A model generated the notes under the pieces. It searched no databases, was not told where the DNA came from, and worked only from the letters and a program-made list of their open reading frames with translations. Positions 1-64,000 of a DNA stretch of 64,000 bases are shown one piece after another. This stretch comes from a virus (lineage: Duplodnaviria; Caudoviricetes), in the IMG/VR virus record IMGVR_UViG_3300014204_007089, positions 1 through 64,000 of that record. The stretch is one strand, 5' to 3'. Both the position numbers and the translations under genes were made by a program. Numbering within the stretch: the first letter of the stretch is position 1; each line of letters opens with the position of its first letter.

Positions 1-112
1 CATGAAGCCAAAATTTAGTTTGTTGTTCCTTGGAAGGACATAATTTATATTGAAAAGTTAGCATAATTATTCTTGTAATATTCTTTGATTTTAGAAAATA
101 ATAAAATTCCAT

Positions 113-163
113 GGCAATTCATCACTCACCTAAAGGAAAGGGGCTTCTTACACGTTAGGTTAA
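113..163 (+). mobile_element. ~50-bp hairpin repeat copy 1 (IS200/IS605-end-like, PATE/MITE-like)
   Basis: GGCAATTCATCACTCACCTAAAGGAAAGGGGCTTCTTACACGTTAGGTTAA; related copies at 1855, 7496, 22691, 23226 and 55558. Confidence 0.6.
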
Positions 164-223
164 TTCTTTTGCATTAATCATTTTTTTTACTTTCTGATAC
201 AGACCTTAACTAATTTGTATTAG

Positions 224-295
224 AGCTTTCTATCGGAATCGAACCGATTTCTGAGGTTTACAAGACCTCTGCATCGCCAGCAATGCTTAGAAAGC
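224..295 (-). tRNA. tRNA-Thr(UGU)
   Basis: Reverse complement folds as a cloverleaf: acceptor GCTTTCT/AGAAAGC, anticodon arm GAGGT-CTTGTAA-ACCTC, T arm ATCGG-TTCGATT-CCGAT; followed by CTA rather than CCA. Confidence 0.92.
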
Positions 296-312
296 ATTTA
301 AATTGTAATTAG

Positions 313-383
313 TACTCCGCCAAGGACTCGAACCTTGATCGCTGAATTTAGAAGATTCTGCTGGGTAATCCCACCCACGGAGC
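313..383 (-). tRNA. tRNA-Arg(UCU), atypical D arm
   Basis: Acceptor GCTCCGT/GCGGAGT, anticodon loop CTTCTAA, T arm CAAGG-TTCGAGT-CCTTG; short non-canonical D region; followed by CTA. Confidence 0.8.
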
Positions 384-416
384 AATTATAATAATATTAT
401 CTAAATTTTATTTACT

Positions 417-899
417 CTACAATCTATTTTTTAATTCTATGATAAATACATTATTGAAATTTTGATATTTAATAATACATTCCAAATTAACCTTCTTTCT
501 AAATTCCATTACAAAATCCTTACAAAGTTTTTGATGTGTAGATATATCTACCCAATTTACCTTATCTTTAAATTCTTTTATAAATTCTTCGCTTAAATTT
601 TGTTTACTAGAAATATTACTCCAACTAACTTTGTTTTGAAATTCTCGTATAAATTCTTCACTTAAAACTTGACAAAAACTAATATTATCCCAATCAACTT
701 TATTTTGAAAATCTCGTATAAATTTTTCACTTAACTTTTGATGATAGGATACTCCTATCCAATTAAGTTTATTTTTAAATTCTCTAAGAATATCTTCAGA
801 AAAAACACATACCGAACAAGCATAATCCCAATCAATTTCATCAACATGTTCTCGAATATATTGAATATCTATTTTAACACTAAGAATATCAATTGTCAT
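417..899 (-). CDS. Tryptophan-repeat protein (~22-aa repeats)
   Basis: Tandem LSEEFIREFQNKVxWxNISxxQ units, about six copies. Confidence 0.75.
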   Translation of the reverse strand: MTIDILSVKIDIQYIREHVDEIDWDYACSVCVFSEDILREFKNKLNWIGVSYHQKLSEKFIRDFQNKVDWDNISFCQVLSEEFIREFQNKVSWSNISSKQNLSEEFIKEFKDKVNWVDISTHQKLCKDFVMEFRKKVNLECIIKYQNFNNVFIIELKNRL

Positions 900-1851
900 C
901 TATTGCCTTTTGTTTAAAAAGTTTTTCTACTTTACTATTAAATCTACATTTAAAATCCATACAAAATTTCTTGCATATTGGATCTTTGTGAGCATCGTGA
1001 TTTTCAAACCATTTATATCTTTCTATTGTATTATTACCATTAAACTTACCAATCGGCTTCCCTTTTTCTCTGACATATACTGCACATGGATAATAATCCT
1101 CACCAAATATTGTTAAATCATCTTTTATTAAATGACATTTTGATGTATCACTAAGATCAGATCCTCTCATGTTTAATCCAGAATTAAAATTTTCTATCCT
1201 AAACTTTAATAACTTATGTTTATCTAAAAGATCTTGATCAACTTCAAATTTTAATATTTTATTATATTTTGCAACTGTCATAATCCTAATATCAGTTACG
1301 CCAAGATTAGAAATAAATCGTAAAATTTCCTTATAAGAATAAATATTATCATCATTAAATACAATACCAACGCCTACATATGTTAATTTAGATAATTCAC
1401 GAATATTATTTACAACAATATCAAAAACATTTTCAACCATAGTAAATTTTTTATTAAGATCTTTTGTATGAACATCTAATGATATTGAAAATAATTCAAC
1501 ACCAGCTTCAAATAATTGTTTATAATATTCTAAATTACGTGAACCATTTGTTGATAATCCAACACGAATATTATTTAATTTTAGAAGTTTAACAATATCA
1601 ATAAGATCTTTTCTTGCAGTAGGCTCTCCTCCAGTTAAATGCACATACTTGCATTGTAAGTCTTTAAGAAAACTTACATACTCTTCAATCTTTTTAAATG
1701 ATAAATCTTTATCTTGTAAACGATTGCAATAAGGACAATTAAAATTACATTTAGATGTAATTATCCATTCACAATAAGATATTCGTCCACTAGAAATTCC
1801 AGTAACCCTATCTTCAATCATTTCTATAAAACCTATATCATTTAGTAACAT
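889..1851 (-). CDS. Radical SAM enzyme with C-terminal Cys-rich (twitch/SPASM-like) region
   Basis: CNFNCPYC (CxxxCxxC), LTGGEP, STNG, ISLD motifs; C-terminal YPC...CKKFCMDFKC. Confidence 0.9.
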   Translation of the reverse strand: MLLNDIGFIEMIEDRVTGISSGRISYCEWIITSKCNFNCPYCNRLQDKDLSFKKIEEYVSFLKDLQCKYVHLTGGEPTARKDLIDIVKLLKLNNIRVGLSTNGSRNLEYYKQLFEAGVELFSISLDVHTKDLNKKFTMVENVFDIVVNNIRELSKLTYVGVGIVFNDDNIYSYKEILRFISNLGVTDIRIMTVAKYNKILKFEVDQDLLDKHKLLKFRIENFNSGLNMRGSDLSDTSKCHLIKDDLTIFGEDYYPCAVYVREKGKPIGKFNGNNTIERYKWFENHDAHKDPICKKFCMDFKCRFNSKVEKLFKQKAIDDN

Positions 1852-1854
1852 TTT

Positions 1855-1901
1855 TTAACCTTTTTCAACAAGAAATCTTTTCTTTAGGGAGTGATAAATT
1901 G
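1855..1901 (-). mobile_element. ~50-bp hairpin repeat copy 2 (degenerate)
   Basis: Minus strand CAATTTATCACTCCCTAAAGAAAAGATTTCTTGTTGAAAAAGGTTAA; 3' tail shared with the copy at 55558. Confidence 0.55.
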
Positions 1902-1974
1902 TTGTTAAAAATATTAATATTTATGAAAATATAATTATCACAATTCTTATTTATATACTTTTTTTTTGGTAAAA

Positions 1975-2634
1975 TCACGTCCAAAGAAACTCTCGAATAT
2001 CAATTAATTCTTTTAATTTGTTTTTTATTTCATTATCACGTTCTTTTTCAAATTCAACTAATTTTTTAAGATTTTCATTTTGTTCATTATAAAAAGATTG
2101 TTCATTATAAAGATTGTTATATAATTTATCTGAATTATACGTAATAGTATAATTCATCCACCAATTATATATTTCTAAAGCTTTTTCAATCTTGCTACCT
2201 CTATCATGATTTTCTTTTTTACAAATGTCAATTTCTTTTTTAATTGAATAAATAGAATCATATTCTTTTTCTATAAAATTACAAAGAATAGCCATATTTG
2301 CATAAAGGATTTGTTCACATGGATCGCAATAGCCATATTTATAATTAATTTTATTATTTGGTCGAATATCAAGCAAATGACGTTTCTTAAAATATAATGA
2401 TTTAATTTTATAAAACCATTGATTAATTATATTATAATAATAACTTATATAATCCGGTAATGTTTCAAATATAAAGTATTTAACTGGAAATTTATATTTC
2501 ATTTCTTCATTCCAATTTTCCCAATAATATTCTTTTGTATTATTAAACTTTCCATCAAATATATTACTTGGAAGAGCATAGGGAACTTTCCAATTTAATA
2601 ATTTTTCTAACCAATTTTGTTTTGAATATTTCAT
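1975..2634 (-). CDS. Hypothetical protein
   Basis: 219-aa ORF on the coding strand; no motif recognised. Confidence 0.75.
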   Translation of the reverse strand: MKYSKQNWLEKLLNWKVPYALPSNIFDGKFNNTKEYYWENWNEEMKYKFPVKYFIFETLPDYISYYYNIINQWFYKIKSLYFKKRHLLDIRPNNKINYKYGYCDPCEQILYANMAILCNFIEKEYDSIYSIKKEIDICKKENHDRGSKIEKALEIYNWWMNYTITYNSDKLYNNLYNEQSFYNEQNENLKKLVEFEKERDNEIKNKLKELIDIREFLWT

Positions 2635-2677
2635 ATATTTTTACCAGAAAATATTATTCTATCAAAATAGCTCAGTA

Positions 2678-3208
2678 CTATTGGATTTTCTCGCCACGAT
2701 TCTCATAAATAAACGATTTTAAAATTTGAACTACCATTTCAAAAGTTTTACAAATACATAATTTATCTAAACTATGAACTATCATTATATTATCCCAAAC
2801 ATCAAAATCTTCTATTAACATTCCATCATGTGGAATTAAACGGTTATTAATAATTCGATCTTTATAATCAACTCTATAATCACAATTATAACCACAAATT
2901 ATTTTTCCTAAACCTTTTCCATATGCACATTCCCAAACAGTACCAACATCAGCGCTTGGCCCTCTAAAAGGCTCTAAATTTGCTAAAACAATATCACAGC
3001 AATTAATTTTTTCAGCATTTGATTTAAAAATTGTTTTCCCAAGATTATATTTTGTTGAAAAATCTAAATCTTTTTCATCATTATCAATTGGAAAAATTCC
3101 TTCAAAACCATAATCTTTAAGAACATAAAGTTTATAATCTTTAATTTCTTTTACATTTGATTTAAAAACATCAGGACCAGCAAGATATACTTTTTTTATT
3201 TTATTCAT
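2678..3208 (-). CDS. Nucleoside 2-deoxyribosyltransferase family protein (C-terminal half of ORF 2678..3811)
   Basis: MNKIKKVYLAGPDVF...CDIVLANLEPFRGPSADVGTVWECAYGKGLGK...EDFD...NIMI carries the family signatures; internal ATG at 3208. Confidence 0.85.
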   Translation of the reverse strand: MNKIKKVYLAGPDVFKSNVKEIKDYKLYVLKDYGFEGIFPIDNDEKDLDFSTKYNLGKTIFKSNAEKINCCDIVLANLEPFRGPSADVGTVWECAYGKGLGKIICGYNCDYRVDYKDRIINNRLIPHDGMLIEDFDVWDNIMIVHSLDKLCICKTFEMVVQILKSFIYENRGEKIQ

Positions 3209-3240
3209 TTTATTTCTATATTTTAATATTATTTTTAATA

Positions 3241-4028
3241 TTATTTTTTTATACAAACATTTATTACAAACACCACAACGATGTTTTTCAGATTGTCCAA
3301 AAAAGTCTCCTGGACACACCATCTTACGATATTCTGTAGAAAGCCCTTGCCACCAAAAATGATCTGTTGGGTTTTCCATATCTCTACCACGCAATTTGTA
3401 ATCTGGAAAAATTACAGAACCTTCCGGTAAATCTTCTGGCAAACTACCATCACTAGTCATATAGCAAATACGATTACCATTCGATTCAACAATTTGTTTT
3501 GCATATATATAATTCTCAGCATCTGCGGAAATATTAACAGTAAGATTTTTAGCATTATTTAAAATATGTATAATTGGCAATGATCTTGTATAAATCCAAT
3601 GATTCACATTTTGTGATACATTACAAACATCTACAATAAACTTAGAATATTCAATACTCATTACATCGCCAGAAACATGCCATCTAAAACCATGTTTACA
3701 ATTATCTGATATCCATTTACCAAAAATTTTAATAGATTCTAAATAAGTTTCAAATTGTTTACCATTAATATTACACATTAATAACTCTTTCGTTTTGACA
3801 ATATTTTTCATACACTTCTGGAGCGTACTTTTTTAAACCAAAAACGTAGCAATTTTCTCTACATTGTTTTGTAGAACCTGGACAGGTGGAAATATGAGGT
3901 AAACTTAAAGCATTTGGTTTTGGTTCATTATAAGTTCCATTACCGGCAGTAATTTTACTATTCCCGTCCACATAAAAACTTAAATCATTTCCCAAATCAA
4001 TTTCTTCGAAAACATATGCTGTAGCCAT
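3241..4028 (-). CDS. GP88-like Fe-S / radical-SAM-related phage protein, split by an apparent frameshift near 3775
   Basis: ORF 3771..4028 has GNSKI...SLPHISTCPGSTKQCRENCY; ORF 2678..3811 continues with FRWHVSGDV, WIYTRS, NISAD and CPG...CGVCNKC. Confidence 0.65.
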
Positions 4029-4053
4029 TTTTTCTCTCTCTTTCTTTCTTTTA

Positions 4054-4251
4054 CTAGTTTAATTCTTTATCTTTATCTTTATCTTTATCTTTATCTTTAT
4101 CTTCACAAGAAGTATAAACTTCTATAGATCCATCATAATTCATATCACATGTAATTTCACCTTCAAAATTTTCTGATAAATCTTTATGCCAAACTGCAAA
4201 TGCAATATATTCTAAAGTTTCTTCAATTGATAAATGTTTTTTAAAGATCAT
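4054..4251 (-). CDS. Small acidic hypothetical protein with (DK)n tail
   Basis: 65-aa ORF with GGAG upstream. Confidence 0.7.
   Translation of the reverse strand: MIFKKHLSIEETLEYIAFAVWHKDLSENFEGEITCDMNYDGSIEVYTSCEDKDKDKDKDKDKELN
4065..4100. repeat. (CTTTAT)6 microsatellite encoding DKDKDKDKDKDK
   Basis: Six perfect hexamers. Confidence 0.95.
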
Positions 4252-4283
4252 ATATTAACTCCATAAAATCTAATAATATTCTA

Positions 4284-4886
4284 TTAATACAACAATTCTA
4301 ATTTTGATTTAAGAAATAACACAGCATCTTTATCACTACTATAATTATTTAAATTAAATAAAGTACCATTAAAATATTTTGTAGAAGCATTTACATTTTC
4401 TTGTCTATCATCAAAAAATAAAACATCTTTTGTCCAATAATTTTCAATAAAAAAACTTTGATAAAATAATTTTGAAGGTTTTCTAGCTCCAATTTCATAA
4501 GAAAAATGTTTTATATATTCAAAATTGAATATTTCATTAAAATAAAAAGAATGATCAAAACCTATATTTGATAATAATGCTATTTCCCATCCATTACCAG
4601 ATAATTCTTTTATAAAATCTGAAATTTCATTTGAAATTGAAATAATATTCATCCAAACATAATATATTTGATCTAGATCTTCTTTGCTAATATTTGGGAA
4701 AAAATTATTAAAACTTTGCTTAATTCCATACATACCAAGATCCATACCGATTTGAATTCCTTCTATAAAATTACTTGCAGCTTCTTTATTTATAAATAAT
4801 TTTTTATCTACTAAAAAATTATTAAATTTTTCTAAATCAACATGACAAATAACATTTCCTATATCAAACGCAACTTTTTTTATCAT
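4284..4886 (-). CDS. HAD-superfamily phosphatase
   Basis: Motif I FDIGNV, motif II LLSN, motif III RKP, motif IV FFDDRQENV. Confidence 0.88.
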   Translation of the reverse strand: MIKKVAFDIGNVICHVDLEKFNNFLVDKKLFINKEAASNFIEGIQIGMDLGMYGIKQSFNNFFPNISKEDLDQIYYVWMNIISISNEISDFIKELSGNGWEIALLSNIGFDHSFYFNEIFNFEYIKHFSYEIGARKPSKLFYQSFFIENYWTKDVLFFDDRQENVNASTKYFNGTLFNLNNYSSDKDAVLFLKSKLELLY

Positions 4887-5743
4887 GTAATTAACCTTTC
4901 ATCTAAAGTTTTAAAAGTTTTTTTAATATTTAATTCAATAAATATTTTTTTCTTATCTACTTCTTTTTTTATAAAATCTATATTATTAGATCTTCCAATA
5001 TTACGAGCCACTCCATACCATTGACTCAAATGTCCATTTAATATTTGTTCTAATTCTAAAGGATTAGGACTAACAAAAAATTGTTTTCCAGAATATAAAC
5101 AATCTGATATAAAACTAGTTTCTCCAGTTGTTATTAGAGAATTTGATATACATTTTTTATATAAATCTAATTCAAAATTATTTTCTGTTATTATATTTGG
5201 TTTATTATAATAAGGTCTAATCCATTCAAAACCATCTTTAAGCACTGGTCTACAAGATATATCACATAGTGGAGAATAAATCAAATAAAAATCTGCAATG
5301 GGTAATAAATTAAAATATTTTCTAAAATTACCAAATAAATTATAATCTAATTCTTTTTGAACATGATGTATTCCAACAATTTGTAGTAATGGACTACAAT
5401 AATACAATGGTACTTCTAATACTTTAGCAACCATTGCTGTAAAAAATTCACAATCACTTATAACTAAATTAGGATTCCATTCTGATAAATTATTAATAAT
5501 TAAATCTGCTAAATTATGATTTATATTAGGACCAAAAACACCAAATTTTTCTTTAAAATAATTTAAACTTCTAAATTTTGGTTGGTATAAAGCATCTAAA
5601 CACCAATCAATAGATTTGAGATATTGATGATTTTTATAATAAGCAGCTATTCTAATTTCATGAATAGAAGAAAGATGATTAATAATCCTTGATGCCATAA
5701 TATTAGATCCTAAACAATTATTGGCACCAATTAATATTTTCAT
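4883..5743 (-). CDS. GT-B fold glycosyltransferase-like protein
   Basis: MKILIG...GSNIMASR, PNLVISDCEFFT, TTGETSFISDCLYSGK...P...EQILNG resemble MJ1255/GT1-like glycosyltransferases. Confidence 0.65.
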   Translation of the reverse strand: MKILIGANNCLGSNIMASRIINHLSSIHEIRIAAYYKNHQYLKSIDWCLDALYQPKFRSLNYFKEKFGVFGPNINHNLADLIINNLSEWNPNLVISDCEFFTAMVAKVLEVPLYYCSPLLQIVGIHHVQKELDYNLFGNFRKYFNLLPIADFYLIYSPLCDISCRPVLKDGFEWIRPYYNKPNIITENNFELDLYKKCISNSLITTGETSFISDCLYSGKQFFVSPNPLELEQILNGHLSQWYGVARNIGRSNNIDFIKKEVDKKKIFIELNIKKTFKTLDERLIT

Positions 5744-5745
5744 TA

Positions 5746-6060
5746 TTATTTACCTTCTATATTTGCTATCCATGCCAAAACATGTCCATGACAAAGTTTT
5801 GGTGAACAAAAACAACCAAGAATTTTATTATTTAATTCTCGTTTAATATCTTTTATTAATTCTGGTTGAGAACGTACCCATTCTTCATACTTTAGAATTG
5901 CTTCTGAACGATTTTCGACACGAAACTTTCCTAATGTACCATCTTCAAATACAAATGGACATCCCCATTTTGAAGGTCTTCCAATATAAACATCGTATGG
6001 AGTTTTGCTACGGTTAACTACATATTTCCATACTTTACTAATTTTAGTAATATCAAACAT
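5746..6060 (-). CDS. DUF4326-like protein
   Basis: DVYIGRPSKWGCPF...LGCFCSPKLCHGHVLA. Confidence 0.85.
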   Translation of the reverse strand: MFDITKISKVWKYVVNRSKTPYDVYIGRPSKWGCPFVFEDGTLGKFRVENRSEAILKYEEWVRSQPELIKDIKRELNNKILGCFCSPKLCHGHVLAWIANIEGK

Positions 6061-6763
6061 TATTCCAAGTCCAAACTTTATGAATTACATGTCCCCAATT
6101 AAGACCATCCCATATAATTGTACTACCAGGAATTCTTTCCAATAATTCTTTATATGTGAACCCTTGCTCCATATTTAATATTAAAAATCCTCGTTTAGCT
6201 TTTGATACTATTTTAATTAAATATTCTTCTTGCAATTGTTTTGGAAATTCAGTAAAGGCAAAATTTGATATTACTAAATCATATTCAGATTCTTCTATTT
6301 TAGATTTAAAAGAATATGGACATTTAGTAGTGAATTTTGACAAATACTTTTCAGTTAATGCACATGCACCTGGCAAATCTATAAATACATAATGTTTAAT
6401 ACTAAAAATAGTATCTAATGCCAAAAACTGTCCACCATATCCAATACCAATTTCACAAATATTAAGATTATCAATTGTTCTAAAACGTTTTTTTATATCG
6501 CAAAGAATTTTAATATATCTTAAAGTAGTTGGGCTTAGAAAATATTTTCCATATTGAGTTTTATTAGGATTACCAATAGAATCATTTGGAAATAATCCTA
6601 TAAAATTATTAGCATCTGGAATATTACTATAATAAGTAAGTCCTTCGTTTTTTGGTACATGTTCTAAAATTTCATTATATATTAAATTTGTTTTGAAATT
6701 TTCAAATATTCTATCATCTTTCACAGCATCAAAACAAAAACCTTCATATTTCCCGTAAACCAT
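6053..6763 (-). CDS. Putative sugar O-methyltransferase (SAM-dependent)
   Basis: SPTTLRY, ICEIGIGYGG, IDLP, DLVISNFAFTE motifs. Confidence 0.75.
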   Translation of the reverse strand: MVYGKYEGFCFDAVKDDRIFENFKTNLIYNEILEHVPKNEGLTYYSNIPDANNFIGLFPNDSIGNPNKTQYGKYFLSPTTLRYIKILCDIKKRFRTIDNLNICEIGIGYGGQFLALDTIFSIKHYVFIDLPGACALTEKYLSKFTTKCPYSFKSKIEESEYDLVISNFAFTEFPKQLQEEYLIKIVSKAKRGFLILNMEQGFTYKELLERIPGSTIIWDGLNWGHVIHKVWTWNNV

Positions 6764-6798
6764 AATTATCTAAACCTTATATATTTAACCTAACAATA

Positions 6799-7443
6799 TT
6801 ATTTATAACTATTTTCAAAAGCAACACGTAAAGGTTCTTCAAGAACTTCTAAAATCTTTTCAAATAGATCTTTGGTCATTTTCACATCACCATCAGCTCT
6901 ATGTGCTTTTGCTTTAATAATGCTAAAATCTTTTACTAAAGCACCAAGACCATATCTTGGTCTTTTTTTACCAGTACAAAGATCAATGATTCTTGCTAAT
7001 TGCATTGTATCAATAATAAACCCTTGATTTCTTCGACCATCTTTCCCATCAATCCAATATCCAAATGGAAAATCATCCTCATGACCAAGTTTTCTCCATA
7101 GAGCTAATAAAAAATTATAATCAAAATCTGGGTTTTGTCCAATGAATACTCGTTCTTCTGCTGCAGCACCATCTTCCATGATCCACATTTCTATTTCTGG
7201 TAAAACCTCAGAAGGTGAACGATATTTTTCTCTACCTTCCTTTGTTTTATGTAAAATATCTTCTTTTAAGTGTTTGTTTATTCTTAAAGCTTCTTCTTCA
7301 ATGTTTTCAGGAGCTAATGGAATTAGCCACCAAGTTTTACTTTCAGGTTCTCCTAAACGCCAAAAACATAATTCAATAATATCATGTTTATCTGGATTAA
7401 GTCCAGTTGTCTCACAGTCACATACATATTTAACATAACTCAT
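6799..7443 (-). CDS. DEDDh 3'-5' exonuclease (DnaQ/RNase T-like)
   Basis: DCETTG, GQNPDFDYNFL, IDT, HRADGDV. Confidence 0.9.
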   Translation of the reverse strand: MSYVKYVCDCETTGLNPDKHDIIELCFWRLGEPESKTWWLIPLAPENIEEEALRINKHLKEDILHKTKEGREKYRSPSEVLPEIEMWIMEDGAAAEERVFIGQNPDFDYNFLLALWRKLGHEDDFPFGYWIDGKDGRRNQGFIIDTMQLARIIDLCTGKKRPRYGLGALVKDFSIIKAKAHRADGDVKMTKDLFEKILEVLEEPLRVAFENSYK

Positions 7444-7495
7444 TATTATTTCTCCAAATTAATTTACCAAAGAATTTGCTATTTTTAATTCTCAT

Positions 7496-7543
7496 GTGAA
7501 CTACCCTTACCTAAAGGTAAGGGCTTCTTGCACATTAGGTTAA
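7496..7543 (+). mobile_element. ~50-bp hairpin repeat copy 3 (perfect stem)
   Basis: GTGAACTACCCTTACCTAAAGGTAAGGGCTTCTTGCACATTAGGTTAA; stem CCCTTACCT/AGGTAAGGG. Confidence 0.65.
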
Positions 7544-7657
7544 ATTGAGTCAATGATTTTCATCCTGTTTATTGTTGTAGCAACAAACCTTGGTTATGGC
7601 ATACTTTAACAAACTATGCAAATGAAAAATTACTTTTTCAAAATATTAATTTATATT

Positions 7658-7810
7658 TTACTGAACAGATGGAGATAATCTATTAAAATGATGTAAAAAC
7701 ATTGATTTAATATTTTCATCAACGGGAATTTGAATTACACTTCCAAATTCATTGGTAAAAATCATAAATGATTGTAATCCTATTTTTTTAGTTCCTTGAA
7801 AAATAATCAT
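7658..7810 (-). CDS. Small hypothetical protein (50 aa, below the ORF-track cutoff)
   Basis: MIIFQGTKKIGLQSFMIFTNEFGSVIQIPVDENIKSMFLHHFNRLSPSVQ; ATGA overlap with the upstream stop. Confidence 0.55.
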   Translation of the reverse strand: MIIFQGTKKIGLQSFMIFTNEFGSVIQIPVDENIKSMFLHHFNRLSPSVQ

Positions 7811-8157
7811 ATTAAATCTTTAATTTGTCTTTTAAAATCAGATACTGATTTCCACCCTTGTTTAACACCATTAATAATAAATAAAACACCAGCAGGAGTT
7901 CTTAAGAACTCTTTTTCTATAGATGAAAATCTATTCCCTGTAATAAGTAGTGTTTTGGTATTATTTACCAAAATTTGCCAATCTTCAGAATCAGATTTGG
8001 AAATTCTTTTTACTCTAATTAATTTTCCTGGAACATAATCATCTTCATTAAACAATTCAGATTCTTGTTTCAGAATACTGGTGTTTTTAGAATATCCTTC
8101 ATCATAAAAAAATTGATCATTTTCTATTGAATATTTATCATATGAATGTGTTTTCAT
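7807..8157 (-). CDS. Hypothetical protein (probable start MKTHSY at 8157)
   Basis: ATGA overlap with the stop of 8154..9395; the longer track start overlaps that gene. Confidence 0.7.
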   Translation of the reverse strand: MKTHSYDKYSIENDQFFYDEGYSKNTSILKQESELFNEDDYVPGKLIRVKRISKSDSEDWQILVNNTKTLLITGNRFSSIEKEFLRTPAGVLFIINGVKQGWKSVSDFKRQIKDLI

Positions 8158-9395
8158 TTTGCAACTCCTTCTGCAGCAGCAGCTCCGGTAATACCAGCAG
8201 CCGCAATTCCTTTTATACCAGTGCATTCTCCAGTTACAAACAATCCATCAATTTCAGTTTCTAAATTATTAGCTATATTAATAGTATTAACATTTGTATC
8301 AATATCAGGAATATGAAAATATCCTCTATTAATTAAATTAGGGAAAATAGATTCTAATTCACGCAATGTAGATAATATCCAATTATATTCTGGCATTTGC
8401 GTTAAATCTCCAAAACCTTGAATAAATGTTTTTATTTTTTCTCTACCAACTCTATCTCCAGAAAGTAAATGTGATAATTTGGCAATACGATCTAAATAAG
8501 AACATGGATCTTTATCAATCTGAATATTTCTTTTTATAGAGAAAAATACTTTATCAGTTTTCCATCTATCTTCATTAGATCTGAATGATGCTATTGTCAT
8601 ATCATCATGATCTTCTTGAATAACAGAACCCATCCAACTAATTGGTCCTACTTCAAGATCTGGTTTTAAAAATGAACAATGAGATTTTTGAAAATCTTTT
8701 AAGGCTAATGATGGCATTTCTACTCGTATACCATATTTTACAGTATTATTATATTGTAAAATACCTAGTTTCTTATAACTATCATTTATCCATCTCCAAC
8801 CACTTCTACCTACGCTTAAAATAACACGTTTACATTTAAAATCACCTTGAGAAGTATATATAGAAAAGTTTTTTTTATCTTTCATAAAACTATAAACTTC
8901 AGTATCAAAACAAAGATGAACATTTCCAGCTTCTTCTATTTTATCAGCTAAATTTTTAGCTAGATGATGAATTTGATCTGGCATCCACTGTTCAAAAGTA
9001 TGTAATTTAAAATTAAAACCACCATTTTCTATATTTTTTATAACTTGAGGATTTGGTAATTTATTTTTAACTATTTTTTGAGTAGATATTTCTGCTAGTT
9101 GAGATTCAAACCAACTTTTAACAGAACGAATTTTTCTACCATCTACAATTTCCAATACTTTATTAGTATCTTCTTCTAAATAAATTTTTCCATCACCTGT
9201 AGGAAAACATCCAAGCCATCCTTCTAGTTGTCTTCTACGACGTTTAATACGTACAGGATCTTCTCTTAAACAATTAGGAGGAGGAGGTCCAAATTCAAAA
9301 ACAACTACTTTTAAATGTTTATGTTTTTCAGCTAAACGTAAAGCTGCGAAAACTCCAGAGACGCCAGCACCAATAATTCCAATATCGTAATTCAT
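8154..9395 (-). CDS. FAD-dependent oxidoreductase
   Basis: N-terminal GIIGAGVSG dinucleotide fold, GDGK, VGRSG, C-terminal ETEIDGLFVTGECTG.KGI..A. Confidence 0.85.
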   Translation of the reverse strand: MNYDIGIIGAGVSGVFAALRLAEKHKHLKVVVFEFGPPPPNCLREDPVRIKRRRRQLEGWLGCFPTGDGKIYLEEDTNKVLEIVDGRKIRSVKSWFESQLAEISTQKIVKNKLPNPQVIKNIENGGFNFKLHTFEQWMPDQIHHLAKNLADKIEEAGNVHLCFDTEVYSFMKDKKNFSIYTSQGDFKCKRVILSVGRSGWRWINDSYKKLGILQYNNTVKYGIRVEMPSLALKDFQKSHCSFLKPDLEVGPISWMGSVIQEDHDDMTIASFRSNEDRWKTDKVFFSIKRNIQIDKDPCSYLDRIAKLSHLLSGDRVGREKIKTFIQGFGDLTQMPEYNWILSTLRELESIFPNLINRGYFHIPDIDTNVNTINIANNLETEIDGLFVTGECTGIKGIAAAGITGAAAAEGVAK

Positions 9396-9490
9396 AAATA
9401 TTTTAATTGTGACTGTATTTCTTTAACATTCACTTATTAAATAATATAACGACAATATCTTAATCTAATTAAAAAAAATAAAATTAAATA

Positions 9491-12400
9491 TTATATTGTT
9501 GTTTTAAATAAACCTTCAACTTCATTGTATCCAATTGTCAATGGTTCATTATTCCATCCAGCCTTTTTTAAATACAGTGTAATAATAATTTTTGTTCTTA
9601 ATTCTGGAATTAATGAGTTACAACTAATATCTTTTACATTCAATGTTAATATTCCAGTAGACTGATCTATATTAACACCAATTGTATTATCAATAATTAT
9701 ACCATAGCCATCTATATCATATCCATCTAAACTTGGATAAATTGATTGAATAGCAACACCAAATCTAATTTGATTCATTAATAAAGCGTCTGATTGAACT
9801 GTTGAACAATCTGCAAATTTAGCTGCACGATATCCGGATTTTGTAAAACCACTATCATTATCATATACTAATTTTTCAAATATATTCAAATTATAACCAT
9901 CATAAAATACTTGTGGTGGTAATTCTAAAGTAATTGTTTGAATTTCTAAATCTTGTTTAAATAAATAACCACTTGTATTTAAAATTTGTCCTTTACCAAT
10001 AATAAGATTATCAGGAATATAAAAATCATTTCTACCAGAAACACAAGATCCGCCAATACTTGTAGTTTCTTGACATATTGAAATTTCAGCAAGGCTTGCA
10101 CAACTGCCAGTTTCACTATTAATATAAGAAGTAGAATTGGTTGGGTAAGTAAATATTGCTGGAACTTGTCTTGCATCACTGCTAAACTGAACAAGATAAT
10201 CTTGCCAAAAAGGCATAGGCTTAATTTTAAATGTTACAGCATTCCAAGGAACTCTTTCAAATGCTGTTGTATTATCAAGTGTAATATCAGGAAGATTATT
10301 ATAACCATAATATTTAAGTTCAATATCTGTTAAAGTTGAAGGATCTGCAATATTATTGTAACCATCAAATGCTATTAAATTATTACAAGTATAATATCCA
10401 TCAAATCTCCCTGTACTATTTTGAACTTCAATTTCAATATGAGTAAAACTCGATGCACCTACAACTAACGTTTCTCGTCTACGATTAACATAGTCTTCAA
10501 TAATTGTTATATCTGAATACGTAATATATCCATCACCATCTACGTCAGCTCTTAATAATTCAAGAGTACTAATATATCCATCTCTAATTAATTCTTGTGT
10601 TGTTATTAATGATAAAGATTGTCCTAATAATTCTATTGCTCTTGCAATATCATATTCATCAATAATTCCATCTCCAAGAACATCACCATACCCATCTACA
10701 CAACTTTTAATTCTAACAATCTTATAATCTAAACTAGCACATCCAGTATCATCTGGAATTAATTTACTACCAATCCATTGTTGAGATTCTATATTAGGAT
10801 CTGGATTAACAATAATATAATGGTTTCCGCGTGCTAATCCTGGATAATATTGCACACCAGTAATTTCTATATTATTCTTAGCATTAATATCTCTTGCACA
10901 TCCTATAACTAAAGGATCTGAAGATTCTCTTAATGTAGCTAATGTTGTATTTGTTACAAAACTAAAACTTGGTTCAAATTTCTGACGAGAATATACTGGA
11001 TTACCAGTTCTTTCATCTTGTTCTTGATCTGATTGCTCCAATATTGCTTCTATAATTGCTGTATTTAATGTATTTTGTCCATTATCAATAAATACATTAT
11101 TATCAAATGAATAATCTACTACAACTCCTAATTCATTTATAGTTGTTTTTAAAATATCTATACCATGACCAGCATCATATGCTTTACCATCAGATACTTT
11201 TGCTGTATCTGTCCATACTTGATACCACATATCTTCTTCAGATACATCGGTCCAATTTCCACTAAATATTGAAAATCTATCATTTATAGAATAACTATTT
11301 CCTATACCAGTAAATAATATACCTGTTGTTGAATCACCAGATCTGTTTATAGAAATAGCATAATATTTACCAGGAATAATTTTAACATTAGATGTACTAC
11401 CAATAAAAGAACCGTTAAATACAAAATCAACTGGTTGTAAAATATCGGTTAAGATATAACCATATTGTTCTAAAGTATCTTTACTTATACTAAGTTGAGT
11501 TATTGGTTCTGGATTTGGCTCAAATTCAATTGCTAATTGTGGTACAAGTTCTGTTGGACAGCTAACAGAACTTTGTAATTCATAAATATTTACTATTAAA
11601 TCACCACTCCAATCAAATACATGATCTATACTTACTGAATCATCTCTTCTAATACCAAGTAATAATGTTATCTTTTGTATATTATTACTTGTAGCTAAAA
11701 ATTTTTGTGCCAAACGTGTTGTAACATCATTTGTTGTTAATTCAATTTCTCTTTTAACAGTAGTATTTATATCTAATGCATCAAAACTATATTCAGATCC
11801 TATTCCAGCCTGAATTGCTTGTGATAATGTTGCAACTGTACCACCTACTATACCTTCAATTACATTTGAAATTCTTAAATCTCTAAAAAAAAGATTAGGT
11901 TCTACATCTTGTGAAATCATAATACAATCACGAGAAAGTTGAAAACTCTTACTTTCTCTTATTATAATTCTACCACCTAGTTTACGAGAACATTTATTAT
12001 TTCCATATACATCATTAAGAAATACGCATAAAATTTTAGTATAATGTTTTTTGGTAACTTGTTTTTCTTTTCTATAAAAATAGAATCTATCATATTGAAG
12101 ATTACCTTGAAAATCTAAACCTATTATAGCAACTTTACTACTAAAACGCCCACCAACAGTGGAAATTCCATTCATATAACCATCATCATCTGAATCAGTT
12201 AATTCAACTTCTAATTGATTTCCTAAAACAGTATCTGTTGAATATTCTATTAATGGACGTAATCCTGTACCATCTAAATCGCAAGAAGCTACTAATGCCA
12301 CTTGATCTGGGAATAAACTATGTGTATCAAAAATAATTTTTTGAATAAAAGATTCTGGTAATACACCAGATCCAAAATGATTTTGTATAATAGATGCATC

Positions 12401-12538
12401 AGTGTTTACATTTCTATCTTGTTCAACAATTAAATCTGTTTGATCCACTCTCTGACCATCATACCAACGATTTTGAATTTTAGATACTTCAGTTCTAGTC
12501 ATAATTTTATTACCTTTATGTGATATAATGTATTCCAA
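9491..12538 (-). CDS. Virion/baseplate-region protein with dockerin-like domain
   Basis: Lies directly after the baseplate genes; paired GDVLGDGIIDEYD / ADVDGDGYITYSD loops; 9 DGY; the true start may be MTRTEV at 12502. Confidence 0.65.
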   Translation of the reverse strand: MEYIISHKGNKIMTRTEVSKIQNRWYDGQRVDQTDLIVEQDRNVNTDASIIQNHFGSGVLPESFIQKIIFDTHSLFPDQVALVASCDLDGTGLRPLIEYSTDTVLGNQLEVELTDSDDDGYMNGISTVGGRFSSKVAIIGLDFQGNLQYDRFYFYRKEKQVTKKHYTKILCVFLNDVYGNNKCSRKLGGRIIIRESKSFQLSRDCIMISQDVEPNLFFRDLRISNVIEGIVGGTVATLSQAIQAGIGSEYSFDALDINTTVKREIELTTNDVTTRLAQKFLATSNNIQKITLLLGIRRDDSVSIDHVFDWSGDLIVNIYELQSSVSCPTELVPQLAIEFEPNPEPITQLSISKDTLEQYGYILTDILQPVDFVFNGSFIGSTSNVKIIPGKYYAISINRSGDSTTGILFTGIGNSYSINDRFSIFSGNWTDVSEEDMWYQVWTDTAKVSDGKAYDAGHGIDILKTTINELGVVVDYSFDNNVFIDNGQNTLNTAIIEAILEQSDQEQDERTGNPVYSRQKFEPSFSFVTNTTLATLRESSDPLVIGCARDINAKNNIEITGVQYYPGLARGNHYIIVNPDPNIESQQWIGSKLIPDDTGCASLDYKIVRIKSCVDGYGDVLGDGIIDEYDIARAIELLGQSLSLITTQELIRDGYISTLELLRADVDGDGYITYSDITIIEDYVNRRRETLVVGASSFTHIEIEVQNSTGRFDGYYTCNNLIAFDGYNNIADPSTLTDIELKYYGYNNLPDITLDNTTAFERVPWNAVTFKIKPMPFWQDYLVQFSSDARQVPAIFTYPTNSTSYINSETGSCASLAEISICQETTSIGGSCVSGRNDFYIPDNLIIGKGQILNTSGYLFKQDLEIQTITLELPPQVFYDGYNLNIFEKLVYDNDSGFTKSGYRAAKFADCSTVQSDALLMNQIRFGVAIQSIYPSLDGYDIDGYGIIIDNTIGVNIDQSTGILTLNVKDISCNSLIPELRTKIIITLYLKKAGWNNEPLTIGYNEVEGLFKTTI

Positions 12539-15500
12539 CTTTTGAAACAGCAGGTTTTAATGCATAAATTAAAGCTTCCAATACTGTACGAATACGTTGA
12601 TCACCTGTTACTATGTTAAAAGAATCAATGATATCAATATCAAATTTAAATATACCATATATAGGATCTTGTATTACTGAAAAATCTTCTGTTTTTTCTA
12701 CAATATTATCAAAATTAAATAAAAATGTAGTAAAAGAATCTTCTACAGATGGATAAATAAATTCTGTATTTGTATTGAAATATACGTCAATTGGTTGTCC
12801 TGATATGATTAAAGGTTCTATTGACCTATTTGAAATCTTTAAATTATCAAATCGTGCTTCTGCTCCAAAATTACCAGCATAATCTTGTCCTAAAGAAAAT
12901 TGCATTATAGTATCAGTAAAGTTTATATCAGCAATATAAACTTTATTTGTAACCCCACCAACTGCAGATTGACCCCAAATTAAACCTTGCCCAAATAACA
13001 AATCACCTTCTCCAAATAATATTATTCCTCTTTCTTCACCATCTATAAACAATCTTAACTCATCTAAATTTGCTGCAGTGTTAAATTTAAATGAAGCTCT
13101 AATCCTATGCCAACTATCTTTTGGCCAAAATATAGGTTGTCTTGTTTGAAATTCTTTTCCTTGTGCTGTTACTGTTAAACATACAAAACCTTCTCCATCT
13201 TTAGAAATAACTATTCTATCTCCTTGTACGTTTGTAGGTATATATGCTACTTTAACTGGAGTATTTTGAAAAGGTAAAGATGTTTTTAATGTTATATTTC
13301 CATCAGTATCAAAAGATCCCCCATTAAAATAATCTATTCCACGTAATTTTGTATCATTTGATAATCTAACATATATAATTTTATCAATTTTACCAGAAAT
13401 TTTCACTTTTCCTTTTGTAATACTGATTACTTCTTCGACAATATTAGCAGCTGCATCAAAATAAATTCTAATATTTGGGTCGTTATAAGTATCAAATCTT
13501 GGACTAATCCAAAATTCTATTAAACCTTCATTAGAAGTATCTAATAAACCTTCATTATTAAATACTAAACCTTTATCTTTTATAACAATACTATGTCCAA
13601 ATTTTGTATTTACACTTTCTCCTGATTGAATATATTCTTTATTAGCAAATTTATACACATCACTATTGTTAATTAAAGGCACACTATTAAAATTAAATAA
13701 TGCTAATGTATCAGAATTTTTAATAAAAGGAGATGTTCTATTAGCATCAGTTGTGATAGAATAATTATTTATGCTAATTGATTCACCAACTCTTGTATCA
13801 GTTAATTGCCTATTTAGAATTCTAAACTCATCTAAAATTGCTCTTGCTGGCTTTTGTAATGTAATATTATTTCCAATTATTCCAACCTGATCTAATGGAT
13901 TAAATGGAACTTCTAGATATGTAGCATAATCAAATTCATACCAACCTGGAGGAATTTTATATTCAGCATTGTGAAAACCAGCTAATTCTAAGAAAAAGAA
14001 TCCGTTTTGAAAACCACTGCGCCCAATACTTATATTATAACAAGTATATGTAACATTTGAAAAAGAACTTCCAACAACACGATCTAATCTAATACTAGTA
14101 TTATCTATTTTTTCTTCTATACTGTAAATGCCTTTTATATTTGAAGGACTTGTAATTTCTAACAAATGTCCAACTTCAGATATTGAAAAGAATCCTAATA
14201 AATCACTTACAATGTCAGATCCATCTCCTTCTAAACTTATTCCAAATTGTGTAGTATATGCATATCTAATAACTGGATAATAATTATTACCATTTGGTTC
14301 TGTGATAGAATATTTTTCTTTTATTTCAATTGCTGTACTATTTAAATATCCATCTAACAAATTATATCCATCTATTGGAGTGGCTTGTACTATTATAGAT
14401 GAAATTTCCATCCATTTACATTGAGTAAATTGCTTAATTGGTGAAGTAAAAATTAAAGATTCAGAATATCCATCATATCCATCTACTATAGATGATAAAC
14501 CATTTATAGTAACATTTACACCAACTTCTAAATCTACATTATCTCCAGTTATTCTTACTTCTAATATTCTACCCTCATTTGGTAAATAACCATCCCATTC
14601 AAAATGATAACCGTCAATTAATACTGTACTAGGTTGAGAATAATTATCTAAATCAGCTAAATAATAACCATCTATAAATATAGAATTATTAAAACCAATT
14701 GGTACCAATGGAAGAATTATAGGTTTAATAATAACATCATCTAGATTTATTGGAGATGGTAACCCTGTCTTTAAAATAGATCCATCACTCCATAAATAAG
14801 AAATATCTCTACATCTTCTATGATTTAATCCAAATGTTTTAATTAAAATAATATCACCAGTTTCAGCATTACCAAGAACTTTTAATATTCTTTGATTTAA
14901 AGCATTTCTTTCAATTGAATATGAAGGAATATCAGCCCTAATTCCTGGAATTTCCGTTTCATATCCATCACTTAATATAAAAACTCCAATATTTTTATAA
15001 ATATCAATTTCTGTATTTACAACAAATGAATATGGATTAACGCTAAATTTGGCATTATTTAATGTTGCTGGCATAGGACTTGATAATTGTAATGTATAAT
15101 TATCAACATTTAATATTGTATATGTATTGAATCCTTGCTCTAATATTTCTATATGATCAGTAGGCACAATTCCCTGTGCCTGAAAATTAATTGTAGTAGA
15201 ATGTACATATTCATCACCTTGAACTGTTATTAAATCAATTCCAACAATTGATTTTGCTGGAACTATACCAACAACTTGTTCTGGAACAATAGTTCTAAAT
15301 CTTTCAGTAGATACTATAGATGGAATGTTACCATAACGAGTATTGTTTGGAGTTTCCAATCCATCTACAAATAAATGCATTTCATCTCTACGATCTGATG
15401 AATTTAAAATCCAACTAATTGCTATATTATGAATTTGTCCTGCTTTCCAATTTTGTACATCTGCACTAACTTGATAAACAGATCTTCTATCTGGTTGTAT

Positions 15501-18500
15501 ATGAGAAAAACCACCACGGTCCCAAACTTCAAATACTAAATACCCTCTTCCATCTTTATATAAAGAAAATCTATTTTGATTCTCATTTGTTCCAAAATCA
15601 AATAAATAATGATCATCATCTGACATAAATTGAATACCATCAAATGAATATCCAGTAATTAAACTATCACTATCATATCCATCTGGACTTGTTAAATCAT
15701 ATCCGTCTAAACGAAATTCAAATTCTACTGATTTAATTCCAGATCTTAATACATCGGTTTCTTCACCTAAATTTTGTATAAATTTTACATCGTAAAAATC
15801 ACCAGAAGTTGTAATTATTCCTGAATATATATAACCATCAGGTCCTGGTACATCTTTTGCTAATATTTTCCATTGTATATTATCTGGATCATAATAAATA
15901 AATATACCAACTGAACTAAATATAGCCGCTGGAACACCCTCTGGATTTTTAATATCATTTCTATTTAATGAAAATATACCATCTTCAATTTCAGGATTAA
16001 AACTATTAGCACCAATAAAAATATTAGAAGATTCTAATTCATAACCATCTCTATATAATTCAAAAGTTAATGTAGCATCATTATCTAAACCATCCCAATT
16101 AGGAATAATGGATAATTCTAAAGTTCCTTCCTCTAATCTAAGGTTATTAGATATTGGAAATGTAACACCATCACCAGAATTAACTACAGACACTCCATAA
16201 TCAAAAATACCAGCAGATAAAGAAGTAATTCCTAAAAATTCTGATATTGCTTTATTCAAATAACTAACACTAAGAGACCAAAATTCAGCTTCTCTTATTC
16301 TAGGGTCTATATGAGTTACACTTGCTATTAATTGTTTAATAGCAGCTGCAGTTGGTCCTTGAGTAAATGTTTGTAATGCACCTTGTAAAATATCTCTATA
16401 TATTTCTCTATCTAATTCTTCATCAAATACTTGTAATTCTTCAATTTGAACTAAAGATCCAAAATTTTCTGTTAATGAATTTCTCAAAGCTCCAACTTTA
16501 TAAGTTACATAATATACATCATTTTCAATTAATGTACGACTCTGTCTAAAATCAATAACATTATCGCCCCACTCATATGTTACTAAAATTTCATCAAGCA
16601 AATATGAATAATCAATAAACAAATCTCCTTTATTATAATCTACTATAGGAGTTGCTCCTCCTTGCATTACAACGGTATATAAAACCGTCACTATATCACC
16701 GACTACAATACCACAATCACTATCTAACCAAATTGTATTATCTGTAATAGAATTAATACTATCAGTAAAAGAATATCCATCACTTATTCTAATTATACTA
16801 TTAACAATTCCAATTTCAATTTCTGGAGCAATAGTAGTTACAACAATTTTTAAATCTCCATCAATAGTTAGTTGCTCTGTCTTAGCAATACCAATACTAT
16901 TTAAAGTTATTATATTTGATTCAAATGTAGCTGATTCAACAAAATTTATAGGATTGTCATTATTGTTTAAATCAAATGCATCATAAATTCCACGTAAACT
17001 TTTAATATCATTAGTTACAATAATTTGATTGCTATCATATATGTATTGTTGTTCTGGATTATTATCAGTATAACGCTCATCAGAAAAATATAATGATATA
17101 GGAGTTGGAATAATTTCTCCTTCATCAAAACTTTCATAATTTAATAATAATGATATACCAAAATTAACATTAATACTAGTATATAATTCTGAAACTGATA
17201 TAACATGAGAATTTTGTGGACTGATTATAGGTTTTTTATAATTAATAGTTCCTAGATTTAAATTTTGATTATTAAAAACTCCAACATATACAATACCTTC
17301 TCTGTAATTAATTTGATAAAAACCAATTCTAATTCTATTAATATTTATTTCTTCTGTTAATTCTTGAGAATCATAATAAATTTCTTGACTGAATACATCA
17401 GTATCACTAAAATTAACACTAGAATTAAAACTTGAACCAATTACATCATCTGTACATCCAATTATATTTTGATTTTGTAATCTAATTTTTAAAATTCTAA
17501 TACTACTAAGATTTATTAATTCTTCTTCTAAAATTAATTGTTCACTAAAAACACTAGTAAATTCTACTCGTTCTCTTTTTATATCTCCAATTCTTGGCGG
17601 TGTTCTAGAATCAAAAAATATTTTATTATCAGTAAATCTTCTTAATGAATAAATTTCACCAGTAGTCTCATTATAAATACGAAACACATCTGTAATAGGT
17701 GCATGTTTTGTATAAAAAGAATCTAAGGAAACTAATTTATTTTCAATTCTTTCATTACGACTTTCAATATGAACATTAGCTTCATAATCAATACCAGGCA
17801 CAAACGTTAATTCATAATTATAATTAATTTTTGCTGTTTTACCAATTAAATATCTAAGAGGTGAAGCTACCACATCTACAAATTCTTCTACATAAGTATA
17901 ATCTAAACGACTGTTATATATTTTTCTACTATAATAATTCATAACTGGAGGAAAATCTCCAGTTCCATCATTATCTATAGCTCCATAAACATATACACGT
18001 CCAGTTTCATAATCAATAGAATATTCTCCAGGTCGTGCTGGTAATCCACCTTCACGATAAGGTAATTCAACAGTAAAAGCCGAATGTGTATTTATAAATG
18101 GAGTTATTGAATAAGGATCTAAAAATTCAACTCCATCATATGTAGATATAACATCTCCAGAAGTTACAATTGGAGCGTTTTGTAATGAAAATACAACAGA
18201 TAATGCTGGAGCACATTCACGTACTACTTCTATAACTTCTACAACTTCTACAGTATTAGCTCCTATTATTTTACCAAGAAATTTAAATTCATAAGAAACA
18301 ATAATAATATCTTGTCCGCCAGGTAATACAAAAGAAGGATCATTTTTAAGATTATCGCTTAATTTTATTTGATTATTTTCTAGTGTTATATATCTTCTAG
18401 CATAAGAAGTATCATATTTAGGATCTTGTATTTGATATCCATATGATCTTATTTCATAATCAAATACATCTCCATTAGAATATTTTATTTGAACACTATT

Positions 18501-19256
18501 CAATTTAGTAATTGGATATCTATTAAGTGTTAATACTAAATCATCATATGTTCCCTTTCCAATTCCTAAAATTAATTCTTCACCTGTTATAGTTTCAGTT
18601 TGTAAAGAAATAGGATTTGAAGGAAATGAATCAAATAACATTGAAGTAGATATAGATGTGTTAGTTGGTTCTCGCCCAACTCTAACTACTTCAAATGCAC
18701 CTTCTTGATTTAATCTATCCCAAGGACCATATCTACGTACCTTTCTCTCATCTTGTATTAACAGTTCTAGATAATTAGCATTTTTAGCTTGTCCTATATC
18801 ATATTTGCATCTGTTAATCATATCAGATGTTTGATTAAGAAATTTTCTAATATTTGATTCACGAGATAAATCGTATACACTATCTTGTCCACCAAGATAA
18901 TCAATAAATATATTTCTTGTTGGATTATAATCGTTTTCAGCACCTAATATTTTAATAGTATTATTTCTACTATCTTCTAATAAAAATTTACTTTCATCTA
19001 AACTTCTAAATGTTACAGAATTTGTAGATGAAAAAATTACATTGTATCGTGAAAATGGTGTATGCGGAAGTGTGTTTATAACAAGTATATCATCTAAAAT
19101 TGATACACTAACAATTTCTATATCTGGAACATTAAATATCTCAGATAATATTTGAATATTTGATGAATTAATATCTAATGCTAAAGGATCAGAAAATCTA
19201 ACCTTTATAGTTCTACTATCAGCTGCATTAATGTTTAGTATTCTAAGATTAGCCAT
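12516..19256 (-). CDS. Large baseplate/peripheral virion protein with LamG/concanavalin-like domains
   Basis: 2246 aa following the baseplate J gene; EGTLELSIIPNW, EGLIEFWISP, WHRIRASF...LFIDG, QGPTAAAIKQLI; 13 DGY. Confidence 0.65.
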   Translation of the reverse strand: MANLRILNINAADSRTIKVRFSDPLALDINSSNIQILSEIFNVPDIEIVSVSILDDILVINTLPHTPFSRYNVIFSSTNSVTFRSLDESKFLLEDSRNNTIKILGAENDYNPTRNIFIDYLGGQDSVYDLSRESNIRKFLNQTSDMINRCKYDIGQAKNANYLELLIQDERKVRRYGPWDRLNQEGAFEVVRVGREPTNTSISTSMLFDSFPSNPISLQTETITGEELILGIGKGTYDDLVLTLNRYPITKLNSVQIKYSNGDVFDYEIRSYGYQIQDPKYDTSYARRYITLENNQIKLSDNLKNDPSFVLPGGQDIIIVSYEFKFLGKIIGANTVEVVEVIEVVRECAPALSVVFSLQNAPIVTSGDVISTYDGVEFLDPYSITPFINTHSAFTVELPYREGGLPARPGEYSIDYETGRVYVYGAIDNDGTGDFPPVMNYYSRKIYNSRLDYTYVEEFVDVVASPLRYLIGKTAKINYNYELTFVPGIDYEANVHIESRNERIENKLVSLDSFYTKHAPITDVFRIYNETTGEIYSLRRFTDNKIFFDSRTPPRIGDIKRERVEFTSVFSEQLILEEELINLSSIRILKIRLQNQNIIGCTDDVIGSSFNSSVNFSDTDVFSQEIYYDSQELTEEININRIRIGFYQINYREGIVYVGVFNNQNLNLGTINYKKPIISPQNSHVISVSELYTSINVNFGISLLLNYESFDEGEIIPTPISLYFSDERYTDNNPEQQYIYDSNQIIVTNDIKSLRGIYDAFDLNNNDNPINFVESATFESNIITLNSIGIAKTEQLTIDGDLKIVVTTIAPEIEIGIVNSIIRISDGYSFTDSINSITDNTIWLDSDCGIVVGDIVTVLYTVVMQGGATPIVDYNKGDLFIDYSYLLDEILVTYEWGDNVIDFRQSRTLIENDVYYVTYKVGALRNSLTENFGSLVQIEELQVFDEELDREIYRDILQGALQTFTQGPTAAAIKQLIASVTHIDPRIREAEFWSLSVSYLNKAISEFLGITSLSAGIFDYGVSVVNSGDGVTFPISNNLRLEEGTLELSIIPNWDGLDNDATLTFELYRDGYELESSNIFIGANSFNPEIEDGIFSLNRNDIKNPEGVPAAIFSSVGIFIYYDPDNIQWKILAKDVPGPDGYIYSGIITTSGDFYDVKFIQNLGEETDVLRSGIKSVEFEFRLDGYDLTSPDGYDSDSLITGYSFDGIQFMSDDDHYLFDFGTNENQNRFSLYKDGRGYLVFEVWDRGGFSHIQPDRRSVYQVSADVQNWKAGQIHNIAISWILNSSDRRDEMHLFVDGLETPNNTRYGNIPSIVSTERFRTIVPEQVVGIVPAKSIVGIDLITVQGDEYVHSTTINFQAQGIVPTDHIEILEQGFNTYTILNVDNYTLQLSSPMPATLNNAKFSVNPYSFVVNTEIDIYKNIGVFILSDGYETEIPGIRADIPSYSIERNALNQRILKVLGNAETGDIILIKTFGLNHRRCRDISYLWSDGSILKTGLPSPINLDDVIIKPIILPLVPIGFNNSIFIDGYYLADLDNYSQPSTVLIDGYHFEWDGYLPNEGRILEVRITGDNVDLEVGVNVTINGLSSIVDGYDGYSESLIFTSPIKQFTQCKWMEISSIIVQATPIDGYNLLDGYLNSTAIEIKEKYSITEPNGNNYYPVIRYAYTTQFGISLEGDGSDIVSDLLGFFSISEVGHLLEITSPSNIKGIYSIEEKIDNTSIRLDRVVGSSFSNVTYTCYNISIGRSGFQNGFFFLELAGFHNAEYKIPPGWYEFDYATYLEVPFNPLDQVGIIGNNITLQKPARAILDEFRILNRQLTDTRVGESISINNYSITTDANRTSPFIKNSDTLALFNFNSVPLINNSDVYKFANKEYIQSGESVNTKFGHSIVIKDKGLVFNNEGLLDTSNEGLIEFWISPRFDTYNDPNIRIYFDAAANIVEEVISITKGKVKISGKIDKIIYVRLSNDTKLRGIDYFNGGSFDTDGNITLKTSLPFQNTPVKVAYIPTNVQGDRIVISKDGEGFVCLTVTAQGKEFQTRQPIFWPKDSWHRIRASFKFNTAANLDELRLFIDGEERGIILFGEGDLLFGQGLIWGQSAVGGVTNKVYIADINFTDTIMQFSLGQDYAGNFGAEARFDNLKISNRSIEPLIISGQPIDVYFNTNTEFIYPSVEDSFTTFLFNFDNIVEKTEDFSVIQDPIYGIFKFDIDIIDSFNIVTGDQRIRTVLEALIYALKPAVSKVGIHYIT

Positions 19257-19348
19257 TAAAAATTCTCTATTAAAAGATATCTATATTATGTTAATATATC
19301 CGTTGGGAAAATTATCAATAGTGAAATACAAAATTTTAATAAAATATA

Positions 19349-22300
19349 CTAACGCAATTCGATTTGTACAGTAACTTCATTAGCTTGAATATATTCATTT
19401 TTATCAGCAGTAATGCTTAATACTCTTCCAGTTTGACCATTTACATTAAATTGTAATACTCTAGCTCTATCAACTCCGCTTATTGTATAAGCTACTGTTA
19501 CAAAATCTGATTCATCAATTGTTGTATTTAGAGTTGTTGCGTTTAATGAATTTGTAATTGAATCTTTAACATTTTGTATAACTACAGAACTAGAATTTTC
19601 ATAACCTTTAGAAACTACTATAGCAATATTAATATTCACTAATTTAGCAATAGATGATTTAGCTAATACATCACCTCCAATAATATTTTTACTAGCTATT
19701 GCAAATGTATTATCATTAATAATTTGATTTTGATTATATCTAATTGTAATTCTTTCATTTGGTTTTGGTGCTAAATAATCATAATATGATGAATATCTAG
19801 TTCCTTGTGCTGGTTGGTTTTGTGGAGCTATAGATAATGTAGATGTATTTTCACCAGAAATAAATCCACTAGCTTTAGAAATAGAATCTATAAATGCAAA
19901 TATTTTTTGAGTATAAAGTGTTCCACTTTTAGTAAATGATATACTTTCAGTTTCTGTATAACCAGATTCTGGACTATTTATAGTTCCAATATAAAATGTT
20001 ACTCTAAAAGCATCTCCAACAACTGGTACAATTGTATTATTATTAATAGTATTTGGTAGTTTAATTTGTACACTAGTTAAAGTAGTATTCTTTAATGATT
20101 CAAATTTTGCAAAATCATTATTTTTAATTTCATAACCAAAAGTATCATATTCATGTTCAACAGCAATTACATCTTTATTAGAATTAATTTGTACTTTTTC
20201 AAATTTAACCAATTTAATAATATTAACATTTAATGGTATCGTTTGATTGCTTGTTAAAGATAATGCAGTTTTAATTAATGACGATAAATTTTGAGTTAAA
20301 CCATTAGCACTTGCTACAAATACACCTTCTATAATTCCTTGCATTGTTGTTCCAGCAATAGTTAATACACCAGGAGAAATAGAACCTGATAGTGTTAATT
20401 TTAATCTAGATGGTGCTAATTTCAAATTTTTCTGAATAATATTTCCATAAGAATAAATATGTGTTGTTGGTTGTGTTCCCGTAATAAAATTACTATTATT
20501 AATAGAAAAAGCATTTCCATTTCTAGTAACTGGTAAATTAGATAATAATACAGATGATAACAATTGTCTTGTATCAGCTAAATAATTTACTTCAACTAAA
20601 TAACCATCAGAAGCATCTGTGTTAGCTGGTAATGTAATCTTATTTGCATTAAAACTTCCACTAACACCATCTTGTGTAAACTTATCTTCAGCATTATACT
20701 TAACTGTTAAATATCCATCGCCAACTTCACCAATAGTATTTGTAGGTAAAAATATTGTAAATGCACTAAAACTTCCATCATTATTAACTGTGTTATAAAG
20801 CTCTGCATTGTCACTATCTCTAATTATAGATATTACATTTAATACAACAGATTCAACAATAACTGCAAGACGATTACTAACTAAAGTAATGTTTACTTCT
20901 TCCTGTGTTGTAAATCTATTAACATTAACAACTGAATTTATATCATGTGTAACATATATTACTTTTTGATTACTAACACCTTCTGATTGTATTGTTGTTT
21001 CTTCTCTTCTAATATTATTAGAATAGCCCCAATCTATACTATCACCTACATTTCTAATATTAAAAGAATTAACTTTATTATCAAAATCCCAATGTGGACT
21101 ATAATCAAATAACCATGTATAATCTACTTGTAAAATATCACTTATAGATGGTAAAGTACTTCCAGATATTAAAATACGTCCAGTTGTATTTTGATCACCA
21201 CCATCAGGGTTTTGATTTGAAACAATATATCTTTCTCCAGTTGTAAAATTAAAAACTCTACTTACAGAATTAACTGGAGAATGTGATAATTGAATATAAG
21301 CTCTATTATTTGATAATAATCTACTATTTTCATTTATAATTTGTAATGATTGTTGTACATTTTTAATTTCAGACACATCAGAAAAACCAGTAGGATCTTG
21401 ACTATTAAATTTTCCTTTGGTAATATCTTCTAATAAATTTCTTACATGATTATCAATCCAACGTAAACGATCAAATCCCCAAACACTGCCAGCATAAGCT
21501 CCATTATCAAATACTAATTCATAATTACCAGATATTCTTCCAATTGTATCTATACTCTTTAGTTTAAAATTAGAACCACTAGAAGATCCTGAAACATCTA
21601 TGATACTTGTTACAGGTTGATTTGGTAATTCTTGATTTAACAGATTGTCAATTCTTCTTCTAGATACAGTTTTATTTTCATCACCATCTATTTGTCCAAG
21701 AACAAAGTCATTTGATATATCAGTTGGATCGTCTTTATTACTATGATCAAAATAAATAAAACTATCAATTATTTCTGTAAGACGATAACCAAAAATATAT
21801 ATATCTACTTTTCCACCAGTTCCTTCTGATATAATTGTTTTTGTACCATCTTCAGCTGTGTATACATCCGTACCATCTCTAGTCATTAAAACATCACCAG
21901 GTCCAACTACAATTGCATCAATTACATCAGGGTCTGCTAAAACTATATTTTTATAACCTGTTTCAGTACCTGTATTAGCACCACTAAATATTCCTAAAAT
22001 TCTACGCTTATATGCAGAATCACTCTCAGATGGAGATCCTCCACCAAAAGAAGCTGCATTTGTAACTCTAGATACTCCAGCTATAGTTGTATTCTTTAAA
22101 GAATATCTAGAAATGTTTCCACCAGAACCAGTAGTTGCACATACCACTAATACTTCAATCGCATATTCATCACTAATTCCAACAAAATCTAAAGCTGCAC
22201 GATTCTTGGAAGCCGTTGCTCTATATGTGTTCTTGTTAGCATATAAAACTGTAGTAGATGTAACTACTGCAAACGACATTCCATTAGAAGCTATTACCAA

Positions 22301-22621
22301 ACCATCTTTTTTAATTGGTATATCAGATTCAATTTCATTAAATGTTAAAAGAGCTAAACCTCTTGATTTTGAACCTGTTTTACGAGGTGCGCCATAATTC
22401 GAAGCTAGAGCATCTATATCAGAACCTAATGATAATAATAAAGATTGTTTATTTTGAATATGTAATAATTCTTCGTATAAACGAGACATTTGAACAGCTT
22501 GTCCATCAACAAAAAGATCTCTACCTACTTCTCCTGGTTTTAAATCAAGTAAAGGTATAGCAGTTCTATAAAAATCTAATATACTTAGAACTATATCATT
22601 AGCAGTTCGAACTCGTACCAT
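19349..22621 (-). CDS. Baseplate wedge protein (baseplate J / T4 gp6-like)
   Basis: GSDIDALASNYG.PRK, V.CATTGSGGNI, VTNAASFGGGSPSESDSAYKRRI, ISGVDRARV. Confidence 0.85.
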   Translation of the reverse strand: MVRVRTANDIVLSILDFYRTAIPLLDLKPGEVGRDLFVDGQAVQMSRLYEELLHIQNKQSLLLSLGSDIDALASNYGAPRKTGSKSRGLALLTFNEIESDIPIKKDGLVIASNGMSFAVVTSTTVLYANKNTYRATASKNRAALDFVGISDEYAIEVLVVCATTGSGGNISRYSLKNTTIAGVSRVTNAASFGGGSPSESDSAYKRRILGIFSGANTGTETGYKNIVLADPDVIDAIVVGPGDVLMTRDGTDVYTAEDGTKTIISEGTGGKVDIYIFGYRLTEIIDSFIYFDHSNKDDPTDISNDFVLGQIDGDENKTVSRRRIDNLLNQELPNQPVTSIIDVSGSSSGSNFKLKSIDTIGRISGNYELVFDNGAYAGSVWGFDRLRWIDNHVRNLLEDITKGKFNSQDPTGFSDVSEIKNVQQSLQIINENSRLLSNNRAYIQLSHSPVNSVSRVFNFTTGERYIVSNQNPDGGDQNTTGRILISGSTLPSISDILQVDYTWLFDYSPHWDFDNKVNSFNIRNVGDSIDWGYSNNIRREETTIQSEGVSNQKVIYVTHDINSVVNVNRFTTQEEVNITLVSNRLAVIVESVVLNVISIIRDSDNAELYNTVNNDGSFSAFTIFLPTNTIGEVGDGYLTVKYNAEDKFTQDGVSGSFNANKITLPANTDASDGYLVEVNYLADTRQLLSSVLLSNLPVTRNGNAFSINNSNFITGTQPTTHIYSYGNIIQKNLKLAPSRLKLTLSGSISPGVLTIAGTTMQGIIEGVFVASANGLTQNLSSLIKTALSLTSNQTIPLNVNIIKLVKFEKVQINSNKDVIAVEHEYDTFGYEIKNNDFAKFESLKNTTLTSVQIKLPNTINNNTIVPVVGDAFRVTFYIGTINSPESGYTETESISFTKSGTLYTQKIFAFIDSISKASGFISGENTSTLSIAPQNQPAQGTRYSSYYDYLAPKPNERITIRYNQNQIINDNTFAIASKNIIGGDVLAKSSIAKLVNINIAIVVSKGYENSSSVVIQNVKDSITNSLNATTLNTTIDESDFVTVAYTISGVDRARVLQFNVNGQTGRVLSITADKNEYIQANEVTVQIELR

Positions 22622-22690
22622 CGTTTGTCCTTAAATATTATATTAATATATATCCATCAACTCAAATAATACAAAAAAATGCACTGTTAA

Positions 22691-22738
22691 GTGAACTACC
22701 CTAACCTAAAAATAATGGCTTCTTGCACATTATGTTAA
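22691..22738 (+). mobile_element. ~50-bp hairpin repeat copy 4
   Basis: GTGAACTACCCTAACCTAAAAATAATGGCTTCTTGCACATTATGTTAA; terminal TTAA supplies the stop of 22735..23166. Confidence 0.6.
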
Positions 22739-23166
22739 AACGTATCAATACCAAATGATATTGGAATTCTTTGAAAAGATTTAGATATCACTGTTAAATA
22801 TATTAAATAATATCTAGAATCATTACGAGCTTGAGAAACTTTTATATTTTCAATAACTGCAATTTGTTCATCTGGTGTAACAGCTTGATTTTGTTTTAAT
22901 TGTTCTAATTGAAGTTGTTGTAATCTCTCAATACTTGATTTTAATTGATGTGTAGCAATATCTTCTAAAAATTCTTGTTCATAAATTTTTCCAATTAAAG
23001 CCTTGCTTATTGGAGAACCATAAGCTGGAAAAAATGGATTTGAACCTAATGGAGTACTAATAAGTTTTAAAACATCTTGAACAAGTTTATCAGATCCTTC
23101 AACTATATCCAAATCACCATTTTTTATTATCAAATCCCCAGCTATAAGTTTTAAATCAAATGACAT
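22735..23166 (-). CDS. Baseplate wedge / sheath initiator (gp25-like)
   Basis: DLKLIAGDL...KLVQDVLKLISTPLGSNPFFPAYGS; directly upstream of the baseplate J gene. Confidence 0.8.
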   Translation of the reverse strand: MSFDLKLIAGDLIIKNGDLDIVEGSDKLVQDVLKLISTPLGSNPFFPAYGSPISKALIGKIYEQEFLEDIATHQLKSSIERLQQLQLEQLKQNQAVTPDEQIAVIENIKVSQARNDSRYYLIYLTVISKSFQRIPISFGIDTF

Positions 23167-23225
23167 TTTACTCCAGTTAAATATATCGAACTATTAGTAA
23201 AAAAAAATAATATAAATGAACATAC

Positions 23226-23276
23226 GGCAATTCATTCCTCATCTAAAGGAAATGGACTTCTTGCACGTTAAGTTAA
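23226..23276 (+). mobile_element. ~50-bp hairpin repeat copy 5
   Basis: GGCAATTCATTCCTCATCTAAAGGAAATGGACTTCTTGCACGTTAAGTTAA; terminal TTAA supplies the stop of 23273..24970. Confidence 0.6.
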
Positions 23277-24970
23277 AAGAAAGTTCCAATATCCCTTGAA
23301 ACATCACCACCTTCACTATCAGTAAGTGATCCTTGTGCTCTAACATATAACTTATCTGCATACGAAAGAATGCTCATAATTCTTTCTTCAAATTCTTTAT
23401 AATATTTAACAGCTTCACCAGTATTATTTTTTCTGTTAATTACTTCATTCGTTCTTAATGATTTGATTTCGTATAATCGCTGTATAGCTGCATCATCTAT
23501 TAAATTAAGTAACACTGTAATATCTACGGACCACATTGCCATATATATTGCAAATATATCTATTAATCCTAATCCGCTAACTTCACCAGAAATATATTCA
23601 ATTATACTTAAAGCAGAACTTGCCTCAGCTTCAAGATTAGATCTTTTATTTTTTTCTTCTTGTATTTGTTTGTTAAACGTTTTTGATAATTCTTGAGAAA
23701 AAGGAATTGTAAAATCTCCATAAGATAATCCATCTCCTAATTCAACTTGATTTGTAGCAAATAAATTTTTAGCCTCTAATTGGGTAATCCTACGCTCTAA
23801 TTCCCAACTATCTTTAAAAGCAACTGGTTTAACAAAACCAGTTGTTATAGTTGTTCCAGATTCAGGACCACCTTCATCACATAATGGTGTCCAAACAATC
23901 TGTTTGCTTATACGTTCAACTGTTTCTAAACATTCCATATAAGCACTTATAATGCCCTTAAAACTTCTAACAAAATCATCTAAAATATTTAATTCAAGAT
24001 AAGATGTTCCTTTTAAAACACGATCTATATCAACATCATTAACCCCTGTATTAGAAAGTATCGCAGCAATTTCTCTTTTTTTATTAATAGAAATAACTCC
24101 TTCGTAAGTTGTTATTGATTGTTGAAATGTAGAATTATTGTTTTGTATGATGTTTTGTTGACGTAATCTTAATCTTAATATTAATTCAATTCCTGGACGC
24201 TTTATATATTTTCCTCTTTCATGTTCTAAATCTTTATTATTTAAAAATGGCACTCCAACCATAACACTTGATTTACCTGAAGATGGTTTTAGTTTTTCAG
24301 AAATAACAGGATCAGTTATAAATGGTCTAAGAATATGTTCTACACTATCATATGTTTGTTCAATATCAGAACCATCATTTTTCTTATATCTTGTCTTTAT
24401 AAATTTAGCTCTTTCTGGAATTTTTACTGTTTGTTTATCAAAATTATTTAATGCATCAATATTTTTATCCATACACATAAATAATCTTGTTCCATTTGGA
24501 ACGGCTAATGCTATACTATAAATAGAAGAATCTGAATTTGCAGTATAAAATTTACCATATCTATCCCTAGAAGATGATTCTCTTTTTGAAATTGCATTTT
24601 TAACATTTTCTGGAATTTTACTATTAATATTATTATGAAGAGCCCTATCATCAGTTGAAAGTGTTATTTTATTTTTTCCAGTATATCCTGTATTATAAAA
24701 TCTACCACTAGGTTCAATTGCTGGTAATCCTAAAATTCTATAAAAAGCATGAGCTCTACTTTCCTGAGGTATATTAGGATTTGCCGAAACAATATCATTT
24801 GATAGACTATCAAATGGCATTTTAACATTTGGTGAACTTTTACTACGATAATTTTCTATTGGTTTTATAAATTTGTTTATTAAAACATCAATATCAATAT
24901 CAACAGCATCTTGAGCATCTAATGCACTCTCTTCTTGAATTTCACCAATAGAACTTGTTGCATCTACCAT
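23273..24970 (-). CDS. Hypothetical baseplate-region protein (helical)
   Basis: 565-aa ORF inside the baseplate cluster. Confidence 0.7.
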   Translation of the reverse strand: MVDATSSIGEIQEESALDAQDAVDIDIDVLINKFIKPIENYRSKSSPNVKMPFDSLSNDIVSANPNIPQESRAHAFYRILGLPAIEPSGRFYNTGYTGKNKITLSTDDRALHNNINSKIPENVKNAISKRESSSRDRYGKFYTANSDSSIYSIALAVPNGTRLFMCMDKNIDALNNFDKQTVKIPERAKFIKTRYKKNDGSDIEQTYDSVEHILRPFITDPVISEKLKPSSGKSSVMVGVPFLNNKDLEHERGKYIKRPGIELILRLRLRQQNIIQNNNSTFQQSITTYEGVISINKKREIAAILSNTGVNDVDIDRVLKGTSYLELNILDDFVRSFKGIISAYMECLETVERISKQIVWTPLCDEGGPESGTTITTGFVKPVAFKDSWELERRITQLEAKNLFATNQVELGDGLSYGDFTIPFSQELSKTFNKQIQEEKNKRSNLEAEASSALSIIEYISGEVSGLGLIDIFAIYMAMWSVDITVLLNLIDDAAIQRLYEIKSLRTNEVINRKNNTGEAVKYYKEFEERIMSILSYADKLYVRAQGSLTDSEGGDVSRDIGTFF

Positions 24971-24978
24971 AAATACAC

Positions 24979-27306
24979 CTATGACTTATCCTTTGATATA
25001 TCTTGATTACTAAAACGAATCTTGTTAATTCCGTCAAACGGAATAAATTTAAATTCATTAATCGGAATTCTAGTAATATTTCCAAAACCATCAGTAATTT
25101 CAATATTATTACCAACAACATTTCCATAAACAGTATTACCATTATTATCAATATATACGGGTACTAATCCATCAATAATTGGACCATAACCATCAGCATA
25201 TGAATGTATAATAGAAGTAGCATCAACAAATTCATATTCTAAAATCTTTTCAATTATAGAACTTTGTTCATTAATAGACTCTCGATTTATAACTTTACTA
25301 ATAGATTCTTCTTTTATATACGCCGTCAATTCTCCTTTACCAGCAGTTTCACTTGTTAAAGTAGCAATAAAGTTATTATAACCATCAAATACAAATTCAG
25401 ATATTTTGCCAAATGTTGGAATTGCCGTTACAATTCCTGATAAACAGTTTGCAATTTCAGCTGTAATACCAGCTGTTAATAAAGTTCCACTTTTATCTTT
25501 CAAACGAATAGTAACATCTATATCTTTTTTAACAAATTGTAAATCTGTTGATATTTCAAAATCACTATTAAATCTATCTGCTGCAGCTGTTGCTGCACGA
25601 CAATAAAAATCAGTACAATCATTTCTTAAATCATTTAATGCTGTTACTGTTGTATTTTGAAATTCTTTAGCTGATTCTTCATTAATAGCACTTCTAAATT
25701 TTTCTAATGCTGCAGCAATTGTTCCTACAGTACCAGTTCCACTTTTTCTATCAGGATTTAAAGTACCAATATTAGGTAATTCTCCAACTTTATCAAAAAC
25801 ACTTCTTAAATCGTTAAACTCAGCATTAAAAACAGCAGATTCTATCGCTAAATCAGGTTGACACATAAGTGTTATTAATTTCCTATCAATTAAAACCTCG
25901 TGAACATACCTAAAATTATATGAAATATCATATATATAATCACTATCATCAATACTTGGAATCGAGCTGGATATAGCTTCTTTACCAAAAAATGTCTCTA
26001 ATGTTGCAGGTTTTCCATTAATAAAATATTGTTTATACCCATCTGCTGTTGTAGTATCAAATTCCCAAACACTTCCACCACCAATAAATATACTTCCTGA
26101 AGTAATAGTATTATCTACTTGATTATCCCATCGATAAGGATATTGGGTTGGTTTATATCTTACAATAAGATCTCTAATATTAAATTTTCTATATCCATCT
26201 AAATCTGCTGGATTTCCAAAAAGACTAGGGTTTACTCCAACATTCATATCTAATAAATATGGAACTCTAAAAGTATTAGCAGTACTATCATATGATTCAC
26301 CTTCTGGCCAATATGTAAATCCAGATGGTGATGGAGTAATAATATCTAAAAATTTAAATCCTTGTGGATTATCATCAATAAATTGAAAACGTTGTGGTCT
26401 TAATGGTGATAAACTATTAACACTTAAAAATGAAAATTCAGAAGGAATTACAGTATTAAGTTGTCGTTGATAAATAAAACGACCAGTTTCAGATCTTGGT
26501 CCGTCCGGACTATAATTTGATATAAAATCTGGACAAAAATCTTCTGTACAACAAATACCAAGAGCTTGTTGCACATCTTCAGGATCTCCACCTCCACTAC
26601 CCCTAGCACATACTCCACGACCACCAATATCCATTAATGGTCTTATTATTGCAAATAATGCACCCACTGCTAATAAAATAGCCATTAATTGTTCTAATAA
26701 ACATATTAGATTTGACATCTTTTGTATGCATTTTAAGATTGAATCTTCATCATGTTTATGTATAGCATCAACTAATACTATAATATTTGCTATTAATTGT
26801 TTAATATAATCAATAATTCTTTGTATTATATATTCTATTAATGCTATTAATAATAATATTAAAGCTAAAATCATTAATATTAAAGCGAGCCAAGGAAATA
26901 AAGCTAAAAATGCTGGTAAACATGTTTTAAATAAACGTTTTACAGCCTTTACAGTTGACCATGGATTCATAAGAGCACAAACAATATCAATTATACATAA
27001 AATAATATTAAGAAGTGCTTGTATAAATTTATAAAAAGCAAGAAATGGTGCTAGTTTATTTAATAAGTTTGCTATAGCATCCCATGCTGATTTTGAAAAA
27101 TCATCAAAATTTACATCAAGTCTAATACCTGTAGGAAGTAATGCAAATAATCTTTCCATTAAATCTAATAAATCTTCAGGTCCAAATGAAGGATTTACAT
27201 CAGGAAATGGTGTTTTTGGAATAGAAAAAGGATCGCCCATACCAGGTAAATGTGGTCCAGGACCAACTATAATGTCTATACTATTTTTTGATGGATCACA
27301 AACCAT
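24979..27306 (-). CDS. Baseplate-region protein with hydrophobic helices and an Ig-like C-terminal region
   Basis: AFLALFPWLALILMILALILLLIALIEYII hydrophobic run; DVTIRLKDKSG...FIATLTSETAGKGELTA invasin/Ig-like; 4 DGY. Confidence 0.55.
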   Translation of the reverse strand: MVCDPSKNSIDIIVGPGPHLPGMGDPFSIPKTPFPDVNPSFGPEDLLDLMERLFALLPTGIRLDVNFDDFSKSAWDAIANLLNKLAPFLAFYKFIQALLNIILCIIDIVCALMNPWSTVKAVKRLFKTCLPAFLALFPWLALILMILALILLLIALIEYIIQRIIDYIKQLIANIIVLVDAIHKHDEDSILKCIQKMSNLICLLEQLMAILLAVGALFAIIRPLMDIGGRGVCARGSGGGDPEDVQQALGICCTEDFCPDFISNYSPDGPRSETGRFIYQRQLNTVIPSEFSFLSVNSLSPLRPQRFQFIDDNPQGFKFLDIITPSPSGFTYWPEGESYDSTANTFRVPYLLDMNVGVNPSLFGNPADLDGYRKFNIRDLIVRYKPTQYPYRWDNQVDNTITSGSIFIGGGSVWEFDTTTADGYKQYFINGKPATLETFFGKEAISSSIPSIDDSDYIYDISYNFRYVHEVLIDRKLITLMCQPDLAIESAVFNAEFNDLRSVFDKVGELPNIGTLNPDRKSGTGTVGTIAAALEKFRSAINEESAKEFQNTTVTALNDLRNDCTDFYCRAATAAADRFNSDFEISTDLQFVKKDIDVTIRLKDKSGTLLTAGITAEIANCLSGIVTAIPTFGKISEFVFDGYNNFIATLTSETAGKGELTAYIKEESISKVINRESINEQSSIIEKILEYEFVDATSIIHSYADGYGPIIDGLVPVYIDNNGNTVYGNVVGNNIEITDGFGNITRIPINEFKFIPFDGINKIRFSNQDISKDKS

Positions 27307-27314
27307 ATATTATC

Positions 27315-29363
27315 CTATATTTTTACACCAGGTGTTCTCTCAACTTCTCTAGGAGGTGACATGCTGCTATAAAATGTAATATTCTCAGCATCAAATGTTA
27401 TATTATTCTTAACAGATTTAAACCTCATCTCCCCTTCACTAACTATATCAATTCTTTGTGGTGTATGAATTTTTATTCCTTCATTATCAACTCTTATAGT
27501 ATGAAAACTTCCAGAATTCCATATCCTAATATCTATTATTCCATCTCTTGCTGTGTTATTATAATTAACTGTAGGGAATCTTGAATCATCATTAATTGTG
27601 GGACCACCCACTTCCAAAAATAAATCTCCATCTAATGAAGCAGAAACAGATCTATTATATTTATCTCTTCCAATTGCAGATACTATACCACCAGCACAAT
27701 CCAACCATAAACTTTGACGATCAACTGTATTAGCACCAATACTTAAAGACAAAAACCCATCAAGTGAAAAAGTACCACTCCTACCACCAGCATTAGCTCC
27801 ATTACCAGCTACGATAACTTCCGAAGATACAATATCACTAACTGGAGGTATTAAATTTAAAATACTATTTGGATATCCTCCCGTACCACCATCACTTCCA
27901 TATATATTCTCAAATTTATGTGAAAATAATACATTATTTATATAATGATAAGCTGTTCCTAATTGTATTATATTATCTTTATTATTTCTATCAGTTGGAG
28001 ATAAATAACTATTTAATTCATCTTCATTACTCTTTAAAGTTACACACCCCTTTCCATAAGGTTCTAAAAATACATCTTTCTTATCTGTACCATTGCGTAA
28101 AAATTGCCCACGATCAGCTGATTTTTGAGATTTAGAATCACCTTGCTCAAATCCTTTCAAATTAGAAAAATTTTCATGACGTACTAATAATGGAACGTTT
28201 CCTACCTCACTAGAACATGGAACATTAATTTTAAATTGACCTTCTTTATCTATATCTAATTGAAATCTGCTTCTATTTCTAACATAATCAGTTGTATCTT
28301 TATAATCCGGAAGATTGAAATTATTTTTTCTAGCATTTAATTCAAAATGATATGCTACACTTTTTCTTAATTGCTCTAATAATTTTTTAAAAACAATATT
28401 TTTATTATCTTCAGTTGATTTTCTAAATGATAATGAATCTATTAAACCATTTGGTAAAATATTTCTATTTAAATCTAAAATATTTCCATAAATATCAACA
28501 ACAGTACCAATTATAATTTCTAACAAATAATTTGGTTGATCTAAACTAAGACTTAAAGTATCTGTAATACTGCTTTTTCTTTGGTAAGATTTTGTACTAG
28601 AAACATCTTCTCCAGCATATAATCTTTCCTCTTCTATATCACTTGTATAACTAAAACTATCTATAAATTCATAGAACATCGAACGATTTTCTGTTAAACC
28701 AGGATTTCTATTTCCACCTACCGAAACAGATACATTAGTAAATGGATCTAATCCTATATGTCTTAAACCTGCGCTATAATTATGTCCATATAATGAAGAA
28801 CCATCTTCTCCACGAGTACTACTTGATTTATCATCTCTTTTTATTGGACCAATTGTTTGTCTATGAGCTTCTGAAAAACCCATCAATTGATTAAATTTAG
28901 TACTCCACATATTATGAACAGGATCTGCTTGAGTAAATTGAAGTGAATCTCCTTCTAATATTCCTTGATTAGGATCAACTATAAAACTAATATCATTTTG
29001 TACAAGTGTTACCCATCTTCCAGGTCCTAATTTGGTACTTGAATCAACTCTCCTTTTACCACTTGGAGAATATGACCTTGTCATTTTTTGTTGATTATAA
29101 TTTAAAAAAACAAATTCTCCACCTTGACTAACAGTAACAAAAATATTTGTACCTATCTCTGGATAACCTAAGGCAACTTCCCCATGTATACCCATCCAAG
29201 CAGCTGGCCATTTTACTGGATACTGTATATCAGTATCTGTATGAGGAAGATTAACATAAACAATACCATTTTGTATATCAACACTCTTAATAACACCTCG
29301 CACAGGTATACCAATTACTGAACCTATGTTACCTATGTTTGTTTGTTTTTGAATTTTACTCAA
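27315..29363 (-). CDS. Baseplate central spike (gp5/gpV-like)
   Basis: N-terminal OB-fold-like GVIKSVD...GYPEIGTNIFV; C-terminal beta-strand repeats (IRVDNEGIKIHT..IDIVSEGEMRFKS); follows the hub gene. Confidence 0.6.
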   Translation of the reverse strand: MSKIQKQTNIGNIGSVIGIPVRGVIKSVDIQNGIVYVNLPHTDTDIQYPVKWPAAWMGIHGEVALGYPEIGTNIFVTVSQGGEFVFLNYNQQKMTRSYSPSGKRRVDSSTKLGPGRWVTLVQNDISFIVDPNQGILEGDSLQFTQADPVHNMWSTKFNQLMGFSEAHRQTIGPIKRDDKSSSTRGEDGSSLYGHNYSAGLRHIGLDPFTNVSVSVGGNRNPGLTENRSMFYEFIDSFSYTSDIEEERLYAGEDVSSTKSYQRKSSITDTLSLSLDQPNYLLEIIIGTVVDIYGNILDLNRNILPNGLIDSLSFRKSTEDNKNIVFKKLLEQLRKSVAYHFELNARKNNFNLPDYKDTTDYVRNRSRFQLDIDKEGQFKINVPCSSEVGNVPLLVRHENFSNLKGFEQGDSKSQKSADRGQFLRNGTDKKDVFLEPYGKGCVTLKSNEDELNSYLSPTDRNNKDNIIQLGTAYHYINNVLFSHKFENIYGSDGGTGGYPNSILNLIPPVSDIVSSEVIVAGNGANAGGRSGTFSLDGFLSLSIGANTVDRQSLWLDCAGGIVSAIGRDKYNRSVSASLDGDLFLEVGGPTINDDSRFPTVNYNNTARDGIIDIRIWNSGSFHTIRVDNEGIKIHTPQRIDIVSEGEMRFKSVKNNITFDAENITFYSSMSPPREVERTPGVKI

Positions 29364-29430
29364 ATTATCACCTAACTATTCAACTGTACTATTTAACTGT
29401 TTATATATTATATTGGAAAATTATTAATTT

Positions 29431-32400
29431 TTAAGAAATTCTTCCAATTTGGCGAGCTTCATCAATTGAAGCATTTGACTGTTGACCATATTCACTTCCA
29501 TCATCTGATTGACTTATTGTTTCTTTAACATCTTCATAATCTACAAATAAATCTAAAATACAACTAGCTAATATATTTGAAAATTGTGTTGGTTTAATAT
29601 CTGATGCTGACATTACTCTGGTAGCTGCAATAGCTGCACTAGAAGGTCCTTGTGTATTTGGTTCAGGAGATTTGTTTTCTGGATAAGTACGACGTCTAGT
29701 TTGTTGTTTGGAATTTGTTAAATCAACCTCTTCAATTATAATATCTTCAGCATTAATACCAAATACTTTTTGATTTCCTGTACCATCTTGCATAAAAACA
29801 TCAGCACTAAGACCATCAGGTGTCATTTTTTCTGGAGAAACAAGCCATTCAAGAACAGCTGTTGCTAATTGAGCCATGTAAGTAGCTGTATCTTCTTGTG
29901 TTTTATAATATACTATTTTTATTCTTGTTTTATTAGTACCAAATCCAGTTTGATTAAAATTACCACTTATAGCAAATAATGTATTTGTAAGAATATTCTT
30001 ATTTCTTTCTCCATTCCTACCACTTAATAATTTTACCATAGGTTCTGTGTTACTAAATAATATATTATTTTCACTTATAGATTCTGTAAATGAAATTTTA
30101 TTTTCAATTGTTAAAGCTCCTAATGAACGAGAAGCTCCTAACATCTGATATCTTTCATTTCTAAATCTACCAGTAAAACCACGGCTATTATATAAAATTT
30201 TACCAACAACATCTAACATAGTTGGAATATATTCACCTGAATTGTGACCATATGAAAGATCTAATGTTGTATTTAATTGCCCATAACTAAAATTATGTTG
30301 CACACCTCTAACATAAAATAATAAATTTCTATCTTCAATATATACAACATCACCAGGTTGATAAAACTCATTATAACCAGTAATTTGAACAGAACCTTGT
30401 AAAATATTTTCACGTGCCTGTAACAATGTAGCATATGCATATGGTGCGCATTGACTATCTGGATCACTTAAAAATGGAGCTTCAATAGATGTAGGCACTT
30501 TAAAACCATATTGATACCACATATCATAATCTACAGCTATAGCAGAAGACATTAGATTACTTTCGTTCTTTCCATCAAAATTTGTTTTAAAACTACTTCC
30601 AGAATCAACAAGACCTTCAGCAAACATTCCATTAACACTTATCATAGTGTATTGAGGAGCATTTTCAGAAATAGTCAAACTAACAATACGATCAGCTGTA
30701 ATAATAAAACGACGACCAGAATTAACTCCTAAATTATCATCATTTTCATATTCAATCATATGTTCTAAATATTCTGGAATTTCAGTATGTCTATTTAAAT
30801 TTGGAGTTGCTATAGAACGACCTACAGCATTAGAATTAGTTGGTTCATCTAAATTACTCAAACCACCACTAAAAATGTTTTGATTTTTTTCATCAGGTGT
30901 ATTGATAGATAAACCATCTACAAAACTTCTCATAGCATTTGAAAGAGAATATAATAATGTTTGTCTTTGTGATATTAAACTTCCAATTTGTAAAAATAGA
31001 TTTAATCTATCACTTCTACTTACTGCATGTGTTTCAAGACGACGAAATCTATCATTTGTAAAAAGATCACTAAGATTTTTTGGTTCAAGTCCAGTTTTAT
31101 TCCTTAGTTTTATTCTAATTTTTTCAACTATTGTAGCTTGTTGATCTGGATCAACTGTAGTATTAAATTCTTTATTAGCTTTGATTTGAGTACTAATAGT
31201 AAATAATCTATTCTTTTTTAAATATATTGAAATATTTTGTTGGTATTTACTAAGTTGTTCTTTTGCATCTTTAACTGATGTAAGTCCTTGAGAATTCGCA
31301 TGTTCAGAATATTCCGGACGAATTTGTGTTAATATAGCTGGAATATTTTGTATACCTCCATCAAATGTAGTTAAAAATCCAAAGTCCGCAGATGAATATG
31401 TTCCTATATTTGAACCACATACTATTAATTTAATAATTTCATCATCATTATTAGCGCCCAAAGCAACCGCTCTAAGCCTTATTTCATCTTCTATAATTTC
31501 TATTTGAGTTAATAAAGCCTTACTCTGATTAAAATATAATGATTCAAGAAAATCTGGAAATACTTTAGTTCCTTTTGTATCGCGATCTTTAAACATCTTA
31601 TAAAAAACAGAACTTGGTACTTTATTATATCCAGGTGGACGTGCTTCTATATGTCCTTGTGTATTTGCAAAGACTTCAAAACCAAGTAATTTTTTAACAT
31701 TATTAATCTGATCTGCAACAGATGAATATGGACTATCAAATAATTTAATAGTACTTCCAATCTTTCTTTCAAATGCCATTAAATCAAAATTTTTATCATA
31801 CTGATCATCTACTATAAATAAATTTTGATCTTCATTAGCTTTTACTTTCCAAAATCTTCTAGCTGTAAATCTAAATAAATTTCTTCTTAATTCTAATTCA
31901 TCTCTTTGTTTTTGAGCATTACTTGAACTAGCATCATTAACAGATGTTAAATTAGTATTTACATCTGTTCCCATAATCGTTAAACCAATTTCTTGATTGT
32001 TTGATTCTTTATATTTTTTATCAAAATATCCTTGAAGATTATTTATTTGTTCATCAATACTATCAAGTCTTCTTTTAGCATCAGTTGCTGCATCTGTTTC
32101 TATTGTATTAGTGGAAGAATTTGATAATACAGATTGTCCAGCTTCATTTTTAGTGAAAAGACTATTTAAATCTACATTAAAACCATCAGCTAACATCATT
32201 ATTTCATCTTCAACAGAAGCTCTTTCTCTAAGTAATTTTGTTAATTGTTCATTGTTCGAAACAGCATCTAATCTGGTTTGTGTAATTAAAGTGTTAATAG
32301 ATGGATTCATAACTAATTTTTTATAAGGTATAAAATTACCCCAAATACAATTAGTTTTTTCAATATCATTTAATAAACCTTGAATATAAGTAGTTGCAGC

Positions 32401-34575
32401 TGTAATATTACTAATATTATCATTTGACCCTAATGAATTACCATTTGCAATTGCAGCTTTTAAGAAAGTATCATAGTTATATGGTTGACCAGTAACTAAC
32501 ATAGATATTACATTCATAACATCTTGACCGGCAAATGGTTGTGGTGTTAATAATACTGCTCTATTTTCTTCTGTAGAGTTTTCTGGTTTTGAAAGCCAAG
32601 TTAAAGTTTGAATTCCTTGTTTCCATCTATAAACTAATCCATTTGGTGCATGAAGTACATTTCTAAATTTACCAAAAGTAATTTCACTTGTTTGTTGTTT
32701 TAAATTTTCTTCTGTAACAGAATTACCTTTTTCTGGTCCACTTCCATAAGTTAATAATCCTGTTTGAATTAACATTTTATTTTCTGGTAATAATTGAGGT
32801 AAGTCTCCTTCAGTCGTATCTGTTAAAGCAGTTCCAGTTGAAGCATCTAAACTAACATCAAATGGAGTTAGTGGATCGTAAATACTAGCATTAAGAACAT
32901 CAGCAGATGGTTGAAAATTTATATACCCTTGAGAAAAATAAGCAGAATTATCATTACAAGTTACTGAAACTGTCCACTTACCATCTGACCACGTTCCAAC
33001 CACACCTTGTCCCATTGCTCCAACAAGACCTGTAAAAATACAAGGTCCTGTAGGTTGACATGTAATATCTTGTTTAAATTGTCTCCATAACCATTTTGGA
33101 AAACCAGCACCAACCATACTGGAACGCTCTATATCTTCAAATGACATTATAGTTTCAAGTTTGCCATTTGTTTGCATATCCCCTACAGTATTATTTATAT
33201 TTTTTAATATAGTATCAAATCTATTTATTAAAGAAAATCCACTTTCATTTTGTTGTTTTTGAAATCCGCCAGGTAAACGATCATCTTCACTAGTCCTACT
33301 TGACATGAAAATTGTAATTACATCCATAGGTTGAATTACATATTTCCCATTAAAAAATAATCTCATTCTATTACGTGCATAATTAATTTCTGCAGATGCT
33401 TGATTTAATTCGGCTTTACTTGTTTGATTATATCCTAATAGAGTAAAAATATTACCTATAATTTGTACAAATTTCTTTTGTTCAGATTTTGTTAATTGAT
33501 TATTTATACTTACATTAATTGAATTATATCCTTCTAAAAATTCAGGTTCAATTTCTACATTGCCACCTGAAATTGTATTACCAATAGAAACAAAAACACT
33601 TGATAAAACTTCTCCTACACTTCCATCTTCTCCTGATAAACCAGTAGAATATTGAAATCTTATATCAGTACTTTCATCATCAAGAATCGCTCTTACTCTT
33701 TTAGAAACAACTGTTCCTGGACTAATTTTAAATGTAATATTGCTAGCATTCCTAGACCTTCTTTCAACTGCTAACTCTCCTTGTAAATCTCTTATTGTAT
33801 TTTCTAATTCTGTTTTGGTAAATTTAAAAAATCCACCTTCTCTGTATACATTTGTAACATCAGTTAAAGCCTGATCAATATCTTGTTCAGTAATTGTTAA
33901 TAAATTATAAGGATCTTCAAGTGTTAAATTAGCACTACCTCCTCCCCATTCTACAGATGTTTTAGTACTAATACTAGAAACAATAGTTAATTCCATTGTT
34001 CCTGGACCTTCTCCAACTTCATCAGAAAAAGAAGCATCCCAATTAGTTGTCCAACTAGTAAAATCAGTTGGCATAGAATAAGATAAAACTTTTCTAAGAG
34101 TTTCTATAGCTGATTTTGTACTAGCATCAAGTGAAAATAAACCAGTAGCTCCACCCAATGTATCTAAACTATCTATTAAATTAATAAATGAAGGTCCTAA
34201 AAATGTATTAAAACTACCACTATCAATTGCTAATTTTTCAATTTTAGTAAGTTTTTCATAAGCTGATATTAATTTGCATTTATTTTGAAATAATTTTTTT
34301 GATGCAGCAATTAGTATTCTTTCTTTTTTTTCTAAATAATCTAATCTAGAATTATTTACTAAAGAAGAAAACATCCTTTTTTTTACTACAACATAAATAT
34401 CTGGTTGTTGAAATAATATAGATCTTTTTCTTGGTCTTAAATTTCGTATAAAACCATTTTCTATATAAGACCTTTCAGCAGATTTATCGCCTAAAACTTT
34501 AACAGTACCTTTTGTATTTTCGCCAATTCCAAATTGATCGTTTATAATATTACCAAGTGAAGATAAGAAATTCAT
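29431..34575 (-). CDS. Baseplate hub protein (gp27/gpD-like, enlarged)
   Basis: GSANLTLEDP, IQPMDVITIF, FTGLV, FEVFANTQGHIEARPP, GSVQITG..PGDVVY...FYVRGVQHNFSYG..TTLDLSYG. Confidence 0.7.
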   Translation of the reverse strand: MNFLSSLGNIINDQFGIGENTKGTVKVLGDKSAERSYIENGFIRNLRPRKRSILFQQPDIYVVVKKRMFSSLVNNSRLDYLEKKERILIAASKKLFQNKCKLISAYEKLTKIEKLAIDSGSFNTFLGPSFINLIDSLDTLGGATGLFSLDASTKSAIETLRKVLSYSMPTDFTSWTTNWDASFSDEVGEGPGTMELTIVSSISTKTSVEWGGGSANLTLEDPYNLLTITEQDIDQALTDVTNVYREGGFFKFTKTELENTIRDLQGELAVERRSRNASNITFKISPGTVVSKRVRAILDDESTDIRFQYSTGLSGEDGSVGEVLSSVFVSIGNTISGGNVEIEPEFLEGYNSINVSINNQLTKSEQKKFVQIIGNIFTLLGYNQTSKAELNQASAEINYARNRMRLFFNGKYVIQPMDVITIFMSSRTSEDDRLPGGFQKQQNESGFSLINRFDTILKNINNTVGDMQTNGKLETIMSFEDIERSSMVGAGFPKWLWRQFKQDITCQPTGPCIFTGLVGAMGQGVVGTWSDGKWTVSVTCNDNSAYFSQGYINFQPSADVLNASIYDPLTPFDVSLDASTGTALTDTTEGDLPQLLPENKMLIQTGLLTYGSGPEKGNSVTEENLKQQTSEITFGKFRNVLHAPNGLVYRWKQGIQTLTWLSKPENSTEENRAVLLTPQPFAGQDVMNVISMLVTGQPYNYDTFLKAAIANGNSLGSNDNISNITAATTYIQGLLNDIEKTNCIWGNFIPYKKLVMNPSINTLITQTRLDAVSNNEQLTKLLRERASVEDEIMMLADGFNVDLNSLFTKNEAGQSVLSNSSTNTIETDAATDAKRRLDSIDEQINNLQGYFDKKYKESNNQEIGLTIMGTDVNTNLTSVNDASSSNAQKQRDELELRRNLFRFTARRFWKVKANEDQNLFIVDDQYDKNFDLMAFERKIGSTIKLFDSPYSSVADQINNVKKLLGFEVFANTQGHIEARPPGYNKVPSSVFYKMFKDRDTKGTKVFPDFLESLYFNQSKALLTQIEIIEDEIRLRAVALGANNDDEIIKLIVCGSNIGTYSSADFGFLTTFDGGIQNIPAILTQIRPEYSEHANSQGLTSVKDAKEQLSKYQQNISIYLKKNRLFTISTQIKANKEFNTTVDPDQQATIVEKIRIKLRNKTGLEPKNLSDLFTNDRFRRLETHAVSRSDRLNLFLQIGSLISQRQTLLYSLSNAMRSFVDGLSINTPDEKNQNIFSGGLSNLDEPTNSNAVGRSIATPNLNRHTEIPEYLEHMIEYENDDNLGVNSGRRFIITADRIVSLTISENAPQYTMISVNGMFAEGLVDSGSSFKTNFDGKNESNLMSSAIAVDYDMWYQYGFKVPTSIEAPFLSDPDSQCAPYAYATLLQARENILQGSVQITGYNEFYQPGDVVYIEDRNLLFYVRGVQHNFSYGQLNTTLDLSYGHNSGEYIPTMLDVVGKILYNSRGFTGRFRNERYQMLGASRSLGALTIENKISFTESISENNILFSNTEPMVKLLSGRNGERNKNILTNTLFAISGNFNQTGFGTNKTRIKIVYYKTQEDTATYMAQLATAVLEWLVSPEKMTPDGLSADVFMQDGTGNQKVFGINAEDIIIEEVDLTNSKQQTRRRTYPENKSPEPNTQGPSSAAIAATRVMSASDIKPTQFSNILASCILDLFVDYEDVKETISQSDDGSEYGQQSNASIDEARQIGRIS

Positions 34576-34583
34576 ACTTTACC

Positions 34584-34590
34584 ATATATC
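34584..34590 (-). promoter_or_regulatory. GATATAT candidate promoter element (representative of 8 intergenic copies)
   Basis: Also at 19294, 22648, 23181, 39392, 56734, 59447 and 60537, each 8-55 nt upstream of a minus-strand start codon. Confidence 0.45.
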
Positions 34591-34604
34591 AGGTTTAACC
34601 TAAA

Positions 34605-35543
34605 TTAAATCGGACGATAACTTGTCAAAGCAGCATCAACAGTAGCTACTACTCTTTTTATTATAGGAGATGCTGAATAACTTGTCTTTGATGAAGGATC
34701 TCTCAAAGTTCCAAATGAATATGGTCTACCAAATAATGGATCTGTATATGATGGACCATGAACAGCACTTCTATGCCAAGGCATATAGTTTAATCGTAAA
34801 CCACGCTTTTGTGTAACTGTAAAATTAATTGAATAATCAAATAATCCAATATTATCAGAACTTTCAGTAACTCCAAAACTTATAAAAAACCCTCTAAATA
34901 CCCAACCAGACCAATACATCTCAGTTTGAAATGCTATTGATGCTAATGTAGGTTGTTGTATTGCCGGATCTGCACTTCCAGTATTTATAACAGAATCAAC
35001 TGTATCAAACATATCATCAATACCTTCTGCTATAAAATTTCCAAAACCAAGATCAACATTTGCATAATTACTAGAATTATTTTTTCTAGCAGCTTCAGCA
35101 GCCATTGCTAAAGCATCCATGGAAACTTGTTCGTTTCTATAAATATCTTCAAGAACATTTATACCCTCAACACCAGAAGAACCTGTTGTACCACGAATAA
35201 CAATTTGTCCTAAATCTTCTCCATAATATTGTATTGAATACCCACCACGTGTTCTTACTGGTGAGGTTATATGTTTCTTATATGAATATTCTATATTTTT
35301 AGGATTTATATACATTTCAACAATACCAGTCTCTGGAAGAAACCAACGAACCATATTTCTTTTTGCAATAGCATCACGTTCATTTGCAATTTGAGCTTGG
35401 CGTACAGCACTTCCTGTTGGAGGTGGTATTACAGCTAAATCACTAAAGCCCTGAGCGTTTCCACCACTTCCTCTAACAACACCTCTGGCATTACTGTACG
35501 AACTGTCAATTCTATTATTTATTTGTTCTAGAAAGTCACCCAT
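34605..35543 (-). CDS. Tail tube initiator / baseplate-tube junction protein
   Basis: MYINPKNI...RTRGGY.IQYYGEDL..I.IRGTTG, FRGFFISFGVTES...FDYSINFTV; lies between tape measure and hub. Confidence 0.6.
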   Translation of the reverse strand: MGDFLEQINNRIDSSYSNARGVVRGSGGNAQGFSDLAVIPPPTGSAVRQAQIANERDAIAKRNMVRWFLPETGIVEMYINPKNIEYSYKKHITSPVRTRGGYSIQYYGEDLGQIVIRGTTGSSGVEGINVLEDIYRNEQVSMDALAMAAEAARKNNSSNYANVDLGFGNFIAEGIDDMFDTVDSVINTGSADPAIQQPTLASIAFQTEMYWSGWVFRGFFISFGVTESSDNIGLFDYSINFTVTQKRGLRLNYMPWHRSAVHGPSYTDPLFGRPYSFGTLRDPSSKTSYSASPIIKRVVATVDAALTSYRPI

Positions 35544-35563
35544 TTAACACCTCAATTAAATCA

Positions 35564-38308
35564 TTAACCATTAGCATTTCCATTATAAGGACCTGAGCTA
35601 GTATTTAAATTCATATTAGTTACAACAGTTTTTATAACTTCCTCAAGACCATTAAGATCTTCAATCTTAAATGAAACTGTAAGATCTAATGGATCAAATT
35701 TAAAAGTAGAAGGTTCTATAGAACTCCTTTTTTCTTCAGTTTCTTTTCTAGTACCCTTAGCTATTTCTTCAGCTACTGATTCTCTATAGGGCATAGGAGG
35801 AACCGATGTTGATTTTATTTCTTCAACTCTATTTTTATTAATAATAGAAGCTAAATGTTGTTGTAATGTTTTATTAGCTTCTATTTGTGTTCCAGTTTCA
35901 GCAGTTTTGCGTTCACTTTCTGTTGAAGTCTTTGTTACTGGTAAAGATTCTTTTCCTTTATCTATTTCACTAATTGGTTTAGCTGATGTTAATTTTTCAA
36001 ATTGATTAACCGCTTTATCATTATAACCTTTTGTTTCAGTTGTTATATTTGGAGTAATACGACTTGTCTTGTCAATTTTTTCAGCAGATATAACTTCTGG
36101 AAGACCAGGAGTTGTAATAGGACTTCCTTTTTCTGCAATAAATCCAGAAGTTCTTGGAGCAGTTTCTTTAACTGTTAATGATGGTAAATTTGCAACCGGA
36201 GGAATTCCAGCACCAGGTATAGTGGATGGTAATGTAATTGGTTGTTCTGTTATAGCAGATGTTTGTGGTAATGTAGTTGGTTGTGTTATATTAACTGATG
36301 GTGATATAACTGGTGTAGTTTCTTTAGTTAAAGATATTTCTTCAGGTTTTGGTGATGTTGGCAATATATTACCACCTGGTTCTGGTGGTGGTAATCCAGG
36401 AACTGTTATACTTGTAGGTGATGACTTTTCACTAGTTGGCATTCCAGGTATCCTAGGTTCTGATAATTTTAAAACCATTTCTTCTGGAACTATTTTTGTA
36501 CTTTCGGTTTTTGAAATTATTTCTTCTTCTTGTTTACCAGTATATCTTCCAAATACTTTTTTTGCCCAATCTATTGCTTCATTAAAATCTTCAGTAAGAG
36601 ATAAATGTTTTTTATCAGTTCTTGACTCTGTGGTATCTATAAATAAACCACCTTTTGCAGCATCTCTAGAAGCTGCATCAGCTGCTATCATTTCAAGATT
36701 TAAAGCCGATCTTAACTCAATATCTGTACTTTTCATCATTTCTTGATATACTAAATCTTGTGTTAAACGTATCTCTTCAGCTTTTTGATATACTTGCATT
36801 ACAGAATTGCGAAGAGGATCTTGTTTTTGAGTACCAAGATCTATCGCCTGTTCAAGAGCATCTGTTGTTTCGTCTTTTTCTCCTCTTTCAAGTTTTCCAA
36901 TTACACCTTCCTTCATTGCATTTAAAACTTGAGATGCTTGTCTTTCATCATTGATACCAGTCATTTGTGATATCATTTGCATCTGCTTCAAATATTCACT
37001 AGATAAACCAGGATTTTCAACAGCTTCTTTTAATGTAACAATTTGTCCACCAAATTGGCTTTCAATACCTCTAAGAGTCTTAGCCATTACCTCTTCAAGA
37101 TTACCAGTTTGAAGTGCATACTCCATCTTCAAACCACCAGCTAATCCACCTGGTCCTCCAGTAGCTCCTGATATAAAAGCCCCACGTGCAAGATCAAATT
37201 TTTGAACACCAGCTGTAAGACCTGTAATTACTTTTTGTATTGCATCAGGTGATAATTTACTATCGTCAAATGCCTGATCAAATGCTTTTACAACTTTAGT
37301 AGCAGCATCAGTATTATCACCAAGAATATTAAAAGATTTTGCAATATCTAATACAGTTGTAACAAATGCTCCACGTAATTTAGAAGAATCTCCTGCAAGT
37401 CTATATATATTAGATAATGATTCAAAAGCTGCTTGTCCACTAACCCCCATATTAGTATATAATTCATTATATTTTACAGCAACTTCTTCTTGAGTTTTAC
37501 CAAAAGCAGCTGCTACTTTTGAAGTAGCAACCATTTGATTCATTTGCACACCACCAACAGTTATATTTTCACTTAATGAACCTGGAATGGCTTTTAATTT
37601 ATCTTGAAGTTCATTCATAGAAGCTACAGTTTGACCAGTAGCTTGAGCAGACTTTAAAGATAACATTACATAATCATTATAATGAGTATTTAAATCTCTA
37701 AAACCTCTGCCAGTAGAATCAAGAGTTTCACTAAAACGACCTTGAGCAGCTGCCGCTTCTAACACTTTACTTTTTATAAGATATGCAGCATCAGCTCCTT
37801 TAACCATTTCTGCAGTTCTTTTAGGAAAAATTTGTCCAACAGCTTCAAATGCCGTGCTTATTTTTGATCCAGCTTCAACTCCTGCTTGCCCAATATTTCC
37901 AATACCATTAACAGTATCTGGTATTATTCCTAAAAATCTCTCCAATGATATAGCTGCCATAACTCCAGCTGTTTCTGAACCATGAGACGCAATACCCATT
38001 TGTGAAGTAAGTTTTTCATATTCTGTAGTAATTATACTAACAGCTTGTTTACCCAATCTTCCAAAAACTCCAAATTTATCAAAAGCTTCTTCACAATTTT
38101 CAGTAACTTTTTTTAAACCTTCGGCCATAGCTGAAAACTGTGTACCAGATTCAGTACCTAAAAGTTTTAATACTTCCGAAGTATTAGTAGTTGTTTGCCC
38201 TAAATTTTTCAAACCTTCAACAAATTTAGTTACAGAATCAAAAGCATCGCCACTTAATGTTTTAGCGAAATCTATTACTTTTTCAAGAGAAATTACGTCA
38301 TCAGCCAT
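35564..38308 (-). CDS. Tape measure protein (candidate)
   Basis: Ala/Gly/Gln-rich helical N-terminal ~590 aa downstream of tube and chaperones; Pro/Thr-rich C-terminus. Confidence 0.65.
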   Translation of the reverse strand: MADDVISLEKVIDFAKTLSGDAFDSVTKFVEGLKNLGQTTTNTSEVLKLLGTESGTQFSAMAEGLKKVTENCEEAFDKFGVFGRLGKQAVSIITTEYEKLTSQMGIASHGSETAGVMAAISLERFLGIIPDTVNGIGNIGQAGVEAGSKISTAFEAVGQIFPKRTAEMVKGADAAYLIKSKVLEAAAAQGRFSETLDSTGRGFRDLNTHYNDYVMLSLKSAQATGQTVASMNELQDKLKAIPGSLSENITVGGVQMNQMVATSKVAAAFGKTQEEVAVKYNELYTNMGVSGQAAFESLSNIYRLAGDSSKLRGAFVTTVLDIAKSFNILGDNTDAATKVVKAFDQAFDDSKLSPDAIQKVITGLTAGVQKFDLARGAFISGATGGPGGLAGGLKMEYALQTGNLEEVMAKTLRGIESQFGGQIVTLKEAVENPGLSSEYLKQMQMISQMTGINDERQASQVLNAMKEGVIGKLERGEKDETTDALEQAIDLGTQKQDPLRNSVMQVYQKAEEIRLTQDLVYQEMMKSTDIELRSALNLEMIAADAASRDAAKGGLFIDTTESRTDKKHLSLTEDFNEAIDWAKKVFGRYTGKQEEEIISKTESTKIVPEEMVLKLSEPRIPGMPTSEKSSPTSITVPGLPPPEPGGNILPTSPKPEEISLTKETTPVISPSVNITQPTTLPQTSAITEQPITLPSTIPGAGIPPVANLPSLTVKETAPRTSGFIAEKGSPITTPGLPEVISAEKIDKTSRITPNITTETKGYNDKAVNQFEKLTSAKPISEIDKGKESLPVTKTSTESERKTAETGTQIEANKTLQQHLASIINKNRVEEIKSTSVPPMPYRESVAEEIAKGTRKETEEKRSSIEPSTFKFDPLDLTVSFKIEDLNGLEEVIKTVVTNMNLNTSSGPYNGNANG

Positions 38309-38670
38309 TAATCAACCACCTTATGCTTTTTCTTTTTTTTACGTTTGCTTTGTTGTTCAGTTTTAACAATTTCTTCATGAAGATTCTTTGCAGTTTCTTC
38401 TGAATCAGTTGTTTCAAAATCAGGTTTATCAGATTTAATAATCTTTTGAGCCATTTCAGGATTAGAAAAAGACCCAATAAATATTGCTTGATTCCTTAAT
38501 TTCTCAGCTTCTAATTCCATATCATGAATCCAACTCTCATACAACCATACTCTTAAATATGGGTTAATATTCTCATAAAAAGGATCATCTGGCAATTTAC
38601 CGAAAGTTTTAACTAAAAATCTAATAAATTGATGCTCTGGAGTTCTAACTACTTTTATTGATTGCCTGTA
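38308..38670 (-). CDS. Tail assembly chaperone, second (T-like) segment
   Basis: Frame stays open upstream of the TTG at 38595 (VVRTPEHQFIRFLVKTFGKLPDDPFY) and overlaps the end of 38645..39337. Confidence 0.55.
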   Translation of the reverse strand, partial: YRQSIKVVRTPEHQFIRFLVKTFGKLPDDPFYENINPYLRVWLYESWIHDMELEAEKLRNQAIFIGSFSNPEMAQKIIKSDKPDFETTDSEETAKNLHEEIVKTEQQSKRKKKKKHKVVD

Positions 38671-39337
38671 CTACCTCCTTAGCTTGCTCTTGGGTTCTTG
38701 GAATATAACCATCATAAGTTTCTGAACTCAACTCATCAAACTTATTAAATAAATGATCTATTAATGCTCCATCCATTTCAGATATCAAATCTTTTTTAGC
38801 TTCAATTTGTTCTTCATAAGATGAATCAAATGTACCTAATACAAGATCTACTAATTGACCATCAACCATATATAATGAATAAGATAATGCTACAAGCTTC
38901 ATATTATATAAACTTGTTGGTTTGAATGTAGTTCTTCCATCTGATAATACAATTCTTTCAGCTTGCTCAACTGCTTGTGCATAACAATTTTGCTCAAATG
39001 ATTTTAACGATCTTAAAGTAAAAACAGTTGTAATATCATCATTACCAACCGATACATCTTTTGTTTTTCTACCAATGCCGGTAATGATATCAATCCTACG
39101 CATTGCTTCTTTGCTAGATTTTTGTTCTTGTTGTTCTGATTGCTCCATAGCCATTTGTCGTCTACGCGCAACTTCTGCAGGATTAATCATTTGTCTAGTA
39201 GGTTGTTGCGGTAACTCATTTGGTATATTTTCATAATTTTCTTGTCCATCTGGAATACTCCAATTACGAACTGATGGTTGTTGACCAGATCCACTACGTT
39301 GTTTATTACTTCCAATAGCACTATGTATATTTGCCAT
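38645..39337 (-). CDS. Tail assembly chaperone (G-like)
   Basis: Canonical position between tube and tape measure; FTLRSLKSFEQ...LSYSLYMVDG...IDHLFNKFDEL. Confidence 0.6.
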   Translation of the reverse strand: MANIHSAIGSNKQRSGSGQQPSVRNWSIPDGQENYENIPNELPQQPTRQMINPAEVARRRQMAMEQSEQQEQKSSKEAMRRIDIITGIGRKTKDVSVGNDDITTVFTLRSLKSFEQNCYAQAVEQAERIVLSDGRTTFKPTSLYNMKLVALSYSLYMVDGQLVDLVLGTFDSSYEEQIEAKKDLISEMDGALIDHLFNKFDELSSETYDGYIPRTQEQAKEVVQAINKSS

Positions 39338-39414
39338 ATTTTATTATATCCTTATTTATAAATCTAAAAAATTTAGATCTTCTCTATCTTAATATATCAA
39401 GAAAATTAAACAAG

Positions 39415-39443
39415 AAAACCCACAAATTTATAATGTGGGTTTT
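39415..39443. terminator. Intrinsic terminator-like hairpin downstream of the tube gene
   Basis: AAAACCCACA-9 nt-TGTGGGTTTT, with A/T runs on both sides. Confidence 0.7.
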
Positions 39444-39468
39444 ATTATTTTAATTAAAATTTTAATTA

Positions 39469-40134
39469 TTATGCTGACTCAACCGCATTAATTAGACCAG
39501 CTGCATCTAGAGCACCTCGTCTCTTACCAGTATCAGCTTGTTGTTCAAAGGGATCTGTAAATATAGAACGAAGTTTACGAGCCGAAGTAGCTGATCCTGC
39601 ATATGCAGAATTTCCATCAGTAAGATAAGAAAATATTTGTTCAGCTTCCCAACCCATATCTTCAACAATAACAAAATCACCAGAGTTATATGTTACATCA
39701 ATTTTATTAATCCACACATTTTTAATCTCAGTTGTAATCATATGACCTGTAATACCACTAAGACTGGCATTGTTAGAATCTTCTTCTGCTGCAAATATAT
39801 CAAATACTAAAATATCAAATGGAACACGTTGTGCACATACATGAACAAATCCACGAGAAAAAGCTGCTGCAATTCTTAGATTATCAAATCTTGTTCTAGT
39901 ACAACTGCCTGAAATACTTGTTGAAGACTTTGGAACTGAATCTACATGACCATCTGTTCCTACCTCATCAATCATTGCAATTTGACGACTTTCAGAGATT
40001 GATAATTTAGTAACGGCACCAACAGGATTACCATCTACACTGATTATAATATTTGTACTAACACCTGTTCTAGTAGCATTACGACCAGTTGAACTTGTTA
40101 ATTGAGATTCTGTGTGTGGACTGTAATTTACCAT
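39469..40134 (-). CDS. Tail tube protein
   Basis: 221 aa directly downstream of the sheath; IISVDGNPVGAVTKLSISESRQI..IDEVG, PFDI, IKNVWINKIDVTY...IVEDMGWEAE. Confidence 0.8.
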   Translation of the reverse strand: MVNYSPHTESQLTSSTGRNATRTGVSTNIIISVDGNPVGAVTKLSISESRQIAMIDEVGTDGHVDSVPKSSTSISGSCTRTRFDNLRIAAAFSRGFVHVCAQRVPFDILVFDIFAAEEDSNNASLSGITGHMITTEIKNVWINKIDVTYNSGDFVIVEDMGWEAEQIFSYLTDGNSAYAGSATSARKLRSIFTDPFEQQADTGKRRGALDAAGLINAVESA

Positions 40135-40269
40135 TTATTACCCTCTATATTTTATATTGCCTTATGCCTAATTTGTACTATAGTATTACTTGATTTTTTT
40201 TTGTAAATAAAGAATTTTTATTAAGGTCAAATTTATTATAACTTAACCTTAAATCATCTCAACTTCAAA

Positions 40270-42744
40270 TTAATCTAAACGCCCAACATTAATTGCAATG
40301 AAAATCCAATTAGTAGGATATGTAGGTTGTACCGCTACTGATACATTCCACTGTCTTGGCTCAACTGAATCTTTATTTACTACCAAACCATCATATGCAG
40401 TAATTAATCTTTGTTGTATAAATGACTTCATTAATCCTTGAGCTATTGAAAATAATGTAGCTTTCATTGTTATACTTTCGGCTCTTCCAATATAAGGTAA
40501 AAATGCTCTGCGCATAGTTTTGGAAATATTATCTCTAATAAATACAATACTAATTTCTTCTTCTGTAGCTTCAAGACTAATTGTAGTTGTCTTTCCCCAT
40601 ACAACCTTTCCTCCACCAGCTACTGGTGTTAACAATGTAATACCAGATTTAGAAATATTTTCTTGAACTAATGGAGCATACATCTTATCTCTTAAAATAG
40701 AAAATCCAGATAAAGTCTTATTAGTTAATGGTTCTTGAATTGCAGTATTACCAGAAAAATATCCTGCTGCAGCTGCTGCAATAAAGAAACCATCCATAAG
40801 CTCATTATTAGAACCAGCTTGTATAACGATCTGATCTGGATAAAAATATACAACTCTGTAACTATCTCCAAAAGCATTTTGTACATCATAATTTGTTAAA
40901 TCTTCAGTAATTCCATCTAGAATTTCAGAAACATCATCTCCTTGAATTCCTTCTAGAATACCAATATCTTCAACAGCAGCATCTTGTGTACCTAGTACAT
41001 TTGCAGGAGTTAATCCACTTATTGCTCCGGTTAACAATACACGTTCTTTTCTATTTCTGATATTACTCATGGTTTCGACATGAACTTTACCATTTTGTAA
41101 AATAACACTAATTGTTTGACTTGGAAGTGGTACTACTATGTCTACTTCAATCTTTTCTGCTGAATCATAAGCTTCTACCCAACCAGCATCAAAGAAATCT
41201 GCATCATTTGTATCTACTATAGTTACTCTTAAACTATCACCAGCGCTTAATACAATATCATCAGTTATTAATATTCTACAACTTTCTGTTAAAGGATTTA
41301 ATACAAAGAAATCTACACCAGTTTCAGTTATACCAAACATTGGTGATAAACTTTCTAATTGTAATATACCATTTATAACTGATACTATATTACATTGACC
41401 ATCATTTCCACTTGTTGAATTTTCAATTTGCAAATTCTTACCAGAATCCTCACTTCCAAATTGAACATTTGCACTATATAATGTTGCAGTTGTTGTACTA
41501 GTAACAACTAAATAACCATCATATCCAGTTTTTTCAACAGCATCATCTACAATCACAGTATAAGAATAATCATAAGCAGCACTAGTAATAAAAGATTCTG
41601 GATCATCCCTAAAATCTTGATTATAAAAATCAACTTTATTTGGAATAATTTGAGTTTCTACTCCGGATGAAATACTTGTTATAAAGAAGTTAATATTAGA
41701 ATCAACATCTGGTACAATATTTAATGGAAGTTCAAATATAAATTCTTCAGGATCTGTATTTCCAACAGCTGATTCTACTAATGTATAAGATATACGTCTT
41801 GGAATAGATGGTTTTGCTTGTATAGCAAAAACACCTGGACAACCATTTGCAAATGCTAATTGAGAGCCTAGAGATAATCTATTTTCAGCAGTTGGTTGCC
41901 CATGTTTTGCTACTAAAACATTTAGATCTGTAAAGAATTCCGGATCGTTTAAATCTAATACTGAAATATATTTTGCAATTAAGTTATCACCTCTAACCAA
42001 CGGACCACCAGTAGTTTGAATTATAAAACTATCACCTTCTTGGAATGTTGATACACCTTCTAAAATAGAAAATCGTAAAATAGTATTACTAATAATAGAA
42101 CCATTAGATTGCCAGAAAATTTGATTTCCATATCCATCTAATATAATTCCACTTTCAGAACCACGTGCAATAAATTTAGCATATCCATCCATTGGATTTC
42201 CACCACCATCTCTTCTAACACTTGTACAGCGTATAGTCCAAGTTTCAGGTGGAGAATTAATATCTACTAATGTCAGATTAGAAATAGTACCATTCCCAAT
42301 ATTATTAGTAGAAGATTTATAATATTGATCACCTGTTTGTCTTACAAGTGAAGCTGGTTGCAATTCGATTTGCCCAGTTTCAGGATCTAATCTAGCATCA
42401 AATCTAGAATCAAATGATAATAAATCAACCACATCTTCTGACAGGTTAAGTTCAATTCCATTTTTGAACAATCTAGATCTATTTATTACAACAGGAGCTA
42501 CTACATCTTGTCCTATACCTAATAAAAAGTGACGTCCATCAGAGCCTGTTGAAGATGTGTAAGTTGGATTGAAACCATCGTTTCCGTTACCGTTAGCGGA
42601 ACCAACTAAGGTTTCTTCTTTCAAACCTTCACCTATAATTAAAGCAAGGCGAGAACCAGTTGGTACACTAACGCTACGCTGAAGCGTTTTTGTTTCTGAA
42701 TACACGCCTGGAACTACACTTGTTGCACCTGGAATATTGGCCAT
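40270..42744 (-). CDS. Contractile tail sheath protein
   Basis: N-terminal PGVYSET, AFANG, EPLTNK...VWGKTT...EEISIVFIRD, V.VAVQPTYPTNWIFI. Confidence 0.9.
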   Translation of the reverse strand: MANIPGATSVVPGVYSETKTLQRSVSVPTGSRLALIIGEGLKEETLVGSANGNGNDGFNPTYTSSTGSDGRHFLLGIGQDVVAPVVINRSRLFKNGIELNLSEDVVDLLSFDSRFDARLDPETGQIELQPASLVRQTGDQYYKSSTNNIGNGTISNLTLVDINSPPETWTIRCTSVRRDGGGNPMDGYAKFIARGSESGIILDGYGNQIFWQSNGSIISNTILRFSILEGVSTFQEGDSFIIQTTGGPLVRGDNLIAKYISVLDLNDPEFFTDLNVLVAKHGQPTAENRLSLGSQLAFANGCPGVFAIQAKPSIPRRISYTLVESAVGNTDPEEFIFELPLNIVPDVDSNINFFITSISSGVETQIIPNKVDFYNQDFRDDPESFITSAAYDYSYTVIVDDAVEKTGYDGYLVVTSTTTATLYSANVQFGSEDSGKNLQIENSTSGNDGQCNIVSVINGILQLESLSPMFGITETGVDFFVLNPLTESCRILITDDIVLSAGDSLRVTIVDTNDADFFDAGWVEAYDSAEKIEVDIVVPLPSQTISVILQNGKVHVETMSNIRNRKERVLLTGAISGLTPANVLGTQDAAVEDIGILEGIQGDDVSEILDGITEDLTNYDVQNAFGDSYRVVYFYPDQIVIQAGSNNELMDGFFIAAAAAGYFSGNTAIQEPLTNKTLSGFSILRDKMYAPLVQENISKSGITLLTPVAGGGKVVWGKTTTISLEATEEEISIVFIRDNISKTMRRAFLPYIGRAESITMKATLFSIAQGLMKSFIQQRLITAYDGLVVNKDSVEPRQWNVSVAVQPTYPTNWIFIAINVGRLD

Positions 42745-42829
42745 TTATAATCCTCTCAAAGCTATTATTGCCTTATTATATGTTAAACTATTACTATTAG
42801 CTTTGCATAAACTAATACGTAGATATGCA

Positions 42830-43645
42830 TTACAAAATTTCAATTTGATCCAAAAGAGATAATTTTTGATTAATTTCTAAATCAGGAACTATTATATTCT
42901 GAAATTCAGTAGTATTGAATGCTCTAAAATCTATACAAAAATTTATTGTTTCAATTATTCCATCTATTGGTATTAATCTTCTCCACTCACTACGAAAATC
43001 AACATTAATAGAAGCTTTATAAAGTTTATCTTGTTGACGATCTTCACCTTCGGAAACTCCGCCAAGACTTGGTTGACCAGATTTTATTAATAAACCAGCC
43101 TTTCTAAAACTTTCAAATCTTATATCAGCAAACATTAACATCAAAATATCTACAAGATTATCTCTAGAATAAATATCTCTTGTTAATATATCTATTGTTA
43201 AAGTTCCTTCCCAAGCTCCTGATAAATCAATATATTTAGGAGTAAAATATGATCTAAAATTTCCATATCCATCATCTATATAATATTTTTCATATTCAAT
43301 TATATCTTTATTTCTATTCATTGAAATTGGAACATATTTAGCAGATGATACTTTTACCAAAATAGCAGGATAGAATATTGCATCAAAATGACATGCTTCT
43401 CCAATATAAATTCTAGTTGTTAGATTATCATTATATCCAGCATCTTGTGGTAAATCTGTAATATCAACTACTTTTGGAAATCCAAATTCATCAGATACAT
43501 ATCTATAATATGTATCTTGAGCAAACTCTTCCCTAAGGATTCCTATAACTAATTCTTTAGGATAAGATGTAAGCGCGTTCTGTACAACATTATGTATATT
43601 GTACAGTTCATGCCTTACAAGATTTCCAGTTCCTGGAGTTGTCAT
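42830..43645 (-). CDS. Tail terminator / neck protein (candidate)
   Basis: Immediately upstream of the sheath; FYPAILVK...WEGTLTIDILTRD..SRDNLVD. Confidence 0.55.
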   Translation of the reverse strand: MTTPGTGNLVRHELYNIHNVVQNALTSYPKELVIGILREEFAQDTYYRYVSDEFGFPKVVDITDLPQDAGYNDNLTTRIYIGEACHFDAIFYPAILVKVSSAKYVPISMNRNKDIIEYEKYYIDDGYGNFRSYFTPKYIDLSGAWEGTLTIDILTRDIYSRDNLVDILMLMFADIRFESFRKAGLLIKSGQPSLGGVSEGEDRQQDKLYKASINVDFRSEWRRLIPIDGIIETINFCIDFRAFNTTEFQNIIVPDLEINQKLSLLDQIEIL

Positions 43646-43688
43646 AAAATAATACTAAAATATTGCTTATATATTATTGTTTAATATT

Positions 43689-46600
43689 TTATGGATAATC
43701 AAAAGTACCAAAGTTTTCTGAAGATACAATCCAATTTTCTGGATATGTACCAGATATAATATTATTTCTATCAGAAACATCAAACCAATTTGTAGAAATA
43801 AATCCATGACCATCACCTAATACATATATAGGTCTTGTTAAACCAGTTATATTAATTGATTTTAATGTATTTCCAATTATTAAATTATTATTTGTTTTAA
43901 CTGATGCATAAATACCATGTAAAATATTATTGCATTTATTTCCAGTAATAGATAAACTTCCAATAATATACATTGCATAAAGATATTGTAATGAAGTATT
44001 TGAATTACCATTTATAATATTATTTGCACAAATAATTTGATTATTATATGTTGGATTATTTCCAATAACAACTAATGCATATCTCTTTGTGGTTGAAGTT
44101 GTAACTATTTGATTAAATAATATGCTATCATGTACAACAAATGTATTTTCCGAAATAATACAATTATATTCAACAGAATTTATTTTCATAAATTCAACTG
44201 TATTTCCTCTGATAATATATTCTGCTCCATAAATTTCTTCATAATAATCAATTGAGTCGGCATATTTTCCATAACTATTTATAGTAGCAAATATACCACT
44301 TATAATTACTTTGGATTGATTATCTAATATGTGTATTTGATTATTTAATGAATTATTTATTATATTAAATCCAATTAAACCTAATTGATTATTACGAATA
44401 ACACAATTTTCAATATTACAATATGTAGGATTAATCCAACCATTACCAGAAGTAGTAGCATGTCCTGATATTAATAATCCTTGATAACCATCTATCTTTG
44501 TATCTTCAATTATAATATTAGACATTGTAGGATAATTCAAAGATCCTGCACCATTAATATTTATAAAAGCATATGCTAAACTCTTTTTTGCATAATCTGA
44601 TGAATCTTGTAAAATATTTCCACTAAAAGTTATATTTTTAAAAGTATTCGTAGTTCCAAAACATGAAACAAATGGTGGTCTTGGAGTGCTTTGTAAACTA
44701 TAAAAATGTGAGTTTTCAATTATAAAATTTTCTATATTTGTAGCAGGAGTAATAATACTTTTTGCAACAAATGCTCCATAATTATAATTCAAACCAAAAA
44801 TATTTATTGAACTAAGAGTTGTACTTGGTGTATAAAATACTTTTGCATCTTTAATCTTGCAATTTCCTTTAGTAAAAACCAAACCAATGTTACTATTTAA
44901 TTCATAAGTTCCACCAATTAATTCTACATAATTATCAAAAGATAAATATATTTCTGTATCATTAACTTTAACATATTTTACTTTAACTTGAGTAAGTCCA
45001 TATTCATTAACCCAGTTACATAAAGAATCAACTGTTATAAAGTTTGCATTATATCCATCTGTTTCATCACAATTACACCATGTAAAAGATCCTAAATCTT
45101 GATTTGTTATAAATCTACGAGCATCAGTAACTGATTCTAATATAAAAGTACTAGTTAAATCAGCTATAACTTTAGCTATGATTGTTAAATCTTTTCTAGT
45201 ATCAATAATATCTTTAAAACTTAAAGTTTCAATAAAATATTGAGTGCCAGAAGTTGTAAAGAATTGAACACCTACATCTTTAACTATTGCTTTTAATTGA
45301 CCTGTTTTAGTAATACAAATAAAATATTCTACAGTATCACTAATACTAGATTTAATTTCTGGTAATTTTACACTGTAAGAATCCATTGGTACAAATGAAC
45401 CATTTACTAATGCTAAACCACCTGAGAATGTTAAAAGAGATCTCCCAGTAGATCCTGTACCAACACCCTTATATTCGAATCCACGTACAATACCATTAGC
45501 ATGTAAATAACGTTCACCAGATTGTATAAATTCAATAGCAGAATCTGATAGGTTCGTTTCTGATACCGTTCCAAATTCTCTTAAATCAGTAATAGACATA
45601 ACATGATTACTACTATGACTTACACCTGCAATTAAGAAATATTCATCATTTTTTGAAGCTGTTGGAAAAATTTCAATATCTATAATTCTTGGTTCTGTAG
45701 TACATACAATAGTTCCAGGATTAATGGTATCTTCACGATATTCAATATCAATATAATTTATATATGTATTATCATAGAATCTTAATACATTGTCTTTTGT
45801 ACCTTTAGTAATAGGTCCAATATTTATTAAATTAGAAGTGCCATTTGGTTCACCTATATAACCATCAAACTCACCTGTAGATGAATTATAATTTCTAAGA
45901 CATAATCTAACAAAATATCTATATATAGAAGGATCTGTTTGATATCCTATTATTTTTTTAGATACATTACGTATTCTCCAATTATCTTTTAATGTATCAA
46001 ATAATATAACGGTTTGAGTGCTTTTTAAAATTCTTGCACGTTCTATTCCAAATGTATGACCTTCATTATTAATAAATATTTCATGATATCTATGATAATC
46101 ACCAGGAACATTTACAAGTTGTGTAGTATTAAAACCAACAGAATCGTCTGAGAAATAAATTCTTACAATATCTCCTATTGAAGATGTTGCTCCTAAAGCT
46201 ATATCTATATCATCAGAATGAACACCATTTATAACACTTATAGTTGTAGTTTGTACAATATCACAAGGAGCATTATAAGATACTTTACCAATAATAAATC
46301 TTCCATATCCAATAATACTTGGGTCATTTTGATTTATTGATTGTATAACAATTGTTTTACCAGGTTTTAAACCTTCAGATCTTAAATCTGCATTAATTTC
46401 ATATTGGACAACTTGAGATCCATCAACAATATTTACATCATTAACTACTGCTAATAAATATCCATCACCTTGTACAAAGTTTTTAGAACCAACTAAATCC
46501 CTTCTTGTTCCATTAATAACAGCATAACGATATTTTACTGGTTTAATTATAAACGTTGATAAATTAGAAGCTGATTGTGGTCCTGAATACGAAGTTGTAT

Positions 46601-48305
46601 TTATAGGAGATGCAAAACCAGCTCTTGATAAACCCAATCCTAATGGATCATTGCCATCATACGCATCCCCAATAACATTTTGTGTATAAATAGATGGAAT
46701 TATTGTATCACCACTAACAACACCATTTATAATAGAAAAAGAAGATTCATTATAAAAATCTGCTAACATTATACCAAATTCACCCTTTTGATTAAAAGCA
46801 ATAAATCTGTAATTATAACCAGCGGCTCTAAATGCTTTGTTTGTTTCTTCAACAACTCTATCTATTGTATATTTTCCACAACTAGCTCCTGCATCTCCTG
46901 TAACATCTATAGGTGGCAAATTTGAAAATGATGTTAATGTAGTATCTAAATATAATCTTAAATAAAGATTATAATGAGTAGAATCTAATTGGCCAGGATC
47001 AAACCCTAATCCAACAGCAACAGCTCCTCTTGGATTACCTAAAATAATTCCATCAGGATATGGTGAAATTCCTGGAAGAACAGGAAATATATTTTGATAT
47101 GCCCCAGCAGCTACAAATACACCCCATGTATTTGTATCAAATTTAGACTTATCAATTCTTGCACGTGCATATCCATCTATAACATTTACCAAATTATATG
47201 CATTAATTCTTACTACCCATTTTCTTTCAGGTACAAATTCATGAGAAACTGATTTAATTGGAAAATCTTCAGATACATACGAATATCCATCCTGCCAAAT
47301 ATATCCATCTTCTCCTTCATCCCAAATATAACCATCATATCCAGACCAAACTGGATATGTTATACGTACAATATCACCAACTAAAACACGTCCAAATTTT
47401 TCATCAAAAGAATAACTATCAATATCTTCTTGAGATGGTATAAATTCAACAATATCATCACCATTAGCTATTGTGTCATTTGGATCTGTTTGATCTGGCA
47501 TTGCTAAATAAACATATACTGATGTTAATGGAACAACATTCATTCCATATCCATCACCAGATAAATTATCATTTCTAGCAGTACGACAAATTCCATTTGA
47601 ATGTAATGTAGCTCTATCAAGACCAGCTGATAATGTTTCTCTTTGATCTAAATAATTAAATACAGATTGTACATTTGTTTTATCTACTGGAATTTCTAAA
47701 AATTCTGAAGAATCAACTTCAATAGCGCTAGCTACATGAGCATTTGTTATTTCATTTTCATGACCAATTAATTCGTTATTAATTTCTACTAATGCAGATG
47801 CTACATTAACCGATGGTCTTGGAGTTCCATCTTTTTCATATAAAGTATATAAACCACCATCTAACATAATAGCACTAGCATTATGATTAGATGAAGTTCC
47901 TGCTATATGTCCTATAATATTTAGATTAAGATTTAATAAACTTAATTGAATAGAAGAAATAGAACTTACTAAAGTTTCTATTCTATTATTTAAACTTGAA
48001 GTTCCAAAATCAAGTTTAAGTTTTGATTCTATTATATTTGCATTTGTTGCAATTTGATTATTATCAATTGGAAATGTCGGTAATCCTAAACCAGTTAAAT
48101 TAGGAGTTCCATCAGCATTGATAAAAACAGAAATACGATCATTTAAATTTGTTTTTGAACCTTGCACATTTATACCAATTGTTTTTTCAATAGAAAAAAC
48201 AGCTTGTCTTAATTGGTTTATTGCAGTAGTTCCAAGTTCAGATAAATTATCATCAATCCTAACTACACTTACATCATTATCAATTGCTGAAGGATAAGTT
48301 GTCAT
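43689..48305 (-). CDS. Large tail fibre / appendage protein with C-terminal beta-helix
   Basis: MTTYPSAID, HNASAI/HVASAI motifs, NGIVRGF, Asn/Ile-rich parallel beta-helix repeats; 9 DGY. Confidence 0.65.
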   Translation of the reverse strand: MTTYPSAIDNDVSVVRIDDNLSELGTTAINQLRQAVFSIEKTIGINVQGSKTNLNDRISVFINADGTPNLTGLGLPTFPIDNNQIATNANIIESKLKLDFGTSSLNNRIETLVSSISSIQLSLLNLNLNIIGHIAGTSSNHNASAIMLDGGLYTLYEKDGTPRPSVNVASALVEINNELIGHENEITNAHVASAIEVDSSEFLEIPVDKTNVQSVFNYLDQRETLSAGLDRATLHSNGICRTARNDNLSGDGYGMNVVPLTSVYVYLAMPDQTDPNDTIANGDDIVEFIPSQEDIDSYSFDEKFGRVLVGDIVRITYPVWSGYDGYIWDEGEDGYIWQDGYSYVSEDFPIKSVSHEFVPERKWVVRINAYNLVNVIDGYARARIDKSKFDTNTWGVFVAAGAYQNIFPVLPGISPYPDGIILGNPRGAVAVGLGFDPGQLDSTHYNLYLRLYLDTTLTSFSNLPPIDVTGDAGASCGKYTIDRVVEETNKAFRAAGYNYRFIAFNQKGEFGIMLADFYNESSFSIINGVVSGDTIIPSIYTQNVIGDAYDGNDPLGLGLSRAGFASPINTTSYSGPQSASNLSTFIIKPVKYRYAVINGTRRDLVGSKNFVQGDGYLLAVVNDVNIVDGSQVVQYEINADLRSEGLKPGKTIVIQSINQNDPSIIGYGRFIIGKVSYNAPCDIVQTTTISVINGVHSDDIDIALGATSSIGDIVRIYFSDDSVGFNTTQLVNVPGDYHRYHEIFINNEGHTFGIERARILKSTQTVILFDTLKDNWRIRNVSKKIIGYQTDPSIYRYFVRLCLRNYNSSTGEFDGYIGEPNGTSNLINIGPITKGTKDNVLRFYDNTYINYIDIEYREDTINPGTIVCTTEPRIIDIEIFPTASKNDEYFLIAGVSHSSNHVMSITDLREFGTVSETNLSDSAIEFIQSGERYLHANGIVRGFEYKGVGTGSTGRSLLTFSGGLALVNGSFVPMDSYSVKLPEIKSSISDTVEYFICITKTGQLKAIVKDVGVQFFTTSGTQYFIETLSFKDIIDTRKDLTIIAKVIADLTSTFILESVTDARRFITNQDLGSFTWCNCDETDGYNANFITVDSLCNWVNEYGLTQVKVKYVKVNDTEIYLSFDNYVELIGGTYELNSNIGLVFTKGNCKIKDAKVFYTPSTTLSSINIFGLNYNYGAFVAKSIITPATNIENFIIENSHFYSLQSTPRPPFVSCFGTTNTFKNITFSGNILQDSSDYAKKSLAYAFININGAGSLNYPTMSNIIIEDTKIDGYQGLLISGHATTSGNGWINPTYCNIENCVIRNNQLGLIGFNIINNSLNNQIHILDNQSKVIISGIFATINSYGKYADSIDYYEEIYGAEYIIRGNTVEFMKINSVEYNCIISENTFVVHDSILFNQIVTTSTTKRYALVVIGNNPTYNNQIICANNIINGNSNTSLQYLYAMYIIGSLSITGNKCNNILHGIYASVKTNNNLIIGNTLKSINITGLTRPIYVLGDGHGFISTNWFDVSDRNNIISGTYPENWIVSSENFGTFDYP

Positions 48306-48321
48306 TTACGTTCCTTTTTAA

Positions 48322-48750
48322 TTACTCTTTTTCTTCTACATTTTCTGTAATATCATTTTTTAATATGTTTACATTATTAATTTTTTCTTTAATTGAATTT
48401 GGTAAATATTGATCGATAGATTTTTTAGCAAATCCATAAATTTTACTACTAGCTAAACCAGCAATAATACCTACAAATGTACGCGCCGAATCACTAGATA
48501 CAAATTCTTCTGGAAATGGATAATCTTTAAGAAGATATGCTAACAAACCACCAACTAAAAGTGGAAGACCTCTTAATATCCATTCTCTCCAAAAAAATAT
48601 TATATGATTTTCTAATTTATCAGGAATTATAAAAGATATTTTCTTTATTATTGTTTCTACTATTCTTCTTAAAATCAAAACCATAATAGCAATTACAAGT
48701 GAGAAAATAAAAACAGATGTTGTAAAAATATTTAAAAATGTTTGTTCCAT
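48322..48750 (-). CDS. Small membrane protein, holin-like
   Basis: Three hydrophobic segments and a charged C-terminus. Confidence 0.5.
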   Translation of the reverse strand: MEQTFLNIFTTSVFIFSLVIAIMVLILRRIVETIIKKISFIIPDKLENHIIFFWREWILRGLPLLVGGLLAYLLKDYPFPEEFVSSDSARTFVGIIAGLASSKIYGFAKKSIDQYLPNSIKEKINNVNILKNDITENVEEKE

Positions 48751-48765
48751 AAATCACCTACTATA

Positions 48766-51738
48766 TTAAAAATCATAATTACCATAATTCTCTGATGTTA
48801 AAATCCAATCACTAGCTCCTGACCCATCTAAAATTATTGTTTCATCATCAATATCAAACCAATTTGATGAGACTATACCATGTCCACCTACTACAAAAAT
48901 TGGTTCAGTCATAGAAACTTTATAATTAGAATTAAAAGAATTTCCACAAATTAAACTACCATTCATTGTAGCATTAAGTTGAATAAAATTATTTGCTAAA
49001 GTACCAACATTACAATACCATGATAAAATCATATTACTATTTATATTTGCAATACCACTAGTTACTATAGATGTTGCACAATGATATTGTGTAAGTATTC
49101 CAGTGTTTCTATGTTCTATAGTATTATTTATAACTTTTACTATAGAATATATACCCGCATAATAAGTATTTATTCCTAGGGCACTTATTATATTAACAGT
49201 CATAGCAGTGCCATTAGGATATACAAGAGTATAATCATGACATGAATAATTTACATCATTTGAATTAAAATTAACATTCCAACCAGGTGCCATTATATTT
49301 ACCAAACACCCAATTAAAGTTCCATATTCAGACCTTACATCAATTGGTCTTACATTCGTTCCTGTTAAAACTCCAATAAATTTATTATCAGAAATATTAA
49401 TAGATGAAGAAGATATTTGACCTTCTTCATCAGAAAGAACACTGCCAACACACATTGTATGATTAGAATATCCTGCAGTAGATGTTTTTATACATAATAC
49501 ATTACTTATACCATTAGTTGGAATATCATGATGTCTAATTTCATTTCCATGTATATTAATTTTACCACCAATAATTCCAGAACCACTACTAACACTAAAA
49601 TCATAAATATAAACAGGAATTCCACCAATTATTTTGTTGTTATTTAATTCTATTAATTTTTCAGATGATAAATAACAACAAATAATTGAATGTAAAAAAT
49701 CACCTGTTACATATAAACCTTTTTGATCTGGTCCAGAAATATTACTATTATTAATTACTAAAGAATTTGTACCTGTAATATTAGTGTGATATTTATAATA
49801 ATTTACAGAATTTAATAAACTAGCAGATACTAATACTTGTGGACTGTTTATATTTATATTATCTATAAATACGTTATAAGCATTTATAAAAATATAACTT
49901 TTTTGATTTGTAATAGCTGATTTTGTTCTTATTCCACTAGCGGTTAGATTAAATATACAATTTTCTAAAGATACATAAGCATTAACATTGTTAACTCTAA
50001 AACCATAACCATAACCATTAAAATAACAATTTAAAACATAGCAAGAACTTGATAATATATCTAAATTAACAATATCACTAAATACTCCGGTTTGTTCAAA
50101 TCTACAATTTTCTACAATGGCACTTTTTGTATTTTCAATACCTACAGTACAATTAATAAATGAAACATTTTTGAAAATATTATAATCTTGAACATCTTGT
50201 AAATTAGAAATAATTTGTTGAGGATGATTAATTGCTACAAATTCAATATTTTCTGCTTTACCAATATAATTAGTATAAACTCCAGAAGTTAAATTTTGAA
50301 TATCAGAATTTAATTGAATAATAACTTTACGACTTGTTCCATATGTACTACTAGTACTAATATTTCCAATAATTTTTCCAACTTTAAGTTGAGTATTAAC
50401 AGTATATGTTCCAGGATTAACAATAATAATCTGTTCACCCCTACTACTAAGATAATTTTCATCTATACTTGAAATACCAAGCGCGGTTGTATTTATTAAA
50501 GAATTAACTAATTCAAGAGAATCTGTTCCTGTAAAATCACCAGTTGAATGTATACCATCACCTATTGTAATATACCATGGATTACTTTTAACTGATCCCC
50601 AAAAATTTCCTACATCAGATAATATAAAAGCCCATTTAACAACCCTTGAATCAAGAATATAATTAGTACGAGACATTAATTCATTTGAATCAGGATTATC
50701 AGTTATAAAAATACTACCTTTATTTCCAATCAAACTAACAAATGCATTTTCAACTGGTACAGCTTGCGCTATCAGATTTAAAAAATATCCATATTTTGTA
50801 TACCCTGTTAAAGTATATGCAAAATAATAATTATTATGAATAAAAATTTTACCAATACAAGTTGAAATAAAATAACCAGTATTTGTTGTTGTTATAGTCC
50901 TTACCCTGCAATTTTCTACACGTAATTCTGATAAATGAGGTTCATTAGTTGGTGCAAATCTTATAGCTGTACTAACACCATCAATATAACATTTATTTAA
51001 ATGAAGAATTGTTGGAGTACTAACAGGTGCTGGTGAAACAGGTGTAACAACTCTTATACCATAACGAGTTGTTATTCCACCATATACGCGACCAATAATT
51101 GTAACATTTTCTAATAATAATTCGCACCCTTCGTCCATTTGTATTAATTGTCCATTAGTCCAAGAAGGTGCTCCACTATTTACATTTCCGTCTTTATTAT
51201 CAAATATGGTTATATTCCAAAGTCTACTCATTTTTGTAGATATTATTGTTTCAAGACCATGTATACCAAGATTTTCAATATCTTCTGAATATAAAAATTT
51301 AAAAGCTGGACCATTAATAACTTCTGATACTATTCTAGCTCCACCTGGTTCTCCCCAAATAGTAATACCTTTAGGAACCTCAACGGTTTTTCTTAAAATA
51401 TAATCACCAGGTTTAATTACAATAATTCCACCAATACCATTGATTCTAATTCTGGCAAAAGCCCATTGAAATGCATAATATAAATCTTCTTTTGGAAGAG
51501 TATTATAACCATCTCCAATAGTAATAAAACCACCATTAAGACCACTAAAAGCTAATTCTTCTAATGTTCCTTGTAATGTTGTCGATGTAAATTCAGGAAG
51601 TACAGGATTTAAATCTATTTGAGTAGCATCATGTCTAAAATCACCACCATTATAATGTGCAACGAAATTCTGATTATGAGTAGCTGAATACCCACCTTCT
51701 CGTTCACGTCCACTTCCAATAAATCTAGTTCTGACCAT
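48766..51738 (-). CDS. Tailspike-like protein with two beta-helix (pectin lyase-like) modules
   Basis: FITIGDG...IIVIKPGDY and YITIGDG...IIVNPGTY; repeated ENC/NNK/GN beta-helix turns. Confidence 0.65.
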   Translation of the reverse strand: MVRTRFIGSGREREGGYSATHNQNFVAHYNGGDFRHDATQIDLNPVLPEFTSTTLQGTLEELAFSGLNGGFITIGDGYNTLPKEDLYYAFQWAFARIRINGIGGIIVIKPGDYILRKTVEVPKGITIWGEPGGARIVSEVINGPAFKFLYSEDIENLGIHGLETIISTKMSRLWNITIFDNKDGNVNSGAPSWTNGQLIQMDEGCELLLENVTIIGRVYGGITTRYGIRVVTPVSPAPVSTPTILHLNKCYIDGVSTAIRFAPTNEPHLSELRVENCRVRTITTTNTGYFISTCIGKIFIHNNYYFAYTLTGYTKYGYFLNLIAQAVPVENAFVSLIGNKGSIFITDNPDSNELMSRTNYILDSRVVKWAFILSDVGNFWGSVKSNPWYITIGDGIHSTGDFTGTDSLELVNSLINTTALGISSIDENYLSSRGEQIIIVNPGTYTVNTQLKVGKIIGNISTSSTYGTSRKVIIQLNSDIQNLTSGVYTNYIGKAENIEFVAINHPQQIISNLQDVQDYNIFKNVSFINCTVGIENTKSAIVENCRFEQTGVFSDIVNLDILSSSCYVLNCYFNGYGYGFRVNNVNAYVSLENCIFNLTASGIRTKSAITNQKSYIFINAYNVFIDNININSPQVLVSASLLNSVNYYKYHTNITGTNSLVINNSNISGPDQKGLYVTGDFLHSIICCYLSSEKLIELNNNKIIGGIPVYIYDFSVSSGSGIIGGKINIHGNEIRHHDIPTNGISNVLCIKTSTAGYSNHTMCVGSVLSDEEGQISSSSINISDNKFIGVLTGTNVRPIDVRSEYGTLIGCLVNIMAPGWNVNFNSNDVNYSCHDYTLVYPNGTAMTVNIISALGINTYYAGIYSIVKVINNTIEHRNTGILTQYHCATSIVTSGIANINSNMILSWYCNVGTLANNFIQLNATMNGSLICGNSFNSNYKVSMTEPIFVVGGHGIVSSNWFDIDDETIILDGSGASDWILTSENYGNYDF

Positions 51739-51766
51739 ATTCTAATACTCCAATATTACAGGTTTC

Positions 51767-53377
51767 TTAAGGCATAATAATTTGATGACTATGAGAAAAT
51801 AAATCTATTACAATTCCATTTACAACAGCATGTCCATGACCTTGTTCACTACTCGTTATCTGATTTATTTGAGAAATATTAATAATTTTCTCAGAAATTT
51901 TTACACGATGCATATGTGGAATTAAAATACCATTAGGCCCTAACATCATACCAATAGTTGTAAGTATTTCTGATGGCATTGTACTAGTATCTCTAAAAGA
52001 ACGAACTTGATAAATAGGATCTGTCTTACGCACTCTTATAGCTGTAAATTTTTGTAAACCAGAATCTTCTAATAATGTTCTATTTCTCTCAACATCTATA
52101 ATTTCATATCTCCATTCTTCAGAACCATCTTTATTAAATCTAATTATAAAATCACCATCTTGAACTGATGGTGTAACTAATGTCCAACACTTTGGAATAT
52201 AAGTATTTTCAATACCAGGATCTTCTCTCTTAAGATCTTCTGTTGTAGGTCCAAAACGTACAAGAATTTTCCCATCACTTCTTCGTGAATTATAATATTG
52301 ATCATATCCATTTACCATAGACGTACCATAATTATCTAATCCACGGTAAGTTGTATTTTCTCTAGTAGAATCATAATGTTGTGATTGTTTACCTTCCCAT
52401 TTTCTTCTAAACAAAACAACTGGTTCACCAGTATTTTCAAGTAAATATTCTTCTCTCATATTCATATGTTCTTGAACACCAATGCCACGAATAGCATTAC
52501 CAACACCCCATTCTCCATCGGCACAACCAAGCTCCCCTCCGAAATATGTACCAATACATCTTCCTGCAATATAATCTGATACACTGTTACGATCCCAACC
52601 AGTATTATCATATTTTGGAAAATCTGAATTGGCAGCATCTACTACTGCTAAATTACTATTTCCAGTTAAAATATCTACACGTTCTCTATAACCATCTACT
52701 ATTGTTCGTGCATATTGAAATTCAAATTTATTTTCATCCAAACCTATTACATTATTTCCATCTTCAAAACCTTTCCAAAGACGAACAATTCCATCAGAAT
52801 AATGATAACCATCATATCCATCAATTGTATGACTTCTAGGTTCGTATCCATAAACTCCACGTTGATCATAACCATCTAAAATTAAATATCCATTTACATA
52901 ATCAACCGAAGAATAATAAATTGGTTCTGCCCCTATTAAAACAATTCCAGTAGAAGGAAATCCATCAGCATCATTAAGTGGAATTATAAGATCTGTAGCT
53001 GAAATATTATATCTTAAAGCAGCTTCCGGATATATGTAAAACCCATTTATGTTAGGAAGCTCATTAAATCTTAAAGTTTCAGGCTCATGACCAGATGCAC
53101 GAACAGCAAAATAATAAATACTACCAGGTGTAAAACCATCTTGTATCATCATAGATAAAATATTATTTGGTGCTACAAATTTTACACCTTCTGTAAAAAT
53201 ACTTTCTTTTATTGATGAAAAATAAATATTATAAACCAAATCCCAATTTGATGGCGAAATATAAGATCTATACCATTCTAAAGAAATAGAATATCCATCT
53301 CCATGAGCTATAACTGTTTTAACCCCATGAAGTGAACTATCAAATGTCCAAATTTTAATTGGTGATGTACATATCAT
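51767..53377 (-). CDS. Neck / head-closure-like protein with N-terminal FN3-like domain
   Basis: ISLEW...YNIY...YYFAVRA (FN3-like); GEPVVLFRRKWEG...WTLVTPSVQDGDFII...RYEI; His-rich end; 5 DGY. Confidence 0.55.
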   Translation of the reverse strand: MICTSPIKIWTFDSSLHGVKTVIAHGDGYSISLEWYRSYISPSNWDLVYNIYFSSIKESIFTEGVKFVAPNNILSMMIQDGFTPGSIYYFAVRASGHEPETLRFNELPNINGFYIYPEAALRYNISATDLIIPLNDADGFPSTGIVLIGAEPIYYSSVDYVNGYLILDGYDQRGVYGYEPRSHTIDGYDGYHYSDGIVRLWKGFEDGNNVIGLDENKFEFQYARTIVDGYRERVDILTGNSNLAVVDAANSDFPKYDNTGWDRNSVSDYIAGRCIGTYFGGELGCADGEWGVGNAIRGIGVQEHMNMREEYLLENTGEPVVLFRRKWEGKQSQHYDSTRENTTYRGLDNYGTSMVNGYDQYYNSRRSDGKILVRFGPTTEDLKREDPGIENTYIPKCWTLVTPSVQDGDFIIRFNKDGSEEWRYEIIDVERNRTLLEDSGLQKFTAIRVRKTDPIYQVRSFRDTSTMPSEILTTIGMMLGPNGILIPHMHRVKISEKIINISQINQITSSEQGHGHAVVNGIVIDLFSHSHQIIMP

Positions 53378-53403
53378 ATCACCAGATATACCAAATTATC
53401 CAT

Positions 53404-53955
53404 CTACTTTTTAGAACAAAATTGATAAAATAACTCAGAATTAAATGCTATAGCTAATAAGTTTTCTTTCCTATTATTTCGTTTTTTATCATCAACTGAA
53501 TTATCTCTATGTCGATCTAATACTTTTTCAATATATTCTTCAGCTTCTTCTTCACCTTTTGTATCTGAAATATATTTTGTTTGATTTTGAAATCCTTCTT
53601 GCTCTACAGGATTGTCAAGATAATTATCATCATCAGATCCTGGTGTTGGTTTAGTTCCAGTTGTCTGTTGTGCAAAATGCGTTACTTCATGAGCTAAATA
53701 ATGATCATTATTATTTTCAAAATCATCATCTTTTAATAAATCTATATTAATATATATAATTCCATGATCTGTTCGAGCAGAAACTGGTATTTTAGCAAAA
53801 CAAATTGGAATTAAATTAATTTCTTCCTTATCTAAATTGTATTTATCAAAAATATCTTTAACAACATCATGATTTAAAACCTTTTTACGAATCTTTTCAA
53901 TAATAGGTAATAATTTTTTATGAGGTAATCCTTTTGTAATTATTTCATCAGACAT
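53404..53955 (-). CDS. Zincin-like metallopeptidase
   Basis: LAHEVTHFAQ (HExxH) and downstream YLDNPVEQEG. Confidence 0.7.
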   Translation of the reverse strand: MSDEIITKGLPHKKLLPIIEKIRKKVLNHDVVKDIFDKYNLDKEEINLIPICFAKIPVSARTDHGIIYINIDLLKDDDFENNNDHYLAHEVTHFAQQTTGTKPTPGSDDDNYLDNPVEQEGFQNQTKYISDTKGEEEAEEYIEKVLDRHRDNSVDDKKRNNRKENLLAIAFNSELFYQFCSKK

Positions 53956-53963
53956 ATAACTCC

Positions 53964-55484
53964 TTACAAAATAATACCAGAAAGTTGTTCAATTGAACTT
54001 GTAGGTCTTGAAACTTGTGTGGTTTTTTGAGCTTCTAATTGTTTTTTAACTAATTCATCTTTTATCTTAGTAATTAAAATTGATAAACTTCCATTTATGG
54101 CCCCTAACGCTGTATTAAATTGATTATAATCACTAAGATCAAATCCTGCACCAAAAAATGGCTGAACTATATTCCCAAGTTTACCCCATATAGATTCTAA
54201 ATTCTTTAAAGCACCAGAAACTTCATTTCCTTTATATAAAATATTTTCTGATGCAGATATAAAACTTTCCATTTTCTCTATTAAAGAAATATCATTTTCA
54301 TTAACTGTTGATTTGATCATTTGATCAATTAATAATATTACAGTTTTTAAACTCTTGTCATAATCTTCAAATGTTTTTGTATAATCACCAAAACCATCTT
54401 TCCTTTGATCAGTAATTAATTCTGACATATCAGATAACCATTCTTTTACCTCATTAATTTCTGCACTGTGATTATGTAAGACAGACAAAATCATACTAGC
54501 AAACATCGCACCACCAACAATAGCTCCAATAGGTAGTATTGCTTTTTTTATAATTGTATTATGATAATATGTTGAATAAGAAAAAATTATATCAATATTA
54601 TTACTACTTGTTTTTTCTAATTCTATTGTGTAATTTCTAATTTCATTAACATTAAGAACAAAACCTGTAAGTAAAGAAATTAAATTATTATATTGTTCTT
54701 TATTAACTATTAAAGATTCAATCTTTATTTGATTTTCAAATAAAACATTAATAGAATCTTCAGCTACCTGTACAGCGGTTGTATAACTTGATAAACTTGA
54801 AGGATTATCTAAATCAACATTTAATTTTAATACATTAATTAAATTATTTTGAACATTAGTAAAAAGAGATATCACTGTATTATCTTGAAGTGTTTGTTTA
54901 ATATCTTCAATTAATTTTATTGCTTCATTTATATTTATTCCAACTTGAGTAGAATTATTAATAGAATCTGCAATCTTTTTTGTATCTTCTAATTTTCCAG
55001 AAACTTTTTTACCAGAAAATAAATTATATAATATTCCAATAGAAACAGCAACAATAATACCTTTTTTATAATTTGTATTAACTAATGGATTTGTAAATAA
55101 AACCTTAAGATTAGCTATTACATTTGATATGGAAATTTTACCTATATTTTTTGTACTAGTTATTGATTTGCTAAATGTTTTATAAACTTCATTAAATCTT
55201 TTTATTCTATCAATTCTGTTTTGCTTATATTGTTTTATTTTAGCATTAGTTAGTAATTTAACTTGTTCTGATATTGGTAATTTTTCAAAACCAACAGGAT
55301 ATGATAATGGCTTCCCTCGTCTATCTACTAAAAGTTCTAAATTAGAAGGTGTAGCATGTGGTACTTTTAATGGTTCTAATATTGGTGGTTTTATTGATGG
55401 TCTTGTTCTAAAAATATTTCTTGACCCTTTACCACCAACCTGTTTGGCAAATCCAATAGCATATTTTTCCAATAACTTATCCAT
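53964..55484 (-). CDS. Hypothetical helical protein with two hydrophobic segments
   Basis: 506-aa ORF; GIIVAVSIGILY and ILPIGAIVGGAMFASMIL. Confidence 0.65.
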   Translation of the reverse strand: MDKLLEKYAIGFAKQVGGKGSRNIFRTRPSIKPPILEPLKVPHATPSNLELLVDRRGKPLSYPVGFEKLPISEQVKLLTNAKIKQYKQNRIDRIKRFNEVYKTFSKSITSTKNIGKISISNVIANLKVLFTNPLVNTNYKKGIIVAVSIGILYNLFSGKKVSGKLEDTKKIADSINNSTQVGININEAIKLIEDIKQTLQDNTVISLFTNVQNNLINVLKLNVDLDNPSSLSSYTTAVQVAEDSINVLFENQIKIESLIVNKEQYNNLISLLTGFVLNVNEIRNYTIELEKTSSNNIDIIFSYSTYYHNTIIKKAILPIGAIVGGAMFASMILSVLHNHSAEINEVKEWLSDMSELITDQRKDGFGDYTKTFEDYDKSLKTVILLIDQMIKSTVNENDISLIEKMESFISASENILYKGNEVSGALKNLESIWGKLGNIVQPFFGAGFDLSDYNQFNTALGAINGSLSILITKIKDELVKKQLEAQKTTQVSRPTSSIEQLSGIIL

Positions 55485-55557
55485 AGTACCTTACAAAAAT
55501 ATGCACTGAAAACCACTGTTCTTCAGTTACATCATCTTCTTCTTGTTCTTCTTTGTT

Positions 55558-55611
55558 TTAACCTTTTTCAACAAGAAGCCCTTACCTTTAGGTTAGGGTA
55601 GGGTAGTTCAC
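55558..55611 (-). mobile_element. ~50-bp hairpin repeat copy 6, overlapping the 3' end of the endonuclease gene
   Basis: Minus strand GTGAACTACCCTACCCTAACCTAAAGGTAAGGGCTTCTTGTTGAAAAAGGTTAA. Confidence 0.65.
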
Positions 55612-56713
55612 CTACTTCTTCTTTGTCTAAAACTCCGATAGCTTTGTTATATTCATTCTTAGAAACTCCCAAATAACTTACCCACCATGAAATAGCAGCA
55701 GGTGTGCAATTATATTTTTTAGCTACAGATTTCCCAGAACCTAATTCTTTCAATTTTTCTAATAAAATTTCTTTGGTAAAACCTAAAGTATTAACTCTAG
55801 ATTTTCTGTTTCTAACACCAATAACCCTATATTCTTTTGCCTTCTTTGCAATTTCTTCTTTTCTTGGTAAAAATATAGTAGCTTCTTTATAAAGAAAATC
55901 ATACATCTTTGATATTATTATATTCCCATTATATCTTAAATTATCAAAAGCTAAATATTTCTTACCATCTTTATATTTTAATTCACTACGCTCTGTATTT
56001 TTATTACAAATATTATTAATCAATAATACTTCATGAAAAACTTCTAAAAACTCTTTCGTTCCTTTCATTGCAAATGAAATATGAGGGTCTTGCCCTTTAT
56101 TTTTACCAATTGAAAAACAACCATCCCCATCAATATAACCTCTCATGTAATGATAAACTAATGGATGATTTTTTAACCATTCTGGAAAACGCATTATATA
56201 GGTTTTATTTTCAACAACACTAAAACGTTCTAAATCTTTGTAACATTTTTCAGAATGAAAAATAAAAGAATAAGCTTCTGTATTTGATATTTTGTAATTA
56301 TTGCATATATAACCACTACGTTTTATATATTGTAAAGGAGAATTACATTTCAATATAGATTTTATATTATTCAAATGATTTATATCTTTAGAAGAAAGTT
56401 GCAAACCAATACCATAACTACTACTCTTTCTAGTTTTCCATCCATCAGCTGCTAAAAATCCAGCTACGTAAAAACTTTTTTCAGTATCACTAGAAAAAAA
56501 CTCATGATCAACTTCATATTTTCTTCCTTTTTGACAACCACATTTTGGACACCAACGACCTTCTATAATATGTCTTGGTTCAGCTATCCAAACATGTCCA
56601 CAAAAACATTGAAATTCTATTTTTGTTTTACCATTTATATATTCTTTAGACAAACATTTACCATTCTTTTTCAATGCCAAATCTTGAAAATATTCTATTG
56701 TATATTTTTTCAT
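55568..56713 (-). CDS. Free-standing LAGLIDADG homing endonuclease with N-terminal zinc ribbon
   Basis: YVAGFLAADG and YMRGYIDGDG motifs; CFCGH.W...WCPKC; C-terminal HTH-like SVAKKYNCTPAAISWW. Confidence 0.88.
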   Translation of the reverse strand: MKKYTIEYFQDLALKKNGKCLSKEYINGKTKIEFQCFCGHVWIAEPRHIIEGRWCPKCGCQKGRKYEVDHEFFSSDTEKSFYVAGFLAADGWKTRKSSSYGIGLQLSSKDINHLNNIKSILKCNSPLQYIKRSGYICNNYKISNTEAYSFIFHSEKCYKDLERFSVVENKTYIMRFPEWLKNHPLVYHYMRGYIDGDGCFSIGKNKGQDPHISFAMKGTKEFLEVFHEVLLINNICNKNTERSELKYKDGKKYLAFDNLRYNGNIIISKMYDFLYKEATIFLPRKEEIAKKAKEYRVIGVRNRKSRVNTLGFTKEILLEKLKELGSGKSVAKKYNCTPAAISWWVSYLGVSKNEYNKAIGVLDKEEVGELPYPNLKVRASC

Positions 56714-56744
56714 ATATTCCTTTTAAAAAAAAAATATATCAAGA

Positions 56745-57644
56745 TTAAAATATTTGTCTTTGTCGTAATGTTCTAAGCCTTCTAATTTGAGGTGAAGCAC
56801 CAGCAGTAAAGCTAAGAGAACCCAGTCCTAACGGTGAGCTTCTCATATTAATTTTAATCAATTTTACTTTTTCATACCAATTAGTCATTTCGTTAGTATA
56901 TTGCGTATTTAACAAATCCGATATTGTTGGAGGAGTGAACCCAATGCCATTATCTTGTACGTTAAATTCTCGTCCTCTTTCGATTAAAGCTTGAGCACCT
57001 AGAGCTAGATATAAAGCACCTTGAACCAAAACATCATGGAACTGTTCAATGATTGGAGTATCTTCAAATGTAAAGAATGTAAAATGTGGTATTTCATTAA
57101 ATTCTGAAAGTGATTGACAAATAAAAGCCACAAGTTCATCTACAGTATACACATCACAATCTTTATATACCACATTGCCATATTCATCAGTTTTTCTTGA
57201 TTTACCACTACTTTTTAATCTTGCACGTAATGATTTTAGTACATTATTTATATTAAAAATAGCATTTTGTGAAAAACAAAAACCAGGGTCATCTCCTAGA
57301 TGTGTATTTCCATCAGTATTAACACCTGGCAATTGAGAATTAAAAGTAGTAAATGTAAACTCTCCTATAACTTCATAACCTGCAAGGATACCTCTCCATA
57401 CATCTCTCCAAGTACCAATTGGAGGATAAATTCCTATACTATAATTAAAGCTATATTGACCAGCACCTATTCTAGTAACACCAATACTAGTAGGTCCAAC
57501 AACTACAGCGCCATTAGGTTGAATTACAGTAACACGTGGAAATTGATCTAGATCAGTTTCTTCTCCTTCAGGGCCGGTAAATCTAGCACTAAGAGCAACA
57601 GTATCACCTGGCTGAATAATTTCTGATCTTGGAAGAATGGACAT
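56745..57644 (-). CDS. Head-tail adaptor / neck protein (candidate)
   Basis: Ig-like N-terminus plus ELVAFICQSLSEFN..P...EFNVQDNGIGF..P; lies in the neck cluster. Confidence 0.5.
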   Translation of the reverse strand: MSILPRSEIIQPGDTVALSARFTGPEGEETDLDQFPRVTVIQPNGAVVVGPTSIGVTRIGAGQYSFNYSIGIYPPIGTWRDVWRGILAGYEVIGEFTFTTFNSQLPGVNTDGNTHLGDDPGFCFSQNAIFNINNVLKSLRARLKSSGKSRKTDEYGNVVYKDCDVYTVDELVAFICQSLSEFNEIPHFTFFTFEDTPIIEQFHDVLVQGALYLALGAQALIERGREFNVQDNGIGFTPPTISDLLNTQYTNEMTNWYEKVKLIKINMRSSPLGLGSLSFTAGASPQIRRLRTLRQRQIF

Positions 57645-57714
57645 ATTAAACTCCTATTAATAATATACAAATTAATTAGCCTTTAAATTTGCATAATAAT
57701 TATTTTACCAAAGA

Positions 57715-58098
57715 TTAAATAGGTGAAACGGATGAATTTCCAAAAGGTCTTGCAACATTAATTGCAAAAGAATCCCATTGTGGTTGGCCATTATTTTCCC
57801 AATACACATTAGCTACATAAGTACCTAAAGCAGTAATACCTGTAGGTATTAATAATCCATGAATATATAAACCTGAAACATATCCATCACCATCTACACC
57901 TGGAACATATCCATCGCCAGTTATGTAAACTTGAGTCATATGTCTTGGATAACCAACAGCCACACTAAAATCTGGAAATATTATATTTTGTACAACTGGA
58001 ATATAGCCATCAATTCTATAACCATCAATATCAAGTGTTTGAATAACCAAACGAACTAATTGTCCAGTATTAGCGAATATATATTTTGTAGATCCCAT
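57715..58098 (-). CDS. Small Ig-like virion protein with 4 DGY
   Basis: DIDGYRIDGY and GDGYVPGVDGDGY; beta-rich; GLY...GTY pattern resembles the N-terminus of 56745..57644. Confidence 0.6.
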   Translation of the reverse strand: MGSTKYIFANTGQLVRLVIQTLDIDGYRIDGYIPVVQNIIFPDFSVAVGYPRHMTQVYITGDGYVPGVDGDGYVSGLYIHGLLIPTGITALGTYVANVYWENNGQPQWDSFAINVARPFGNSSVSPI

Positions 58099-58112
58099 GT
58101 ACTTATGCTATA

Positions 58113-58571
58113 TTATTCATCATCATGTATTTTAAATTTCGGATCAACTGGCAATACAGGTGCTCTATCTGCAAATTCAAAATCTGCATTTTCAGCTGCA
58201 AATTCTTCTTGAGATGATTCTTCAACATCCAAATCTGGATAATTTGGCACTTCAATTTCAGCGCGTTTTCTAGCAAATCTAGAAGATTGGAGAGATGTAG
58301 TATTAGCTATATCTATTTTAATATTAAAAATAACAGGTGGAACTTTTCTAATTCTAATAATATCTCTTCTTGTATAAATAGATCCTGTGTTTATACTTTT
58401 TTCTATTTGTTCTTTGGTAATATTATATTTTAATCTTCCATGTATAGTTGTACCAAGTAAATTAATGCTTTTACCACTTTTAATAGTAATACAAAGATCG
58501 GATATATTAACATCTTTTATTCTAGAAATATTAGTTATCCATAATTCTTCTGGTTTTTTATATACCACCAA
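58113..58571 (-). CDS. Hypothetical protein
   Basis: 152-aa ORF with acidic C-terminus. Confidence 0.7.
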   Translation of the reverse strand: MVVYKKPEELWITNISRIKDVNISDLCITIKSGKSINLLGTTIHGRLKYNITKEQIEKSINTGSIYTRRDIIRIRKVPPVIFNIKIDIANTTSLQSSRFARKRAEIEVPNYPDLDVEESSQEEFAAENADFEFADRAPVLPVDPKFKIHDDE

Positions 58572-58794
58572 TACCTTCTGAAATTATAACAACGTCTACA
58601 GCTTTTAATTGTTTATAATTATTTAAACCAATAGAAAAAGCAACTTCTTGATCTTTTTTTAATGTTTTAAAACCTTCACATACTATATCTGACCAATAAA
58701 CAAATAAATCTGTTTCTCCTTCACGAGAAATAAAACCAAATCCAAGTTTAGGATTAAACCATATTACTTTGCCAATATATTTTTCTTCTTCCAT
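58558..58794 (-). CDS. Cold-shock domain protein
   Basis: GKVIWFNPKLGFGFI...DLFVYWSDI..EGFKTL...V.F (RNP1/RNP2). Confidence 0.92.
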   Translation of the reverse strand: MEEEKYIGKVIWFNPKLGFGFISREGETDLFVYWSDIVCEGFKTLKKDQEVAFSIGLNNYKQLKAVDVVIISEGIGGI

Positions 58795-58828
58795 ATTAAC
58801 TTCCTATAAAATGAATAACTAATTATGC

Positions 58829-59122
58829 CTAATCCAAATTAACTAATGATTTACTAGCGTTAATAGCTTCTTTATAAGAAGTGTTTTCTGGAATAATTTC
58901 AATATGATCTACTACTAAATTTCCAACACATCCAATAGTTTTATGAATTTCTGCAATACCAAGAGCGGCAATACATTTACGTTGCTCTTCGTTTTTTGCA
59001 CCTTTAACAGCATCTTGAAATTTTACAATAATATTTTTAACCTTTTCTTCAACTCCTTGTTCTCTAGCTAATTTAAGAATTGATTCGATAGTTTCTTTTT
59101 CTGTCATTTTTCTTCTTTTCAT
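58829..59122 (-). CDS. Hypothetical protein
   Basis: 97-aa ORF. Confidence 0.65.
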   Translation of the reverse strand: MKRRKMTEKETIESILKLAREQGVEEKVKNIIVKFQDAVKGAKNEEQRKCIAALGIAEIHKTIGCVGNLVVDHIEIIPENTSYKEAINASKSLVNLD

Positions 59123-59123
59123 A

Positions 59124-59438
59124 TTAAACCTTTTTATAATAAATTTCTTGTATACCCGGAATATTACTTATACCATTTTTTTCATATACAACTATTCTTT
59201 GATATGGTAAATTAGTAGATGGTAATATTCCAAAAATCTTAATTTTTTCTTCATGAACTTTATTGTGACAATTTGCACATATTACACATACATTAGTCCA
59301 ATCATCCTTACATTCATCATCTGTTCTTGGTATTATATGATGATATTGTAATGTAGATTTATCTAATTCATTGCAAATTTCACAAAAGAATTTTTTAGGT
59401 TTTTTAGTACCATTTCCTTTTTTAACATATCTACCCAT
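59124..59438 (-). CDS. HNH endonuclease
   Basis: CEIC...HHIIP...NVCVICANCHNKVH. Confidence 0.9.
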   Translation of the reverse strand: MGRYVKKGNGTKKPKKFFCEICNELDKSTLQYHHIIPRTDDECKDDWTNVCVICANCHNKVHEEKIKIFGILPSTNLPYQRIVVYEKNGISNIPGIQEIYYKKV

Positions 59439-59451
59439 GATTATTAATATA

Positions 59452-60528
59452 TCAATGTTTTGGAATATATTTTTTTAATGCTTTTAAAACATATTTAGCT
59501 TCTTCTTCGCCATAATTTCCCCATTGAGAAATTCTAATATAATCATGTGCTAAACCACCTTCACCTAAAGCAGACATTATAGGACTAGAAGCTGTATGCA
59601 TAGCTCCACAAGCAGATCCAAGACCTATAAAAATACCATCTGATTCTAATTGAGACATTAGATATGGACCTGCTTTTTTACCAATTTTTATAAATGATGT
59701 ATAAGGTATTTTATTATAATTTTTAGCAATAACTTTTAATCCAAATTCCTCAAGTCCATTTTCTAATACTGAACTAAAACATATAGCTTTTTCATAACGA
59801 AATAATATAGTTTTAATAGCTTCTTCTAATGCTACAGCGGATGCTAATATCAATCCAGCATCAGGTGTTCCAGAACGATCTAAATAATACCTACTTCCAG
59901 ATCCAAATTCTTTCCACCAATCAGTATCTTGCACATATAAAATTCCAACTCCAACTGGACCACCAAATTTATGAGCACCAAATGTTGCTAATTTAAGATT
60001 ATTTATATTAGATACTTTAATAGGAATTTTTCCCAATGCCTGACTCATATCACTGAAAAATGGAACTTTTATATCTGATATTTTTTGAATAGTTCCAATT
60101 TCATTATTAACATAAATACAAATCATTGAAGAATTAGGTTCTGGATTAAAAGTACAATTAATTTCACCATTTTTAGATACAATTAATATATTATTACCAA
60201 ATAATTCTGTAGATTTTATTGATACCGCTGGATGTTCAATTGTTGAATAATAGACTTTATTATAATTTCTAGATTTTAGAATTTCCAAAGCCCATTCACA
60301 AGCTTGAGTACATGTAGATGTAAAAATTATTTGATTAGAATTTTTAGCTCCAATAAGTTTTGCTATTTTTTCTCTCGATTCTTCGATTATAGAAGCTGCT
60401 TCTCGTCCAGGACGAGATGAAGCCATAGCGTTTCCATGCCCTGCTATTGATTTATTAAATTGAACAAAAGCATCAATAGCTTTTGGATGAATTGGTAAAT
60501 GAGCATTTGCATCTAAAAATAATTGCAT
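59452..60528 (-). CDS. iscS: Cysteine desulfurase (IscS/NifS group I, PLP-dependent)
   Basis: FLDANA, IIFTS, IEHPAV, NNEIGTIQ, SDMSQALGK, GAHKFGGPVGVG (PLP lysine), RSGT, GSAC (catalytic Cys). Confidence 0.9.
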   Translation of the reverse strand: MQLFLDANAHLPIHPKAIDAFVQFNKSIAGHGNAMASSRPGREAASIIEESREKIAKLIGAKNSNQIIFTSTCTQACEWALEILKSRNYNKVYYSTIEHPAVSIKSTELFGNNILIVSKNGEINCTFNPEPNSSMICIYVNNEIGTIQKISDIKVPFFSDMSQALGKIPIKVSNINNLKLATFGAHKFGGPVGVGILYVQDTDWWKEFGSGSRYYLDRSGTPDAGLILASAVALEEAIKTILFRYEKAICFSSVLENGLEEFGLKVIAKNYNKIPYTSFIKIGKKAGPYLMSQLESDGIFIGLGSACGAMHTASSPIMSALGEGGLAHDYIRISQWGNYGEEEAKYVLKALKKYIPKH

Positions 60529-60595
60529 ACAATCTTATATATCTAAAATATTTAAAATAATGTATAATATTCACTTATAAAATATATTAAACATT

Positions 60596-64000: not shown

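Follow-up and report, generated by a model that had tools for sequence, protein, structure and literature searches.

In the S-layer glycoproteins of Paenibacillus alvei and Thermoanaerobacter, particular tyrosines of an environment-facing lattice carry O-linked glycans; a review of this modification gives no sequon, and transfer is thought to be co-secretional via a membrane oligosaccharyltransferase (PMC2943079). The S-layer proteins carry few fixed sites each, whereas the sites of the tripeptide described here, Asp-Gly-Tyr (DGY), turn over. The general O-glycosylation system of Bacteroidetes uses the sequon D-(S/T)-(A/I/L/V/M/T), with Ser or Thr as the acceptor and periplasmic transfer from a lipid carrier. 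This sequon resembles DGY in consisting of three residues with Asp first, in having no wider consensus and in being scattered over unrelated surface proteins, but DGY has Gly at the acceptor position and Tyr after it. The glycan shields of enveloped viruses use the N-X-S/T sequon on exposed surfaces, where sites are gained and lost and the number of sites is maintained; chemistry, host-encoded machinery and virus type all differ from those of the DGY phages. In Che8-type mycobacteriophages, soluble phage-encoded glycosyltransferases near the structural genes reportedly decorate virion proteins in the cytoplasm and thereby alter the surface of the particle, and to our knowledge no DGY-like sequon has been described for them. 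Their targets are the capsid and tail-tube subunits, exactly the proteins that are tag-free here, and the candidate acceptor here is Tyr. A literature search for the DGY or Asp-Gly-Tyr motif found no relevant report.

The closest cultured relative is Bacillus phage G (NC_023719; capsid protein 54% identical). It shares the sheath core, the tube, the tube initiator and the gp25-like and Baseplate-J homologues, as well as a decoration gene upstream of the capsid gene. At 579 aa, its sheath falls short of the 824 aa found here, and its tail module contains DGY at 3 of 39 Asp-Gly (DG) dipeptides, which is no excess. Gmd-family genes are missing from phage G, and its only glycosyltransferase matches, to GT2 and GT1, stay below threshold. 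We analyzed a window of 64,000 nucleotides, the whole stretch under study, within a 106-kb contig, and compared it with 79 related huge-phage loci (hub identity 31-67%).

DGY is a protein-level motif of the structural genes

DGY was the strongest tripeptide outlier of the source genome, with 67 occurrences against 17 expected from a first-order Markov model (z = 12; the next tripeptide reached z = 5), and it was again the top outlier in a 336-kb relative (z = 10.8). On the 106-kb contig, DGY was confined to a structural block at 9491-65503 and one fibre gene, and none of the ORFs within 417-9395 contained it. The pattern GAYGGNTAY had 58 coding-strand occurrences, of which 56 were in frame, and was absent from the opposite strand, and the Gly codons inside DGY followed general codon usage. 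The frame and strand bias and the ordinary Gly codons rule out a DNA-level motif and indicate that DGY acts at the protein level. The genes that bear it are listed below with their DG and DGY counts; where orthologues in the related loci are mentioned, the counts are raw.

9491 to 12538, minus strand: 1015-aa fibre-position protein with a dockerin (Pfam Dockerin_1, E 1.1e-6); 14 DG, 9 DGY
12516 to 19256, minus strand: 2246-aa peripheral baseplate or fibre protein (weak Laminin_G_3 match); 27 DG, 13 DGY, all 13 between residues 826 and 1635
19349 to 22621, minus strand: 1090-aa Baseplate-J (gp6-like) wedge protein (Pfam Baseplate_J, E 1.2e-12, residues 69-243); DGY at 635 and 672 only; orthologues 333 DG, 38 DGY
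24979 to 27306, minus strand: 775-aa baseplate-module protein, without a match in family searches; 8 DG, 4 DGY; 60 orthologues, 396 DG, 129 DGY
38645 to 39337, minus strand: 230-aa protein at the tail-chaperone position; one DGY, residue 209; 66 orthologues, 90 DG, 16 DGY
40270 to 42744, minus strand: 824-aa tail sheath; three DGY (residues 186, 203 and 409), each within an insert region; orthologues 423 DG, 134 DGY
42830 to 43645, minus strand: 271-aa protein upstream of the sheath, resembling phage G gp177; one DGY, residue 125; 45 orthologues, 59 DG, 40 DGY
43689 to 48305, minus strand: 1538-aa DGY-rich virion protein; 16 DG, 9 DGY; orthologue in one relative (G005), 10 DG, 5 DGY
51767 to 53377, minus strand: 536-aa DGY-rich protein, putative neck, weakly similar to phage G gp175; 13 DG, 5 DGY
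57715 to 58098, minus strand: 127-aa protein; 5 DG, 4 DGY; orthologues in three relatives, 2-3 DGY each
60596 to 64000, running to 65503 past the window, minus strand: 1635-aa DGY-rich protein; 29 DG, 12 DGY
104509 to 105915: distal fibre gene; 3 DG, 3 DGY

The D, G and Y positions were mutually dependent, and no flanking consensus or extended sequon was found around the motif. A shared (repeat) domain was rejected because the segments flanking DGY were not homologous to one another. Neighbouring sites were often in tandem, with 32 of 112 spacings at 20 residues or less; several sites were invariant, and others were gained or lost at non-homologous positions (the single DGY column of the 271-aa protein was filled in 16 of 16 close orthologues). 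Partly filled DGY columns contained DGV, DGT or DGS as alternatives, with DGF not among them. DGF stood at ~2.2-2.6 times its expectation in both inner and outer proteins, compared with 0 times (inner) versus 16.7 times (outer) for DGY. The motif is thus more than a structural turn. Being strict, short, independent of fold and over-represented in its putative substrate class, DGY has the properties that a sequon would have.

The central axis of the tail is nearly free of DGY

The genes assigned to the central axis, together with two DGY-free genes of the baseplate module, are as follows, with DG and DGY counts from the ORFs of the source genome and raw counts from the related loci.

22735 to 23166, minus strand: 143-aa gp25-like sheath initiator; no DGY; 51 orthologues, 6 DG, 0 DGY
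23273 to 24970, minus strand: 565-aa baseplate-module protein; 2 DG, 0 DGY; 56 orthologues, 90 DG, 0 DGY
27315 to 29363, minus strand: 682-aa candidate central spike; 5 DG, 0 DGY; 69 orthologues, 319 DG, 7 DGY
29431 to 34575, minus strand: 1714-aa candidate baseplate hub; 9 DG, 0 DGY; 86 orthologues, 502 DG, 2 DGY
34605 to 35543, minus strand: 312-aa tube initiator; 0 DG, 0 DGY; 82 orthologues, 120 DG, 0 DGY
35564 to 38308, minus strand: 914-aa candidate tape measure; 0 DG, 0 DGY; 72 orthologues, 147 DG, 0 DGY
39469 to 40134, minus strand: 221-aa tail tube; 3 DG, 0 DGY; 69 orthologues, 153 DG, 0 DGY

The tube initiator matched PF23980 (Phage_tail_tube_init, E 8.9e-5) and the gp25-like protein PF10934 (Sheath_initiator, E 5.6e-6), both below the curated cut-off, and the former resembles phage G gp184. 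The tail tube was assigned from the ESM Atlas and BLAST. Its nearest ESM Atlas cluster carried Phi812_tail_tube on 28% of its members (feature score 0.97, structure TM 0.76) and its BLAST matches were the phage G virion proteins gp180 and gp179; a profile search of PDB sequences had no match. The candidate tape measure, assigned by position and composition, has the chaperone-position genes on one side and the tube initiator on the other, is rich in A, E, K, T and S with 1.6% Tyr, and had no family match. The 565-aa protein had no match in PDB or family searches, and its lack of DGY predicts an inner or hub-associated location.

The candidate spike follows the hub and precedes the gp25-like gene, the order found in Mu. 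A VIA search with a poor model of the spike gave weak top matches that were enriched for central spikes (Z 5-6.5), including phi92 gp138 (Z 6.5), phiKZ, PVC, AFP and VgrG. No Pfam or PDB sequence match was found for the spike, a Pfam search over 14 orthologues gave nothing meaningful, and its profile did not match Mu gp45 by hhalign. The candidate hub is syntenic with Mu gp44, and an ESM Atlas feature search, which serves as a lead only, placed GpP-like/Gp44-like baseplate clusters at ranks 23 and 27 (score 0.94); Pfam, PDB sequences and hhalign against Mu gp44 gave no match. Synteny plus these weak fold and feature matches weakly support the identities of the hub and the spike.

The original prediction, that DGY is absent from inner tail components and follows exposure on the outer surface, was built on counts for the spike, hub, tube initiator, tape measure, tube, 565-aa and 2246-aa proteins, and these counts and all ORFs were reproduced exactly. 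In the source genome, Tyr followed DG at 0 of 17 sites in inner proteins and at 66 of 142 in DGY-bearing virion proteins (Fisher p = 9.6e-5, or 5e-4 with tandem clusters collapsed), a comparison in which the outer class is partly defined by DGY itself. Across the related loci, the central-axis proteins contained DGY at 9 of 1,244 DG, compared with 357 of 1,301 in the pooled sheath, 775-aa, 271-aa, 230-aa and Baseplate-J proteins. Ancestry was then collapsed by counting each distinct state (alignment column and next residue) once, which left Tyr in 6 of 518 inner states (16.2 expected) and 51 of 345 outer states (10.4 expected). The proposed Fisher test of Tyr after Asp-Gly, outer versus inner, gave p = 1.2e-15 on these collapsed states. 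Among 89 dipeptide contexts in outer proteins, Tyr after DG was the top outlier at 4.9 times its expectation (the next reached 1.47 times). The inner proteins were without any DGY in 79 of the 85 tabulated related loci. We conclude that the partition is very probably real and follows virion position.

There were exceptions. Six of the seven spike DGYs lay at two neighbouring alignment positions (around reference residues 447-451) in distant relatives, and five or six distant relatives carry DGY in a spike loop. A further exception is the 230-aa protein, whose gene has the position expected for a non-virion chaperone. Its DGY column was filled in 12 of 23 sequences, all from the closer subclade, which is consistent with a single inherited event.

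Fast evolution was rejected as a cause of DGY accumulation: the sheath, at 55% mean identity, evolves more slowly than the hub (39%), the tape measure (29%) and the 565-aa protein (31%), yet these three gain no tag. The tag was lost in none of the lineages among the 79 loci. After ancestry collapse, inner-protein DGY stood at 0.37 of its expectation (binomial P = 0.003), the 4th lowest of 213 dipeptide contexts, and the inner proteins of 26 close loci contained 0 DGY versus 12.6 expected, with DGF and DGH common there. These results are suggestive of an active avoidance of DGY in inner proteins, modest in size once ancestry is collapsed.

DGY is confined to particular domains of the sheath and Baseplate-J

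The partition was also found within proteins. PHROG tail sheath and Pfam Phage_sheath_1 cover residues 630-819 of the sheath, and residues 730-819 align by VIA to the C-terminal domain of the phi812, Mu and Anabaena CIS sheaths (Z 9.1-8.6); a profile search of PDB sequences had no match. Binning of 49 orthologues by reference region gave DGY at 0 of 89 DG in residues 1-100, 87 of 106 in 101-250, 0 of 5 in 251-330, 37 of 122 in 331-510, 0 of 5 in 511-630 and 0 of 59 in 631-824. The two insert regions thus contained 124 DGY in 228 DG, and the N-terminal 100 residues, the C-terminal core and the two linkers contained 0 in 158. From the known architecture of contractile sheaths, these inserts are predicted to face outward.

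The ends of the Baseplate-J protein (residues 2-288 and 928-1087) match phage G gp188, with a big insert in between. In 45 orthologues, DGY was found at 0 of 73 DG in residues 1-250, 3 of 73 in 251-500 and 33 of 160 in 501-1090. With the sheath core delimited by Pfam, PHROG and fold, DGY in both proteins appears confined to the domains predicted to face outward.

We infer exposure throughout from domain homology and gene order; AlphaFold2 gave poor models of the sheath (14-sequence alignment, pLDDT 46) and the spike (pLDDT 42). DGY content tracked these structural assignments by position in the 79 relatives.

Head proteins are split and the remaining proteome is at background

The capsid gene is absent from this contig. 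The 358-aa gene at 59452-60528, which had been labelled a capsid protein, is actually a class V aminotransferase. Pfam gave no match for nine head-module proteins, and PF07068 (Gp23) had no match in the five relatives searched. The C-terminal part of the 1635-aa protein matched PHROG 20658 'head decoration' (E 2.7e-13). In relatives, the upstream neighbour of the capsid gene, at the position of the phage G capsid-decoration gene, contained DGY at 100 of 225 DG. Portal homologues, reached only via phage G gp14, had DGY at 1 of 15 DG, and the major capsid protein had none at 73 DG in 80 orthologues. A check proposed with the original prediction was whether the major capsid and decoration proteins carry tags and the portal does not; this was so for the decoration-position protein and the portal but not for the major capsid protein. 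Its broader claim, that the tag follows outer exposure, is supported for the split between peripheral and central-axis parts, within proteins too, but not for the presumably exposed capsid protein. Exposure is insufficient for the tag, as the capsid protein lacks DGY and the exposed spike tip is tag-free in most relatives.

The remaining proteome of four genomes contained 3, 13, 12 and 18 DGY against 4.6, 12.7, 9.1 and 16.2 expected. Non-virion proteins were therefore at background level and not equally rich in DGY, and no genome-wide avoidance was seen in them in these four genomes.

Glycan genes accompany DGY

The contig encodes Gmd, two epimerases, a C-methyltransferase, FkbM, two sulfotransferases, GT11, GT10, three GT2 and a GT4. 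The GT4 gene adjoins the fibre genes in the source genome and three relatives. The glycan cluster and the fibre-adjoining GT4 were present in four of four DGY genomes, with phage G as the single contrast.

Discussion

We propose, with a probability of about 0.5 for the explanation as a whole, that DGY is a surface tag with a reader, probably a sugar-adding phage enzyme. DGY would be a context-independent three-residue tag on peripheral virion domains, namely the sheath inserts and later segments of Baseplate-J, the large proteins of the fibres and baseplate, the protein at the head-decoration position and the distal fibre, and a phage factor would recognize it in trans. The likeliest reader would be a soluble glycosyltransferase from the conserved glycan cluster next to the tail-fibre genes; by linking a sugar to the hydroxyl of Tyr, this enzyme would coat the particle exterior. 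In the untagged parts (tube, tape measure, tube initiator, hub, spike, sheath and Baseplate-J cores, major capsid protein and portal) nothing would select for the tag, and a bulky adduct would probably be an obstacle to fitting within the sheath or to moving through the tube and the host envelope. We put the chance that the tag marks a covalent modification at all at even or slightly below. A surface function such as shielding, adhesion or attachment, as originally suggested, is plausible. A bolder version, put forward tentatively and well short of an even chance, is that DGY would be the acceptor sequon of a new cytoplasmic tyrosine-modification system that acts on outward surfaces only, operates clade-wide and is selected against in inner parts. 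The chemistry proposed for that system is O-glycosylation, possibly with sulfated or methylated fucose-type sugars.

The codons of Tyr, Asp and Gly (GGA/GGT) are AT-rich, as a chance or composition artefact of an AT-rich genome would have it. That explanation is refuted by the Markov comparison (z = 12) and by the Fisher test with ancestry collapsed (p = 1e-15), and the same pattern appears in relatives with 38-40% GC; its probability is practically negligible, and the earlier claim that simple compositional bias does not account for DGY is supported. It is very improbable that DGY is a by-product, favoured in beta-rich accessory domains that are limited to peripheral proteins, with neither a reader nor a link to exposure. 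DG commonly forms a two-residue beta-turn and occurs about twice as often in outer proteins, and several DGY sites show the invariance expected of a structural residue; however, the hub and the spike have hundreds of DG turns in which DGF is over-represented and Tyr is not, no other tripeptide behaves alike, the DGY contexts are unrelated, and the homologous tail module of phage G has no DGY excess.

A trans reader, context independence and the split by virion position would be explained equally by a docking motif, with DGY hairpins as the non-covalent binding site for a decoration, cement or fibre protein of the phage, and small DGY-dense proteins such as the 127-aa protein are present. Yet the fibres and the decoration-position protein bear most tags themselves, an assembly interface would not usually gain and lose sites so quickly at non-homologous positions, and no binder candidate was identified, which makes docking quite improbable. 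Another possibility, which we consider unlikely, is that DGY is unmodified and that an exposed Asp-Gly turn presents Tyr for weak multivalent contact with glycans, metal ions or surfaces, serving adhesion. The motif is peripheral only, multi-copy and often in tandem, some sites lie in contexts resembling Ca loops, for example the dockerin, and sugar-binding sites often combine an Asp with an aromatic residue. But three residues in unrelated folds, with no flanking consensus, make no defined binding pocket, the strict exclusion of DGF, NGY and EGY suits one reader better than generic stickiness, and the co-conserved glycan cluster would lack a target.

A surface tag read by a phage enzyme is the reading that we prefer. 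A three-residue motif sorts the proteins, and even the domains, of a whole clade of uncultured huge phages into peripheral and inner, and phage G, which is in culture and has a homologous tail free of the tag, can serve for comparison. If DGY is a modification sequon, it would provide a defined acceptor motif for phage virion glycosylation, pointing to Tyr as the acceptor. It would also allow outward-facing virion proteins to be predicted from sequence, with the 565-aa protein inner and the 775-aa protein outer as examples. The exclusion of the tag from the tube, tape measure, hub and spike implies that the reader should act on unassembled subunits and that a tag placed on the central axis should be harmful. 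If the reading of DGY as a new sequon is true, the inside-outside layout of the virion would be legible from its sequence, and the writer would act before assembly.

DGY as a protein-level signal in structural genes

The window spans the opening 64 kb of a phage record consisting of one contig of 106,130 bp (GC 27.5%). Almost every gene lies on the minus strand, and the relatives are uncultured huge phages of 200-480 kb (CheckV completeness 49-78% at 209-336 kb). The tail genes are in the same order as in phage Mu, running from sheath, tube, two small chaperone-position genes, tape measure and tube initiator to hub and spike, followed by extra genes for 775-aa and 565-aa proteins, gp25-like, Baseplate-J, a 2246-aa protein and a 1015-aa dockerin protein. 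The hub, spike and tape measure are tentatively named from synteny and weak evidence.

Other features of the tail module and contig
9491-12538 (window), 1015-aa fibre-position protein; dockerin type I at 10490-10690 (Pfam E 1.1e-6), one Ca-loop of which is DGDGY
36069-36746 (+; window), antisense 225-aa ORF inside the tape measure gene, probably spurious
68150-72073 (contig; segment L032:8150-12073), ribonucleotide reductase large subunit, 1307 aa, with an internal LAGLIDADG domain (residues 747-823), probably an intein
79121-80494 (contig; segment L033:1121-2494), tubulin/PhuZ-like gene (Pfam Tubulin E 3e-15), 57% identity in the 336-kb relative G005

The original prediction, made from sequence alone, was that Asp-Gly-Tyr (DGY) tags proteins exposed on the outer surface, and each of its counts of DGY and Asp-Gly (DG) was exact on recount. 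When all tripeptides of this genome were compared with a first-order Markov model, DGY was the top outlier (67 observed vs 17 expected, z = 12; next z = 5.2), as it was in G005 (z = 10.8). All 58 occurrences of GAYGGNTAY were on the coding strand (56 in frame), with none on the opposite strand, and Gly codons within DGY mirrored general Gly usage, indicating that DGY is a protein-level signal. Throughout the contig, DGY was confined to structural-block proteins and one distal fibre gene (104509-105915), which encodes a Peptidase_S74 chaperone domain and has DGY in 3/3 DG. G005 also has another block, at 153456-169335, encoding very large proteins rich in DGY (1689 aa with 10 DGY, 1741 aa with 11), a counterpart of which was not detected on the window's contig.

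The Fisher test on the window genome bore out the predicted contrast between inner proteins (0/17) and DGY-bearing virion proteins (66/142; p = 9.6e-5), the outer class being partly defined by DGY itself; with tandem clusters collapsed, the inner versus outer comparison gave p = 5e-4. Because of this partial selection by DGY, the multi-locus tests are stronger.

Distribution of DGY across related loci

Searches queried first with the hub protein and then with an alignment of hubs yielded 79 related loci with hub identities of 31-67%.

DGY/DG in orthologues
Spike, 7/319
Hub, 2/502
Tube initiator, 0/120
Tape measure, 0/147
Tube, 0/153
565-aa protein, 0/90
gp25-like, 0/6
Sheath, 134/423
775-aa protein, 129/396
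271-aa protein, 40/59
230-aa protein, 16/90
Baseplate-J, 38/333

The inner set was wholly free of DGY in 79 of the 85 related loci tabulated, and among these 85 the tag was kept in the outer proteins of nearly every locus that has them. Since related sequences are not independent, every distinct state (alignment column and next residue) was counted once, which left Tyr after DG in 6/518 inner states (16.2 expected) and 51/345 outer states (10.4 expected; Fisher p = 1.2e-15). The exceptions were two hub sites, one site in a chaperone-position protein of one subclade, and a DGY shared by five or six distant relatives in a spike loop at about reference position 451, which may reflect local exposure in the middle region of the spike. 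This loop is variable, and the carriers are loci L137, L140, L143, L145 and L169.

Enrichment in the outer proteins is beyond doubt: Tyr followed DG 4.9 times as often as expected, far the highest of 89 dipeptides. As a null for avoidance, 213 dipeptides of the inner alignments were each scored for Tyr as the next residue, and DG ranked fourth lowest (0.37 of expected). In the inner proteins of the 26 closest loci, DGF occurred 48 times (2.2 times expected), DGH 20 times and DGY 0 times (12.6 expected). Active avoidance in the inner proteins is suggested but not proven.

Position of DGY within the sheath and Baseplate-J

The 824-aa protein is firmly assigned as the tail sheath, with Pfam and PHROG matches at residues 630-819 and a predicted C-terminal domain that matches the sheath cores of phi812, Mu and the Anabaena CIS (Z 9.1-8.6). 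AlphaFold models of the sheath and spike were both of poor quality.

DGY/DG along the sheath (49 orthologues)
Residues 1-100, 0/89
Residues 101-250, 87/106
Residues 251-330, 0/5
Residues 331-510, 37/122
Residues 511-630, 0/5
Residues 631-824, 0/59

Known contractile sheaths have an inner layer, built on the tube by the N-terminal strand and C-terminal domain, and inserted domains that point outward. By analogy, the DGY-bearing inserts would face outward. The sheath of Bacillus phage G, the closest cultured relative, is only 579 aa and aligns to residues 267-311 and 650-817; the stretch between these matches is ~230 residues longer here and contains the tag cluster at 409-421. Baseplate-J had DGY at none of the 73 DG of its J domain (residues 1-250), 3/73 in residues 251-500 and 33/160 beyond; much of this later region is inserted when compared with phage G gp188.

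Head proteins and the remaining proteome

The capsid gene is absent from the window's contig and lies at 46848-47888 in G005 (PHROG 2522, E 8.5e-78). The 358-aa gene at 59452-60528 of the window was rejected as a capsid gene, as it encodes a class V aminotransferase (Pfam E 3e-28). The structural block also holds genes for an HNH endonuclease (59124-59438) and a LAGLIDADG homing endonuclease (55568-56713), and none of these three non-virion genes has DGY.

The capsid protein was untagged (0/73 DG across 80 orthologues), whereas the 220-aa protein directly upstream, in the place of phage G's annotated capsid-decoration gene, had DGY at 100/225 DG; portal homologues, one of them oversized (1407 aa, in the relative G001), were nearly tag-free (1/15). 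Outside the few multi-DGY ORFs of four genomes, DGY was at background (observed/expected 3/4.6, 13/12.7, 12/9.1 and 18/16.2), non-virion proteins being neither enriched nor depleted. With the capsid untagged, the decoration-position protein tagged and background levels elsewhere, exposure looks necessary but not sufficient.

Nature and possible function of the tag

No flanking consensus was found around DGY, and 83-residue segments around it showed no homology between proteins. In multi-DGY proteins, D preceded 49-62% of GY, G occupied 52-78% of DxY and Y followed 34-47% of DG; the three positions are mutually dependent. Sites such as sheath 203 and residue 125 in the 271-aa protein show no variation at 35% identity, and others turn over; in partly occupied columns, Tyr is exchanged for Val, Thr or Ser and not for Phe. 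The inner proteins diverge as fast as the tagged ones or faster, which means that evolutionary rate does not account for the tag. The pattern fits a linear motif that may be read by a single trans-acting factor. Full-text literature searches found no description of the motif in phages.

Rival readings take DGY as a turn that is adhesive without modification, a site where a decoration protein docks, or a by-product of the fold. Sugar attachment to the Tyr is favoured, from one contrast and from gene content. The contig's glycan toolkit is soluble and comprises Gmd, two epimerases, a sugar C-methyltransferase, FkbM, two sulfotransferases and the glycosyltransferases GT11, GT10, three GT2 and one GT4. 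On this contig, as in three relatives, a GT4 gene adjoins genes for fibres. Phage G has a 54% identical capsid and a homologous tail module but lacks the DGY excess (3/39 DG) and a Gmd-family gene, its GT matches being sub-threshold only. Tyrosine O-glycosylation is known in S-layers, for which a review names no sequon (PMC2943079).

Other genes in and near the glycan cluster (contig coordinates)
86925-88073 and 92041-93336 (segment L033), two TnpB/Cas12f-like genes (OrfB_IS605 and TNB domains) inside the cluster
94624-95274, 216-aa protein of no Pfam family, adjoining a sulfotransferase gene; homologues in most relatives' tail-module loci (48 matches), in G005 directly after the last fibre gene; possibly an accessory of the tag system
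97600-98358 (segment L034:1600-2358), GT2 glycosyltransferase with a weak, sub-threshold SseK/NleB protein-glycosyltransferase match (E 5.6e-4)

If sugar attachment is correct, domains that face outward would carry a sugar on the DGY tyrosine, and parts on the central axis would stay tag-free, where an adduct would be useless or harmful.
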